A stretch of 63,626 bases of DNA, the filler included, from Dugesia japonica (lineage: Eukaryota): NCBI GenBank assembly GCA_001938525.1. It is 6 parts of 6 records of this genome, joined end to end, with 100 filler letters (N's around TTAATTAATTAA, not from the genome) between each part and the next. Parts side by side here need not be neighbours in the genome. Positions count along the whole stretch, not along the records: positions 22,071 to 31,045 come from MQRL01604207.1; 5 more parts are not named here. One strand, 5' to 3'. The notes beneath the pieces were generated by a model, which was not told where the DNA came from, did no database searches, and worked only from the letters and a program-made list of their open reading frames with translations. Positions within the stretch are counted from its first letter, which is position 1. Every line of letters begins with the position of its first letter. The position numbers and the translations under genes were made by a program. Of the stretch, positions 1-63,626 are shown one piece after another.

Positions 1-54
1 CGGCCAGAAAATAAAAATAAAACAAAGACACCGATGTCAGGTGCTCCCCTAAAA

Positions 55-200
55 ATAACTGCCAATCATGGCACCAAAATCCATAGAAAAATTATGAAAA
101 TCAGTGCTAGCACCAATAGAATCAGAGAAGAGCTGTTCTAAAAATACTTGGCAAATCTAAGCCTAGTAGGGGTGTCCAGAAAATCATATATAAGGAACCC
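55..200 (+). promoter_or_regulatory. CCAAT array plus TATA promoter of copy A
   Basis: CCAAT at 62 and 113, variant GCAAAT at 151, TATATAAG at 187; same spacing as copies C and E. Confidence 0.7.
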
Positions 201-814
201 CGGTTTTAGACAAAAAATCTTAACAATTATAACAACTCTAACAGTCCAATCTACGTGTGATTCACGAAAATCTATAAGCACTTCAGTAGTTCTGTTAACA
301 GAGAAGAAAATATTAAGTTATCAATTATCGCGCAGCTGCTGTCCAAATAGTTGAATAAATCGAAACAAGTGGGATAATAATTAAACGAAGCAAATAAATT
401 GATCAACTTTTCAGAGTATAAAAAATTTACAAGGGTTCGAGTTAAGAAACTATCTACTCCCAACTAAAACGATTGCTCTCGTAGTACCCGTTGCTGGAAC
501 AGTGCACAGATCGAGTAAATTTATTCAATATTCTGTGGATACCTATAACAGTAATTTTTCATTTTATGTTTATATTATGATTCCCATAATTGTCNNNNNN
601 NNNNNNNNNNNNNNNNNTATTAATCGTATTTTACAAGAATTTTTTTTTGTGTCTCTAAATACTTACCATAAAATTAATTTCAATAAACTGAGTGTATGTT
701 ATTTACAATTGTCAGTACACTACTTATAAAACTTTAAACCATCTGAAAATAAAACATATATATTGCCAACCCCAGTATTAAATCAGTAATAACGTAACTA
801 ACTAGTTGATATTT

Positions 815-1165
815 CATAAAACTCTTATTAAATGAATTCCATAATTTGAATTTATAGTATATATTATAAGAAAGTCTAAAGCAACTAAATCGCTGATAAT
901 TAATAAAACTCTTATTAACTAATTTCTATAACTGGAATTTATACTATATATGATAAGAAAGTCTAACGTAAATGACTGGTTAGTAATTAATAAAACTCTT
1001 ATTAAATAATTTCGATAAGTTAAATTTATATTACATATTACAGGAAAGTCTAGCGTAAGTAAATAGCTGATAATTAGTAAAACCCTTACTAAATAAGGTC
1101 GATAATTTGAATTTACAGTATTATTACAAAAAAAAATATCTAACCGACTAAATGAAGAAGTTAAC
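815..1165. repeat. 87-bp tandem repeat, about 4 diverged units
   Basis: AAAAC(T/C)CTTA(T/C)TAA recurs at about 818, 905, 992 and 1079. Confidence 0.85.
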
Positions 1166-2402
1166 AAACATTAATTCTAGTACAAAATTTATTTTTTAGA
1201 AAAACATCTAGTAAACCACTGATAACTCCATGAGTAATGAATAATAATTTCCCGAAGCAGTGGTTTACCACAATGAGGTTAGTATAATAGTCATCTAGTG
1301 ACACCGACAAATAAATTAACCAGTAATCACTATTAGCATACCTGAATATCACTTCATAAGGAAACAAATCAACAATTCCCGCTAAAATGTACAAACGAAA
1401 CAAAATTCCAAGAGAAAAATGGTAGAATTATTTATTTCATTAGATCCTGAATAACATACTACTAAAAGATAATAATAAATGACATATACAAATTTCAATA
1501 TACCCGAATGTAGATTTCTAAGGAAAGCCTCAATAAACCACATTAAGTATGCAAGAACTAAAATCTATCAAACAAATCATCGGAATCATTTATTATAAAA
1601 CATTTACGAATAATATATTTGAAACAGAAATATATTTTAATGATTGACCTATGCAAATCACGTTATGACTACATGTAAATTCCCGTTGTGGTGAGAAAAC
1701 TGTCTCGACACNNAAACTCGGAATTTCTCTCAAATAAATAATTTTTGTTGACATGGCTACGGCCTTGAGGGTAACCAAGGGCAACACAGGTTTGGCGAAA
1801 ATTTCAATTAATAAAAACGAGATACATTGGGACCAACAATAAGTATACAAACTAATCAGTAGGGTTGAATTTATTTAAAATTAATAACATCTTTTGCAAG
1901 ATCATTAGGTGCAATCCACAATGCGGCTGGAGTCTACCGGCTATTAAAAGCTTAAAATTCATNNNNNNNNNNNNNNNNNNNNNNNNNNNNNNNNNNNNNN
2001 NNNNNNNNNNNNNNNNNNNNNNNNNNNNNNNNNNNNNNNNNNNNNNNNNNNNNNNNNNNNNNNNNNNNNNNNNNNNNNNNNNNNNNNNNNNNNNNNNNNN
2101 NNNNNNNNNNNNNNNNNNNNNNNNNNNNNNNNNNNNNNNNNNNNNNNNNNNNNNTGGTATTAATAATAATAATGATATTAAAGGATACTAATAGTGATAA
2201 TGATGATGATAGTGATAATAAACGATTCTAATAATAATAATAATGATAATAAATAACGCCGATAATAACCATGGTAATAATCAATAGTGATAATACTAAT
2301 ATTAATAATAATAATCAAGTAGAATGATTCCCCTGGCCCACTCCTCTTCTAAATAATTAGATATTTTACTTGCGAATTTGCAGTAACAATTTTATTTCAG
2401 CA

Positions 2403-2585
2403 ATGACGGCCCGGCTAAGAAATATGCTGAGATGGATCAGGAAACAACGCCAGGTGGCCAGGAATAAACAATTAATCGCACATCTCCTAACATCCGGGGC
2501 CGTGGAACACCACGACGAGACGGACCTACAATGTTTCGTCGAGATGTTTCCCCTAGTACGTAAAATAGACTTAGATGGAGAATAA
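2403..2585 (+). CDS. Cassette ORF1, 60-aa protein of unknown function
   Basis: ATG 2 nt after acceptor TTTCAG|; homologs in copies B, C and D share EHxDET(D/G)LxC. Confidence 0.75.
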   Translation: MTARLRNMLRWIRKQRQVARNKQLIAHLLTSGAVEHHDETDLQCFVEMFPLVRKIDLDGE

Positions 2586-2781
2586 CCCCTTTTCTAGACC
2601 GAATCTCCAGCCACATGAGGGTCACCTACAGCTCCAATCAGTTACCCTACCATCTGGCAATTGTGTTTTAATGTTTTCTTGAAATAAAGCAATATAGGTG
2701 TTATTTACATGTTTCTTATTGCCACTTACTTCTGTTGTTAAAAGATCTATGTTAAGCAGTTATATTTCATTTTTTTAGATA

Positions 2782-3200
2782 ATGAACTACAAATGGGAGG
2801 TTCTGTGGGATCGAGTTAACCAACGCACCGTTTTCAAGCGTTACGTTAACCCTTATGACCGCAATGCAGACCTCATGGATGACTATTCAAATCTACCCCC
2901 GAGGACGTAGAACGCGAAAAAGAATGGGCAGCCGCGGAACGCCGAGCTTACCGCGAGTGGGATGGTCCCGACAGAAGTCGCGAAGTGTTGCACCGCGTCA
3001 CGTCGGTCGACCCAATAACGAATCAGGTTACTGTCCATTGGCAAGAGGGACCCTCCTTGATCCCATGTCCACCTGGACACATGTCACGGGGTACCGCTTT
3101 CCTAATCGACACAGAAAATCATGTGTAGTAACTCAAGAAACAAACAAGTGGTGGTTCGACTAAACATGCTGAACCGCTGACATGATCATCCCTCCACATT
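2782..3200 (+). pseudogene. Cassette ORF2 (NPxxRxA / WxGP family), frameshifted
   Basis: MNYKWEVLWDRVNQRTVFKRYVNPYDRNAD...; frameshift in the C-run near 2900, then EREKEWAAAERRAYREWDGPDRSRE; aligns with copy D 24989-25370; 3' end approximate. Confidence 0.75.
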
Positions 3201-3385
3201 CATGAACTTAGATACCAGTGCGTTCTCTTGATATAATTGAGTTTATCGTATTTAATAAAAAAGAAAAAACTTGTCTTCTATGAGTTGTTCTGATTGCTTC
3301 CGGAATTTGTTAATAGTATATCTCCAACGAACTACCTTTTAAGTAAAAGAAAATTTATCATATCTTCGTTGTAGATTTTGTTCTC

Positions 3386-3802
3386 ATGGATCATATCTGG
3401 ACTGTGACCACTGATGTACGAACCAGATTATCCACTTTCCGGAAATACCGGAATCCCCACAATCGAAATGCAGGGGTGTTGGTAGACAACTCCAATATAT
3501 CCCCCGAGCTAGCCGCTGAATATCGCAGTTGGGACGCAGATAAACGGGAAGCATACTATCAGTGGCGGGGTCCCATGCCAGACCGACCATATTATCCTCC
3601 ATCTCCTCACATTGACGCTGCTTCCCCACTATTGCCACAAATCGAACGAGTGTGGACAGAGAGTCCCACAGTGTTTGGATTTGCCACTACTCAGTTACCC
3701 TCCTACGAGCACCTGTCGTCATTTGTGCAGAATAACTTATGGAGCGTGCGTAACTCCCTTGGTAACGCAAATAACGAGAACGTTTCCAGAGGAAACTTGT
3801 GA
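3386..3802 (+). CDS. Cassette ORF3, intact 138-aa paralog of ORF2
   Basis: Open frame after acceptor TTGTAG| at 3374; shares FRKYRNPHNRNAG, DxSN, WxGP and LWxVR with the other copies. Confidence 0.8.
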   Translation: MDHIWTVTTDVRTRLSTFRKYRNPHNRNAGVLVDNSNISPELAAEYRSWDADKREAYYQWRGPMPDRPYYPPSPHIDAASPLLPQIERVWTESPTVFGFATTQLPSYEHLSSFVQNNLWSVRNSLGNANNENVSRGNL

Positions 3803-3957
3803 TCTCTACCCTGTTATACTTGTAGTTAATGTAAAGTTTCGTGTCTATTAATTGTCTTATTCCCTTATTGTAAATTAAATAGTATGAACAAGACCTTGGC
3901 TGTCCTATTACATAATTATCATGTTCACAAGCCTTAATCATATACTATCTCTTTTAG

Positions 3958-4325
3958 TGCACTCTTCGTTAAATCGTCCGCCGGCCCCGACCAAGAAAGT
4001 GCGGGAAGATAGTGAGGACATAGAGATGTCCTGGAGTTTATATCGCCTGGCCAAACGGCTTTGGGAGGCCGATGTGGCGACCGCAAATGCCAAAGTGAAG
4101 CGATATAAAAACAAATGTGCCAGTGTTTGAGAGGAATTGAGACTTGCACAGGAACAGGAACGAGCATGGAAAGCTCAAGTCGAATCTTTTGCAGAGATGA
4201 TCCGGTCCAGCCATGACCGAGAAAATAAACTGGTTAAGTATATTCTGTTGCTTAAGGAGAAATCTTATCTTGAACCCCTTATGATCGATAAGAGTACACA
4301 AACAAAAAACGTGTCTCGCCCATGA
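3958..4325 (+). pseudogene. Cassette ORF4, coiled-coil protein with NLS-like KKVR and DKSTQT motif; one in-frame stop
   Basis: Starts AG|TG CAC; in-frame TGA at 4128 lies where copy D has Arg; homologs at 10344, 24781 and 5815. Confidence 0.75.
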
Positions 4326-4445
4326 TCCTGTGTTTATGTAAAAATAAATATCACTTTTGGTTATTCGGTCACTTTTGAATTTAAACTTTTGATGATTGTA
4401 GAATTGTTATATCTCTGCATCTTCTTAATGATTTTTCTATTTTAG

Positions 4446-4828
4446 TGCCTAGAATCCAATTTCCTAATAGTTTAAGGCGCTGTCACCGTCTCTTACGCCT
4501 CCTCCTCGTCGAACGACATCTGAAAAGAAAAGCAGATAAGGCTTTGTTGAAACATCTCGATCAACGAGATCGATTAATAAAAAAATTAGATCTAGTGATT
4601 AAAAAGCAATCAGACTTTGCGGCACAGACTAAGGCCTTGGAGGCGGAAAACAAACTTTTACTACAACGAAAGGTTAACTTCTTGAAGCAATATATCGCTG
4701 ATCTGTCGCGCGAACTGGGAAATCCAAATATATCTCAGTGAGATGAGAACGATGATGTAGCGATGTTTAATTTTGTCGTCACTACCCCTGACCAATGGCT
4801 GGATCCAGAAGCCTTGGATTTATTGTAA
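4446..4828 (+). pseudogene. Cassette ORF5, basic coiled-coil protein with acidic/aromatic tail; one in-frame stop
   Basis: Starts AG|TG CCT; TGA at 4739 lies where copy D has Trp; aligns along its length with 23935-24296. Confidence 0.75.
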
Positions 4829-5778
4829 CTATGTTGTTATCAAATAAACATTTCGATGAGAATTATAAAGATTTTTAATTATCACCAAATAACAGTAGGG
4901 AAAATATATAGAACCCGAACCAAAGGTTTATTGGTGAGCNNNNNNNNNNNNNNNNNNNNNNNNNNNNNNNNNNNNNNNNNNNNNNNNNNNNNNNNNNNNN
5001 NNNAAATTCTTGAAAGGGTTCCCCTGAGGACTGTTTTTCCCCAGTCATTTTTGTCCAAACTCAGGTGAACCCCAACATAATAATAAACGATAATTTAAGC
5101 CTTTTTAAGGGGTTGAGGAATCATGCGAATAAAATAGTGCGAATACAATATTATTAATGATACGTTGACGATCCTAAGAGCGATAGTAACGAATGAATAA
5201 GTGTGATCGCTATAATACCGATATAGATGGTAACTGTATTATTATTTAATTTAATGATAAGGAATACATTTTTTAAGGAACAAATATCCATAAAAAACAT
5301 TAAAAAATCAGATGAAATTATTAATAACATAATTACAATGATAACAAATAAAAAAAGATAACCTACTCTTAACTCATAACTGTGTTGGTTCGAAATATAA
5401 ACAGGAATTCTTCTGTAGACAGGAAAGGCTTCAGCTTTCTTCATGGTGATACGTAGAATGACATGAATTTGTAAATATTTTTGAATAGTACGGCTTGATT
5501 TTCTTCTCGTATAATAGAACGAATATTGAGATTGAGATTAAAAGGAATGTATTAAAATTTTTCTATCTTCGTTGTCTTCTTGATTGGTTATTTTCGAAGA
5601 TGATGAATAAAACGACGAATAATTAGTTACTAATTTTACTCGCTTTAAATACTGGTTGAGACAAGTGGCAAGCAGCACAAATTGGGCAATTTTAGGATTT
5701 TGAATTTAATTGTGCTAGTATGAGAATTATCAACTAAACTGGCTTTGATGATGTCTTATTGTCGCAATTTGGGTGAAA

Positions 5779-7089
5779 CTTGGTTGGAGCTGGGGTCGAT
5801 TTAACGAGGAATGCACTAAAAGAAAATATAATAAAAATCATTGCTTTTTATCGACTTGGCAGCCGATTTACCGATATCTACCCAACCCTATTTAAAGTAT
5901 AAAAAACAGAATACAATATTAAAGATAATCCTCTCAATGAATTAATGAGAATATTAAGACTACTTAAACACTTATTTATTAAGGGAAAACATTTAAAATC
6001 ATAAAATTATCAGGATTCCGGAGTAGTATTGTTAAGCGGGGCAGTGTTTTTCGCATCTTCCACCCCGGAAGGCTCCCTAACCTCCCAGAGCATATTAGCT
6101 ATGAAGGCCTGGACTACTGGTGGGAGAGCTGGAGGTTGGCAATGGAATGGAGTAGCGTGGTTACGCTCAGGGCCATTCCACTGACGATAGTTCAGCCGCT
6201 CTCCGAAGCTCTGAATACGAGCTACTGCCGCTTCAACAGGGGAAAGATTGGATCTATCTACTAAGATCTCGGCGTCCCGCTGGTAGGGATTATGATGCCG
6301 TCGAAAAATCATTCGACGCGTTTTCCTATCAATAACTCTCCCATATGGATTCCATCCTAAGATTAAAAGGAAAATATAGTAAAACTCGAATAACCCTTCA
6401 TAAGAAAACAATAAACACTTAAATGAATAGTCAATATGCAACGCTAAATTTTATTCGAAAATCCACTTTATCAACCAAATAAATGTCATTCTTCATCTAG
6501 ATCTACCTTCCCTTCAAAAAGAAACATCTTGGAGAGACAACAGAGGTCAGTCTCGTCCGGATGTTCAACTCTTCCTTTTGTCAGTACGTGAGCCGTCAGT
6601 TGCTTGGACCGACTAATTTGTCGTTGCTTTTTAATCCAACGCAGTGCGTGATACAAATGAAATCATTAATCATAGTCCTTAACCCTTGTTTTATTTCCCA
6701 GAACAAATCGCTGTCGTCTATTAATAAAATGCGGATTATATCCTGAAAAAGCTAATCAATAAGGGGTTTAAATATGTGCATAACAATTTCGTTAGAAGAA
6801 TTAAACGGTTCTAAAATGATTAATCGTAGATATACTATGTGGCCTAATAATAACGAACAATAGGGCTAAAGTTAACGTAATAATGATAACACTAATCATC
6901 ATGGTGCGCGATGACCCAATAATACCATGGGTGTCAGGAATAATAGTGTTAATACCCATGATGGTCATAATCAATCGACTACCACCACAGATAATATTAA
7001 ACCTTCCTGATGCTCTCACTATGTAGAATAAATGGCTCCTCTGAATTTTAGGACTAAAAACAATATGATGTTTGGCATCGTAATTATAC
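5779..7089 (-). mobile_element. Cassette element copy B, internal fragment
   Basis: ORF1 homolog about 6486-6668, ORF2/3 homolog 6010-6355 with frameshifted start, first codons of ORF4 at 5815-5779. Confidence 0.8.
6010..6355 (-). pseudogene. ORF2/3-family homolog in copy B
   Basis: TTAG|G ATG GAA TCC ATA TGG, then frameshift into VIDRKTRRMIFRRHHNPYQRDAEILVDRSNL...WNGPER...LWEVR. Confidence 0.75.
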
Positions 7090-7484
7090 TTTTGGGGCGA
7101 AACACCCAGAGGAACGATAATCCAAGTTAAAAAGGGTCACAAATGACCAGTACCAAATTAAAGAACCAGTGAGGAAGCCATAATGAAAAAACCAGTCAAT
7201 ATTAAATAAGAAATCTAAAAGATCAAGTTCAATGTGATTAATTATGGAAATCACAAAATTAATAAAATTATGAAAGAAAATAAAAATCAAATGAAGAAAT
7301 AAATGCAAGAAAATAATAATTAATTTTAACGGAAAAATTAATTAAATTTGAAGTAAAACCGGTTTTTGGTAAATAATTATGGTCAGGAAAGTCGGAGAGA
7401 GTCCGGTGAAGAAAATTCAAGAAGAGAACAGCAAGTAAGAAAAACTTACCATCTTCCAGAGGGTTGTTATGGGGTCCACAAGAT

Positions 7485-7692
7485 CGGACCAATAGGAGGC
7501 CTAAAAATAAAAATAATACAAAGAAAAAACCATCAAATGGTTCTCTAAAAATAGTTGCCAATTAGAGTTCTAAAACTCTGTAAAAATTTTGGAATCATGG
7601 CACGAAATCCAATAAGATTGAATTAATCCAAATTAAAAATAATTGGCCAATGCCAGACAAGTTGGGGTGCCTCGGAAATCGTATAAAAGGAC
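7485..7692 (+). promoter_or_regulatory. CCAAT x4 plus TATA promoter of copy C
   Basis: CCAAT at 7489, 7558, 7609, 7647; TATAAAA at 7682. Confidence 0.75.
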
Positions 7693-9408
7693 CCCTTGGT
7701 TTTAGCAGAAAAAAACAAAACAAAATTTTTTGCATATTCACATACGCAAAGAACTCCGAAAAACATCCATTACAACTTATCCAAATCCGAGAATCAACAA
7801 GGAAATTAGCTATATTTCGAGATTAATACGCATCGATTGTATCATTCGATATCAGAAACTAAGAGTAAATTAAAATTTCTGTGGGTAATATTTCTTATTT
7901 CAAGAAGAAGGAAAAGAATCTAATACCAGAACCATAATCCGAATTCGCCAACTCGATTATCCACTAGCTACCCGAAACCCGTTGCAGAAAATTCTTGTTC
8001 GATAACTCAAAGTAATGTACTATTTCATTTATAGCAATGTTTTATTATATGAAAAAACCGAATATTACTCAAGATAATAAATATATTTGTGCTCAACTTC
8101 TTAAATTGTTAGCTTATAAATTCATAACAATTAATATTTACTAAATGAAATTTTGAGCCGGAATACTGTCAGTATTTAATCTTTGTTCCGGTGTAGTCAA
8201 TTTATAAAAAGATAGTAAAAATAAGAGTAACTTCGGCTTAAAATCTTTTATAATAAGTAAAAATAAACAAAATAAACCAACTAAATTTTATTTGTTATAA
8301 AAACCTAACCCGTAAAATTTAGGAGTCAAAGTGGAAACAGCTTATTCAGGGACCAGTTTTAAATTATAAATGAACCAGCAATTCAGCAGATCATATCGCT
8401 GCAATATTCGATTTAAATTCCACGGCGTCACAATAATGGAGTTGCTGAATCCAATAAATCCTTTCGTTCAGTTAATTGATGATTAAACGACAATCCATGG
8501 ACAAGGCAGGAGATTTGTGATTCCATTAAAAAATTCCGCTTGCGAGTGAATTGAGTTGAGAAACTCATAATTACCGACAGAATGGATAAATTTCATAAAT
8601 TGCAGAGTTGTAGATAGTAAATAATTACTACCTGAATTCACTTCACGAACCCGTGTGTGTCTGTCATCACATTAGTATAGAAATTGAAAAATATTTTGCT
8701 ATGATAAGGAAGTATGTTATACACCCTATCACATTGATTGATAATTAGGAAACAGCAACTCGTTACACACCTAGCCTGATAAATCCGTTTGAAATATTTT
8801 AACTGTTGTTAAGGGGGTAAAATCACTACGCAACGAGTCGCGCAACAATTCAAAATAAAAACCAATTTCAAACTTCTACGATTATTAACATTCTCATTAA
8901 ATTTTGTGAATATGGCTGCCCTGAATATCTTTATTATTATCACTATTAATTTTATTTTTATTGNNNNNNNNNNNNNNNNNNNNNNNNNNNNNNNNNNNNN
9001 NNNNNNNNNNNNNNNNNNNNNNNNNNNNNNNNNNNNNNNNNNNNNNNNNNNNNNNNNNNNNNNNNNNNNNNNNNNNNNNNNNNNNNNNNNNNNNNNNNNN
9101 NNGATTCTCTTAAGCATTATTACCATTATTATTAACATCACTATTATTCTCATCTTTATTATTATTTTCGTGAATGGTATTATAGCTCGTAGGATTATGA
9201 TTGCCATTATTATTAATTCACAATGGGTATTATCACCTCTAGAGCTACCACCACCCCGTCCAAACTATTCTTAGCATCAGTATTGTCATCCATGCTGTGA
9301 CTTGTATTATTGTCATTATTAATACCACTAATGTTACCTGAAGGTAACGTCGATTTGATTTTTTTGAAAATAAAACATGAATGATGTTCTCATTCCTGTA
9401 GTTAGCTC

Positions 9409-9590
9409 ATGCCTGCCGAATTACATAGGACTCTGCGGAAGATCTTGAAACAGACAAAACATTCGTAATAAACGGTTAATAGCCCACTTGATAACCCATG
9501 GAAGGATAGAGCATCCGGATGAAACAGACTTGTGCTGTTTTTGCCGAGATGTTTTCCATGGACAGGAAGGTAGGTATAGACGAGGAATGA
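9409..9590 (+). pseudogene. ORF1 homolog in copy C, two frameshifts
   Basis: MPAELHRTLRKILKQ / RQNIRNKRLIAHLITHGRIEHPDETDLCCF / AEMFSMDRKVGIDEE. Confidence 0.75.
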
Positions 9591-9728
9591 TTCATTTCTC
9601 CGGTGTCAGAGATTGTCGCGTATTTACGTGTGATCAGCAATAAAATGACTTACTCCCCACTTTTAACTCACTTATTTTATCTTAATATTATAAAATTGAA
9701 ATTTTATTAGCCTTACCTTAATCTAAGG

Positions 9729-10085
9729 ATGGATTCAATATGGATACGCGTCGTCGATAGGAGGACCCGGCGACTAATACTCCGTCGTTATTACAATCCA
9801 CATAACCGGGATGCGGGTATTTTGACAGATCGGTCAAACTTACCACCGGTCGAATCAATCATTGGCCGCATTAACGATTTCAGAGAGCAGCAACGATATC
9901 AAACGTGGACAGGCCCGGACCGCACCGTCGCGACCTCGTTTTCATATCAGTCTACAACCCCTCCCCCAGCTCCGGCGATATAAGCGTTCATCGCTAATCT
10001 CCTTTGGGGAGTCAGGGATCCGAATGGGGTAACGGATATTGAAAATACCGCCCCCAACACTGATAACGTTATTAATCAATCTTGA
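9729..10085 (+). pseudogene. ORF2/3-family homolog in copy C, premature stop at 9981
   Basis: Frame continues past TAA as AFIANLLWGVRDPNG..., matching copy B. Confidence 0.75.
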
Positions 10086-10445
10086 CATTTTGTTGTTTTG
10101 TTGAGTAATAAACAAGTGTTATTATCCTCGGATACTTTCTAACTTTTCGTGTGGTTAAGCGTATTGAGAAGAGGATTTAATATTGATTTTTTTTATTTTT
10201 CTCGTATAATCATAAAGTAATATTTATACCTAGAGGGTTCTTTTCAATGTTCATTTAATAATAGAAGTAATCATACTAATTTTGTGTCTCGTCTTAGACA
10301 ATATCAGACAAAGTGTAATACCTTAACTGTACTTTTATTTCAGTGCATTCGTCCTTAAATAGATCCCATGGGCCAAATAAGAAATTACGAGAGGATAGTG
10401 AGGATATGGAACTCACTTGGGATCTTTATAAACTGGCTAAAAGGC

Positions 10446-10545
10446 NNNNNNNNNNNNNNNNNNNNNNNNNNNNNNNNNNNNNNNNNNNNTTAATTAATTA
10501 ANNNNNNNNNNNNNNNNNNNNNNNNNNNNNNNNNNNNNNNNNNNN
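10446..10545. other. Artificial scaffold linker (also about 21971-22070, 31026-31145, 39919-40018, 51898-51997)
   Basis: N-run + TTAATTAATTAA (stops in all six frames) + N-run, five times. Confidence 0.95.
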
Positions 10546-10763
10546 GACTGCTTGTAGGCAAACACTTATTAATATAAATAAATCGCTTTTTTTGTTTTTA
10601 CGCATTCCTATATACATGACTAATAAACTAAATTCAGTAGTAGAACAAGTATTAAAATAAATATTCTCCTTATTTGACTAATGTGTGCAATGGATTGGTT
10701 GTTTCATATACCAATGGGAGTTTAGTTGTTTAATGTCAGCTTCATTTTTCATTTCATATTTGA

Positions 10764-11930
10764 ATGTCAGCGACTGTTCAATTTAATCTTGGATCTAATC
10801 ACAACACGAGCGATGAATCGACAGATAATCATCCAGTTTGTCATACGAAACCTAGTAAACCTCATTTGAAACGCAGTTTTTCATTGGTACCAGAAAGATT
10901 AGATACCAAAGCCAAAAACAACGTTTGTAACGAACAGCTTTTAACTGGATGTGAAATAGTTTTGGAGATTTTCTCAATTGTTCTAGTTGTTATTCTATTT
11001 CCGTTCTCGTTGATTTTTTCTTTGAAAGTTATAGCTCAATACCAAAGAGCTGTTGTTTTTCGTCTGGGAAAATTGATAGCACGAGGACCGTTGGGACCGG
11101 GATTAATATTTATTCTTCCGTGTTTGGATTCCATGAAACGAATCGATTTGAGAACTTTGACATTTGATGTTCCTACTCAAGAAGTGTTGACGAGAGATTC
11201 TGTAACTGTTGCTGTCGACGCTGTAGTTTATTATCGTATTTTTGATCCGGTTATGTCAGTTGTAAATGTTGAAGATGCAAATCGTTCGACTAGGTTATTA
11301 GCTCAAACAACTTTGAGAAACGTTCTTGGAACGGTGGATCTATATTCGTTGTTGACAGACCGAGAAGATATTGCATCAAGTATGCAAGAAACTTTAGACA
11401 TGGCGACAGATGCTTGGGGCATGAAAGTAGAAAGAGTAGAAGTGAAAGATGTAAGACTTCCAATGCAATTACAAAGAGCTATGGCGGCAGAAGCTGAAGC
11501 AACGAGAGAAGCTAAAGCTAAAGTAATAGCTGCAGAAGGTGAACAGAAATCATCAAAAGCTTTAAGGTTAGCAGCAGAAGAATTATATAAATGCCCAATT
11601 TCCTTACAGCTAAGATATTTGCAAACATTAAATAGTATTTCTGCAGAAAAAAATTCAACAATAATATTTCCATTACCGATTGATATTTTAGCACATTTTC
11701 ATGATAATTCAAATAATCTGGAACCATTTGTGCCACAATCATCACCTGGTAATAGTTCTCAGTCAACAAAATTGATTAATCCGCCATCAGTTCGTGTACA
11801 ATTAGCACAAAAAGCTAGTAATTTACATACAAATCGTAAAGGCTATCATTTAAATCATTTCTCTACATCTCCGTCATCATCAACAATCTCCGGTGGACAT
11901 GACTATACCAGTTCTGATTGTACTGTTTAA
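10764..11930 (+). CDS. Stomatin / band 7 (SPFH) family membrane protein, MEC-2-like, intronless
   Basis: Hydrophobic hairpin with FP, YQRAVVFRLG, GPGLIFILPC, EVLTRDSVTVAVDAVVYYRI, LLAQTTLRNVLG, QLRYLQTL. Confidence 0.95.
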   Translation: MSATVQFNLGSNHNTSDESTDNHPVCHTKPSKPHLKRSFSLVPERLDTKAKNNVCNEQLLTGCEIVLEIFSIVLVVILFPFSLIFSLKVIAQYQRAVVFRLGKLIARGPLGPGLIFILPCLDSMKRIDLRTLTFDVPTQEVLTRDSVTVAVDAVVYYRIFDPVMSVVNVEDANRSTRLLAQTTLRNVLGTVDLYSLLTDREDIASSMQETLDMATDAWGMKVERVEVKDVRLPMQLQRAMAAEAEATREAKAKVIAAEGEQKSSKALRLAAEELYKCPISLQLRYLQTLNSISAEKNSTIIFPLPIDILAHFHDNSNNLEPFVPQSSPGNSSQSTKLINPPSVRVQLAQKASNLHTNRKGYHLNHFSTSPSSSTISGGHDYTSSDCTV

Positions 11931-12149
11931 AATAGTTTATTCTGTATATCTAAATCCCGAAAACTTCCAATAGTGTATTTGATTTGAATAAATTGGAAAA
12001 CTCNTTCAATGTTTTTCATTAAATTTTCCAATAATGATATAACCTCAAATATTACATAATTTCCATAAGAGTGGATTTAGGTTTCTTTATATTATTTCTT
12101 TATAAAAAAAAGTGATAATCTCGTCAATTTAATCATCAAATTAAATCCC

Positions 12150-12171
12150 ATTATTATTATAATTATTAGTA

Positions 12172-12235
<64 letters not shown>

Positions 12236-12391
12236 NNNNNNNNNNNNNNNNNNNNNNNNNNNNNNNNNNNNNNNNNNNNNNNNNNNNNNNNNNNNNNNNN
12301 NNNNNNNNNNNNNNNNNNNNNNNNNNNNNNNNNNNNNNNNNNNNNNNNNNNNNNNNNNNNNNNNNNNNNNNNNNNNNNNNNNNNNNNNNNN

Positions 12392-12457
<66 letters not shown>

Positions 12458-12458
12458 G
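12150..12458. repeat. (ATT)n microsatellite (also about 34677-34825 and 39851-39918)
   Basis: Seen directly; partly N-masked. Confidence 0.95.
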
Positions 12459-12459
12459 A

Positions 12460-13310
12460 TATAAAGAAGTCCAAATAGAGTTTCTAAAATAAATTTTATG
12501 ACAATATGGCATCATCCCCCTCGTTTTAAATTGCTTTAGCCATTCTATACTTTGAACTATATCTTTACCGTCAGAATTTCTAAATTTAAAGCTATTATTG
12601 TGTATTTTATTTATAAGTTTATAAGGTCCTCCTGTTTATCCTGTTTATCTTTTATGTCTATTTTTACCAGCACATTATCACCAATTTTGAAGTGTCTATA
12701 AATTCTATTATCATTATTGTAATTATTAATCATATTAGCACTATTGATAACTTCTTTTCTTTCGCACCGAACGTCATTCAACAATTTAATATATTCTTAT
12801 GAATCTTCAAAAGATGGAATTTGATGCATAAACATTTCTTTGTTTATCTTTTTGCCAAAAACAATTTCTGCTAGGCTACATTTTAAACTTTTTTGAGTTG
12901 TCGCATTCAAAGCAAATTCTATATGTTGTAGTGCATCTTACCAATTTTTATGTAATTGGTCCTTTAATTTACAAGATAGCTATTCTCTTATTGTACGAAA
13001 TTGTCTTTCTATTTGTCCATTGGCTTGGTGATGATAGGGACTTGAATAAATAATATCAAAATAAAATCTTTCTGACAAATTTCGTAATAAACTTGATTCG
13101 AAACCTTTGCCGCCATCTATATGAATTGTTTTAGGGGTCCTAAATTTTAAAATTCAATCATTTAAACGTAATTTCGTGATGATTTTTTCATCTTGTGATG
13201 TAACAGCCTTTAAATTCGTATATTTACTAAATTGATCAATTATAGCAAAAATGTATTTCTTTCCAGTTAATGTAGTCTAAACAAAATCTGATATATCAAA
13301 ATTAATACAA
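12460..13310 (-). mobile_element. Ty3/gypsy integrase remnant with polypurine tract and start of 3' LTR
   Basis: KKYIFAIIDQFSKY..TPKTIHIDGGKGFES..SSPYHHQANGQIERQFRTI with stops; minus-strand GAGGGGGA then TG near 12513. Confidence 0.85.
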
Positions 13311-13489
13311 TAGTGCTGCCGAACACAGCTAAAATAAATTAAGAAAAAATATGATGCTTTATCAGTATTCGCGCTCAGAATCAGCTTGCAAAAAGAAATC
13401 GTATTAAAATCCTCTATTAAAATTTGAGCGTTATATCAAAGAAACACATCAATTTTCATAAATTAAAAATTTTTACAAAAAAAATTATG

Positions 13490-14040
13490 GCGAGCCGCTT
13501 GTTAGCCAGACCTGATATGATGATAATGGTTATGAAAAAATTTATTTATTAGAAAGATTTAAAATTGTAAGATTAGCAAAAAAATTTTGATATGATACAA
13601 AAGAGTTAAAAAGAGAAGTAATAATTCCACAATTTAATGATTTTGAATATATATTAGAACAATATTATCTACCAAATTTTAAAAAACTAAGAATTGGAAT
13701 AAAATGTCTATATACATAACCCGATATAACAACAGAGGTAGAAAAGACGTTTTCATGTAATGTAAAGTTTTACAAGTTACTCAAAAATTATTAGATGAAT
13801 TTTATGATTAAATCACAATAATGATAGAAGTAATACACCGTGATTCAGAATTAACTCTTTTAAATGTAAATCAAATTTCATTATCATTACGTGAATATAT
13901 TTCGGTAATTAAAGAATCATATATAAAATATCAATTTAATTCCCATTTAATATTTAATCCAAAAAATGAAGATAATAAATGTTTCTTTTGGTGTATATTA
14001 AAATCTATAGAACTAGTTAGAGACTTAAATAATTAACTAT
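13490..14040 (+). pseudogene. Polinton/Maverick-type protein-primed PolB N-terminal remnant
   Basis: SYIK...IFNPKNEDNKCFFWCIL matches the SYIxLP..NxxNxDNKCF(L/F)W motif of Polinton PolB; degraded. Confidence 0.6.
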
Positions 14041-14559
14041 TGGACGCTTCATATACAAAGCAAATACAAACTCGTTCTGGAAAAGCATATTTTAAAAATG
14101 ATTGCTCAAAATAAAAATATTTTAGAAACAACTTTTAATAAATTAAGAATTTTGAAAGGTGGGTTGAAAGCAAAATCATTTGGTTATTTAAGTAGATCAA
14201 GATTCGCTATAAGTGGAAGTAGAACTCCGTTCATAAGTGTAACTTCTACGTAATTCGTCAATCGAAACACTATATGTTTCTCTCTCATAATTTTTATTAC
14301 TATCATATTTTTTTTATTAATTTTTTAATAGATAGTAATTTAGTTTTTAAAATTGAAATGACAAAAAAATTTGAATGACAAAATTGGATATTCTTCAACT
14401 AATTTATAAAATTTATTTAATCTATTCTATATTGAGTAATATTATTTAGGAATTGATTTTCATGATAATTGATTTTTAAATTTTAATCTCTTTACTAAAG
14501 TGATTATCATTACTTTGTTTACTACAAAACAAATAAATTGGTAGCTGTATCTGAACATA

Positions 14560-14965
14560 CATGCAATGAAATTTTTCTGAACATTTGAATAAATATGAAA
14601 CAATAGCCTACAAAAGATTACCAACTACTGAAGAAAATAAATTCAATAAATAGTAAACTCAAATAGCAGAAAAATATGAAAAAATCTTTACTTTTAACAG
14701 TCAAATATCATGAACCAGTTCAATCATCGATGTACTGTATTTATAAAGATCACAAAACAACAATTAAAGGAAGACTTATTGTCAACGCTTTTGACACTTC
14801 TTCAATTGCATTATCCAAACTTATGGTAAATATTTTAAAATCACAATTAAGTTTCATTCCGGCACATTTAAAGAATAGTTAAGAGCGTATTGAAAGAATT
14901 AAAAATTATTAATGGAAGAGGATGGTGAATTTGGTTCATTAGATATAACAAGTCTATATGATCAA
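14560..14965 (+). mobile_element. Penelope-like element reverse transcriptase remnant
   Basis: IYKDHK..GRLIVNAFDTSSIALSKLMVNIL..HLKNS..GSLDITSLYD corresponds to the PLE PKxHK/RPIV/SxDVxSLY region. Confidence 0.7.
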
Positions 14966-15574
14966 TTCAGGAATAATAATTCACTTCTTTTTTCATATAT
15001 CACAAAATCAATAAGTTTAAGCCATTTATGAAATTTTAAATAATATGAATAATTAGAGGGTTGGTCTAAAGGTTTATCAAAAGAAAAAATTATAATCATT
15101 AGAAATTGGAGATTTAAATGTGGTTTTATTAATAACAATGGGACAAAATTCATATATAAACTAGACAAATTCTGGACAGAATTAAAATAACAAAAAATAG
15201 CAAGAGTTTAAAGTACTACTAAAGCAAAATTAAAAGTATCAACCGAGACAAAAGTTAAATATAAACCAGAAAGAAACTTTGATAACAAACGGGCAAAGGT
15301 TAAAATACCACTGGGGTAGAATTTTTAATATCAACCAGAGAAAGTTTTAATAACTCAGTAGAGGGGGCAATATCATAAATATATTTTATATTTTAAAAGT
15401 CTGTTATTTAGTTTATGTATCATTATTGTGTCTTAATTATAATTTTGTATATTTTCTATTATAATCATTGTATGTTTTTAAATTATGAAATTTATTATTA
15501 TGTGTTTATTATAATTTAAATTTTAAATTATGTTTGAAAAACTCAAAAAATATTGGCTACTTTTTCATAAAAAG

Positions 15575-15975
15575 AAAAAAGAACGCCATTTAACAAAATA
15601 TCTATTTGCTGAAATTAATTTCGTTGGAATAACCGTCATTGTCAGGCAATTAATGATTATTAAAACAAACTATTTGAAAAGTTTAAATGAATATATAACT
15701 GTGTAGTCTCAATAAATAGTCAATAAAATAATTTTAAGAGCGATGTTCAATCCGTCATCTGAACATTAATTTTAGGATTAAATACCCTTATCAAGAAAGC
15801 TACATGCATCAATCTCTCCCAATAATTATTAAATCTACTGCACAATTGAAATTATATAATTATTTAAACTTTTTAAATAGGTCGTTTTTAATAATCATTA
15901 ATTGTCTGACGATGACGGTTATTCAGTCGAAATTAATTGCAACAAATAAATAGTTTGTTAAATGGCGCTCTTTAA
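15575..15975. repeat. Inverted repeat with about 120-bp arms containing hammerhead-like cores (probable Penelope pseudo-LTR pair)
   Basis: 15581-15700 is the reverse complement of about 15850-15970. Confidence 0.8.
15902..15942 (+). ncRNA. Minimal type I hammerhead ribozyme motif
   Basis: TTGT-CTGACGA-T-GAC(9-nt loop)GTC-GAAA-TTAA-TT-GCAA; palindromic stem III. Confidence 0.6.
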
Positions 15976-16746
15976 TTTTTATTATATGTTTATTTATAAT
16001 TTTTATTTGTTATTTATAAATTAACTTTTTTATTATAACTTAATCAAAGAAAGTATTTTTTAAAAAATTGAAAATTTGCTTAACAATGTCAAGTCAATAA
16101 AATATTCATATAAAAGAAAATAATAATGTAATTTTAAATAACCTTAATATAATTAGAAAATAAAAAATTAAGCACAATTTTAAATAATTAAAACAAAAAA
16201 ATCTCAAATAATTAATAAAAATTGAAATAAATTCGAATTATGTACACATAAAATACGAGCAAAAATGATGTAATTACATAGAAAATTTGATGACTGACTA
16301 AAAACCTTAGCAATTCTTACCTCACTTAACTAATCACACACAAATTTTCATTGCCTCCTGAATACATTGATAATTTGTAAGTCATTTTTTAAACACGGGA
16401 GGTAGGGGTGAACCAGTGCGTTCATATCTCCATACTATTTAAGTCATTATAATAATTTAATCAATTTTTAATTTTCCAAATAAATATTGAAATGTTATTG
16501 CCTTATTGATTTTCATTTCTTTCTTAAAAAAGTTCGACTTTTATTTGATTAATATAATCTCATGTTATCAGCGTGCGAAAAAAAAATATTTTATCAATTA
16601 TTGTCGATTACCAATTCAACAAGTTTATAAAAGCTTGCTAAATATTTTTTTTTGAAAAACTTTATCTTAAACGATTTTTAAAAACTATAACTCCGATTGA
16701 ATTTCAATATTACAAAGTTAAAGCAAAATAAACTTTGGAAAACAAA

Positions 16747-17960
16747 ATGAAGAGAATAAGTGAAATAGATAGCAAAGATCATCAATGTTCAACTAATAAT
16801 AAAGAAATAAAGGTAAATCCCATTCCAAAGAAAATCAAGATTGAAATACCAGAAATAATAATAGCTTCAATTAACGTAGAACACATTAAAATTGTTGATT
16901 CAATAGAAACATTGGTTTGTAACCTGTATCATAAGCATTCGTCAGTAAAACTAAACAATTTAAAAGTTCTTCATAACAGATTTCAAAATAATTATTTAAA
17001 TGTTACTACTGATGATTGTGAATGGATAGAAAGATTGATGAAAATATTGAAAAGTTTAATTTACAACAGTAATCTGCAAATTCAATTAAGTTCTATTCAA
17101 TTGTTTAGTTCTTTCAGCTTTCAACTTGCCAGTCTTTCTCATAACAAATACAACGATATCATAACAAATGTACTTAGACCAATCGTCAATGATTCCACAG
17201 TTGACATTAATGTTCGATGTGTTGCAATTGAATCGATAACTGCATCAATATTTTTTAACAAATCATCAAATTCAGATACAATTATAAAAATTATGAATTT
17301 GTTCGAAAATATATTTACAGAACCATCAACTAAAACATCATATATAAAACTAGAAATTGCTGCTATTCAACGTTGGAGTTTATTATTTACAATTCTACCT
17401 GATCATTTGTTAGTAGATTTCGGTTCAAGAATTTTATTTTTATCACCATATTTATTAAATAATGTCAGTGTTGATGTAAGAATAAGAGTTGGTAAATGCT
17501 TGGCATTGATTTTTGAAAGAATTAGAATGAAAATCGATTCAAAATTTGTTTGTGATGGTTATGAGAGTTTATTAAAGCAAATGGAATATTTGTCTAGTGA
17601 TGATCGCAAAGCTATAAATAGAAAGGATCGAGCCAAACAAAAACGCGAATTCGGAGAAATTCTTCAATCAATAGAATCTTATTCAAAGAAATTTTCAAAG
17701 GTAGAAAAGTTAAAGTTCAAAGTTAAAGTTTTATCAATTACTAATTGGACCAAAAAAATTCATTATGATTTTATTCAAAAAATTTTACAAGATGGCTTCC
17801 ATTTACAATTACAATTGAATATTTTAATAAGAGAAATATTCCGTTTGGAACCATTACTTGAGAATGATCAAATCATAGTTTTACTTTAAATCTTTCCAAA
17901 ACAACCAAACGAATAGAAAATAAACAAATTGAGAAACAAATCAAAAATAATCTTAGATAA
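16747..17960 (+). CDS. Interferon-related developmental regulator (IFRD) family protein, divergent, intronless, probable frameshift near the C-terminus
   Basis: VRIRVGKCLALIFE, LSSDDRKAINRKDRAKQKREF, ITNWTKKIHYD, LIREIFRL; basic tail SKTTKRIENKQ lies in another frame after the stop at 17889. Confidence 0.75.
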
Positions 17961-19079
17961 AATTCGATAATCTTGTAAAACAAAATGATTAATTACAGAC
18001 GAAGTCAATTTGTTGAGATTATTTTTAATGTTAGTTTTGAGACTAAATATATTTTACGATTTTAATTAATGTTTTAACAATTCATAATTGATCTAGGTGT
18101 TGCATAATCAAATTTTATTTGGTAACCATTTTAAATTATTAAAATTAGAATTTTGATTTTTTCCTTAAAATTTATTTATTGCATTAAAACTTTACATTTG
18201 GTATTTAATTTAACATTGTTAATATTCAGCACCTGTAGGAAATTTGTTAGGAATATGTTTGTTGTACTACTCGCGAACACATACTTGGGATTTAATAAAT
18301 GAAGATTATAAAAATTATAGGTTCTCTTTTCAATTCGATATGAACCCAATTTCCGTTTTTTAGCATGATATAAAAATTCAATCAATACAATAAAATTAAA
18401 CATGAATATAAAAAAAGAATAACTATTAATTTACATGGTTTTTTTATCTATAATATAATTCTGGCAATCAATTAAATAAAACGAGCATAATTCGTTTTAA
18501 ATATTGATTTTCAATATGAAAATTAATGATATTTAACTAAAGTGGCATGGTTTCTTTTATCGTATCACATTTCATATCACAATGTTGTAATAATTCCTCT
18601 TTCAAATTTTGAAAAGCTGTGAGGTAGTCAAGATGTTAAAATTGGATTTTTTTAATCAAAATGTTTAAAAATATTTAGTGAGATTCCAGTAGAAGCATGC
18701 TTACCATAAATTTAAAGTTTTGTTTTCATTTTGCAAAAAATATCTATCACTTGAATACCAATTTTTGAAACCACTCAATCTAATGAAATAAATCACATTT
18801 CGTTTTTATAATTTTATTTATTTGATAAAGACTAAAAAGTAAAAGATGATTGTGAACCACAACACCAATGTTAATAAAGATATTATTTTCATCAGCAGAA
18901 ATATTTTCCTTTCTAAAAATACGTTCATTATTTACATCATGTGTTTTACCATATATAAACCCAGACAGTTACCCCAACAAAACATTTACCAAACTTCGGT
19001 TCAAGGCAACGTAACTATCCATGCTGATCATTTCTAATTTTTTTCATCAATAAAAGCAAATCAGCAAAAATTCATAAAT

Positions 19080-19430
19080 GTGGTAAAAGATCAAAGAGAT
19101 ATAATGCAAGAATTACATCTTTGAACAGAGTATAAAACATGTAATTACTAGGTACTAAATCAGAATTTTATTCCAAGTCCTTTCCAGTCTTGTCAACAAT
19201 ATTTATTTGAACATACAACATAATATCATTTAAATCCAAATATTCAGTTTGAAATCCATTTATAAAAAACTTTAAATCATTTTTACTTTCATAAANNNNN
19301 NNNNNNNNNNTTTTACTTTCATAAAGAGTATTCATTGGTAACACATCTTCAAATGATTCAAATTAACTAACACCTTGATATATTAGGAGGTCAATAATAC
19401 AAAATGGTTTTTCCCCAAATTATTAGTAAA
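19080..19430 (-). pseudogene. Polinton/adintovirus major capsid protein N-terminal remnant
   Basis: DVLPMNTL..LKFFINGFQTEYLDLNDIMLYVQINIVDKTGKDL..LVPSNYMFYTLFKDV resembles the EFxI..EYLDL..PxNxxLHSLF pattern. Confidence 0.65.
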
Positions 19431-19824
19431 ATATAATTCCATAGTCTTTCATTCGTTTGTTTATACTTGAAAGGGTATAATTCTTACCCTTTATTCCTGT
19501 TCCTTTAATATTTGCTTTATCTATTGCTACCGTGTTTGATATTATCTTTGGTTCATCTTGTGACATCATTTTCAAAAGTTCATCTGATGACATGGAGGTT
19601 ATGAGTTCAGACATTGCATGTGCCTTCAATCTTGGTAAAATATTTACATTATTTAAATTTACATCCTGAGCGGTTTTCATTCCGATCGCACAAATACATT
19701 TAAGAATAGGCAAAGCAAATCTACAAATTTTTGCAAGTAACCTGAACCTTACTGCTTTTCTACAAAATAATTCTCCACCAACTGAACTGATACTGTATAG
19801 TGAAAAAATATCGGGATTAGACAT
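19423..19824 (-). pseudogene. Polinton PZ-like small protein upstream of the capsid gene
   Basis: GG..F...LLAKICRFALPILK..GMKTAQDV resembles the LxxLFRxAxPxLK..TGxxVxxD pattern; position next to the capsid remnant. Confidence 0.5.
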
Positions 19825-21244
19825 TTATGTTTTCTAAATAAGTTAAATAAGTTTCTGAGTCTTGATAAAATTCGATTAATTAAAGATCGTGAAAATAATA
19901 TCATTATGGGAAAGGACAATGAACAAGTATTACAAGTTTAAGAAAATTGTTTTAATTTTTTAACATATGGATAATTTTACATCAATTGGTTCANAATTTT
20001 ATGGGGATCATTTTTGGTTTCTCCATTATTTTACACAAAATTTTTCTAAAACCTTTTTCTTGTCAAAATTAGTCAACAAAGGGTCTATTCGATAGAGAAT
20101 TCTTTGCTGAGTAAGGATATGTTAATCTAAAATCGTCAAACTTTAAACTGGTTGAAATAGATAGAAATGTTTATTGAAATATCTTAAATTTTGAAATTTT
20201 CTTTTGGCGTATTTAACAGGTATGGACTCAAATTTAGTGTCATTTAACCCAGAAGTAAAAAAAGACTATATAAAGTTTAATTATCGTCTTGAAAAAAATG
20301 CTTTCTAACGAAGATATACTACTGTCCTCCCAGATTTGGTAACTTTTTTCGAAAATATAAAAGTAACTCGAAATTTATCGAAATTGATACATTTAATAGA
20401 TAATTTTACAATGAGTAAGAATAAAAGTTATAGATAAAAGATATATCAATAAAAATTTTTTAATTTTGCGAGTCTCGCTCGAGGAACATAAAAATAGGCT
20501 AATAATTTACTCGGTGAGGTTGATTTGGTATATTTGTGGATGTTTTTAGGTAAACTTGAGTGATAAATAGTTCTGTAAGGTTGAATTATGTCAATTTAGG
20601 TTAATTTCAGTCATGAATTTACTTGACGAGGTTGCATCAGGTTAGTTTCGGTCTAGAATTTCCTCATTATGGGTAATCTTTGTCAAATTATTTTCTCGTT
20701 GAGGTCGAATCAGATCTTCTTTTTTACTGGTTTTGGTTCTTTTAGTTGATTATTTATTCTTCGTTTGTATTTTCTCTTTTTATTGATTTTCTATCTTCTC
20801 ACTAGTCTTCAGTCATCAATAGTTTTCTCGCTCATCATTGGTCTCAACTTTCGCTTAATAGTCTTCACTCTTCGCAAGTTTTCACTCTTTACTGATTTCA
20901 TTGCTCTTTACAGGTCTTCTCTCGGCTGGTATTTTCTCTCACTTAATGGTTTTCTTCTACTATTTGATAGTTTTCATTCTTCACTAGTGGTAAATGTACG
21001 GTTTGATTATTGTTTTTATACATTGAAATTAGTAGTAAACCAAAGTTTCTATTTATAAATTAATAATTTAATTCGAATAAATGCTAATATTGATTTTAAT
21101 TTTTATAACCAAGTAATTTACAGATACGTTTTTGTATGATTGATGTGCAAGTATCGAATAATTATTACTACTAGTAATAAAATTTCATTTTAATTAAATT
21201 ATTGTGAATATATCTAAGAAAAATGAATAAACTTAAGAAGATTA

Positions 21245-21970
21245 AGAAGAAAGCAAGGCCAAGGTCCCAAATTATAAGCGGAAGGCTACTAGCAAAGAAA
21301 GCTAATGAAGAACAGTAGTCACATGGAATAATATAATAATCATATACGAATAATCAATCATGGACAGAATATGCTAAAATACCGGATAAAAGGCCAAAAG
21401 AAAAAGAAGATGAGTATGAAGACCTTGGATTAACCAAGTTAGCTCACACTAAGGCCAATAATTAAAGGGAATTATCATAATAAAAATAAACGGCAGAAGA
21501 AATTAATATCAGTAAATAATTATTTATTGCAGAAAAATTAATTAATTTAAAAGGAAAATAAATTGAAATTGGTCGAAAATTGGTTTTTGGTGATTACCTC
21601 TACTTTGCATAATCACAGCGTCCTCGGGTAAGAAAATCTGAGAAGAATTGCTGACGAAGCATTAAGAATTGGTTAATAGAAAATGTTACCACCATCCAGA
21701 AGGTTTTCTCAGGGATTTGAAGATTGGGCCAATAAGAGATCTGAAAATAAAAATAAAACATAGGAATGACAATCACATGTCACTCCAAAAATAGACGCCA
21801 ATGGCGTAACAGAAAATAGTCAAAATTTTGTAAAAATCCAAGGCTACACCAATAGAATTTAAGAAATTTGAATTAAAATTAGACAGCCAATAGCAACGAG
21901 TTGCATTTGGTAAGCTATATAAGCCCTTGGAAAATTAGTATAAAAAACAACAATTATTTTCATAAACTAA
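21245..21970 (+). mobile_element. Cassette element copy E (5' and promoter portion, cut by scaffold end)
   Basis: Colinear with the reverse complement of 27400-28110; CCAAT at 21729, 21798, 21849, 21887; TATATAA at 21916. Confidence 0.85.
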
Positions 21971-22745
21971 NNNNNNNNNNNNNNNNNNNNNNNNNNNNNN
22001 NNNNNNNNNNNNNNTTAATTAATTAANNNNNNNNNNNNNNNNNNNNNNNNNNNNNNNNNNNNNNNNNNNNTACATGGTTTTACAAAATGAAATACAAAAA
22101 TTTAAATAAGAATTGACAACTATAAATAATCTGATATTTATAAAAAACTTTATTTAATTGAAAAAGTATTGAATTTTTTTACTGGAAAATTTAATGTAAT
22201 AGACTGTATATATAGATATAATTTCCTAAATTGTTACTTCTTTCCGCGAATGGGAGGATGCGCGATCATGTGCTACTATCTATCTACTTTTTTATAACAG
22301 CTTTTGTTAGGGAACCGGCACGAATGTCTATGTGAATGTAATTGACTAAATTATAGTTTTTGGACCTTGATTCTGTATAGGACCTGAGAAGTTTTTCGAA
22401 TGATTTTCAACTGCTGTTAAATAAAGAATCACATAGTTTAACGAAAATAATTAAATATTTGTAATGCAATATATTGAATATAACAAATAGTATTATATTT
22501 ACTTAATTATTTGTAAGCTATGCTCATAATAAATATCTTTAAAATAGTTTTTGAGTAATCAATATTATAGGTTTTAAAGAAAGAAATGCAATTTTTGGAA
22601 TTTTTATTTTTCATGATGACTTAAAATAAAATTTTGTTTTACTAATCTAAAATGGGTCATAATTTTAAAGCCCTTATTAAAAGAATATAGTCAAATTTTT
22701 ATTTAAGTTAATTAGTGAAAATTTACCCTCGCATTTATAGAAAAG

Positions 22746-23090
22746 ATGAACAATAAACAGATTAGGATAATTTNGCCGAGTTCGAAAGAGGTAATAAAGC
22801 TGCGTAAACTGCAAAAAATATCAATTACATATTTGGCAGAGATACCACAGACGAACGTGCCACTGAACTAAATTTAAAACTGGATATGAAGGTAAGAAGA
22901 TGAACCCTGCAATTGACAATGATCAATTGAAGAAGTTAGTCGAAACTGATCCGCGCACAACAGTTCTGTAACTTGCTTTTGAACTAAGCGTATCACCCAT
23001 GACCGTTTCTACCCATTTTTAAGTAACTAAGAAATCAGAAAAGGTCGAGAAATGCATACCTCACCAATTGACAGAAATTCAAAAAAGTGT
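22746..23090 (+). mobile_element. mariner transposase N-terminal remnant
   Basis: EFERGNKAA.TAKNINYIFG..IDNDQLKKLVETDPRTTV..LAFELSVS..IPHQLTE. Confidence 0.85.
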
Positions 23091-23934
23091 TTAAGTAATT
23101 AGCAAAATAATATTAAAACGAATTATTGAAATAAATAAAATATTGNNNNNNNNNNNNNTAAAAATTCAGTAAAATCAATCTTTAGTAATATTTTCAATAC
23201 ACTGTTATATTTAAATTTATAAAGGATTATCATGCCAATTATTTATTGAGCAAAAAAACAAAACAATAAAAACATACAACGAAAGAATCATATATTGATA
23301 AAGTAAATGAAATACATGTATTCAATTAAATTAGATCAAACATTAAATATAAATATTAAATAAGTTTGAAACCAACTAAAAAACGNAGTGCGATAGTTCA
23401 TAAATGAAAATACTGATTTGATAATTAATTTAAGTAAAGAAAATGAAGGACTTATAACAATTATTTCTTTAAAAATTACAAAGGTAAAATTTTAGAGAAC
23501 ATTGCTCGATTACTGAAAATATTTTAATGTTATAAGTGCTTTAAAGAAGCAATGATAATTGATGGAGAAACAATGGAATTTAGGTAGAGAAGAGCACGTT
23601 TATATAGTAATTAAAAAACTATAAAGTAATATTTATTATGAAAATAAAATTAATGAGTTACTTGCATTTAAAGAAGTAATAATGTTGGGGTTCCACCTGA
23701 GTTGACGGTGAAGAGAAACGCTGGCCGGAGAAAAACGGCCCTCTGGGGATCCCCCTCAAGAATTTAAATCTAACGTCCCTAGGTTAGATATTCAGTACAG
23801 AGGGGTTGACCTCGAACTTTTACTGGAGGTTTCCACTCGTACATATTTAGTTTGGGTTCGTATTCATTTCCCTATTACTGTAGTCATCAAATAAATAAGC
23901 AAAATGTTAATATTAATATGTATTAGTTTAAAAA

Positions 23935-24296
23935 TTACACCTCCTNGAGAGCACCCTGGTCTAACCACTGGGTAGGCTNTTCTGAAATAAAATCAAATAC
24001 AGCGTTGTGATCATTATCATCCCATTGTAACCATGACGCGTTACCTAGTTGGCGGGATAGATCTGCGATGTACTTTTTTAAAAAATCAATCTTATTTTGA
24101 AGGAGTTGTTTCGTTTGTTCCGCGAGATCTCCCTGCTTCTTAACGATGATGCCCAGCCTTTTTATTAGTTTGTTGTGTTGTGCAAGGTGTTTGAGCAAGG
24201 CACGTTCATTCTGGCGTTTGAGATTACGTTCTACTAGAAGTCGCCGAATTAGTCTATGGCAACGCTTTAAACTGTTGGGAAAGATAATTCGTGGCA
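23935..24296 (-). CDS. Cassette ORF5 (copy D)
   Basis: AG|TG CCA CGA; PRIIFPNSLKRCHRLIRRLLVER...KIDFLKKYIADLSRQLGN...QWLD. Confidence 0.8.
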
Positions 24297-24423
24297 CTAA
24301 ACAAGAAACATCATTAAACAATTCATTTCTTTTAAAATAGCTGAAATATTAATTAAGTAAATAATTCGGAAAGAAGAATTTAATTAAAAAAGAAAATCAT
24401 TTACTTAGGAAACCGACAGATAT

Positions 24424-24781
24424 TAAGGTCGTGATGTCTGAATNNNNNNNNNNNNNNNNNNNNNNNNNNNNNNNNNNNNNNNNNNNNNNNNNNNNNNNNN
24501 NNNNNNNNNNNNNNNNNNNNNNNNNNNNNNNNNNNNNNTGACCTCGGTGAAAGACTCTATCTGCGCCTTTCATACTCTCTCCTGGGTGTGTGACGCTTCA
24601 GCCTCCTTCCTAAATGCGGTGCATTTGGTCTTATATCGCTTTACTTTCGCCTCCGCCGAAGCAGTATTGGCCTCCCACCGTCGCTTAGCAAGGTGATAAA
24701 GGTCCCAGGTCATCTCCTGGTCCTCACTAGTCTCACGTACTTTCTTAGTTGGTGCTGAGCGTCTATTTAGTGAAGAATGCA
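24424..24781 (-). pseudogene. Cassette ORF4 (copy D), partly in an N gap
   Basis: AG|TG CAT TCT; HSSLNRRSAPTKKVRETSED...AKVKRYKTKC; stop at 24570; ends ..TSRP* like copy A. Confidence 0.75.
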
Positions 24782-24988
24782 CTGAAAGGAGAGATTATTA
24801 AATTATTAATATATAATGGAAAATCATTTAAAAAGAGTTTCGTATAAAAAATGTAACGGGTGTTATGTAAATTAACGCGTGCGAAAAATCAGACCAAGAA
24901 GTAGTTAAAAACAATCACGAACCGTAATTTTTATTAGCATTAAAATTGACGTCAGGAGCCATCAATGACAATCAAGAGTTATTGTTTT

Positions 24989-25370
24989 CTACAACATCAG
25001 CATTTGCATTACTTCCCATAACGTGTCACCAATGGATGCACTCAATACAGAGAAGGGTGGAAGGTGAGCCGCTGAGACTGGGATCATTGATGGGCCTTCC
25101 CTCCAATCACTGATAGTACTAAACTCCTCGTTTTGAATTGGGGGAAAAGCGGTGACTGTGAAGTAATTCCCGGGACCAATCTGGCCCTGCCCACTCATAA
25201 TAGGCGCGCCGCTCGCCCGCGTCCCATTCTCTTTCATTCTTTGCGTCTTCCTTTGACAAGTTAGTGTAGTCTGTGAACACCCCAGCATTACGGTCAGGGG
25301 GGTTCTTATATCTTTTAAAAATCAACCGGCCGGTACGCCGATCATAAAGGGTTTTCCATTTATAGTCCAT
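24989..25370 (-). pseudogene. Cassette ORF2 (copy D), one frameshift near 25140
   Basis: MDYKWKTLYDRRTGRLIFKRYKNPPDRNAG...WAGPD / WREGPSMIP...LWEV. Confidence 0.78.
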
Positions 25371-25512
25371 CTCACAATCCTGTAATATTATCAAATATAA
25401 AATATCATTAAGAAAAAGAAGTATTTGTTTAATGTGGCCCTTATCAGCATGAACACGTAGAAGCATTTAGTTATTTTTTATTTAAATAAACACGCAAATC
25501 AGATATTTTTAA

Positions 25513-25707
25513 TTAAGCTGGTTCGGNTTCTTTATCTAGATCCACGTCAAACTTTAGCGGGAACAACTCGGCGAAACATTGTAAGCCTGTTTCGTCCGGA
25601 TGTTCGATCTTACCACGAGATAAGATGTGAGCCACTAATTGTCTTAAACGGACTGTTCTACGTTGCCTCCGAATCTGTTTGAGGGTATCTCGTAACTTGG
25701 TTGACAT
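25513..25707 (-). CDS. Cassette ORF1 (copy D)
   Basis: TTTTAG|AAT ATG; EHPDETGLQCFAELFP. Confidence 0.8.
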   Translation of the reverse strand: MSTKLRDTLKQIRRQRRTVRLRQLVAHILSRGKIEHPDETGLQCFAELFPLKFDVDLDKEXEPA

Positions 25708-28700
25708 ATTCTAAAATTAAGATATAAATTAAGGCCTACCTAATTTTAGAATTACTCGGCATGAGATGCAATATCGGCAAAAAGATACTATGCGTGAACA
25801 GCCGGTGCTTGCATTATAATAATTAGTAAGTCGAAATAATAAACAGGTTCTTATATAATTTTAATTGGGAGTGGTATGTCGTGTATGAGCGATCTGTTAG
25901 TCTGATGAGATTAGGAGGATTAATGTTGATACTACTAATGAACCGATCTGGTCATGATTTCATATTGTTAACCGATTCATTATATTATTAAATAAATGGA
26001 AATATCAATAGTAAACGATGATAATGATAAATGAGTAAATACCTATTTGAATTTTAATAAACAATGATCATGTGACCGATCTTTATCTGCGATAAATAAT
26101 AATACTCAAATTTGAGAGAATAAATTCATAATAAGAACATTTTTTTAATAGACATTAACACAATCTCACTAATAGACAGGAGTGACTTGGCTTTAATTTT
26201 TATTTATTGAGATCCAATGACTGGTGGTAATCTCACCGAGTAAAAGTTTCCACAGTTCCGACGAAACTGGCTTATCGAGCATCAAAGTGTCGCTCAAACG
26301 TTAATGAACTAATTATTTTCCCGGGCAACGAAATCGAATTCCTTCATAGATAAACCTTCCAGCTACATAACGTGATTTTCTGTTTTCAAGTATATAATAC
26401 GACTGACAGAGACCGTTGTTAGATTATTTCCCAGTATATGAAGTTATAGAAATGTGCCATAATATCGCGGCTGGATGAATTCCAACGTTATCCACTAAAT
26501 GACCAGAATCAAACCTATTATAAATGATTCTTTTCATTTTTCTACCGGAACATACTCATCGAAAATTTTGCATAAGCTATTGGTTTATGGTATTAATAAA
26601 GTATCGTTATTGTTGTCCTTTTGCAACTCTTATAGCTAAAATGAGTGAGTCAGAGTTTATTCTCGCTTGCGTGTGTGTGTGCAGCCAGGTCACACAATTA
26701 TTAGTCAATTCATTTATCGATTTTGGATTGTCATCGTGTGTTGAGAGTAGAAGTCGTTGTTATCAAATGATGAGATATGTTAGATTATTACTGAACTAGC
26801 TTGTTGGCATATTCTACTAGTTGAGGGTAACAAGTGCTTTATAAGTCGACTGACTTTATCAAAATTTTGTAACAAATATTGGTGGGGATTCCAACAATAA
26901 CTGCTGGTTTTTGTTTAAATTAACGAATGCAGATATTTATATTACAGATAAATAAACTATTAGAGTAATAAGTAGTGACATAAAATTTTATTAATCACAT
27001 AAAAGCCAAGCCTCACCTATCCATAATATGTTAACATAGACAAAATTTGTTATCAATCATATGAATTTTGCAATTACANNNNNNNNNNNNNNNNNNNNNN
27101 NNNNNNNNNNNNNNNNNNNNNNNNNNNNNNNNNNNNNNNNNNNNNNNNNNNNNNNNNNNNNNNNNNNNNNNNNNNNNNNNNNNNNNNTTCAAACGACACT
27201 ATCCTTTTCCTGGTTATCAAAATAATTTTCTTCTGCAGGTGAAAATACACTGATTAATGAAATGCTAGTTAAAATCGTGATCTTAGAATGGTTAATTAAC
27301 GGCTTAGTTTCGCACAGATCTTTCCTTGGAATGTTAATCGTTTTACGTATAGGTATACGAACACAAGTTTATTAATTGACTGATGATTTTATTATATTTT
27401 TGTCTGAATTTTGAAGCCCTTTTATAGCTTTCAAAATGCAACCCGGCATGATCCTCATTGGACAGTTATTTTTATTTCAAATTTCTGTGTTGACTTGAAT
27501 TTCCAAGAATTTTTCATCGTTTTCTGTTACTCTATTTGTGCCTATTTTTGGAGCACCTTGTGACTTTCTTGCCTTTGTTCTATTTTTCTTTTCTGGCCCC
27601 TCATTGGCACATTTTCTCAACCCTTGTAGGGACTTCCCTGATGATGCCACGATTTTCAGGTTGCCAAATACTATTACCCCAGATCTTTTTCTTTCTAGAT
27701 TTTCTTGCTACGGGTTTCTGCGATTATCCTGAGCAGAGATATTCATAGAAAACTGATTTTCGTCTAATTTAAATTTATTTTATTTCAAAATTAATAAATA
27801 TTTTCCCGATAATTAATTATTTTTCAGTAATACTTTTCTTGCCTTTTATTACTAATTTCATAATTTCTTTTGATTATTGTAATTGATGTGGATCAGATTT
27901 GTTGAACCAAGGTATTCATATCCATCTTCTTTGTATTTTGATCTTTTATTCCTTATAATTTAGCCATACTGGTTTTTTAAAATTATTTTTCTTGTGGCTT
28001 TGATGTAATTTTTATAACTCTTCCGTCGTAACTACGTGGTTCTTGATTGACTTTCTTTTCGACCCCCCTTTCTCCATCATTTCTTCGTCTTGGGCCCTTG
28101 GCTTTGTTTTTTCTCTACAGATCGGGTGTTTCACCCCAACAATAATACTAATGAAGAAAATAATAAAAGATGTGAGATAATTACCTAGAACAATAGAAAA
28201 ATNNNNNNNNNNNNNNNNNNNNNNNNNNNNNNNNNNNNNNNNNNNNNNNNNNNNNNNNNNNNNNNNNNNNNNNNNNNNNNNNNNNNNNNNNNNNNNNNNN
28301 NNNNNNNNNNNNNNNNNNNNNNNNNNNNNNNNNNNNNNNNNNNNNNNNNNNNNNNNNNNNNNNNNNNNNNNNNNNNNNNNNNNNNTTTCTGCAATTATAT
28401 AAATTTCATCTGAATATTTAATGTATGTCATTTCTCAAATTGTGTTTTTATTTTATGTATTTTGTGATGAAATTCAATTTTTCACTCCCATTTTCCTATA
28501 GAGATAATATAAAATTTTTTTTTACTGATACTCATTTAATTAACCACTAGACAATTATAATGTGACAAGTTGAGTTAATTCTAAAATAAATAAATATAAA
28601 TTACAAAGTCTAGAAATACAGGTCAAATTGTGTGTTTAGATACTAAAATTCTAAAGTTTGAAAATAAGTAATGGGTTNNNNNNNNNNNNNNNNNNNNNNN

Positions 28701-29169
28701 NNNNNNNNNNNNNNNNNNNNNNNNNNNNNCTACATTTTTATAAAATAATTTTTTTTTAGTTATTTGGAATCATTATGGGATCGGTCTTGATTATATTATT
28801 GAAAAAAGATGTTAAATATCGAATAAATTATCATGAACCAATGTGAAAATAATTATTGCGATATAATTTAATTTAGTTATATTTTAATTTTAACGAGTGC
28901 CTTTTATATGAAGACTAATATTTTCCATAAATTTTTATATGATTAGTAAACGACTAAGCGTCTTTTGTGCTGCATATATATTATGCAAAATACTTTTTAT
29001 TAAATAAATATCAAGTTATGAATTTTGATATATCTCACTTGTTTTTAAGATTTTTTTTGAATGAATATAAATCTTTTGTCGTTCTTTTTTGTTTGAACTT
29101 TCAATTTAAATTTAATTATAAAACTAAAGTTCTAAACATTTTTTTATTTACGAGTATTAAGTAAATCTG

Positions 29170-29660
29170 CTGAGGAATTAGTAATATTTTGAACATTTTG
29201 TTTTGAAATATTTTGTGGAATCAGAAGGTGCAACATTATTGTCTTCCAACAGCATTAATTTAGATAGTATTCCTGAAGTGCCTGATTTAAGAGTTACAAT
29301 CTTTAAGAGTTGTAATCTAATTCCATGATTAATTTTTGAAGAAGCAATTTCAATTGGATTAAACATAAAATAATATTGTGAATATGCAAAATTAAATTGT
29401 GAAATTATTTTATCAATATCTATGTAAATCTTGCCATTATCTAAAAAATACAAGTCTTGGAATTTTCCAAAACCATTTCGTTTATTAAATATGTGCACAA
29501 TTTACTATGATCACGGAATAGAATATTGTGTTGCTCCTGCTCCTTGTTTTGACTTTGCAAAAGATCTCTAAAGGACAGTCAATAAAAACTTACATTAATT
29601 ATTAGTTGGGGAAAACAACACTTAAGAATAATACAGCAATCACAAAAAACAGTCAAATGT
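29170..29660 (-). pseudogene. Degraded spliced gene of unknown function
   Basis: GTAAGT..CCTTTAG intron of about 26 nt near 29568-29593, followed by a coding-like frame with stops; no family recognised. Confidence 0.3.
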
Positions 29661-29702
29661 CTAATAATCAGATCAAAGCAATATAAAACAATCAATATAT
29701 AA

Positions 29703-31025
29703 CAGGGGTGGCCAAATCGTCAACCGCGTAACTATTCCTAATATCCAGCCTGTCTAATATGTACACATATCTGATGCCCACCAACACAGAGTTAGCTACA
29801 AGGACAACGGGATACAACCGCGAAGTTATCCGATTATCGAGACAGTTTCTCTCTAAAACCATGCGGCTTTGCTGAAAGTATTATCATTGATTTTGTATTG
29901 AATTGATTAAAATTTATTTAAAAAGTTTTTTTGAAAAGGATTTTTTTCTGAAACCATTAAAATTTGTTTAAATATTATAATAACGTTATTACAATTTAAA
30001 TNNNNNNNNNNNNNNNNNNNNNNNNNNNNNNNNNNNNNNNNNNNNNNNNNNNNNNNNNNNNNNNNNNNNNNNNNNNNNNNNNNNNNNNNNNNNNNNNNNA
30101 TCTATTTTTGTTTAATTCTTTCACCCGACTACAAATTCTAAGAAGCCAAAAAATATGTCACTAATGATGAATTGGAACAGGATTTTTTTCATGATTTAAA
30201 AGGAAAAAGGTATTTGCGTTATTTGTCTTTCAAGCGTAGAAAGAAAGGAAATAAAAAAGCTTAAATAATTCTTTTAATCGAGGGGAATGTAAGGATTAAA
30301 AATCGAAAANNNNNNNNNNNNNNNNNNNNNNNNNNNNNNNAAAAAATTTCAAGAATTTTTTAAAATATTTAAAATGTTTGTTTAAATATTCAGTTTTTAA
30401 AAACATAGATTTTTTCAAATTTAAAGATTTGAAATTTTGTGTTATAAATAAAAAATTTTTGAATTTAATGGACTTTTCAGAAAGTTTATCAGTAACTNNN
30501 NNNNNNNNNNNNNNNNNNNNNNNNNNNNNNNNNNNNNNNNNNNNNNNTTTTCAGAAAGTTTATCAGTAACTAACAGCACCGAATTACGGAAAGAAAAGTA
30601 CAACAATTAAGACACAATTAAATAAACAGTAATTTCTTGCAAGATTAAGTACGAAGTCAGAAATAGCTACGATGGTCTCATTTAACGTAGCCGAAATTTT
30701 ATTGAAACATAAGAAGCCANTTAAATACGGCAAAATATGGAAGTAAACTTTCATTTAAAGAAGAGAAAATATTATTTCAAAAATATAACAATAAATGTGA
30801 AATAATTTCATTAATTAAAGAAATGTTTCTATCCAGAAACACCGTTATGCGTAGAGCAGAATCGATAAGTAAATATTTAGAAGACATATTGAAAGAAAAT
30901 ATTAACGAATACATGTTCTTATTCTTACAATTCGACGAATTAACGTATGTCACTGCTACTGCCAAGTTATGTATATTTATTTGAATTTGTTTTGGAGATA
31001 TGTCTGTTAAAGAAGAACTGCTAAC
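29703..31025 (+). mobile_element. hAT (SPIN/Buster-like) transposon remnant
   Basis: Terminus CAGGGGTGGCCAAA; LSRNTVMRR..LQFDELTYVTATAKLCIFI..VKEELL. Confidence 0.85.
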
Positions 31026-31319
31026 AATTTTACTCAGGAAGAAACNNNNNNNNNNNNNNNNNNNNNNNNNNNNNNNNNNNNNNNNNNNNTTAATTAATTA
31101 ANNNNNNNNNNNNNNNNNNNNNNNNNNNNNNNNNNNNNNNNNNNNAAGTTTATTATTGATCTAAAAAAAGCAGATGGAAATTTAAAATTAATTTTTCAAT
31201 ATGCAAGTAAAATTGATAAAAAAAAATACATAAAATGGGCATATTAATACAATACCTTCTAATCCTTTCAATTGCTATAAAGTTAGATGTTTCAAAAATG
31301 AAAAGATTATTGAACATAT

Positions 31320-31416
31320 ACTGAAATACAATTACAAGTATTGTGAGAATAATTATTGGACTTAACTATTGATCTCATTTGAGGTTTCATTAAAATATTA
31401 GCTTCAATCAAAATGT
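31320..31416. repeat. Dispersed repeat shared with 34416-34515, 61508-61600 and 61927-62129
   Basis: G(T/C)GAGAATAATT(A/G)TT(G/T)GACTTAAC..GATCAAAAT motif; family carries a hammerhead-like core. Confidence 0.7.
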
Positions 31417-32958
31417 NNNNNNNNNNNNNNNNNNNNNNNNNNNNNNNNNNNNNNNNNNNNNNNNNNNNNNNNNNNNNNNNNNNNNNNNNNNNNNNNNNNN
31501 NNNNNNNNNNNNNNNNNNNNNNNNNNNNNNNNNNNNNNNNNNNNNNNNNNNNNNNNNNNNNNNNNNNNNNNNNNNNNNNNNNNNNNNNNNNNNNNNNNNN
31601 NNNNNNNNNNNNNNNNNNNNNNNNNNNNNNNNNNNNNNNNNNNNNNNNNNNNNNNNNNNNNNNNNNNNNNNNNNNNNNNNNNNNNNNNNNNNAATTGAAA
31701 AAGGATTTCAAATTAATTTTAGAAAATTAATTTAAAAATATGGACAATCCAATATATTTAAATAACGAAAATATATTAAATCTATGGTGGTACTTACTCT
31801 ACCAGTAACTATCTGTCTACATCATTCATATAAAATTAAGATTGATCAATACGTTTTTTGTATTAAGATTTTTACTGATAAATTTTTGTTGTGGCTTTTA
31901 AATTGATTTTAAAACATAAAGTTTAAGTATAGACTTTTGAAAGAATCAATCAATTTTATAATTTAACATATTTTAACTTAATATAAGCCACTTCAAATGT
32001 TGAACATTATTTACACAGAAAAAGAACGTAAAACAAAATCAATTTCTCCCAAAATTCTAAATTTAAAAAAAAAACGATACCTATATTTCATAATGATGGG
32101 AAAAATTATTTTCTTAAAGAATCATGCATTTTCTTTGCAACAAAATAAAGTTTTATTAATTCAGAAATATAATTATCACTATTGTTTCTAGTTATGCCAA
32201 TAAAAAATTGTTATTTAAAAATTTCCGGAGCTGAGAATTATTCAACAATAAAACATAAAAAATAAAACTTATTAAATTAGGACAAGTTTTCCTTTCGTAT
32301 ATAATTTAATCGGTATAATAAAACTCTAGTTCAGAAAGAATATGAAATTTGGGTTATAAAGAATATTAAGTTAGAAAAAGTAAAAAACTATTTTCAAATA
32401 TCGAAAAAAATAATTTTAAACAAAAATCTTGACGCGAAAACTTTTTAAAGTTTTCTTGTATTTTTATCTTTATTGTTCCTTAGAAATTATTCCAAATTGT
32501 TGGTAATGAACAATTGATATGAAAACTTTTCAGATATTTTCGAAAACAAATAGAATTAAATAAGTAGAGTTATTATAATTTCGGCATATTAATCAAGAAA
32601 AGAATCAAGTAAATTAACATTATTGACAATTTTAAATAACTGATATAAATTATTAATTCAATTTATCAATGAAATAAGATAAATTTATTTCACATATTCA
32701 ATTCAAATTGCTGCTAAATTACTGCTATTATAAAACAAATGAATACATCGGAAAAATTATTTTATTAAAAATATTATTTAAAAAACATAAATTATGATTC
32801 GAGAAATTTTTATTTATTCATAAAAATTAGTTTGTAACATCAAAGAAAATTTAAAAAATATTCAACTTGTGTTTTAGTAAATTAAAGTCTAATATATATA
32901 TGGTTACGATATTTGAAATTACAATTTTGATGAAAATTTTTATCACTAATTTTTATAA

Positions 32959-33179
32959 ATGAATGAAGCTAGATTTGTTGTTCATCGAACAAGTGAAGTA
33001 ATACATTCAGATAATGATCTTAATTCCGTTGCAGCTGAAAAAGCAGCTCATTACGGTTAGTGTTAAATTAAATCAAATAAATCATAATATTAATTCTGTT
33101 TTTTTGAAATTTATTTTAATTTTAGTAAGATTTTTAAATTGATTTAATTAATTAGTAGCGGAAACAAAAGTTGAAAATA
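32959..33179 (+). CDS. First two exons of an unidentified host gene (97-nt exon plus 24-nt microexon)
   Basis: MNEARFVVHRTSE...HY|GTTAG..TAG|VAETKVEN|GTAAGT with frame preserved; RFxV start recalls SLC12/KCC transporters but is not diagnostic. Confidence 0.45.
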
Positions 33180-34415
33180 GTAAGTATGAAATGGATTTAT
33201 TTTAAAGTAGAGTAATATTGCATGTGATTAAATTATGATTGCTCACACTGGGACAATATTTTACAATAGAAATTAGATTTATAATTCTGTTTTTTCTTAC
33301 TAAATTAAGTAATATAAAATTTGTGATGTTATTGGATAAAAATTATTTGATTAAATTAGCGCATGAAATTTTCTCTACTTATTAATTTTGAAAATTTTGT
33401 AAATAAAGTAACTGTTAATTATGTATACGTGTCTTCCGTTGAAGTAATTCCTTCTTAAAATCTACATGTAATTAAAATCACAATAACAAGTGAAATTAAA
33501 TCTATTATTTTAATATGATAGGATATATTACAGAAGAAACACATGATAATTGTAAATTTATTTTCTTACTTTCAATTTTTATTGGTTCTCAGTTTGTTTA
33601 CTTTTAAATTTGTATACAAAAATTCAACAAAAATAGTTGTGCAATATTTTATATTTAGAATTTATTTGCATTGTTTAATAATAATAAAATATATTTTTGA
33701 AAATTATCCGATTTCTATTAGAAATTTGTCTTGACATTTAAAACACCGTGCTTGTCATGTTAATGTACTTCGTATAGTAAAAAATGGAATTAAAATTTTA
33801 TTATTATGGTTCATTTAAGTCTGATTGATATGTATTTATTCAACGTATTTTTCTTTATTAAAATACAGGAATGATTTTATGCTATTTTTATTTTCAAAAA
33901 AAAAATGAAATTCACTGCTATTTTATCACTAAATTTTATTTATATTCGATTTTAATGAAATTCATTTTGATTAGCACATTATTGATTTTAAAAATATTTA
34001 AAATTGCGAATTCTATAAAAAAAATAATTATTCCTTAATATTTTATATTTTTATTTGTATTTTATTAAATATATTATTACTCTTAATAAATGAAATCTTG
34101 ATTTTTTTTTCAATTTTTAATACAATATATTTTGGGATATTATTTTGGTAGCTTGTAGCATTGATATAATATTTGAAAGGTAAAGTATTTTTNNNNNNNN
34201 NNNNNNNNNNNNNNNNNNNNNNNNNNNNNNNNNNNNNNNNNNNNNNNNNNNNNNNNNNNNNNNNGTGTCATTTATAAATAGGAAATTTTGAAATTTTAGT
34301 AAAAATTTTTCAAAGAACTAACAGAAATATTATTTAAAAAGCGATTAGTTCAAATGTTTTAACTGCTGAACTGATAAAATATGGAGATAAATGTCTATAC
34401 AAAGCAGATAAAAGT

Positions 34416-34452
34416 CAATTTCTGACGAAAACAAGGTCGAAATATCGAATTG
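34416..34452 (+). ncRNA. Minimal type I hammerhead ribozyme motif
   Basis: CAATTT-CTGACGA-A-AAC AAG GTC-GAAA-TA-TC-GAATTG; 6-bp stem I, palindromic AUAU stem III, one stem II mismatch. Confidence 0.6.
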
Positions 34453-34755
34453 TTATCAAATATCAATAAAAAACAAAAATTTTGATCGAAGCTTTTATTT
34501 TAAATGAAAGCAGATTTATCAAATAAAATTTTATTTTTCATAAATAAAATTTTTCAAGTATTTATTTTAAAAGTATTTATTATTAATGAAAATATTTATT
34601 GAAAATTTGGTTAAAGAATACATTTACGTTGATGAAAAAGTACTTTAAATTTATCAACAATAAACTGTCAAAACATTTTATTATTATTATTATTATTATT
34701 ATTATNNNNNNNNNNNNNNNNNNNNNNNNNNNNNNNNNNNNNNNNNNNNNNNNNN

Positions 34756-34820
<65 letters not shown>

Positions 34821-35129
34821 TATTAATTGAGTAATAATTGTTGTTCAATTATTAGTAGATCATATATATTAGTGTTTACTTATGACTCACCAATAAGATA
34901 TATGAAAGAAATATTTGGTTGATATAAGAAAATTTGAAACGATTTAATTTCATATTTTTTATTAGATTTGAAATTCATGTTATTTATGTACAAAACATTG
35001 TCAGTCATGTCTAATATGAATGTAACTATTTATTTATAATTATTTTAATTACTTTAATTTACAATTCTATATGCATCGTTCTTCATAATAACTAATTAAA
35101 TAAAATAAATACTTATTTAAAAAACAGTT

Positions 35130-35760
35130 TTGTAATTCCGAAACTTTTGTAAATCGACTTATAATATTAAAACGATCACTTAAATATTCATAACTCTCTG
35201 CTCTTTCCAAACGTTTTGCATCTTTAAAGCGATTCTATTCTTCTAGATCTTATTCATGTCGGAATTTAGATTTCTATTTGATGTGCTATTATAAATCTGT
35301 TACTTTGATATGGTCCTTCATATAACAGCCCGCTTTTTTTGACTGTGTGGTTTTACTTGCACTAATAACCATTGTCCTCTCTTAAATTATCTTTTACCCT
35401 GTTTCTTTCTCACTACATTTCTCTTTTATTGATGTCATAATCATATCCCTCAATGATCGGATCATTCGTTCTATTAAACCGTTGGCCTGGTGTTGATGCG
35501 GGTAACTGAATTCCTGTACAATTACAATTCTTCCTGGCTTCTTTCTTATCACTTGACTTTCAAACCCTTTTCTTCTGTCCGTCAGAATGGTCATTGGTTT
35601 CCAAAAATGGTATGACCATTTGTTTAGAATAACCTCAAAGATAGTTTTTTCATTCATCTTTGCAATACAGTTAACGCAGGATACCCATCAAACACTCAGT
35701 GGTCTATGTAAATGGATGTGTATGGATCAATAAATATATAATGCCCTTCTACATCATTTG
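35130..35760 (-). mobile_element. Ty3/gypsy integrase remnant
   Basis: KPMTILTDRRKGFES..SYPHQHQANGLIERMIRSLRDMI. Confidence 0.8.
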
Positions 35761-36514
35761 GTTGTAAAAACGCATTATATTGTTGCATGTAAAATATGAA
35801 GTAACTCACTGAAATGCTCGGACAACCTAAAGGAGTTATNTCCCACATTATTGAATCCAAACATGTATGTTAATGAAACCAATATATACAGGGTGTTACA
35901 CAGATATGTATTCCCACTTGAAAATCATTAAAATTGTTGATGCGTCTTATTGGCGACACCTTATATATTTCTGTCATTTTGCAGGATGAAATTTCATTAT
36001 TACTTTACTGTATAAACTTGATGTATAGCTTGTTTATAATTTATTTACAGGAAAAGTAAACCAATTTTAGGCCAAACAATATGGTTTTTATTATATTTAC
36101 TTGCAATTCTGACTTAAAAATTGATTAACAAGTTGGTTTTGTCATTCCATTTTAATTGATTTTTTTTAATTTATGATTTTCGTAGTACTAAGTTTAAAAT
36201 AATCAATTAATTCAATTTTAACTTTTAATCAGCAAAACAAAATATTATTTTTACTATATGAATATTATGAAAATTTTAAAATCAGCCAATATGATAGAAA
36301 TTCTCAAAAGAAATGAACATTATTAATTTACTATTTGGATTTTTCGAAATGAAAATATTATGTATAGGAACGAAGTAATAATTTTATTAAAGTCAATCAA
36401 TATGAAGTGAAAAATAACAATATCAATTATATTATTTCGATATTTAGTATAATTAATATATTCTTATCAGCCTTATGAAAAACTAATAAAATAATTATTT
36501 GAAAAATAAATTAA

Positions 36515-37120
36515 AAAAAATAACGCCTTTTAAAGTAAAAATTTTTTTGTGATATATTTCGACNNNNNNNNNNNNNNNNNNNNNNNNNNNNNNNNNNNNN
36601 NNNNNNNNNNNNNTGTATTATTCAAATAAACTTATTATACTGAATATTAAATGCATTTAAAAATTCAAAATTTTTAAAAAATGAAATTTAATGAAATTAA
36701 GAACCTATATAAGGCTAATAAAAAATTTTGAATCCAAAATTTTCTTTATAAATTTAGTCGAAAGAGTTACATGTACATTAATGTTATGATTATGAAATAT
36801 AATTACCAACGCCTCATACAACACTCTGATTTTATATTAAAAGTTTTTAAAATTTTATTTTTAAATTTAGGTTTTATTATTTTTATAATTAATTTTTTAT
36901 TTTTAATTTCATAAAATTTCATTTTTACATTTTTTAAAAAAAATTTAAAAATCTTGAATTTCTTTAACCATTAAATATTCAGGACAATTGCTTAAATCTT
37001 TGTTTGAATAGTGTATACTGAATAATCTCATATTTTTCATTGTGTGTTGATGATGACGAATGTTGATCTGTCGAAATATATCAAAAAAGAAATTATATTA
37101 AGTGACGTTATTTATTTTTA
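36515..37120. repeat. Diverged inverted repeat with degenerate hammerhead-like cores
   Basis: GATATATTTCGAC at about 36550 versus GTCGAAATATATC at about 37070; arms extend about 230-280 bp. Confidence 0.5.
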
Positions 37121-38879
37121 ATTAAATAATTATTAATGAAAATTATGAATTTTTTACTAAACATTATAAATAAATGAATCTTCCGAAGTTGAGATTTATT
37201 TATGAGCGGCTATTTAATGGACTTGGATGTTGGTAGTAATATGTCATTTGAGGACAGAATTCAATATTCCATTAGTCCGATATCTTATTTTTAAATCACG
37301 TTTCTTGATCACATCTCATAATCCACCGACAAGGAATTTTATTNNNNNNNNNNNNNNNNNNNNNNNNNNNNNNNNNNNNNNNNNNNNNNNNNNNNNNNNN
37401 NNNNNNNNNNNNNNNNNNNNNNNNNNNNNNNNNNNNNNNNNNNNNNNNNNNNNNNNGAAAATTATATTTCTTAAAAATAAATATTTATCGGTAAATTTTT
37501 CTGAGTTAAGATTAATTTTGCTGTATTGTTTATAATTTTAAGTAGAAATTCTGGCTATTTTCTATATTCTGCTTTATTTATAAATAATCCAAGCAATTCA
37601 TCAATTGACTTAATAAATAATTTTAGTCTATATGTAATATAAATAGTTTCAATTTTCCATGTATTTTGTTGTATTTGAATAGTTATTTACATTTGAGTTG
37701 TCCGATATTACTATCAGAAATTCAAGTAATATCTGTTTATTATGCAATATTGATTAATTGTTGTCAATAAATATTTGTTCAATATTTTATTAATAAAATC
37801 AAATCAGTAAATGATCACGTTGAATTCATTTATTTAATTCGAATATTAATATTATTGATATTTTTAAAATAATATATTTCAAATGTCAAAATAAATTAAA
37901 AGCTTCTTAATGAAATGTTTAGTAAAAATTAATGTAAAATTTCAAAAATCCATTCAGTTGCTCTAAAAATAAATCTAATTCTCAAAAAATTTAAAACAAA
38001 ATAGTCATTTGNTTTTAAAATATCATTTAAAAATCTTCCGAAATTTTAAAACAAAATTGTCATTTCTAAAAATCTACAATAAATTGTGTATAAAAATATT
38101 TAAATTAATCTTTATATTTAAATATTTAACATAATCTATTTATAATTTTTGTTCAAAAATTTAATTTAATTTATTTTAATTTCTTAATTAATTTGTGACT
38201 ATTGATTTTTTTAAAAATATATTTTAAAAAATAACTTCCAACCAAAGGAAAAAAATTTCAACTTGTTTTTCAAAACATACAATTATTTTTTTTAATGTAT
38301 TCTTATTGAACTAATTATTTATTTTAATATTGCGAAATAAATGTATTTACTTTTAATAAAAATAACCAGTCATTTTTAATTTTCTTTGCAAAATTTTAAA
38401 TTTATAAACTTTGGCTATTGTTGAGTAATATTAGCTTTTAAAATCTATTAAATTATTTTTATTGAAGATTAAAAATTATTCAACCAATCACGAAAATTCA
38501 TATAATTTATATCACTAATACTCAGAGTAAAGGTTATTATGATATTTTGAGGTTCTAAAAATTAGTTATCTGAAATTAGTATGAAGAAATGCTGAAGATA
38601 ACCTCAAACTGGGTGGTAGTGTATAAGTATAAACTGACAAATTTTTTTACGGATTTATTTTTGAAATTTTATAAATACTTTTTTCTCATAATATTTTTCT
38701 AAACAATAATGATAATTGATAAAATGATGTATAATTTATTAAAATATATTCTAAAAATAAACTTTTTTTGAAAAATATGAAACATTTAACTGACTTGAAT
38801 CAATTTATATTTTTAAATGAACATGAAATATACAAAATTTAATGTTTAATATTAATCATGGCTCCTATATAAATAGTGC

Positions 38880-39380
38880 TGGCTCGTAATATAGGACTAG
38901 GGCCTGGTATTAATAATATAAGTAATTTGGCCACAGGTTTTTCACCAAAACGGACTCTATGAAAGAAATTATATAATATTTGGCCAGTACATGAAACTAG
39001 TGAACATAAAAACAACGTTTTAAATGGTTGTATTTTCGGAGTCAGTTCTTAAAGGAAATTTGTAAACAAAGCCTTGTGGTAACAGTTGGAAGTGACGAAA
39101 CGAATGTGACTGTATTTCAGTCAAATAGATGTTTGACCTTTCAATGAGACAATACAGTAATCGAAAATGTTTACAATGGCAATTTCTTAGAAATTTTGAA
39201 GTTAAGTGGGAAGTGCAAGTGATTCTCGCTAAATTTCAACGAAATCAATTGAATGATAATAATATGAGAAGAATTTAATTATTTATTTCATCATTAAGTA
39301 AAAGTCTGCAAATTAAATCAATTTCCCAACTAAAAAATAATAAATTATCCACAATTCATAGTTACACAGTCGTATGTACA
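38880..39380 (+). mobile_element. hAT (ZMYM1-like) transposase remnant
   Basis: LTFQ.DN....NGNFLEILKL corresponds to the LAFRG..NGNFLELL motif. Confidence 0.5.
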
Positions 39381-39850
39381 CCTCACAATAATAATAACTC
39401 AAATTTACCAATAAATAAGAAAAACTGATTGGTGCATAATGAACATATTTTCCTTCCAAGTAAATTTGTCAAGTAAGCGGTCATGTTTATTTATTGTTTA
39501 TCATGTTTTTTTTTAAACTTGCATCATTACTTACAAATTTTTTATTTGAAATAAAGAATTCTATCTTACACACATGTGGTATCTAATTTTATTTTCATTT
39601 AATATATTCAAAGAAATTACAATGTTAGAAATCAGTTTACCAATTTATATTCTCGCTTGAATTTATTTCAATATTTAAGAATAAGTTGATACATTTGTAA
39701 TAAAATTATTAAAATATTGTTTACAAATCATTACTAGAATTTGCATTGTTGAAATGCTTTGGTTACGCAGAATTTTCATAATTTAAGTATTAATCTTTAT
39801 TATTCATTCAATTATGAACTTCGATTAGTAATAAAAATAGAAATAAACGC

Positions 39851-39918
<68 letters not shown>

Positions 39919-40407
39919 NNNNNNNNNNNNNNNNNNNNNNNNNNNNNNNNNNNNNNNNNNNNTTAATTAATTAANNNNNNNNNNNNNNNNNNNNNNNNNN
40001 NNNNNNNNNNNNNNNNNNATATTTCGATTAACGAATAAGGTATGTCCACGATACTAGTTCATTTAGCGAAATCTCGTTTTCAGAGTTCAAAAAAATATGT
40101 TCAGAATAATAGATAACAAAATCTATCCAGTTTTTTTAATCTTTGAAGTTTCACTTAAAGATTTATTTTCGTAGAAGTTTATTCCGATTGTCATCTCAAA
40201 TAAAAACGAAAGTCTTTTACGTAAAGATTTGTTTATAATCAGAGTTATTTTAATTCTTTTCTGATCGAATTTAGAAAATAAAAATGACCACTTGTAAAAG
40301 ATCTCAATAATAAACTGACAACAAATATATCCAATAAATTACTTTAAATTAAATAAGTAACTTTGTCGACCTAAAACGAAATACTTTTGATTTCGTGTCG
40401 TATAGAG

Positions 40408-40793
40408 CAGAGGTGGGTAACCTTTTACATCTTGTGGGCCAAAATTGAGTCTATTTTTCACTGGCATGGCGAATGGCAACTTTCAAAGAAAATCGGATTT
40501 AGGTGTATTATATTTTATATACCATTTGTTTACAAAAGTAGTTTAATATTTTATAGTGCAGAGTTGACATTATGATTTTAGTTAATGTTATTAAATAAGG
40601 AAATATTATTTATTTTAACAAAAATGTGTCAAATTAATTTTCACAAACACCTATATACAAATCAAGTACAAATAGACGTAAGTGTTTATATAAAAAGGAT
40701 TTTTTTATTCTTAATATGTTCTTAAAATGTAATTTTTAAAGAAATAAGGGGAAATTTTTAAAGACTTAGTGGGCCGTAAGTGGCATACGTCTG
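40408..40793. mobile_element. Non-autonomous hAT element (MITE)
   Basis: CAGAGGTGGG..CATACGTCTG ends; perfect 8-bp TSD GTATAGAG at 40400-40407 and 40794-40801. Confidence 0.85.
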
Positions 40794-41048
40794 GTATAGA
40801 GTTCAAAAGTCAATGAAAAGGTTAAATTATTGTCGTTAATAAGGTTTAAATATTCGACAATTGTTAAAAGTCTGTATAAAATCAGAATCAAACCTTTTCA
40901 AACATTATTTCATTTATTGGGTTTTAATAGTTTTTTTGCTATCATTTTCTCAATATTTTCTTCGTTCTCAATCAAATTCTTGTTGTGAATTNCATCAAAA
41001 AATAATGTGTAATTTACATGTGTACATTAGTCCAATAATCGTGTTATA

Positions 41049-42330
41049 CAGGGTGTTCCAATTTAAGGTTATATTTTAAATTTAACTCCATTTATTTCTG
41101 TTTTGTTTTATTAAATCAATAATTGTTGAATAAGCAATAGTAATTCATGCATTTTTAAAAATGAATCGTTATACCATTGAATAAAGAGTATTTATGGTAA
41201 AAAANNNTTTTAAATACGGCGAAAGTTATGCCGAAGTTCGCAGAAAATTTAAGTTTGAATATGGAAGGGAAAGTTGTCCGTCACATGTGACAATTCAAAA
41301 AGTTATCAAACAGTTTATAAAAAGTGGCTCGATGAAAGATGAACGACGCCAATAATATCATAAAAAGTGGTCGCTCGGAAACAAATATTGCAGCTATAAG
41401 CTGTAGTGTGAGTGAGAAAACAAAAACGTCAATCCGTCNTCGTTCACAACAACTATCCATTCCAAGAACGACGTTATTCAGAATTTTGCACGAGGATCTT
41501 CATTTTAAGGCATTCAAGATTCAAATAACTCAACAAATAAAGCCGACAGACTTTGAAATACGCAGTAAATTTACTAAATGGGTCATTGAAAATATGCATG
41601 TAAATGAAACAATTTTCCTAAAAGTGATCTTTAGTGACGAAGCATATTTTGAACTAGAAGGCTTTGTGAACGCACAGAATTGTAGATTTGGTGCAATGAA
41701 AACACACATGAAATACTACAAAAACAATTCCATTCACCAAATGTAAATTTTTTGTGTGGTTTTTGGGAAGATGGTGTTATTGGTCCTTTTTTTGAGAATG
41801 AAGCTGGGAATTCTGTAACAGTTACCGGAGCTCGATATCGAAATATGATTGGAAAATTTNNNNNNNNNNNNNNNNNNNNNNNNNNNNNNNNNNNNNNNNN
41901 NNNNNNNNNNNNNNNNNNNNNNNNAACAATTACCCTTTTAAGAGAACGATTTGGTGAAAGATTAATTTCTCGAAATGCAAACATCAGTTGGCCGCCCAGA
42001 TCCTGCGATATAACGCCTCTAAATTTTTTCTTTTTGGGTAATTTAAAGGAAAAGGTGTATATTAGCGATCCTCAAACAATTGTTGATCTTAAGGAGAACA
42101 TTATGAAATTGGTGAAATTAAGCCCCAGTTGTGCCAAAATGTCATAGAAAACTTTTGTAAACGAATGGGTGCTTGCTATGCAGCAGCAGGATGTCACTTG
42201 CATGACATTATTTTTCATTGTTAAACCGGAATATATGTACTATCATTGTAAATAAATATATTGCTACATTTCATACCTTTAGCTTCTTTTATTGAAAATT
42301 TAAAACGTAACCTTAAATTGGAACACCCTG
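41049..42330 (+). mobile_element. Full-length decayed Tc1/mariner-superfamily transposon
   Basis: 23-bp perfect TIR CAGGGTGTTCCAATTTAAGGTTA; TA TSD; FSDEAYF and WPPRSCDITPLNFF motifs with frameshifts. Confidence 0.95.
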
Positions 42331-44104
42331 TATTTTTTTATAATATATTTATTATTTCATAATTAATAATCATTTTAGTTTTAATTTGCTGTTACCAAAA
42401 AAATTTGTTTACTTATTTTCTGAAATTTTATTTACATTCCATTTTATTTAAATGTTATTATAATAATTTATTTTTAAATAGGTTATGTAATGTAATAACC
42501 TATTTTAAAAAAGGAAAAAATAATCGATTTTCGATTTTCTTCATGTTATTACATAATCGTAAAACTTCATTTTGTATGGAACTTATTCTACATATTTATT
42601 TATTGATTGATCATTTGCATATATAGATGATATTTATTTGTGTATTTTAGTTGAAGAACAATAATCAATAGTTATCTTATTTTTACCACACATTTAAAAC
42701 AAATGCATTTGTTTGCATATAAATTTTAAATAAATTTTATAAATATATATATAAAGAGCTTTTTACAAAAATACACATTTATTTATTTATTTTCAAAAAT
42801 ACATACATTTAAAAAGTCTATTGGTGCTATTGCATAAGCTAATATCAATGCTTCATTATTTCCAGTAATATTAAATGTTATTAAAACCCACTTCTTTACT
42901 ACTTCCTTTCGTATGACAAGCATCTAAAGTAATTCTTGGTAAGAAGTGAAAAAACGCATTTATAGACGTTGCAGGCATAAAAAACAGTATTCAAATTGTC
43001 ACAAATTAATATCTGAATTATAATGCTCTTTATTATCTATTTGGCATTAGCAATCATTGATTTTTTTCCATTCTAGCCAAGATTTTAAAAATCCATAAGA
43101 AACGTTATCTTCTTCAATCCTCATGTTTTTCAATTGGCTAAGTTCCAACATCCTTGTCCTCTATCATATTTAAAAATAACTGAATGCTTAGAATATTTAT
43201 TAAATAAAAATTGTAACGTTAATTCGTATTATTCAAACAACGTTATTTCGAATTTCATAATTGGCTAAAAGTTCTATATACTTAATGATAAGAAGTTTTA
43301 GTTCCTTTTTGCACTGAAGATATGTTGCTTTGGATCGTTAACTTTAGAAGATCCAATATCATTATAAATATGCAAAATTGTAGGCTGTAACACAAAGCTT
43401 TTTATGCTTGTTTCTGAAGAAGAACAAGTTTGTTTTTAAAAAGAAACCAATACAAATAAACTCTTTCTTCTTCGGAGTTTAAATTTAAAATCACATTGTA
43501 GGTCGAAACATACAGCATGATAAGGCTCTTTCTGACTTTCTTAATTTTGAATGGTTTATGAATACTTACACAGTAAGTTGCAAACCCTTTTTAGCTTCGT
43601 CTTTTGTTTCAAACATTTGTTTAATGGAAACATCTGTAATTAAATCTTTCATTTATTAACGCTTTAAAATTTAATAAAAGTTAAAAAAAATTAAAATTTC
43701 CAAAAATGTTTATTTTTGTAAAACGCCCTATTTTTAATTTTAAATTTAATTTTATTAAAATACAAAATATTTTTTTGACGACATAGGGGTGGGCAAACTT
43801 TTTACGGAAGGCCACATTGAAAACGTTAGTGTTGTCTGGGGGTGCATATATCTGTTCCGTACTTTAATTACAATTAACAGTGTGAGTGGTTTTGAAGCGA
43901 GTTGAAATTTTTATGCTTTGATTGGGAATTATTTTTTTTAAAAATTTCTTATTTGATAAATTGAAAATCACAAATTAATCAAAAAATTAAAAAAAATTAA
44001 ATTAAGTTTTGGTACGAAAATTATGTGTAGTTAAAGATTAATTCAAATATTTTTTATATAATAATATTCATATAGTTTTAAAAATTTTTAAAAGTAAAAA
44101 TGAA

Positions 44105-44300
44105 CTATTTTAGTAGCGAATGTTGTTTTATTTAAAAATTTTTAAAATTAAGAATTAAATATTTTAGTAGCAAATGATGTTTTGTTTAAAAGTTTTTTAA
44201 ATTAAGAATTAAATATTTTAGTAGCAAATGTTTTATTTAAAATTTTTTAAAATTAAGAATTAAATATTTTAGTAGCAAATGATGTTTTCTTTAAAAATTT
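44105..44300. repeat. About 55-bp tandem repeat, 3-4 units
   Basis: TATTTTAGTAGC(A/G)AATG..AATTAAGAATTAAA repeated. Confidence 0.85.
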
Positions 44301-45277
44301 TTGTGAAAGTTTTTTAAATAAAATTTCGAAAACAGATAATTATTTGCTTAAATTTTCGAAGTATTTTAAATAAAGTTTTAATTTTAAATTTATTAGAAAA
44401 TAATTTCAAATGAAAGCCTGGATTTTAATTTGTTTGTTTAAACCAGTAATGATGTTCTAGTTTTTATTTATATAAATTTATGGAGTTGAATTCTGATGTT
44501 AATGATTCGATGAGTTTTCCAAACTCTCCTAACAAACAGTAAATAAAATTATAAATTAATACTAATGCTCATATTTGATTTCATATTAATATTTTAATGC
44601 CGATACTCATTTACATTATAAAATGCGTCCTGTAAAAGTTTTTTCTTAATCATTAAGACTATAATAATCATAATATTTTCAACTAGAACTAATTATTACA
44701 TATCATAATAATTTGTAAATGAGAAAACTAATTTACTTGCAATCTTACAACAGAATAAATTTTATTTAATGAGACTTAAATAGCTGATCGCAGTTTTTAA
44801 AAATTTTCTTGAACTGTGTAGACAGTTTACTCGCTGTGATTCGCATGACTGCATTCAAATTACAATCCGTCATCATTTATCTGTTAGATTTGTTTATTTT
44901 CAAACAGGAAAAATCATACTCACAAATATAAATGGATCCAAATAATGTCGAATGTTTAGCAGCAAAGTTTTTTAAGCGTGAAGATTGGTAAAGAAGGTAT
45001 TGGTAAAGAATCATGAAACTCGGTTAGAGAAACTGACTCAAACTTCTCTTTCAGATCAAGCAACTCCAACTGTACATCTTCTGTAGCTGATTCGTCTTTT
45101 GCACTATATGACAAACAGTAGATATTAAAAAGTGGTTCTATGGTCCTGAAGTCTTGAAATTTCCTTTCAAATTCTACAATCAAGGAATCTAACTGAACCT
45201 TGTACCTATGAGCCTTTTTACCAGACAAAGTTTTCTGTTTTAGTAAAGGGGAATGTTAAAATCTGTTTTCACCTGAT

Positions 45278-45400
45278 TTCATTGGCTGTGCTGGTACAAC
45301 AGTCAAAGAGGCTATTGCTGTTGTTGAGCCTCTGTTAGAAGATCCCGAACCGTTTGTTAGACAAGGAGCGTTGGTTGCTACGTCAATCTTATTAATGCAA
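45278..45400 (+). pseudogene. PSMD1: Captured fragment of 26S proteasome subunit RPN2/PSMD1
   Basis: IGCAGTTVKEAIAVVEPLLEDPEPFVRQGALVATSILLMQ matches the RPN2 PC-repeat segment CAGTG.KEAI.LLEPM..DPV.YVRQGALIA. Confidence 0.85.
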
Positions 45401-45667
45401 CTGATATTTAATGCAACAATGATAGTTTTGCTTGAAATGATTTAACGTGTACATACGTTTCATGTGCGAACAAGAGTTTGCCCTGTAGTTTAACATTTAA
45501 TTTATTCAACTTCTCCATAATATCAAACATAAAGTCTGTCTTCCACTCTTTGTTTAAAATACAATTAATAAAATCGCAATCAATTCCTTTCATACTCAAG
45601 AACAAAATTATTTCTTCTTTTAAATCTCACACTGGTTTTAATATCCTGCCCAGGCCCAGGCCACAGA

Positions 45668-48600
45668 TATGGTTTATCATAAAAAATGAAGCTTTATTTA
45701 ACAATAAACTTGGATGACTTGTCCATGGTTTAAGTCCGAGCAGGTCTAGACAAGTCTGTAACCTAAAATTTTTTCTTTTATCAATTTAACTTTTTTTTCA
45801 AACAGCAAAGTTCCAATAAACCTGGCTTCGTTGATCATATGATCCAGAAAAATACGATTACTGGTTTTGATGACTTTTTCTACAAGACCCTGTGCGACAT
45901 GCTTTATTTCTTTGTTGTTGAGTCCAATTGCCTTAAGAGCTCTTTGGTTGACTGGATCCAATGATCTCAGGGTTCCAAGAATTATTACATCTAGTGTATT
46001 GCATCTTTGCGGTACTTGGCCCCAAGATCCTTTTGAATTTGCTCATCTTTGATTTTGTTATGTATTATAACTTTCTTGAAGCCTTCAATAGAGTCATAGG
46101 GTACTTAGACGTCCAAAATGTGAATCTTGTTGTTCCTATTGCTAGTAATAACCAGATCCGGTCTCAGCTTGGTTTCAAGGCCTTGAGGTGAGCAATTATA
46201 CTGTACATCAAAGTCCCATTTTCTGAATATTGAGGCCGTCTTTTCCAGAATTATGTTGTGTTTGTTGTACTTCTGGTTTTTCATGGCTGGACAATGATTT
46301 AAGATGTGCGTTTGTGTCTCAGCATGAGTACTACAGTGTCTGCAATGAGTAGGCATATTCATTTTGAGCCAATAAGGTTTGTAGTTAGTACGGAAAAGGT
46401 TGTTTCTTGCTTTCACAATGAATAAGAAATCCTTCTCTGTGATATTGATTTTTTTCATGAATTTGCTACTATAATCAGAAGCAGCTATTGTATTTGCGAT
46501 GAGGCCTTGAGTTTGCACCAATGCTGATAGTAAGTAAAACCAATCTGTTTGTTGAGGGCCTTGTAGATCTTTGATTTGGAGTCATTATTGAAAATGATAC
46601 TTATTTGATGATTATAATCAGCCAAGCCAGTAAGACATAAGGAGATAAGGTTTTCATCTCTATAAAAAGTGACTTTTAGCTTATGGGCTTCTTTGAGTCT
46701 ATTGACGGCTAATCTAACTCTAGTCCATCAGGAGGCGACTACATCCGCTTTGTCCTAAGGCGTGATAGTGTTGTTAACCCAGTCCAAACATTTGTCCAAG
46801 GAGAAGTTTGCCTCTTTACGAAAGCGATGTTTACCAGTAAGCTCTAATTCGCTAGTGGCAAATTCTCTGAAGATTTCGGTGTCAGAATTTAGTGTTCGTA
46901 GAGCGTGAACAATGATTTGAATGTAATATTCATCTATAGATGGTATCAGGCCAAGTTCACGAAGATTGGATGGTACGTACAGAAAGGCATTGTTATGACA
47001 GGTATTTGGAGCCTCAATGATTTCTTTAATCATTTTCTTGATGATTTGGTCATAGCCAGATTGACCGGTGGAACTATCAACTAATTTATGATGAAGATTG
47101 TTGAGTTTCATAAAGAGAATATTTCTATTCCTCATTGAGTAGATAAGTTTCGAATGAATGAACATTTTGTAAGCTTGGATTTTCTGCAATCTTGGTGTAA
47201 TCTTCAATGGCCTTTGATATGATTTTCTCAAGGTTGCACTTTTCCTTTCACCAAAAGGTACACCTAAGTAATTGTAGAGGTTCTCCTCGTCAATAATAGG
47301 AAGCTTTTCTTCATAAATTTGAATTTCATTAGAGATGAATTGCCGGTTAGAAGTGAAGTAGCCACATTTGCTGGGTTTGGATTTAAGTTTACAAATCTCA
47401 GAGAGAGAGGTTATTTGTCATAAGTACGAGATCATCAGCATATGCAAGGATGGCTATATTGAAGCCAGAGTTTATAAACGGGAATTTTGTTGCAGTATCC
47501 TTGATTAAGAAGTCAATAGTAAGGCTGAATAGAGTCATTTACATAGGACATCCTTGCTTTACACCTTTGCGAATTGCGATATCGTCAGTGTTGATGTCGA
47601 GATAGCTGTAACTAGTATAAACATCAGTGTATAGATCTCTGAGAAGATGAATAGTATCACAGTGGAGACCCATTTTCTTCAGAGCATTCCATAGTAATTC
47701 ATGCGGAAGACTTCCAAAAGCCTCAGCAAGATCTAGCCAAGTCAGATTAAGATTTGTTTTTTCTCTTTCTGCCTTTTCCTTGATTATTTGGATAGTAGCG
47801 TTGTGTTGTGAACAGCCATCGGAGACATTGACAGCATTCTGAGTAATTGATAGAAGGCTTTCGTTCTTTATCCATCGAAGGAAATGGTAGTTCATTATAA
47901 TTGCAAAGATTCTGTAGGAAGTGTCTAGAATAGCAATTGGCCTCCATGATGAAACAATGTGGGAATCGTCTTCCTTTCCAGGTTTGAGTATACGAGTTGT
48001 GTGGAAACGTTTCCATTGGTTCGGGATATCCTTTTGTATAAGAACTTTGTTAAAGAGTTCTTTAAGGAAGCTATGACTATTGTCTAGTTTGATCCAGTCT
48101 GAGTAGCTGATCTTGTCAAGGCCAGGAGATGATTGGTTGGCACAGGTAAAAGTATATTCGATTTTTTGAGTGGTGGTTTCGTTTTTGGTGTGGAAATCTT
48201 CAGAGGCAGGCAGAATATAATTTTTGAGCAGATTACATTCCAGATCTTTTGGTTTAATCTGGGTAAATTCTTTGATGATGTCTTCTTTAGTTGGACATGA
48301 ATCAGGTGAGGAAGAGCCAATGAATGAGGATGGATTCCTAAGATATCTCGTTTGTAGTTTGTATTTTGATTCCATCAGGTTGTTTCTCATAGGGTGCTAA
48401 AACTGCTTAAGATTTCGAGAAGAGAATCAGTTGTCGTGATTAAACCATTTGCTAGCTCTTTAGTGGAACAGATAACCAGTTGTTGCTTAGGAGACATTTT
48501 GCATAATGCAGAATGAATATCCCACAGTCATTGTCATTTACCTGTTAGGATGGCTAAATGATGTTTCAGAGTTGATAGCCATTTCTTCTTTAGGATAGTA

Positions 48601-49250
48601 GTAGTTGGAGAAAATTTTGTTCAGTTTATTCTGAAGTTGGATTTGCTCAACAGAGAGGTAAGCACTAATAGGATCTAAAATGAGAGATTTGTTTCTCTTT
48701 TTATCAACAAGGTATAGGATCCAGTGATTGTTGTTCCAATTGTATGTAAAAACGAAAAAGTTTACATTAGGCTTTCTAGGTTTTTTGAGTAAGTTTTTCT
48801 TTACTGCAAGGTAGGCTTTCATTCGTAGAAATTTTTTATTTGCTTCGTCCGTAAATAAAATATTTTGAAGAACATCAGTAGTCCGATCACTTTTTTCATT
48901 GCTTTCAGAGTCTGGAGATTGTCTGCTGATTTTCTTTGGATTGGAATGATCCTCTAATTTTTTGGCAAGAACCACTTGCACGGTGTTTATGACGTTGAGA
49001 AATTTTTTTGTTTGACACTGTCTGAATCGCTATCTGAGGAGTTTTGATCCTGATTATCATGATCTTCAGGTTCAGTGTCCGAGAAAAGTGAACCATCGTC
49101 CTCGTGAACAATTGAGCATGGAGACGCAGAGTTTTTACTGAGGCCAGTGAAAAGACCAGTGGATAGAAGATCAGCATCTAGGTCAACTGGTAAAGTGTTC
49201 ATGAAAGGTGACAACTTGGGAGAATAAATTTTGGTGTGTGGAGGTGAATC
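45668..49250 (-). mobile_element. RLE-type non-LTR retrotransposon (NeSL/Utopia-like) with Ulp1-like protease; decayed, 5' truncated
   Basis: NHWILYLVD..LDP..QVNDNDCG protease; RT SWRPIAI, WLDLAEAFGS, GVKQGCP, LAYADD; CRHC..ETQTHILNHC knuckle; RPDLV endonuclease. Confidence 0.9.
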
Positions 49251-49689
49251 CAATTTTTTTGGAGAAGAATGTGATACAAAATATCAGAATTTTCAGTTTT
49301 CAAATTTTCAAGAAATGCCTTGAACTGTCGATGATTAAGTGCTATGATAATATTTATTACAGTTACAATTGGATCAACAACATGCGTGATATTCAGCACA
49401 GATTTACACAGACTTTCATGAGGAATGACACAATGTAAGAGTGTATGATCAGGATATTTTCCATTAATTTGATTATCCATCAACTTAACCAGATCGACAT
49501 TTTTCCCAGTCAAAGAACGCGCTCCAGTTACATTTACTATCTTGTTCCACACTAAATTTTCATCACAATTAAATAAATCCTGATTCGTAGTTGTATTTTT
49601 GAATGTGTTAGACAAGTTTTGAAAACTCTATAGGATTATCAACATCAAAATTCAACTCCATAGTAAAATTTATTTCAAACAAAAACTAT

Positions 49690-50050
49690 AAACATAAATT
49701 TGCTTTTTTCAAGCAAATTTAAAAATTCATTTAAAAACGGACAATACTAAATATTTTAATTTTAAAATTTCATTAACATCCAATTTTAAAATAAACTCAA
49801 AAAAACAAATTTCATTTATTTCCTTTCATATTTAATCCATTCCAAATATATTTTTTATAAAAATTTTTTAAATATTCAATTTTAAAATAAACTCAAAAAA
49901 CATGTTTCATTTATTTCCTTCCATATTTTATTCTATTCAAAATATATTTTGATTTTAAGATTTTAAAAATATCCAAGTTTAAAATACTTTATAAAAAACA
50001 TATTTCATTTAAAAATTTTAATACATATTGAAATTTTATATTCAATACAC
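49690..50050. repeat. About 100-bp AT-rich tandem repeat inside the hAT element
   Basis: CAATTTTAAAATAAACTCAAAAAA..TTTCATTTATTTCCTT repeated 2-3 times. Confidence 0.6.
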
Positions 50051-52379
50051 ATTTTAAGTTTTATATTCTCTAGTTGTACAAAATTAAATTTTAAAATTTA
50101 TTTTATAAATTATTTTTCTGATTTAAATACAAATTTGAATTTAATAAATTCCGTTTTAAAATGCAAAAAATTTAAATCTGTTTAAAAAAGACTATCTTAT
50201 AAACTGGTTAAACGCTAAGCAATTCTTCTGTGAGATCGAAATTAATATTTCCTTTATAAATACTAATAATTGTACTTTATCATGTACGTCGGTATTTTTG
50301 TCCAACGCAATAAAGTACCACAAAAAATCATGGCTTGCATCTCAAAGCTGATGCATAAAATTTTCGCTAATCTTTTCAATATTCCTGACAACAGTTCTTC
50401 TTGATAAAGAAATATTGTCAAATTTTAATTTATGGTCTNNNNNNNNNNNNNNNNNNNNNNNNNNNNNNNNNNNNNNNNNNNNNNNNNNNNNNNNNNNNNN
50501 NTTATTATTATTAATACTATCAGGAAAAGGTTTATTCCGTTTTGCAAGTTTGTGAGACAACACCAAACTAGCTTTGGTTGGAGCATCTTGAATTAAAAAC
50601 GGTTTGGTGAAGACAGTTTGCTGCTTTTTTAAAACTAATAACCAACCCCTGGCATTTTTTTCTTTCTCCATTAGTTGAATTGCTCTAGAAATCTAAATGT
50701 TTTATTTGAAGGTTGTACTTTTTAATTTGTACTCCTTAAAGACGCTCACGCACTCACGAAATAGCAAGCAAACTGCTTTGTCTCCAACACTCGTGAAGTA
50801 GTATTTCGCAGTCCAGTCATCGTTAAAAACACGACTGAGGTTTATGTATGGGGAGCTATTTTCGAAATTTTAAAAATGCTGTTGAGCCACAAGTTCTCGT
50901 TATAACATGAATCTAAATTTAATTTTATTATTATAGCTAATATTAAAAAAATTAAATTTTTTCTTTTAAGTTTTTAATTTTTATTAGGATAAAAAGAAAA
51001 AAGTTCATGCATTTGATTTCCTGATGTGGAAAAAAGAAAAGAATCTTTATATTTTACGTGCATAAAAAATCAACCAAATAGGAGTAAAATTTAAAAAATT
51101 ATAATTGAGCGACAAAAAAATTGGCAGAGCAACACTTTGTCAGTGTCTGGTATATCCTTTCGTTATTCAGTTATTGGTATTATTTGAATAAATTTATCAG
51201 CGTTATTGGTGACTAAACAATGATACGTAAAGAAAATTTTAAATAATTTAAAATAATTTATGCTACCACGCAATCGGTGAGACAATCCGTTATATGCATC
51301 CTTTTTAAAGTTATTTACACCAGTAATAATATAGATGCAACATTTAATCCGAAGACAAAATGTTGAGATTGATTACAGCGATGATATTAAATTATCGACA
51401 GAGCTAGAGTTCGGCTCTTTATTTAAACAAGTCACGTATTTAAATAAAATGATTGCAATAAGTACATTCACATAGACATAGTAATTNNNNNNNNNNNNNN
51501 NNNNNNNNNNNNNNNNNNNNNNNNNNNNNNNNNNNNNNNNNNNNNNNNNNNNNNNNNNNNNNNNNNNNNNNNNNNNNNNNNNNNNNNNNNNNNNNNNAAG
51601 ATAAATGATATCTGAGTTATTTATAGGTTATTTGTGATTTATGTTAATAACTGGAATATAAAATTAAGTAATTCTAATCTGTAAATAGACTCATAAAGTA
51701 AAATCAAATTGGTACACGACAAATCAAATCAAACAATCTCCGTAAATGTGAGAGATACGAAAATTATTCTGATTGAAATTTTATTGGTCATCAAGTGCTA
51801 TTGAATTGTATATGGTTATTTTTCCTATATAGTAGAATTGAAATTATCGAAAATGTTGCAGATTTTGTTCAAGAATTATATTTTGCTTTATTAAATANNN
51901 NNNNNNNNNNNNNNNNNNNNNNNNNNNNNNNNNNNNNNNNNTTAATTAATTAANNNNNNNNNNNNNNNNNNNNNNNNNNNNNNNNNNNNNNNNNNNNTTT
52001 TCCTCGGTTATTTTCAAACTTTTCGGGACTACAACTTCTATTCCTGAATGTGTTCCAGCCCAACAAATATATAAATCACACCTCACTCTCAGATTAAGCC
52101 TAAAGACACAACTATTCACTTATATTAATTATCATGGCATCTGCTCATCATTTGTTTTTGGAACAATATATCAAAAATAAAAGAACGATCCTAAAACGAG
52201 AATTTAAAATGAACTATAATAAGGAGGGAAGTGATATTCCCTTATAACAATAAGTAACGAGGTTTTATACACAGAGTCTCACTTCCTTGTTCACTTTGCA
52301 TAAAATACTAAATATTTTATTCATGATGGAATGATAAAGAAAATAATTTAGAAATGGCTCGTAAAATATCTTTCAAAGA

Positions 52380-52640
52380 TACTGTGAGATCGATCGACGG
52401 ATGGTTCTTCACTACCCTGCCACATAACCACAAGCTAAATGTAAGTATGGCATGGATCCAAAACCAAGGTCAATGAGCGAGGATTGAATTCGATTAAAAG
52501 ACAGTGAGATCCCAAAACCACAGAAAGGTATCCGTATTCTGAAAATGAGAGTGGAACAGTTGAAGACAAACGAGGAGCAACAAGATCAGGACTGGTAGAG
52601 ACATAATTGTGTGTTAGCAGATTTTTTGAGTATGATGGCG
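52380..52640 (+). mobile_element. Possible RTE-like LINE 3' remnant
   Basis: GC-richer decayed stretch with RWF..W..DW.RDII spacing like RTE ORF ends. Confidence 0.3.
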
Positions 52641-55220
52641 CAGCACTTCTCCTGACNNNNNNNNNNNNNNNNNNNNNNNNNNNNNNNNNNNNNNNNNNNN
52701 NNNNNNNNNNNNNNNNNNNNNNNNNNNNNNNNNNNNNNNNNNNNNNTTTTGCCTTATCTGATAGAGGAAGAAAAATGATACAAGAAACTTTAATATGATC
52801 ATGGAATAGAATTTTGTAAATAATAGTAATATAGTTTTGAGTGTTAACATATTTTGAATTTCTTGAATATAAAAGTCAGAATTATTAAACTGAGACAGAT
52901 CTTCATGCACTAAATGATAATTTATTTCGTATTTAAAATTATATAGAATTGATCCTAATATCTTAATGTGTTACCTTGAAATAACTTAAAAGTGTTTACT
53001 CATTCAAAAGGTCCAATAAAATCGGAAAACTGGTCAGAAGAGTGTTTCTCACATAACAACAGGTGTGTCAAGTGAGGATGATATAGTTGCTGAAAGAATT
53101 CAAAGATATTAAGGACNAAAATAATATTACGGAAATAAAGATGTTGGGCTTACGAGAGTGAGTAAGCGTGAGCCGACAGAGCGAATTGATATCAATTAGG
53201 AAAAACAGGATGCTCGCGGAGATCGTGAAAAGTTACACAGACAGAGAAGCCATGGTCCTCGCAAACATCTAAACACTATAGAAGGAGTATGACAGTAAAA
53301 AGATGAATATAGAACAGAAGATAAATAAGATAAATAAGATCGAGAAAAGAGAAGAATAAAGAGTAATTAAGATGGAAGTTAATAAAACATCGAAACCCAG
53401 CAGATGAACTGGATCCCAACATTTTCACTGAACTGAGCAAGCGGGTCAAGAGAGAAGTCCACATTCACAAATAAAAGTATTTAAAACAATATAAGAAATA
53501 AATAAATATAAGAACAATAAGCTTAATTAAAAGATGCTCAAATTACATTCATTACATTACATTACACATGAAATTCAAGCTAAATAATGCGTGGAACAAA
53601 AGTTGCAAAATTCTTGACATAAAGCTAATAAAAAGCGATCGTTTGACTCAAATATGTAGATGTTTATTAACCAATCCTTATAAAGCAATGATGGATTACA
53701 ACGGGTAATGTGATTATATCAACGGAGAAAGTCTTGGAACAAGAGACAATAGGTATTAAGTGTACATTTACAAAGCTTTAATAAGTCTAGTGTACTCATG
53801 TTGACTTTAGTTATTGGAATACTTTTGTCATGAATCTAAAAGTTATATAGTGAATCTGTTTAGTGAATTGATAATGCTACATAACCTTGGTCTTTAAAAA
53901 AAGGAGACAGTGTCATAAAGGAGTAGAGCCATTATTATAATATTATTATTATAATTTTACTAGTGAGCTTTTTTTTAACTTTCTGGTGAAGCTCACAGTC
54001 TGCTAACTATGAGTAGTTAGTAAAGTCTATCAATGATTTCATTATTTGTTTCTACCCTCATTTTTGAAGAACTCTTAGAGCCTCAAAAGCCACCTAGAAC
54101 TACCCTTTTCTCTCGTTGACACTTTAAATACTTTGTTTCGTAAGTATCAATTATTCTTCATCTTTTTTATGATTTAACTTTTTATTTTTGCTGTTTGAGA
54201 GTGTTTTCTCCTTATTTATACTTAAACTAAACGGTNNNNNNNNNNNNNNNNNNNNNNNNNNNNNNNNNNNNNNNNNNNNNNNNNNNNNNAGCTGTTATTA
54301 TTTTATAAATAACTAAAAATTCCTATTGACGTACCCAAAAAATATTTTAGTTATACTCTGAGTTCTTTCGTTCAATTTCTGAAAAAATATTTTCCCTGTA
54401 CCCGCTATCCAGGAAAATAAACATTATCGAGGAAACATTAAATTTTATTTAATCCAAAAGAAATTCGAATAAATTCTAGTAATTTCAATTCTATATTTTC
54501 ATTTCTATTTTAATTCTATTAATTGGATTTATTTAGCGAAAATCAGCACTTAAGGATTAAACATTTAATAAACTGAAACCAAAAATTTCTTAAGATNNNN
54601 NNNNNNNNNNNNNNNNNNNNNNNNTTTTTTTATCATCTTGTTACTTGGATTCTTATCGTCAAAAAAGAACAGATTTGGATTGCTACGATGACACCTTTGA
54701 TATTAGCACTGGTGATTTTGTTAAATGTATTTTTATATGATAACTCAAATATTGAGTTGAATTAATAGCGAAAATACAAGTAAATGTTTTTTGTATTTGA
54801 ACAAAACTTTAGTCTGGAACACTCAAAAATTAGATAATTAAGATGAATACAAGTGAGCTAGACAAGTTTAATAGCTAAGCCACTGACGAAATTACTAATA
54901 AAGAAGTTGTAATGTAATGTTACATCGAAATATTGAAAATAAAAAAATGATTTAGAATAAATTTCATTTTTAATTATTTTTATGTAATTTTTATAGTATT
55001 TAATACAATAGATAAATTCTCTTGACTTACTTTTTTTTATTTATTGTGCAAATTATTCATTTTTATAATTTTGCCGGATATGTAGAATAAATTTAAATAT
55101 TATAAAACTTTTAAAAGTTAATTTTGAAAAACTATTATTTAGAAAAATAATATAGTTATAACAAAATTTGTTTAAATTATTGTAATAGTCTAAAAGTTAA
55201 AATTTTGAAACTGTGTCATT

Positions 55221-55860
55221 ATGAGGTTAGAATTATTCAAAATTGATATATATATATATAATTAAAAATTTTTATAGTAATTTGGTATTACAAAAACGAT
55301 TAGCAGCTAGTGTTGTCGGATGTGGTCAAAATAAAATTTGGTTAGATCCAAATGAAAACGCTGATATTGCTAATGCTAATTCTCGTCAAAGCATTCGAAA
55401 ACTCCTTAAAGACGGTTTGATCATTAGAAAACCAGTTAAAGTTCACTCCAGATATAGATGCAGAGTTAAGCTTGAAGCCAGACGTGAAGGAAGACACATG
55501 GGAACTGGTAAAAGGAAGGGTACCGCTAATGCCAGAATGCCTGTTAAAATCATGTGGATTAGACGTATGCGTGTTTTGAGAAATTTGTTGAAAAAGTATC
55601 GTGAAGGAAAAAAAATTGATTCACATCTCTACAGAAAATTGTACAAGATGTGCAAAGGTAATCAATTTAAAAATAAACGTGTCTTGGTAGAATACATTCA
55701 CCGTAAGAAATCTGACCAAGCCAGAACTAAACAATTGAACGATCAAGCTGAAGCTCTTAGAGCCAAAAAGAAGGAAACCAGACTACGTAAAGAAGCTCGT
55801 ATTGCTGAAAAGAGAGCTGAACGCATTAAAAGGCACGAAACTGTTGAAGCTAATGAATGA
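55221..55860 (+). CDS. RPL19: 60S ribosomal protein L19 (eL19); exon 1 55221-55225, 52-nt intron, exon 2 55278-55860
   Basis: MS|[48 protein letters not shown]; GT..AG intron restores the ATG start. Confidence 0.97.
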
Positions 55861-55932
55861 TTTATAACATAATAAATTATTTTGGATTGTTAATTGTCTT
55901 TAAAATTTTTATTCAGTANNNNNAAATGTGAT

Positions 55933-56491
55933 TTAAATAGTAATTATTGGAGTATCTTCATTATAAATTGTGCTGTTATCTGAAAAAAATATTTGGATTA
56001 TTATAATAGAAAATATATTATTTATTTTTGAAACATAACTTTTAATCCAAATCAAATTTATAAGCATACTTTTGTTTGTTGTAACTTTTAATTTGTCTCT
56101 AACAATATAGAATGATGAACAGACAAAAAGAAGTCCTCCAATAATTAGAATGGGAGCATCTATTAAAAAAGAACACTGCATGCTATAATATTCTTTATCG
56201 TATTCATTGATGAAATCCATGTTTTTTTGAATATTATTCTTAATCTAATTAAGGTTATTAAAGAATGAATAATTATAATTTAACCAATCCTATAAAATAT
56301 GGACTTCCGGCATCTCCTAAAGCATGACCTATAATCATTTGATAAGCTGCAGCTGTGGATCTACGACGTGGATTTACTACACTCTTAATTCAGAAATTAA
56401 ATTCTGGAAAATATAATAATTTTACCATGGTCATGTCTGTTACTAAAGCCCAAGTGAAACACATTAAAATTTCCGTTATAAATATATTGAA
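55933..56491 (-). CDS. 3' exons of a spinster (SPNS) MFS transporter
   Basis: WALVTDMTM|SVVNPRRRSTAAAYQMIIGHALGDAGSPYFIGL|...; 42-nt and 40-nt GT-AG introns; upstream exons not found. Confidence 0.85.
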
Positions 56492-57099
56492 CTAAAAATA
56501 GAATTATTTTGATAATTATTCAAATTTATTGACATGCAATAGTAGCTAATACTATATGATAATTAAACTGCTTATAAGCTCTCAATTTTGGCAATTAGAT
56601 ATTCTTATCATGGGTTCCGTCAAAGAATATATCTAGATAATTATAGCAAAAAAAGTGGTTTCTAAGCCTGATGAGCAAGGGCACGATTCCATAGAACTAC
56701 TTCAATTCAGTAAAAGAAATTGTTATTCAGCCAATCTTTTATCCCTTAATAAGAAGCATTAGTATCTCGATAAAACCATTAAAACATAAGTTTGCCTTTA
56801 TTATTTAGCATCTCCAATATTCCCAAACTTCCTACAAAGCATAGCGAGTGGTATAAAAAATTTATAGAATTTATCTGATAAATAATAAAAAAAATTCTAA
56901 TGATTAGTGTCCAGAAAATTAATATACAGGCGATCAATTTACATCCCCTTATTTGATATACTGATATTGCACATACATACACGTTTTTCTAAAGAAAATT
57001 TGCAATGTCTCCAAGTCCATTATTTGATGCCAGAAAATATTATTAAATTGAATCATAAAGGTGTTGTCAAAACTGTTTCTGCAATCAGTAAAATCTCTG

Positions 57100-57636
57100 G
57101 AGTCATTCTTGAACTTAGTATTCACCTGTACCTGAATTTGAACTATGGCAGTGAAAATGCATGAGGATGAAGGAAGAGAGAGGAATCAAATCACTGCCTA
57201 CCGATCTTTGTATTGTTTTTGATTTGNNNNNNNNNNNNNNNNNNNNNNNNNNNNNNNNNNNNNNNNNNNNNNNNNNNNNNNNNNNNNNNNAAACTAGTTG
57301 GATTAGCCATATTTACTGTACACAGAGACATTTCAGTAAATGTTGAAAATGTGATTGAACGTATCGCGAAGTCGGGAAATCGTATACTAGATTTTGTGTT
57401 ATAATACAGTTTAACAACTAAACTCTCTACTCTTCATCAAGTAATTGTACTTCAATAATTGTAAATCACACCAAAATATAATTTAAAACATATTTCTTCA
57501 TTAAAATTTGATCATTTTTGTTGACATTTCTTGCTTTCTTTGTAAAAAGTAGTAAAAACCAAGTAAAAATCGCTAAAATATTAATTTCTTTCCAAATAAT
57601 TTAAGGAGGGTGGCGATCGCCTCGGATTTGTCACTA
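57100..57636 (+). mobile_element. hAT transposon 3' end remnant
   Basis: LVGLAIFTVHRDISVNVENVIERIAKSGNRILDFVL is a typical hAT C-terminus; terminus-like GGATTTGTCACTA near 57636. Confidence 0.7.
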
Positions 57637-58329
57637 GGGTATCATCTTCCAATAACTAAGTTTTCATAAATACATTAAAATAAAGGTACTCTTCAAGTTC
57701 TACAAATTTTGCAATCTACAACTGTTTACAAAATAATCAATTTAACGTGATTACTAAAATATTTTACATTACATTAAAGTACTAAAAGATTATTGCATTG
57801 AGAGCTGAAAGATGTTATAAGCAATATGATTGAGAATTGAAGAAGGTATTCCAGGAAACATTTTGGATATGGGTTTGGAAATCTTATGATGATATCAATA
57901 AATCCATATTTTTACAACTAGATTCTAGATTTCAAAGTAAACAATAAATGAAATTAAGTTTTGTTGTTAAAATTCTGTTTGAGTTCCAGGGGACTGGGTA
58001 ATTTTTATTTTTCTGACTCAGCCAAGAAGTTCCTCAGAACTCAAGAATTATTTGTTGTATTCATATTATTTTGTTGTAATTAATCTTTTTTAAAAAATAG
58101 GGTCATTGACCACTTTCGGTTTTGGAGTGCATACCATTTTTTGGTCAAATCCATATTATTTTTTAATTACTGCATGAGTAAATTTAATTATTAAAGCTGA
58201 CAGAAAGTATATGATCCAAGTGTGAATAAAGTTTACATTACATTAATTTTGCTCATCTCATAGGAAACTCTAGATGATTTATCTACACCCTGGTCAACAA
58301 GAGCTTCACACAAGGAGGGGCAAACATAA

Positions 58330-60256
58330 TTTCCCCTGGAATAATTTTAATGGTTTTCATGAAATTTAAGGGAATTTTGGGGATTTTGTGAATTTTAATG
58401 GATTTTCTACCATTTTTAGTGGTTTTATGGGAATTTTGTGAAATTTCAGAGATTTGTAGGTTTTTAATGAAAATTAAGGAATCATGGATATTTTTATGTA
58501 ATTTACTGGTATTTTTCGGTAATTTTAAGGAAATTGTGAGGTCTTTCGTGAATTTTTAGGGTATTATTGGTCTTCATGAAATTTAAGGATTCAAAGAAAT
58601 TTCATGAAAATTATTGGATTTGTTTATGAATTGTAAGGGGTTTATGTGGTTTTCAGAAATTTTCAAGAGTTTATGGAAGGTTTAGGAAATTTTTAAGTTT
58701 TCTTGAATTTTTATGGGCATATGAGGGTTTAATAAAATGTAAATATTCATGGATATTTCATGAATTTTATTGTAATTTTTCGGAAATTTTAATGACTTAT
58801 GGTGATTTTATGAATTTCAAGGGATTTGTTGGGGTTTTATAATGGTATTTTATATGATGTTATTATAGGTTCAACATTGTTTTATTTGAACTTTATACTG
58901 GTTTGAAGAACTTTATCGAATATTTAATGAATCTTTAGTAGTTTTGTGGTGTTTCCGTGAAATTTAAGGATTCGGAGATTTTATATTTTTCACGATTCTT
59001 TTAGAATTCATGGTAATTTCAATAATTTATGGGATTTATTTATTTAGAGTTTTATAATGGTATTCCATATGATTCATATGATGTTATAATTGGTATAACA
59101 TAGTTTTATAGGGGCTTTCTATAGTTTCCGTGAAGGGATTTCAAAGTTTTTAGAGGTTTATTAGGATATTTTATATGTTTTATATGATGCTATAATTTGT
59201 TTTAGATTGTTTTTTTAAGAGTTTTATGCGGGTACATATCAAATATTTCATGAATTTTTAGGGGTTTAGTGGGTTTCTAAGAATTAAAAAAATACATCAG
59301 GTTTTCATAAATGTTTTGGAAATCTTTGGGCTTTTCAAGAATTTTTACGGAGTTATGAATGTTTTATGGTGGTTTATAAGGAACTTTTTATTGAGGTCTA
59401 TATGTTAAAATGGGGTTTTGCATTGTTTCATAAGGGGATCATACTGGTTTTAATGAATATATCTAATATTTCTTTAATCTTTAAGAATTCGAGTTTTTTC
59501 ATAAGTTTTAAGGGATACATTGGGTTTTCATGAATTTAAAATTATTACACCAATTATAACATTAAGTTAAAATTATTACAATGAAGTTAAGANNNNNNNN
59601 NNNNNNNNNNNNNNNNNNNNNNNNNNNNNNNNNNNNNNNNNNNNNNNNNNNNNNNNNNNNNNNNNNNNNNNNNNNNNNNNNNNNNNNNNNNNNNNNNAAA
59701 TTGACAGGATTCATAATATCAGCATTAATTATTTGGTTTATCACAAAACTCTCTTTTAATTCTTGATTCATCAAAAAAATATTTATTATTCATAACAATA
59801 TTGTTGTTCTAAAAAATTAAATTAAATTAATTTAAAAAAATCATAATTACTTTTTACTTATCAATATTTTTAATATTCATAATATAATTACTTTAATTAT
59901 AATTTAAATTTTTCACGTGGATTATTTTAATTATTATTTTAATTTACAAGGGTAATATTTTTATAATTATTATTAAAAATTTAAAGAAGGAAATTTATAG
60001 GAAACCACTTTAACAGCCATAAACCCCTTATAATTAATGAAAACATCATAAATCCTTTAAAATTTCCCAATAAATTTTGATAAATCCCATACAATTCATG
60101 AAATCTTCACGAATCCTTAAATCACAAAATTTCCATTAAACCACTAAAAATTGTCGAAAATTACATATATGCATTAAAATTCACAAAATCCCAAAAAATT
60201 CCCTTAAATTTCATGAAAACCATAAATCAAAACATTAAAATTATTCCAGGGAGAAT
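58330..60256. mobile_element. Foldback-like element with long, internally repetitive inverted arms
   Basis: CCCTGGAATAATTTTAATG at 58334 versus CATTAAAATTATTCCAGGG ending 60251; arms built of degenerate units of about 10 bp. Confidence 0.7.
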
Positions 60257-60699
60257 TTACATTAATGTAAACAAATCAAAAGCCCTGAAATTTTGAGAAA
60301 CTTAACATTATGTTTAATAAAATTTGCACATCGTATTTAATAATTTCAAAATTCCTCTATAATAGTACAAATAATCAAGTTACGATTCAATATTACTTAG
60401 TTATCGTTTACAAGATTTTAGTAATCAACGGGCATACGAACCCGTAAATAAACCTGTCAAACAACAAATTTTTAAATGAATAAATTAAGAAAACTGATTT
60501 CTATGTATTTTAAATTTTAAAATAAATAAAAAAGGTTTTTATCGACTATATACACAGACTCATGGTGAAAAGGTCCTAGAAAGAACTCCAATTAGTCCAC
60601 AAGAGATATTCAACATTTTCATATACGAAAGTATTAAAAAAACTATATGTTGAGATTCATAGTTGTGCTAATCAGAATATTATCGATTAGAATATTGAA

Positions 60700-62860
60700 T
60701 AATAGAAATTGCGGCATTACCCAAGGAAATTCGATCAAAAAAAAATTAACAAAATGTTTTAATTGTGGAAAGGTTGGCCACGTTAAAAGGTTATGTCAAG
60801 AGGTGAGGTGTAAAATATGTAGTAATGGTGAACATAGGATAGAAGAGTGTTACACAAATTTGAAAATGAAAAGAATGATCGAGAAATTTGTGAATAATGG
60901 ATGACCAAGAAACCGATACAATCGAATTTATGCAATTACGGATCAAGAAGTCAATACAAACAATGGATATGAGGAAGTATATAATAGTGATTCCAAAAGG
61001 CAGTACCCAAAAGACTAGGCTCCACCAGTAGAGGAGTTGGTTGTTAAATGAAGTGAATGATTATCCTCAAGGGGTCGAAACATGGGATGATATCGGAAAA
61101 GTTACGAAAATGTATACAGGTTCTTAAAGAGGGAAAATTTTGCAGATTATAGAAAAGTAAAATGGATTGGAACAACTGACGCAGAACAGAAAACAAATAA
61201 TTCCTATCATAAATTGCAAGGTAGACTAAGTGTTATGGTCTCAACTCAGGGAAATAAAGTTGAATGTCTTTTAGACACAGGGGTTCGAATTAACGTTATG
61301 AGTTTGAGTTGTTTTAATAAATTATGAAATCTGCATTTAAATATGAGCGATGAAAGATTGTGGTGTGCAAACGATAGTACACTTAAAATTGTTTGGAAAG
61401 TTAGAGCTGGTGTTACAATTGATGATGTTACTTTCTTAGTAGCAGAAAGAGTGACACCAGTTTTGATTGGAGGAGTAGATATGCAGAAGACCTTTGGATA
61501 CCAGCTTGTACAATTATTGCGAGAATAATTGTTTGACTTAACCATTAATCGCATTTGCGATTTCATTAAAATAAAGAAACAGCTTCGATCAAAATGAAAT
61601 ATATTTTTATTTTTATTGAAAAGAGTTTTAAGTATTCTGAAGATTAAAGACAATGAACGGTGGTTAAAGATAATTGAAAGTAAAGAAGATGTTTTCATAG
61701 CAGATAAATAATATATAGGACGCACACATCTGATAAAATACAAAATAACTACAAGTTGGGAGCCAATCAACATTAAACCGTATAGACAACCAATGAACGT
61801 AGAAGCTAAAAATTGAAGAAGCCATTAAGAATATGTTTGAGAATAATTTTATACAGAAATGAAACTCACCATGGAATACTTTATTGATTTGTATTTGGAC
61901 AAAAGAAAAGGAAGACATAAGAATATTGTTTTACAATTGCAATTATAGCGAGAATAATTGTTGGACTTAACCATTGATCAGTTTATAGAATTCATTTAAT
62001 ATAAAAGCTTAGATCAAAATTTAGGTTTTAATTATTGATATTGGATAACAAATCGATATTTCGACCTTGTCTTCGTCAGGTAAAATCCTGATCTAAAATT
62101 TTGATCTAAGCTTTTATATTAAATGAATTACATAAGAATATGTTTGGATTTCAGGCAATTGAATGTAATAACAAAAAGACCGGCCTTTCCGATGCTTAAT
62201 GTTGATGAAATACAAAACAAGTAAGATGGAGCAAATTATTTCAGTTCAATAGATTTGTGAAATACGTATTATAAGGTAAAACTCGAAGAAGAATCTCAAG
62301 AAAAGATGGCATTTTCAACAAACTACCAGTAGAGGAGATAGAATGCCTTTAGGGATCGCAGCAACACCGGGAACATTTCCGGAGATGATGGCAAAAGTTG
62401 TATGTGAAATTAGAAGAGCCATGGTATATCTTTATGACATCATGATATTTACGAACAATAAAGATCAACACTATGAAGTAATTGACAGAGTATTGATAGA
62501 AATAATGAAGTCTGCTTTAAGATTTAATCCAGAAAAGCGGCCGTTTCTATAAAGCAAAATCAAATTTCTTGGGCAAATAATCAGCAGAAATGGTGTTAAA
62601 ACTGATCCGCCTAAAATAGAAGCAATAAGAACATTTGACAGGCCTGACTGCGTGAAGATGTTGCGAAGCTTCTTAGGAAATTTGTAATTACTACAGGAAG
62701 TTTATAGAAAACTACGTAAGATAATCAAGGATCTTAGAACAGTTGTGTAGCGGACCACCCAACAAGAAGTTAGAATGGACAAATGAAATAAACGATACTT
62801 TTGAGGGTTTGAAGGAAGCTATAATGACTTCGCAAATATTGTGTTTTCCTGATATTAGTT
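60700..62860 (+). mobile_element. Decayed Ty3/gypsy gag-pol
   Basis: Two CCHC-type knuckles, protease CLLDTG, RT DIRICLDFRQLN..MPLGI..VYLYDI..FLGQIISRNGVKTDP. Confidence 0.9.
61927..62129. mobile_element. Penelope-type fragment inserted in the gypsy RT, with 12-bp TSD, 34-bp inverted repeat and hammerhead core
   Basis: ACATAAGAATAT on both flanks; 61989-62022 inverted at about 62096-62129; minus-strand CTGACGA-A-GAC AAG GTC-GAAA-TATC at 62055-62079. Confidence 0.75.
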
Positions 62861-63626
62861 AAATTCAAAACTTCACAACTCTCCATAAGTTTTTATTTAT
62901 TATTACAAGTTTTTTGATTAAATTAAAAATAATGAAGAAAAATTCATAGTATTAAAACAAATAATCTGGGAAATTTAATAAAATATTTAAAAAAAAATTC
63001 GATTTTAATTTTATAAAATCCTTTTATTTTACATATATTTTTAATTTTTTTTTAAAATAATTTCATAAAATAATCTTTCTATAATTTTATAATTTTGCCT
63101 AATATAAAATATATAGAAATTATTTAAATAATTGATATTTAAAAAAATATTTTATATTTTAAAAATTTGTTTTTTTTACAATAATATTTGGATGTTTCAA
63201 AAAACTACATTTTAATATAATATTTTAATATCCCTTCTACTTTGAAGGTTATCTACTGTGATTAGGCTACACCTATAAGTGGTTTGTTAGAAAAATTTTA
63301 AATTTAAGCTATATTACTACTCTAATTACACTGCAGCAATGGACAATATTTTGATTCATTCGATATATGTCAGTCGCTAATATAATTTTATTATTATAAT
63401 TTAGCCCCTCCAATACTTGCAACTTCAACTCTTTTTAAAAAATTACGTATTTAGTCCTGTAAAATGAAACTTAAATCTTATCCTGCTTGCTGCAAAACAA
63501 TATTTTCAGTTATTAGTAAAATTAATTATATACATGCTTCATAATCCCAATATAAAAAGTCAAGTAAACTGTTTAAATAAAAAAAACTTTTTAAAATAAT
63601 ATTTAATTTATGAAATTGCGTGCCCA

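Follow-up and report, generated by a model that had tools for sequence, protein, structure and literature searches.

Small genes in series within a likely solo LTR of Dugesia japonica, predicted to share one promoter and a cis-spliced leader

We have found in Dugesia japonica a repeated mobile element of 4.5-5.6 kb that bears four or five tiny genes in series. Five copies or parts of copies (A to E) lie in the window, by which we mean the whole stretch of DNA analysed (63,626 nt, six parts of assembly GCA_001938525.1 joined end to end). According to our reading, to which we give a probability of roughly 0.6, the four or five small genes lie in a likely solo LTR and would be expressed from one promoter, through a shared leader that is cis-spliced to them, each with its own poly(A) site. 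A broader proposal has about even odds: the LTR would be a complete multi-gene unit, in which a cascade of splicing and poly(A) choice yields four or five regulatory micro-proteins, two of them with an A/UG start (the slash marks the splice junction), and each solo LTR would be a portable, promoter-complete cassette.

Acceptor-ORF-hexamer modules

Along copy A, the array and the region upstream of it are arranged as follows:

1..214, + strand: promoter-like region, with CCAAT at 62 and 113 and TATA at 187
215..514, + strand: predicted leader exon, free of ATG and with A as its last base, its start placed from the TATA box; donor cgA/GTAAAT at 514/515
515..2400, + strand: predicted first intron; it contains four tandem repeats of 87 bp (790-1133), a tract rich in AAT (2155-2320) and assembly gaps
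2403..2585, + strand: ORF1, 60 aa, intact; acceptor 2400, AATAAA 2683
2782..3128, + strand: ORF2, a paralogue of ORF3, with a frameshift near 2890-2910; acceptor 2778, AATAAA 3254
3386..3802, + strand: ORF3, 138 aa, intact, with one outside relative (P0121); acceptor 3374, ATTAAA 3874
3958..4325, + strand: ORF4, TG start directly after acceptor 3957; premature stop 4128; AATAAA 4343
4446..4828, + strand: ORF5, TG start directly after acceptor 4445; premature stop 4739; AATAAA 4843

The five acceptors and the five hexamers of this list are those that an earlier note on this DNA had named, and every one of them was found in its place. Remeasuring copies A to D also gave the same distances between hexamers and acceptors as the note: from the end of a hexamer to the next AG there are 90, 115, 78 and 97 nt in A, while the spacing is 93 (B), 83 (C) and 97 nt (D) after ORF1 and 159 (B), 231 (C) and 148 nt (D) before ORF4. 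By an ad hoc score (the weights for donors and acceptors were made for the present analysis), the acceptors rank 1, 2, 3, 4 and 10 among the 143 AG sites of A, 2, 3, 5 and 7 among the 118 of D, 1, 2 and 12 among the 57 of C, and 1, 2 and 12 among the 63 of B. Sense AATAAA is present in 10 of the 13 spacers, with 2.9 expected from dinucleotide shuffles (p ~1e-5), and the antisense control shows no enrichment (7 of 13, 5.7 expected, p 0.3); these p values overstate independence, because the copies are related. Three spacers compared between A and D are at chance identity and still keep hexamer and acceptor. The earlier note had cautioned that AATAAA is common in AT-rich DNA, and here it is indeed frequent: copy A has 11 within its intron (1,669 nt) and 4 within its spacers (825 nt), with 3 more in ORFs. 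Since the intron is as dense in AATAAA as the spacers, many sites would need to be skipped. After ORF5, copy D has no hexamer. As arrangements of motifs, the acceptor-ORF-hexamer modules are real.

ORF2, ORF4 and ORF5 are broken in copy A, and the paralogues ORF2 and ORF3 of A correspond to a single ORF in B, C and D. With pN of 0.19-0.44 against pS of 0.68-1.17 in 15 of 16 valid ORF pairs, and 0.24-0.44 against 0.73-1.11 in all five further pairs, substitution patterns indicate that the ORFs are under purifying selection. For the ORF2/ORF3 paralogue pair of A, pN is 0.54 and pS 0.59.

Promoter, leader and donor

The promoter is kept in copies A, C, D and E, and the promoter-like region of A has 61-68% identity to C and D, compared with 51% for shuffles. 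A TATA box with CCAAT upstream occurs at 187 and 417 in A, 7682 in C, 27426 in D, and 21916 and 21939 in E. All these pairs lie at or just behind one promoter and none in the ORF region, which bears out the earlier observation that the array has no CCAAT/TATA array of its own. Behind the TATA box, an ATG-free run extends over 300 (A), 302 (C) and 211 nt (D), with shuffle P of 0.007, 0.03 and 0.01, respectively; ATG-free tiles number 19 of 1880 in the window. The leader of A also lacks the antisense triplet CAT, and its likeness to that of C is none beyond chance (0.53, compared with 0.52 for shuffles). The eight best GT sites of A and of C include five ATG-free donors, four of which end in A; the TATA box precedes donor 515 of A by 328 nt and donor 8012 of C by 330 nt. 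Stronger donor-like sites exist deeper in the intron, and the expected donor position of copy D falls in a gap.

Transcription would start near 215, judging by the TATA box, and the single promoter would give one pre-mRNA with a shared non-coding leader that ends at donor 514/515. This leader would be cis-spliced onto alternative acceptors, one per ORF, and each product would likely end at its own poly(A) site, with cleavage after each hexamer. Competition between poly(A) sites and acceptors may set the amount of each mRNA.

Start codons of ORF4 and ORF5

All six ORF4 and ORF5 acceptors read YAG/TG, compared with 31 of 298 YAG sites. The conserved frame of both ORFs begins at this point without an AUG (AG/TG in six of six), homology among the copies begins exactly there, and an in-frame upstream ATG is absent in five of the six cases. 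A leader ending in A opens the conserved frames of ORF4 and ORF5. With a complete AUG at its end, a leader opens only 4 codons at ORF4 (four of four copies) and 9 at ORF5 (two of two). As the best donors end in A, cis-splicing would build a start codon A/UG from the last base of the leader and the TG at the acceptor. The flatworm SL ends in AUG and would be out of frame, which argues against trans-splicing. The earlier note had proposed that one pre-mRNA is resolved into single-ORF mRNAs, either through a common cis leader or by trans-splicing; at the DNA level the proposal itself and the cis-leader route hold up, and the trans-splicing route does not fit.

The mobile unit

The copies are distributed in the window as follows:

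1..5077, + strand: copy A, likely a giant LTR; left end beyond the window, CCCCAACA (5070-5077) as right end
5790..7089, - strand: copy B fragment with ORF1, ORF3 and the start of ORF4, split by copy C
7090..10445, + strand: copy C, with left end, promoter (TATA 7682), ATG-free leader, and donors 7865 and 8012
within 7090..10445, + strand: coding part of copy C, with ORF1, ORF3 and the start of ORF4, truncated by the scaffold end
23683..28141, - strand: copy D, 4,459 nt, with both ends, TGTTGGGG...CCCCAACA, and a TTAT duplication; ORF1, ORF3, ORF4 and ORF5
21250..21970, + strand: copy E, limited to the left part and the promoter (TATA 21916), truncated by the scaffold end; start approximate

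Copy D, the sole copy of the five with both ends, has the termini TGTTGGGGT...ACCCCAACA, that is, TG...CA with a short inverted repeat (~9 nt). The right end of copy A is identical to that of D, and the left end of C is a one-base variant. TTAT stands on either side of copy D, a 4-bp AT-rich match that could arise by chance at the percent level. The TG...CA ends, the 4-bp duplication (within the 4-6 bp of this group) and, at the level of motifs, the internal promoter and poly(A) signal are features expected of a Ty3/Gypsy LTR. The ends and the target duplication of copy D make a solo LTR of some giant Ty3/Gypsy-type flatworm retroelement the likely identity of the mobile unit. No gag-pol, PBS or PPT was found in the window, including beside the four element ends present, so LTR identity and orientation stay putative. 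The text of the earlier note described the cascade without placing it inside a solo-LTR-like mobile unit.

A search of positions 1-28200 against Rfam gave 0 matches. Close to the right end of the unit, the following structure is predicted:

5016..5072, + strand: right-end nested hairpin of copy A, with the same fold predicted in copy D

Between A and D there are two double-sided changes in a 5-bp stem, in a comparison of two sequences only. Covariation at this level was reached by 133 of 500 shuffles, the fold of D itself has a z of -0.4 to -0.8, and the covariation is only a hint.

Alternative readings

The same cis-spliced cascade could belong to a unit other than an LTR, either a self-contained, non-autonomous element moved by a DDE integrase/transposase or the cassette of an unknown DNA virus. 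This is unlikely, although it would suit the fact that copy D stands alone and that no copy touches gag-pol, PBS or PPT, and as an LTR in ORF-sense orientation the unit would need a reverse-transcription strong-stop DNA of >4 kb, which is unusual. Against it, the terminal inverted repeat is so short, the ends are TG...CA with a 4-bp duplication, the Pol II promoter (by its motifs) lies inside the unit, 590-720 nt from one end, and the last AATAAA is 235 nt from the other end in copy A. Besides, recorded LTR lengths reach 6.5 kb in Ogre, and planarians are known to have giant Gypsy elements (PMC6431247). One could also argue that AT-rich spacers between decayed ORFs hold AG and AATAAA by chance, AATAAA being frequent in the intron and the ORFs too. 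The sense-only enrichment, the top-ranked acceptors in four copies, the purifying selection and the exact start of homology at AG/TG make this highly improbable, and comparison across the copies refutes it in the main.

Another reading changes the role of the leader, which would be non-coding for ORF1-3 only: ORF4 and ORF5 would be alternative last exons in phase 1 after a coding exon, or would use the genomic GTG (made of the acceptor's G and the TG) as start on unspliced or internally started RNA. Any phase 1 exon end fits AG/TG, all six acceptors have GTG in the genomic frame, and codon 22-24 of ORF4 is an in-frame ATG in copies A, C and D. We nevertheless hold it to be distinctly unlikely, with no ATG from the TATA box to the candidate donors of A or C, no common donor seen by eye within ORF1 of the four copies, strong conservation of the 21-23 codons ahead of the inner ATG of ORF4, and no ATG within the open ORF5 frame of either A or D. 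An operon resolved by SL trans-splicing, the route taken in nematodes and by some flatworm genes, is very unlikely. SL trans-splicing and operons have been described in flatworms, including Schmidtea and Macrostomum, and the ~100 nt that separate a poly(A) site from the next acceptor in such operons are matched by the 78-115 nt of copy A; copies B to D have 83-97 or 148-231 nt. Yet the AUG-ending flatworm SL used for comparison (not the host's own) would open just the few codons given above at ORF4 and ORF5, which would thus not be translatable after SL addition, and would be in frame with only 3 of 8 starts of ORF1-3 (ORF1 of B left out).

RNA runs

No splice junction was found in three raw RNA runs (likeness of at least 88%), in which copy A is barely covered: 3, 7 and 2 of its 30 bins, with 6-25% of each run read. 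With next to no coverage, these runs listed no read piles or loose ends at the acceptors either. In run X1, 29 of the 30 bins of copy A were covered (1,069 contigs), promoter and intron included, and for that reason we take X1 as a DNA-like sign of a multi-copy family and not of expression.

Comparison with known systems

In the adenovirus major late unit, transcripts from one promoter are made into single-ORF mRNAs by joining a common non-coding leader to alternative 3' splice sites and by using several poly(A) sites. Read from DNA alone, the predicted cis-spliced cascade is like it in its layout of promoter, leader, acceptors and poly(A) sites, and would be a variant form of retroelement accessory-gene expression. 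Unlike the adenovirus unit, it is integrated, with TG...CA ends, a target duplication and one acceptor per poly(A) site, its tiny proteins match no viral fold or family, and its leader is predicted to supply a start-codon base. Capsid and replication genes and long ITRs are hallmarks of adenoviruses; here, the ORFs have no Pfam match above cut-off, the ORF2/3 family has no PHROG or viral-fold match, and the terminal repeat is 9 nt, which speaks against membership of the Adenoviridae. MMTV sag and HIV nef are genes that overlap the LTR and are expressed from spliced mRNA, as is predicted here for coding sequence within the likely LTR. They are single U3 ORFs under the promoter of the other LTR, whereas here the whole array is downstream of a promoter in the same unit, and therefore a solo copy could express it.

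Burro and GYPSM1 are giant Gypsy-like planarian LTR retrotransposons with accessory ORFs, an element length of >30 kb and a giant gag-env-pol polyprotein (PMC6431247). They share with the present unit, itself a likely part of a giant LTR element, accessory ORFs in an AT-rich flatworm genome and, set side by side with it by description, are its probable parent class; the parts of that account drawn on here name no spliced ORF array in the LTR (PMC6431247). As to the host, RPL19 of the window has many named matches in molluscs, Macrostomum and rotifers at 66-75%, of which none is close, and a bird record scores highest. In the MDG1-group of Drosophila (412, Mdg1, Blood, Stalker), sORF1 and sORF2 lie upstream of gag and evolve under purifying selection; a poly(A) site between the two is used and, in the account drawn on, the transcripts bear no sign of splicing (PMC11952523). 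The small accessory ORFs, their selection and the poly(A) site between them (predicted in the present unit) are alike in both systems, but the two sORFs compare here with four or five that lie inside the terminal unit and have an acceptor each. The springer subclade of errantiviruses is reported to build the env start codon across a splice junction, with AU from the upstream exon (bioRxiv 10.1101/2023.08.03.551782). A start codon built by splicing is likewise predicted here, as A/UG instead of AU/G, for two ORFs instead of one, and with a leader common to AUG-bearing ORFs. Our literature search found no account of spliced ORF arrays in planarian LTRs; Grohme 2018, the supplement and Repbase, outside its scope, may describe them.

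If RNA confirms the cascade, the LTR would be, beyond a promoter and a terminator, a polycistronic unit of genes whose RNA processing is virus-grade. This would raise two problems: full-length RNA must pass five poly(A) sites, and so long a repeat has to be reverse-transcribed. Several small protein families, scattered through a multi-copy repeat, would be added; they have probably been missed by annotation, because two of them have no AUG in the DNA. The repeat belongs to a probable regeneration-model animal, for which tissue-specific expression of Gypsy elements has been reported (PMC8532177).

Predicted proteins

Nothing above cut-off was found in Pfam with nine ORF pieces of the element, PHROGs gave matches for 0 of 7 ORF queries, and the ORF2/3 and ORF4 alignments gave none in word-based searches. 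The proteins thus match no family and, if confirmed, would be several small new ones. Used in a full HMM search, the ORF2/3 profile had three matches, one of them a true relative (P0121, 94 aa, on a 512-nt ENA contig, E 3e-19); the other two were repetitive proteins and were discarded as spurious. The viral contig collection held no match to ORF5. A match to ORF1 in metagenome contigs covered only 21 residues, in a GC-rich bacterial ABC-transporter locus, and was rejected. The model of ORF3 was poor (pLDDT 51) and gave no viral-fold match. ORF5 is modelled as a single long helix (pLDDT 90), a shape that tells little in fold comparisons, predicted to be followed by an acidic aromatic tail, and ORF4 has a basic KKVR stretch. 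There is a weak suggestion that the cascade proteins are the element's own regulators, like the accessory proteins of complex retroviruses. A sense reading of TGA was also considered and rejected, because ORF3 of A, B and C ends at this codon.

Arrangement and coding capacity of the modules

Copy A (1..5077) is one of several diverged copies of a mobile element. In it, the earlier note had described a row of small ORFs (ORF1 to ORF5), each lying between an acceptor-like AG (2400, 2778, 3374, 3957 and 4445) and a poly(A) hexamer (2683, 3254, 3874, 4343 and 4843). All of these sites were found at the claimed positions, and the spacings between hexamers and acceptors also held. By translated self-comparison, the same ORFs recur in copies B (5790-7089, minus strand), C (7090-10445) and D (23683-28141, minus strand), and copy E presents the promoter end alone. 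Using an ad hoc score for acceptors and donors, with weights of our own, the proposed acceptors of A took ranks 1-4 and 10 among 143 AG sites, and those of B, C and D also ranked high. Regarding the hexamers, sense AATAAA was present in 10 of 13 spacers versus 2.9 expected, and antisense AATAAA in 7 of 13 versus 5.7. Three spacers compared between A and D were no more alike than shuffles, and the ORFs, promoter and right end of the same copies exceeded shuffles; the module signals are thus retained where the spacer sequence itself has diverged. Counting against the arrangement, the intron of A has 11 AATAAA in 1,669 nt, as dense as the spacers of A (4 in 825 nt). Besides, we found no hexamer 3' of ORF5 in copy D. 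The acceptor-ORF-hexamer arrangement is real, selected and unusual.

By their substitution pattern, the ORFs of the element are genes. In 15 of 16 valid ORF pairs pN was 0.19-0.44 versus a pS of 0.68-1.17, values that indicate constraint and not a rate, because synonymous sites have reached saturation and a local alignment picks out the better conserved parts. The ORF2/ORF3 paralogues of A were the exception (0.54 versus 0.59), and five further pairs out of five agreed with pN < pS. A gene present once each in B, C and D is duplicated in A, as ORF2 and ORF3. Copy A is decayed: a frameshift near 2890-2910 breaks its ORF2, and premature stops interrupt ORF4 (4128) and ORF5 (4739). The ORF proteins matched no family; one outside relative of ORF3, P0121, begins at the same methionine. 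For ORF5, a structure model predicted one long helix, and there is an acidic tail.

Predicted route of splicing

ORF4 (four copies) and ORF5 (two copies) start at YAG|TG in every case, with homology beginning exactly there, and in the background TG follows 31 of 298 YAG sites. Five of the six cases have no upstream in-frame ATG, ORF5 being an open frame without ATG. Hence, the exon joined to ORF4 and ORF5 must end after the first base of a codon. The earlier note had offered two routes, a spliced leader (SL) added in trans or a common cis leader. The flatworm SL is described as ending in AUG (PMC9851317), and such an SL would open 4 codons at ORF4 and 9 at ORF5, which argues against trans-splicing; it would be in frame with three of the eight ORF1-3 starts, the chance level. 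Regarding the cis leader, the stretch behind the TATA box is free of ATG for 300 nt in A, 302 nt in C and at least 211 nt in D, and 19 of 1,880 window tiles are ATG-free. The best donors in these stretches, by our ad hoc score, were:

515, copy A, cgA|GTAAAT
7865, copy C, agA|GTAAAT, or 8012, copy C, aaA|GTAATG

Donor 515 is 328 nt and donor 8012 is 330 nt away from the TATA box; the first ATG comes at 566 in A and 8015 in C. If the leader exon ended in A, splicing would yield A|UG at ORF4 and ORF5, and the exon would be an ordinary 5' UTR ahead of ORF1-3. Against this reading, the leaders of A and C aligned no better than shuffles, donor-like sites deeper in the intron score higher than those of the leader, and the expected donor position of D falls in an assembly gap.

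With a cis leader, Pol II would start near 215 and the leader donor would be joined to the acceptor lying just ahead of the poly(A) site in use, so that skipping a poly(A) site would turn the next module into the last exon. Four or five mRNAs would result, each with a single ORF behind one common leader, two of them translatable only once spliced. Going by sequence features, the proteins would probably be regulators of the element itself.

Three raw RNA runs, compared with copy A at 88% likeness, reached 3, 7 and 2 of its 30 bins, for the most part the AAT repeat and the right end, and contained no splice joints on this copy. One run gave a depth of 1-2 over ORF1 and ORF4, with reads fitting in part only. 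Copy A looks silent in the sampled RNA, which has no bearing either way on junctions in expressed relatives. RNA reads of relatives sit on 5004-5042, downstream of the final poly(A) motif.

The mobile unit

Copy D runs from TGTTGGGGT to ACCCCAACA (4,459 nt) with TTAT at both flanks; the right end of A is the same terminus, ACCCCAACA, and copy C starts, inside copy B, with a one-base variant of D's left terminus. The distance from the left end to the CCAAT/TATA promoter is 593-716 nt, and that from the final hexamer of A to its right end is 235 nt. Because of these termini, the TTAT duplication and the positions of promoter and last hexamer, the unit is likely a solo LTR by anatomy; we keep this identity at likely because neither a PBS nor a PPT nor a gag-pol frame was found beside any copy in the window. 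The orientation of the cascade relative to gag-pol could be either sense or antisense. As for size, Ogre LTRs are reported to reach 6.5 kb, and planarians to have giant Gypsy elements (PMC6431247). The family is large and varied, with 1,069 matching contigs in run X1.

Copy C lies head-to-head inside copy B (junction 7089/7090), and B stops 700 nt from the right end of A; the presence of three members of the family on a single 10-kb scaffold points to nested insertion. Ahead of ORF1, the ORF strand has a triplet-rich tract that is rich in AAT in A (2155-2320) and in ATT in B and C (6840-7000 and 8920-9260); either an inversion or a piece placed in the wrong orientation next to the gap (1963-2154) would explain the difference. 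In C (8912-9274, plus) and B (6801-7088, minus), the ATT-rich tract can be read as one long hydrophobic frame rich in Ile, possibly a further membrane-protein ORF or a microsatellite only. A nested GC-rich hairpin is predicted at the right end (A 5016-5072, D 23683-23800), where A and D differ by two double-sided changes. The intron of A holds four 87-bp tandem repeats (790-1133), some of which include GT sites that resemble strong donors (968, 1055).

Comparison with known systems

The cascade would work like the adenovirus late unit but is not itself adenoviral. Retroviruses have genes overlapping the LTR, a partial precedent, as these are single genes. The env start codon of the springer subclade, described as built by splicing (bioRxiv 10.1101/2023.08.03.551782), is a precedent for the predicted ORF4/ORF5 start. 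The MDG1 sORFs, reported with a poly(A) site in between (PMC11952523), are another for the site between small ORFs, on RNA described as unspliced. In the literature searched (Grohme 2018 and its supplement being outside its scope), we found no description of a spliced ORF cascade inside a terminal repeat; within it, the components have retroelement precedents and their combination within a terminal repeat appears new.

Other contents of the window

The window DNA is AT-rich and includes animal genes, and a planarian-type flatworm is the probable host. Its joins are artificial N44-TTAATTAATTAA-N44 spacers (10446-10545, 21971-22070, 31046-31145, 39919-40018 and 51898-51997), and neighbourhood across them is meaningless because the six scaffolds are unrelated. 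The other features were:

10764-11930, stomatin/Band 7 protein, host gene, frame uninterrupted
16747-17889, IFRD protein, host gene, frame uninterrupted
55291-55860, RPL19, host gene, frame uninterrupted
46105-49627, minus, decayed non-LTR retrotransposon, Ulp1-type protease (Peptidase_C48) 5' of the reverse transcriptase
41336-42147, 30706-30984, 44956-45255, 50342-50692, 35394-35687 and 62280-62552, other transposon fragments

These fragments include an integrase piece and an RT piece, and frames that we take, by resemblance, to be Tc1/mariner-like and hAT-like. RPL19 gave many named matches in molluscs, Macrostomum and rotifers, at 66-75% identity and with no near one.

Follow-up and report, generated by a model that had tools for sequence, protein, structure and literature searches.

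Two small genes of a repeated 4.5-kb element in the genome of Dugesia japonica (GCA_001938525.1), referred to as ORF4 and ORF5, begin with TG placed directly behind a splice-acceptor-like AG, and this AG|TG pattern is real and goes beyond chance. The start codon of both genes is probably completed by splicing, the last A of a leader exon being joined to the TG (A|TG), as judged from comparison of the copies of the element. A single promoter of the element would give rise to an ATG-free leader exon, and this leader would be spliced to one among several downstream exons from putative donors at 514/515 and 8011/8012 in two of the copies. In ORF4 and ORF5, the TG would stand right behind the acceptor, the A of the ATG would be brought in by the upstream exon, and the ATG formed at the junction would initiate translation. 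The A of ORF4 would most likely derive from the leader, and that of ORF5 either from the leader or from a donor inside ORF4, which likewise ends in A. A splice-made ATG had been proposed in a preliminary description of this DNA; by comparison of the DNA copies, it accounts best for ORF4 and well for ORF5, but the donor, deduced from two diverged leaders, stays a candidate.

The whole stretch of DNA analyzed here (the window; 63,626 nucleotides, filler included) consists of six unrelated contigs of AT-rich animal DNA placed end to end and joined by artificial linkers (44 N, TTAATTAATTAA, 44 N) at 10446-10545, 21971-22070, 31046-31145, 39919-40018, and 51898-51997, and distances spanning these linkers are meaningless. 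Self-comparison of the window revealed five related stretches of one repeated element, hereafter copies A to E, and all copy comparisons rest on these five, all within this window. Copy A (1..5077, + strand) has lost its 5′ end at the contig start and retains its 3′ end (CCCCAACA). Copy B (5779..7089, − strand) is partial: it holds ORF1, ORF2/3, and the beginning of ORF4 (AG|TG at 5815), which breaks off after about 13 codons. Copy C (7090..10445, + strand) comprises the 5′ end, a TATA box at 7682, an ATG-free leader, ORF1, ORF2/3, and the start of ORF4 at 10344, and is truncated by the contig end; at 7089/7090 it directly adjoins copy B, which runs the opposite way and has a truncated 5′ part, an arrangement suggestive of insertion of copy C into copy B. 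Copy D (23683..28141, − strand) is complete at 4,459 bp and carries ORF1, ORF2, ORF4 (24781), and ORF5 (24296). Copy E (21373..21970, + strand) is the promoter region alone, truncated by the contig end. The gene order is a long AT-rich stretch followed by ORF1, ORF2, ORF3 (in copy A only), ORF4, and ORF5. In copy A, all on the + strand, ORF1 occupies 2401..2585 (acceptor 2400/2401; own ATG at 2403), ORF2 2779..3128 (own ATG at 2782; frameshifted), ORF3 3375..3802 (own ATG at 3386), ORF4 3958..4325, and ORF5 4446..4828. ORF3 is a paralogue of ORF2, and copy A is the only copy in which both are present. ORF4 and ORF5 of copy A start with AG|TG and have one in-frame stop each, and an in-frame stop is also present in ORF4 of copy D. 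Protein identity between copies is 53-73% for ORF1, ORF4, and ORF5, and 35-45% for ORF2/3.

The T of AG|TG is located at 3958 (+), 5815 (−), 10344 (+), and 24781 (−) in ORF4, and at 4446 (+) and 24296 (−) in ORF5. The pattern, as claimed in the preliminary description, is present at six of six sites, all eight coordinates in that claim are correct, and a pyrimidine-rich tract ends in the AG at every one of the six. As background, TG follows a pyrimidine-rich YAG at 15 of 264 sites, and at 4 of 71 other such sites within the copies. ORF1 to ORF3 indeed possess their own ATG, which lies 1-11 nt behind the AG in all eight starts examined (ORF1 of copy B, having no clear start, is omitted), and none of these begins with TG. 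TG was accordingly found in 6/6 ATG-less starts versus 0/8 ATG-bearing ones (Fisher P 3e-4, a value overstated because the copies are related). Splicing in the organism can be gauged from the host RPL19 gene (55221-55860, + strand), identified by its match to solved ribosomes, whose 52-nt intron, of the ordinary GT-AG type, lies five coding bases past the start; the organism therefore splices conventionally.

Protein conservation had been said to start exactly at the junction, and this was borne out, since amino-acid selection is evident from the first codon behind the TG. With TG read as the second and third positions of a codon, comparison of the four copies over the first 7 codons of ORF4 gives 22 synonymous versus 5 non-synonymous pairwise codon differences, the 33 codons of ORF4 compared in three copies show 38 versus 26, and the 63 codons of ORF5 show 29 versus 22. 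The other two frames of ORF4 and ORF5 contain stops, and the unspliced frame is shut 4-23 codons upstream; copy A alone has an ATG in the unspliced frame, 12 codons upstream of ORF4. The accompanying statement that there is no conserved ATG holds for ORF5, in which none is usable (copy D lacks an ATG altogether, and copy A has none in its first 106 codons), but needs qualifying for ORF4, in which an in-frame ATG occurs at codon 24 (copies A and D) or codon 22 (copy C). That ORF4 begins at this internal ATG, the junction being untranslated, is very improbable: the ATG is in frame in all three copies, but its position varies among them, and the 18 codons preceding it accumulate 21 synonymous versus 14 non-synonymous differences with no stop. 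Furthermore, such a start is inapplicable to ORF5.

Four-fold sites are saturated between copies (identical at 3/16 for ORF4 of copies A and D, and at 1/14 for ORF5), and the G of TG is invariant in 4/4 ORF4 and 2/2 ORF5 copies; the G is therefore unlikely to be a freely varying third position in a normal Val or Leu codon. From these codon comparisons, the first codon of ORF4 and ORF5 would be ATG, or GTG serving as a start, and is unlikely to be anything else. A near-cognate GTG, read either from unspliced RNA (G of AG plus TG) or through a donor ending in G, would predict an equally invariant TG, a point that counts against A|TG. Such a donor would be conventional, G being the usual last exon base, and a candidate ending in G exists in copy C (TGG|GTAATA at 7884/7885), where it rivals the A-ending site, and further GT sites in the two leaders score equally; copy A, however, has no G-ending counterpart among its top-scoring sites. 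The pyrimidine tract and YAG at all six sites place T or C at position −3 of an unspliced GTG, and each site is preceded by 1-4 ATGs within 110-150 nt. Counted from the cap region, the full unspliced RNA of copy A would have 61 ATGs ahead of ORF4. A GTG start is improbable. The same 61 ATGs imply that ORF1 to ORF3 need splicing equally; the idea that the split start acts as a built-in expression switch was therefore overstated, and adds little.

Splice-made A|TG calls for an upstream exon ending in A, and the leader offers one. A promoter-like stretch of copy A (62..194, + strand) contains CCAAT boxes 125 and 74 nt 5′ of a TATA box (187-194), and a TATA box with 2-4 CCAAT boxes at similar spacing occurs in the sequence of 4/4 copies covering the region (A, C, D, and E), approximately 700 nt inward from the 5′ end of the element. 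The candidate leader exon of copy A (215..514, + strand) would end at the donor-like CGA|GTAAAT (514/515), and that of copy C at AAA|GTAATG (8011/8012, + strand); in copy D, the expected donor position falls inside an N gap (27079-27187). No ATG occurs in 300 nt of leader in copy A, 300 nt in copy C, and 208 nt up to the gap in copy D, versus 3.9, 2.5, and 3.1 ATGs, respectively, in shuffled leaders (P 0.006, 0.039, and 0.015; leader ends were set at the donors, which flatters the test for copies A and C) and about 5 ATGs per 300 nt in the long introns. The ATG-free leaders thus argue against a coding first exon and look like a non-coding leader. Acceptor-like sites within the leader, at 415 (+ strand, copy A) and 27232 (− strand, copy D), raise the possibility of an additional small intron in the leader.

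Both donor-like sites exist as reported and have A as their last base; the TATA box is located 327 and 329 nt 5′ of them, and the GC content falls past them from 0.55 to 0.25 in copy A and from 0.40 to 0.20 in copy C. A motif common to both had also been put forward: a 9-mer is indeed shared (P ~0.011), but it sits 20 nt from the donor in one copy versus 26 nt in the other. Of the six top-scoring GT sites in the leaders of copies A and C, five end in A, which makes the conclusion less sensitive to the choice of donor; A is also the commonest base at that leader position. As donors, A|GTAAAT and A|GTAATG are of middling strength, and joining would place T (copy A) or C (copy C) at −3 of the ATG, a weak context. 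Only the leaders of copies A and C extend to a donor; their ends (last 80+20 nt) align no better than chance, 38 of 200 shuffles reaching the score, and global alignment does not bring the two donors into one column.

A small coding exon hidden upstream, for example in an N gap, might instead supply the start, in which case xTG would be a normal codon in the interior of ORF4 and ORF5. Phase-1 introns are common, and N gaps lie in the relevant regions of copies A (595-617 and 1963-2154), C (8964-9102), and D (the gap named above). Nevertheless, the leaders are free of ATG in three copies, copy D is gapless from 27078 to ORF1 and has no small ORF in common with copies A or C, and the G does not vary although the wobble sites are saturated, so that such an exon appears quite improbable. 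A search of the long introns for conserved small ORFs found none, and ORF1 and ORF2/3 contain no donor-like phase-1 GT common to the copies. The long intron of copy A, and of copy A only, includes four tandem 87-nt units (790-1133, + strand). A low-complexity tract 5′ of ORF1 is AAT-rich in copy A (2155-2330, + strand) and ATT-rich in the sense of copies C (9103-9330, + strand), B (6800-7020, − strand), and D (25900-26050, − strand); the difference reflects either a local inversion or an assembly flip beside the N gap.

A coding upstream exon of phase 1, named in the preliminary description as contrary to its proposal, is a live case for ORF5 through a conserved donor within ORF4. The first 54 nt of ORF4 (to A 4011) may be joined to the ORF5 acceptor; ORF5 would then follow ORF4 as its second coding exon, with A|TG as an internal Met codon. 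This concerns ORF5 only, and ORF4 would still need a splice-made start. The donor-like A|GTGAGG (4011..4017, + strand, in copy A) is in phase 1 and in frame with the ORF5 acceptor, and it recurs at Ser codon 19 (the TG codon being codon 1) in 3/3 copies reaching that position, namely A, C (10397/10398), and D (24728/24727). Within the 3,534 nt of these ORFs, GTRAG is found just 6 times, and 4 of these instances lie at this spot. The implied introns measure 434 and 431 nt and join in frame, and the donor falls at the end of a predicted unstructured peptide, helix being predicted from residue 17 of the model. The shared N-terminal peptide would be basic and 18 residues long. Against this, the Ser-Glu-Asp residues encoded at the donor are themselves invariant, a shared GTRAG appears in 5.8% of synonymous shuffles with the first two codon bases held (free synonymous choice, at 0.14%, is too generous), and 6/11 two-fold columns nearby are identical in all three copies anyway. 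No RNA read contains the join, in a region of near-zero RNA coverage. The joining of ORF4 to ORF5 is therefore regarded as possible, on the unlikely side.

Flatworm spliced leaders do provide start codons, and trans-splicing of such a leader onto the ORF4 and ORF5 acceptors was considered and rejected. In the accessible text of one report, the last three bases of the flatworm spliced leader form a complete AUG (PMC9851317); a whole AUG joined to TG opens the wrong frame, in which a stop follows within 7 codons in 4/4 ORF4 copies and the two ORF5 copies contain 8 and 6 stops. Trans-splicing is hardly conceivable as the source of these starts.

RNA runs X23 and X24, which bear the same species label as the DNA runs, were mapped onto 1-10445 (90%) and 2345-4800 (80%). 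The former stretch received 16 and 177 reads (X23 and X24), nearly all partial and lying on a microsatellite and the 3′ end; none of the 12 joints listed starts from 514 or 8011, and none of the 22 loose ends listed out of 296 falls at an acceptor. The latter received 68 and 8 reads from the two runs, all partial; each of the 7 joints listed comes from a single contig, 3958 and 4446 are not among their positions, and none of the 20 loose ends listed out of 268 falls at an acceptor. RNA depth at the acceptors 3958 and 4446 is 0.3 or less, and the absence of junction reads there tests little. A joint at 4237-4452 was set aside: one of its sides has 23 letters, the intervening letters are not known, and most contigs differ at 4239. 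A few dozen RNA reads resemble ORF1 or ORF4 of other copies, such as 13 reads at 2514 whose loose part is like ORF1 of copy D, which suggests that the element family is transcribed at a low level and bears nothing on the junction.

The products of ORF4 and ORF5 are likely long helices forming coiled coils, and plausibly act as accessory regulators of the element. In the structural model of ORF4, the first 17 residues are basic and predicted to be unstructured, followed by a long predicted helix; a long helix is also predicted for ORF5. Pfam returned no family at cut-off for any ORF of the element (100-125 aa helical ORFs), protein library searches with ORF4 and ORF5 (near length, and a longer ORF5) gave 0 matches, exact protein look-up gave 0/6, and an atlas search with ORF4 gave no usable match. 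Scans of viral and metagenome contigs for the ORFs confirmed nothing. A profile search with ORF2/3 gave three matches, two driven by repeats and one real, a 94-aa relative (P0001; E 4.6e-19) on a 512-bp contig of another public assembly. Poly(A) hexamers lie within 170 nt 3′ of 11/12 ORF stops, an observation of no weight given 6.6 AATAAA per kb in the intron of the element. Contig depth over ORF4 4149-4240 and ORF1 2509-2590 (+ strand) is ~10x that of neighboring sequence, and most RNA reads fall there; these segments are the best-conserved cores of a family that is large and diverse.

The element itself is most likely a lone (solo) LTR of a gypsy-type (Ty3/gypsy) retrotransposon, because its TG...CA ends, 4-bp duplication, and promoter fit such an LTR. 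Copy D has 9-bp inverted ends, TGTTGGGGT...ACCCCAACA, of the TG...CA type (TGTNR), with which the 3′ end of copy A agrees and from which the 5′ end of copy C is off by one base. ATAA flanks copy D on both sides as a 4-bp duplication (in 1/1 complete copies; in AT-rich DNA, chance is not negligible). The flanks of copies A, C, and D are AT-rich DNA with no primer-binding site or polypurine tract, complete copy D has no long ORF, and no gag, pol, or env is found in the element. In contig run X1, 1,106 contigs resemble the copies, which indicates many relatives and is not a copy number; runs X1, X13, X14, and X20 cover non-coding parts and appear to consist of DNA reads. A search of 1-31000 against Rfam gave 0 matches. 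According to the accessible text of one report, Ginger1 and Ginger2 DNA transposons share TGTNR ends, a 4-bp target duplication, a size of 2.6-7 kb, and possible introns with the present element, and have inverted repeats of 40-270 bp and an integrase (PMC2836005). With inverted ends of 9 bp and no gypsy-like integrase found (no long ORF in copy D and no Pfam match), a Ginger identity is unlikely, although a non-autonomous form would still be compatible.

Other loci in the window include an intronless Band 7/stomatin gene of 388 aa (10764-11930, + strand; Pfam PF01145) and a broken retrotransposon of non-LTR type (45749-49283, − strand; RVT_1 1.4e-10, with a sub-threshold zf-RVT match). Transposase-like fragments at 41336-42147 (+ strand) and at 44959-45255, 49202-49627, and 50345-50692 (− strand) are presumably mariner-like and hAT-like. 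Two related integrase-like fragments (12983-13153 and 35397-35687, both − strand; 44% identical) give a weak rve_3 match and have no linkage to the 4.5-kb element.

A start codon made by splicing is, as a principle, already known and not new. In the env gene of Drosophila gypsy, splicing builds the start codon from AT on the donor side and G on the acceptor side, according to the accessible parts of the reports (PMC2585583; bioRxiv 10.1101/2023.08.03.551782). Judged from the same material, the present element resembles env of errantiviruses in the gypsy/springer subclade in that a retroelement gene lacking its own start would have its ATG completed from an upstream leader. Errantivirus env, as described there, is a single large gene behind gag-pol with an AT|G split and mapped junctions; the element described here, by contrast, would have an A|TG split, at two acceptors among 4-5 small helical genes, and contains no gag, pol, or env. 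In planarians, the giant gypsy-like elements Burro and GYPSM1 have long LTRs and accessory ORFs, as far as the accessible texts go (PMC6431247; PMC11410931; PMC8532177). They are large, abundant gypsy-type elements of an AT-rich animal genome, and the termini and length of the present element would fit an LTR of this kind; elements of this sort become de-repressed upon PIWI knock-down (PMC8532177). The descriptions, in their accessible parts, include no ORFs within LTRs and no splice-made start (PMC6431247), and the accessible text of PMC13524379 makes no mention of splicing. Host genes whose start codon is interrupted by an intron are, in the accessible account, relatively rare single cases in which ATG is split in phase 1 or 2 by a GT-AG intron (PMC1626468); unlike in these, one donor would here serve several acceptors. 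A literature search, with most subscription papers and Repbase outside its coverage, found nothing describing this gene cassette.

Gene finders overlook ORFs whose ATG is formed by splicing, and with an ATG that would exist only after splicing, the conserved small proteins of ORF4 and ORF5 would therefore be invisible in annotation. If the element is an LTR, it would possess its own alternatively spliced accessory genes, like those of complex retroviruses, in an invertebrate gypsy-type element. The layout recalls the adenovirus major late unit, in which one non-coding leader is spliced to alternative downstream ORFs, and EBNA-LP of EBV, whose AUG is made by one splice choice; these are DNA viruses, no sequence relation to the element is shown, and the likeness is one of layout only. 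We speculate that the terminal repeat harbors a unit of the adenovirus-late type, with one leader for 4-5 small genes and with ORF4 and ORF5 locked to A-ending donors, namely that of the leader and the one inside ORF4, which would add the shared basic peptide to ORF5; host exons, mostly G-ending, could not start them. This full arrangement is unlikely, and a specific role of the TG acceptors in admitting A-ending donors only is a candidate within it. Compared with gypsy, splice-made A|TG in ORF4 and ORF5 would carry the env trick of a split start over to a multi-gene cassette.

Follow-up and report, generated by a model that had tools for sequence, protein, structure and literature searches.

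We identified in Dugesia japonica a mobile element that was inserted by a retroviral-type integrase and carries selected small genes, a conclusion that the evidence below supports. The copy in which both ends are present, D, is probably the solo LTR of a giant Ty3/gypsy element of the Burro type, with a spliced accessory-gene unit inside the LTR. The window, by which we mean the whole stretch of DNA analysed, is 63,626 nucleotides long, and the element family occupies 23% of it. The first-pass annotation had left two alternatives, a giant solo LTR or a non-autonomous gene vehicle mobilised by an integrase. Of these, the solo LTR fits best: the inverted repeat of D is short, as in LTRs, the CCAAT/TATA promoter is U3-like, and Ginger elements have much longer terminal repeats (40-270 bp). 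The features of D are as follows.

23683..28141, minus strand (the sense of the ORFs): copy D, both ends present, 4,459 bp
23679..23682, plus strand: target duplication ATAA, left copy
28142..28145, plus strand: target duplication ATAA, right copy
28133..28141, minus strand: 5' short inverted repeat, fits TGTTRNR
23683..23691, plus strand: 3' short inverted repeat, fits YNYAACA on the sense strand
27420..28132, minus strand: A-rich U3-like promoter region, non-coding, with CCAAT boxes at 27607 and 27461 and TATA at 27426
25720..27419, minus strand: leader/spacer, holds one N gap, not alignable between copies
25528..25707, minus strand: ORF1, 59 aa up to an N, basic, motif HxLxxGxxEHxDETxLxC
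24989..25370, minus strand: ORF2, frame changes near 25140
24423..24781, minus strand: ORF4, begins ag|TG, in-frame stop near 24570, N gap 24444-24538
23935..24296, minus strand: ORF5, begins ag|TG, with basic region, heptad repeat and acidic-aromatic tail

At the termini of D, ATAA is followed by TGTTGGGGT at 23679-23691 and ACCCCAACA is followed by ATAA at 28133-28145, which bears out the earlier claim of TG..CA ends with a 4-bp target duplication. Random flank words match over 4 bp with a probability of 0.010-0.011, so that a duplication like that of D has about a 1% chance of arising fortuitously. Its length, testable in one of the five copies, lies within the 4-6 bp expected of a Ty3/gypsy LTR. 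The ends likewise fit the signal TGTTRNR..YNYAACA of Metaviridae and retroviral LTR integrases, which is found at both ends of D and at the 3' end of copy A and is degenerate at the 5' end of copy C (16/18 bases kept). The inverted repeat of D is 9 bp where perfect and about 20 bp at most where imperfect, and the four bases outside each duplication are mutually reverse complementary (AGTA left, TACT right). One X6 contig continues into different DNA and its match to D ends exactly at 28141, the 5' end, identifying a second genomic copy; at the 3' end, the last ~75-90 nt of A and D are 84% alike. No long terminal direct repeat was found inside D, and D is therefore not a two-LTR TRIM or LARD. 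The two N gaps, earlier put at about 110 nt, measure 95 and 109 nt and are, as had been argued, too small for a transposase.

The window holds four other copies, all incomplete.

1..5077, plus strand: copy A, with promoter, ORF1-ORF5 and 3' end; the 5' end lies beyond the window start
187: TATA of the copy A promoter
2403-2585: ORF1 of A
2782-3125: ORF2 of A, frame change
3386-3802: ORF3 of A, open, 138 aa, a paralogue of ORF2
3958-4325: ORF4 of A, one stop, DKSTQT near its end
4446-4828: ORF5 of A, one stop
5779..7089, minus strand: copy B, with ORF1, ORF2 and the first codons of ORF4; without ends, head to head with C
7090..10445, plus strand: copy C, with degenerate 5' end, TATA at 7682, ORF1, ORF2 and ORF4 start; cut by the scaffold end
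21245..21970, plus strand: copy E, promoter region only, TATA at 21916; terminal ~27 nt missing, cut by the scaffold end

Both ends are thus present only in D, A has the 3' end alone and B has neither. Nucleotide identity for A, B, C and E is 55-73% over longer blocks, and C was probably inserted into B. As far as each copy extends, the order is promoter, spacer, ORF1, ORF2(/3), ORF4, ORF5, in agreement with the first-pass description of five diverged copies of one gene order on three scaffolds. In run X6, 1,542 contigs match at 90% or more.

The conserved 5' part of about 720 bp is non-coding and U3-like: CCAAT and TATA stand in register in all four copies that hold the region (A, C, D and E), and codon periodicity is absent. 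Every ORF is preceded by a splice-acceptor-like site, and ORF4 and ORF5 begin with ag|TG in 6/6 cases, so that splicing would complete their start codon. Transcription would start just downstream of the TATA box, and one leader exon would be spliced to a separate acceptor before each ORF; in ORF4 and ORF5 the A of the split start codon (A|TG) would come from this leader. Neither a first exon nor its splice donor was located in the leader/spacer. RNA run X22 gave 13 reads only, all partial, with no spliced joint or RNA end; run X21 yielded 0 reads, which is uninformative, and none of the 20 sequencing runs listed as containing the element is an RNA run. AATAAA words are many, none in register across copies; a poly(A)-like signal lies near the 3' end of A. 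Flatworm spliced leaders can end in AUG, and we considered trans-splicing of such a leader onto ORF4 and ORF5; it was rejected, as an AUG-ending leader opens the wrong frame and frame 0 stops after four codons.

The ORFs have been kept by purifying selection between lineages and have then decayed in each copy. In nucleotide-only alignments, which include ORF4 of C, a third-codon-position bias was found at p<0.05 for 8/10 ORF pairs against 0/5 non-coding controls, confirming the earlier observation that copies differ largely at third codon positions and that the proteins are selected. Synonymous sites are saturated between copies: among the 21 codon-aligned pairs, which leave out ORF4 of B and C, 19 have saturated dS or an omega of at most 0.24, and a dN/dS near 1 is not supported. 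Each copy with ORFs has at least one broken, D included (the frame change in ORF2 and the stop in ORF4). Relatedness between ORF1 and ORF2, or between ORF4 and ORF5, was not detectable.

Database searches gave no accepted relative. Alignments of ORF2/3 and ORF1 had no match in a set of 5.8 billion proteins, and an ORF5 profile had none among 1.84 billion representatives. A host IFRD gene used as a control (Pfam 2e-30) likewise found nothing in the 5.8-billion set at E<=1e-20, and these blanks are therefore uninformative on novelty. Exact look-up found 0/5 element proteins, Pfam at its curated cut-off recognised none of 12 element proteins and none of six ORF2/3 rows, tRNA and Rfam matches were none, no viral locus was found for ORF1, and ORF1 had no match in the ESM Atlas. 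Several weak matches were rejected: PDB sequence searches whose best E was 0.03-0.05, to one hypothetical archaeal protein; phage-portal matches of ORF3 in the ESM Atlas, below the recognition threshold; five metagenome loci, with chance matches of 21-25 aa in ATG-poor frames of GC-rich (58-60%) DNA; and a viral-contig match to the element's 3' end, a chance word inside a long unrelated gene. The AlphaFold model of ORF3 is of low confidence (mean pLDDT 52.5, pTM 0.30) and has three N-terminal strands and a helix. Its best fold match is a designed protein (Z 5.0, rmsd 3.3, 54 aligned), within the range of common arrangements, and its fold matches do not support likeness to MBD, AP2 or WW domains.

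From sequence features, ORF5 is predicted to be a basic-coiled-coil protein with an acidic tail, and ORF4 to form a coiled coil that bears an LC8/DYNLL-type motif and a basic, NLS-like patch. In ORF4 of A, DKSTQT conforms to the LC8 motif (expected by chance ~0.002 times per 120 aa); the motif is whole only in A, D retaining IQT alone beside the N gap. The largest 19-residue hydropathy is at most 0.47 in the six proteins tested, all of them without a membrane segment, and the products would be soluble regulators and not fusogens. By analogy with complex-retrovirus accessory genes, and as a guess from composition, they may influence host silencing or how the element itself is expressed.

A stand-alone non-autonomous vehicle, in which the 4.5-kb unit is the whole element, never stands in a two-LTR provirus and borrows a gypsy- or Ginger-type integrase, is unlikely. 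It would account for the high abundance and for a self-contained unit that has its own promoter, genes and poly(A)-like signal, and gag-pol adjoins none of the five copies; however, the 9-12 kb fragmented scaffolds would conceal full-length copies anyway, and a U3-like promoter at the extreme 5' end is the layout of an LTR. None of the four ends observed in the window adjoins a paired LTR, a primer-binding site, a polypurine tract or gag-pol; this counts against the solo-LTR reading, but is also what solo LTRs would show. TGTNR ends and 4-bp duplications are common to Ginger1 and Ginger2, and non-autonomous, gene-carrying Ginger copies are known (excerpts of PMC2836005 and PMC6839031). These sources nevertheless give Ginger1 inverted repeats of 40-270 bp and the target CCGG/CCGT, Ginger2 repeats of 50-180 bp and the target RTATAY (PMC2836005), and GingerRoot repeats of 100-150 bp with 6-bp duplications (PMC6839031). 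D has neither such long repeats nor an integrase, and its one site, ATAA in AT-rich DNA, corresponds to none of these targets. Doubtful, too, is that the LTR has itself turned into an element: a single 4.5-kb repeat with integrase ends, spreading without an internal region via a helper's integrase. Such a repeat would carry a regulatory unit of five genes with alternative splicing and start codons built by splicing, would have a hook for host dynein light chain, and would have diversified under selection into many deep lineages.

That the element is a piece of an unknown DNA virus inserted into the genome, or an accessory module related to Polintons, is very unlikely. Several small spliced-type genes behind one promoter may recall viral regulatory units, and LC8-type motifs are frequent in viral proteins, but capsid, polymerase and packaging genes are absent, no relative was found in viral contigs, and PHROGs matched 0/12 element proteins. 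Polintons also differ: their inverted repeats are long and their duplications 6 bp. Purifying selection on the ORFs would suit an ordinary cluster of host genes that segmental duplication has multiplied, an explanation that the first-pass annotation had named as a possible refutation and that is now largely refuted and deserves scarcely any credence, given sharp integrase-type ends with a target duplication, unrelated flanks, the nested head-to-head arrangement of B and C, a broken ORF in every ORF-bearing copy and many genomic copies.

Under the solo-LTR reading, a full element would have integrated and recombination between its two LTRs would have left one LTR with the duplication. This model needs an R plus U5 of ~3.7 kb with several genes, for which a literature search found no described case; nor was the unit found described under GLT_SM names, genes inside LTRs, or giant or solo LTRs of planarians. 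An LTR is usually regarded as non-coding. If the element is an LTR, each solo LTR left by recombination would keep an expression unit of several genes in full, regulatory proteins could come from many dispersed copies with no full retrotransposon present, and giant planarian elements would gain accessory genes like those of complex retroviruses that domain searches had missed.

Burro is said to have 5 kb per LTR. The Burro/GYPSM1 elements of planarians are giant gypsy-like LTR elements of more than 30 kb that carry accessory ORFs and whose internal regions reach 25 kb; by description, they resemble our element in probable host group, great abundance, implied large LTRs, accessory ORFs and expected TG..CA ends, but their accessory ORFs and domains (MATH, BIR, BCL2, env) are internal, with no genes inside the LTR in the available portion of the source (PMC6431247). 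The window lacks a site for the one BURRO1 primer tried, the best position having 6 mismatches in 20, and the errantivirus table lists LTR coordinates for none of six Schmidtea elements. In the Drosophila MDG1 group (412, Mdg1, Blood, Stalker), sORF1 and sORF2 are likewise small ORFs under selection that lie downstream of the promoter in the LTR, and a poly(A) site is present internally, but these two ORFs are unspliced and lie between LTR and gag, and sORF2 is a membrane fusogen of the FAST-like kind, whose transmembrane segment is absent from our six proteins (PMC11952523, in part). Splicing completes an AU|G start codon in env of springer-subclade errantiviruses, according to part of 10.1101/2023.08.03.551782; that is one env gene downstream of pol, whereas here the predicted split is A|UG and concerns two small genes inside the terminal unit.

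The element family may already be catalogued, because the probe for GLT2 (Table S1 of PMC8532177, examined by eye to 400 letters) shows the acceptor|TG arrangement of ORF4 and ORF5: read on the reverse strand, it has a long open frame behind a T-rich TTTAG|TG acceptor. Neither of the two primers tested, for GLT2 and GLT, finds a site in the window (at best, 6 of 20 bases mismatch), and GLT2 is therefore at most a cousin of the element at those places. The same source, in the part available, annotates transposons from Repbase consensus sequences and reports that GLT2 is normally silent and derepressed once SMEDWI-2, a PIWI protein, is lost, planarian gypsy-like elements being those derepressed when PIWI silencing is lost (PMC8532177).

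The element is real, was inserted by an integrase, is abundant and carries small genes that selection has maintained. Copy D, the only one with both ends (window 23683-28141, minus strand), is 4,459 bp long, and the 4-bp duplication claimed for it in the first-pass annotation is present, with ATAA at both edges. A 4-bp flank match is expected by chance in about 1% of cases in these flanks, and the four bases beyond each ATAA are mutual reverse complements. The ends of D fit TGTTRNR..YNYAACA, described in the accessible text of PMC3601003 as the end signal of LTR integrases. Since the two end 7-mers occur often, at 98 and 89 places in the window, their weight rests on their position at homology boundaries. 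The 3' end of copy A (1-5077, plus strand) is the same sequence as that of D, the last 74 aligned bases being 84% alike, and the 5' end of copy C (7090-10445, plus strand, cut by the scaffold end) is degenerate. A 698-nt contig of the public run X6 matches D exactly to position 28141 and then continues with 535 other letters. This contig confirms the 5' boundary of D; the sequence beyond fits host flank and retrotransposon interior alike.

The five copies together occupy 14,929 of the 63,626 window bases, and a profile search for further copies in the window returned none except weak scraps at E>0.3. Over longer blocks the copies are only 55-73% alike and thus belong to different old lineages. 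In run X6, 1,542 contigs match the tested part of D at 90% identity or more and 237 at 99% or more, which shows many related copies and is not itself a copy number. Part of D is present in 20 public runs from 9 studies, all with one organism label, the larger contig sets among them holding 680-930 million letters. Copy C lies head to head with copy B (5779-7089, minus strand) and was probably inserted into it. One X6 contig skips 972 nt (window 24079-25052), with 13 other letters between, and is likely an internally deleted genomic derivative without ORF4. The spacer of A holds an 87-bp unit repeated four times in tandem (window 790-1133) that is not in the other copies.

Four families of small genes are carried in a common order:

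ORF1 family, about 60 aa
ORF2/3 family, about 130-140 aa, duplicated in A
ORF4 family, about 120 aa
ORF5 family, about 125 aa

In nucleotide-only alignments, the third codon position is the most variable in 10/10 ORF pairs, as had been claimed from the sequence, and the excess is significant in eight of them (p 0.035 to 9e-8; the exceptions are ORF1 D/A and ORF4 C/D) versus 0/5 non-coding controls. The dN/dS check proposed at first pass agrees: codon alignments give saturated dS or omega <=0.24 in 19/21 pairs, and the two others (omega 0.52 and 0.84) both involve a poorly aligning fragment of A ORF2. Taken together, these results indicate that selection acted while the lineages diverged. Stops or frame changes are now present in each of the four ORF-bearing copies (in D, in ORF2 and ORF4), as expected from decay after insertion.

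The first ~720 bp on the ORF strand are rich in A. Pairwise likeness of the copies here is 64-68%; their indels come in every size, and codon periodicity is lacking (p 0.58-0.92, four promoter pairs). A, C, D and copy E (21245-21970, plus strand, promoter region only) share CCAAT boxes and a TATA box at matching positions; judged by sequence, this is a U3 layout. The stretch from TATA to ORF1 (1.7 kb in D) is not alignable between copies, and a search for the R/U5 border gave no position for it. A T-rich tract ending in AG precedes each ORF, and TG directly follows this AG at the start of ORF4 in 4/4 copies and of ORF5 in 2/2. At both starts conserved codons follow the TG, with no in-frame ATG for more than 20 codons. 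In the simplest reading, ORF4 and ORF5 share one leader exon whose last base, A, would complete their start codon; an equally good fit would be a leader that is itself coding and has a phase-1 donor. In the available part of 10.1101/2023.08.03.551782, springer-clade env genes have a start codon split AU/G, whereas the putative split here is A/TG. No splice donor was identified in the copies, and no spliced joint was seen in RNA, where run X22 gave 13 partial reads and run X21 none, neither with a host-gene control.

No membrane segment was found in the six element proteins tested, and 5/6 are basic. ORF4 carries a basic patch; close to its end the A version also has DKSTQT, which fits the LC8/DYNLL motif [D/S]KX[T/V/I]Q[T/V] (PMC3078936, in excerpt; chance ~0.002 per 120 residues). 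D ORF4 has IQT at this place, adjoining an N gap. The features of ORF5 are a heptad repeat, a basic stretch and a tail that is acidic and aromatic. A weak structure model of ORF3 (the ORF2 paralogue in A) shows three strands and a helix, and gave no informative match in a fold search. Complex retroviruses deploy accessory genes; from this analogy and the protein composition, the products are predicted to be soluble and to regulate either transcription of the element itself or silencing by the host.

The window comprises six short scaffolds of an AT-rich animal genome, probably planarian, 9-12 kb each with spacers between. Stomatin, IFRD and RPL19, among its host genes, have animal proteins as their best solved-structure matches. 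Other features of the window are:

10764-11930 (+), host stomatin, 388 aa, single open frame
12983-13153, 35394-35687 and 62280-63000, broken remnants of integrase and reverse transcriptase of gypsy type
16747-17889 (+), host IFRD, 380 aa, single open frame
41336-42147, 44956-45255 and 50342-50692, fragments that we take to be Tc1/mariner-like and hAT-like transposases
45746-49029 (-), decayed non-LTR retrotransposon, presumably NeSL/Utopia-like, in which Pfam recognises a Ulp1-type protease region, reverse transcriptase and zf-RVT
55231-55860 (+), host RPL19

D is probably a solo LTR left by a giant gypsy element. The original Burro paper is said to give an LTR of 5 kb. Burro elements of planarians are longer than 30 kb, have accessory ORFs and reach 25 kb in their internal regions (PMC6431247). 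Outside the four observed family ends in the window, nothing similar to a primer site or purine tract was seen, and no family end lies beside the three gypsy-type remnants. A stand-alone vehicle, rather than the LTR of a larger element, is distinctly less likely. No terminal direct repeat was found in D, and its inverted repeat is perfect over 9 bp, much less than the lengths given in the accessible sections for Ginger1 and Ginger2 (40-270 and 50-180 bp; PMC2836005) and GingerRoot (100-150 bp, with a 6-bp duplication; PMC6839031). That D is a viral segment seems quite improbable. Least likely is a host gene cluster.

Database searches with the element proteins were all blank, as was the host IFRD control; the organism is thus poorly covered by databases. 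The reverse strand of the GLT2 probe, in the part of PMC8532177 seen, has a TTTAG/TG acceptor and a long open frame, the same design as here, a likeness by eye and not by alignment; the window lacks a site for the tested GLT2 primer. As DNA, the family may already have an entry under a GLT or Burro name. In the accessible part of a table of env-bearing elements (PMC13524379), 0/6 Schmidtea elements have LTR or primer-site coordinates. The literature searched, which excluded Repbase Reports, most subscription papers and bioRxiv supplements, did not describe any LTR of this kind with a multi-gene unit in it.

The 700 bp that separate the 3' end of A from the break of B (window 5078-5778) are unassigned; they have no match to the element family and contain, on the minus strand, a frame of 96 codons (5154-5444). 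The family profile likewise gives no match to window 20480-20980 (minus strand), where the strand directly upstream of E is strongly A/purine-rich and resembles the 5' part of some other terminal repeat.
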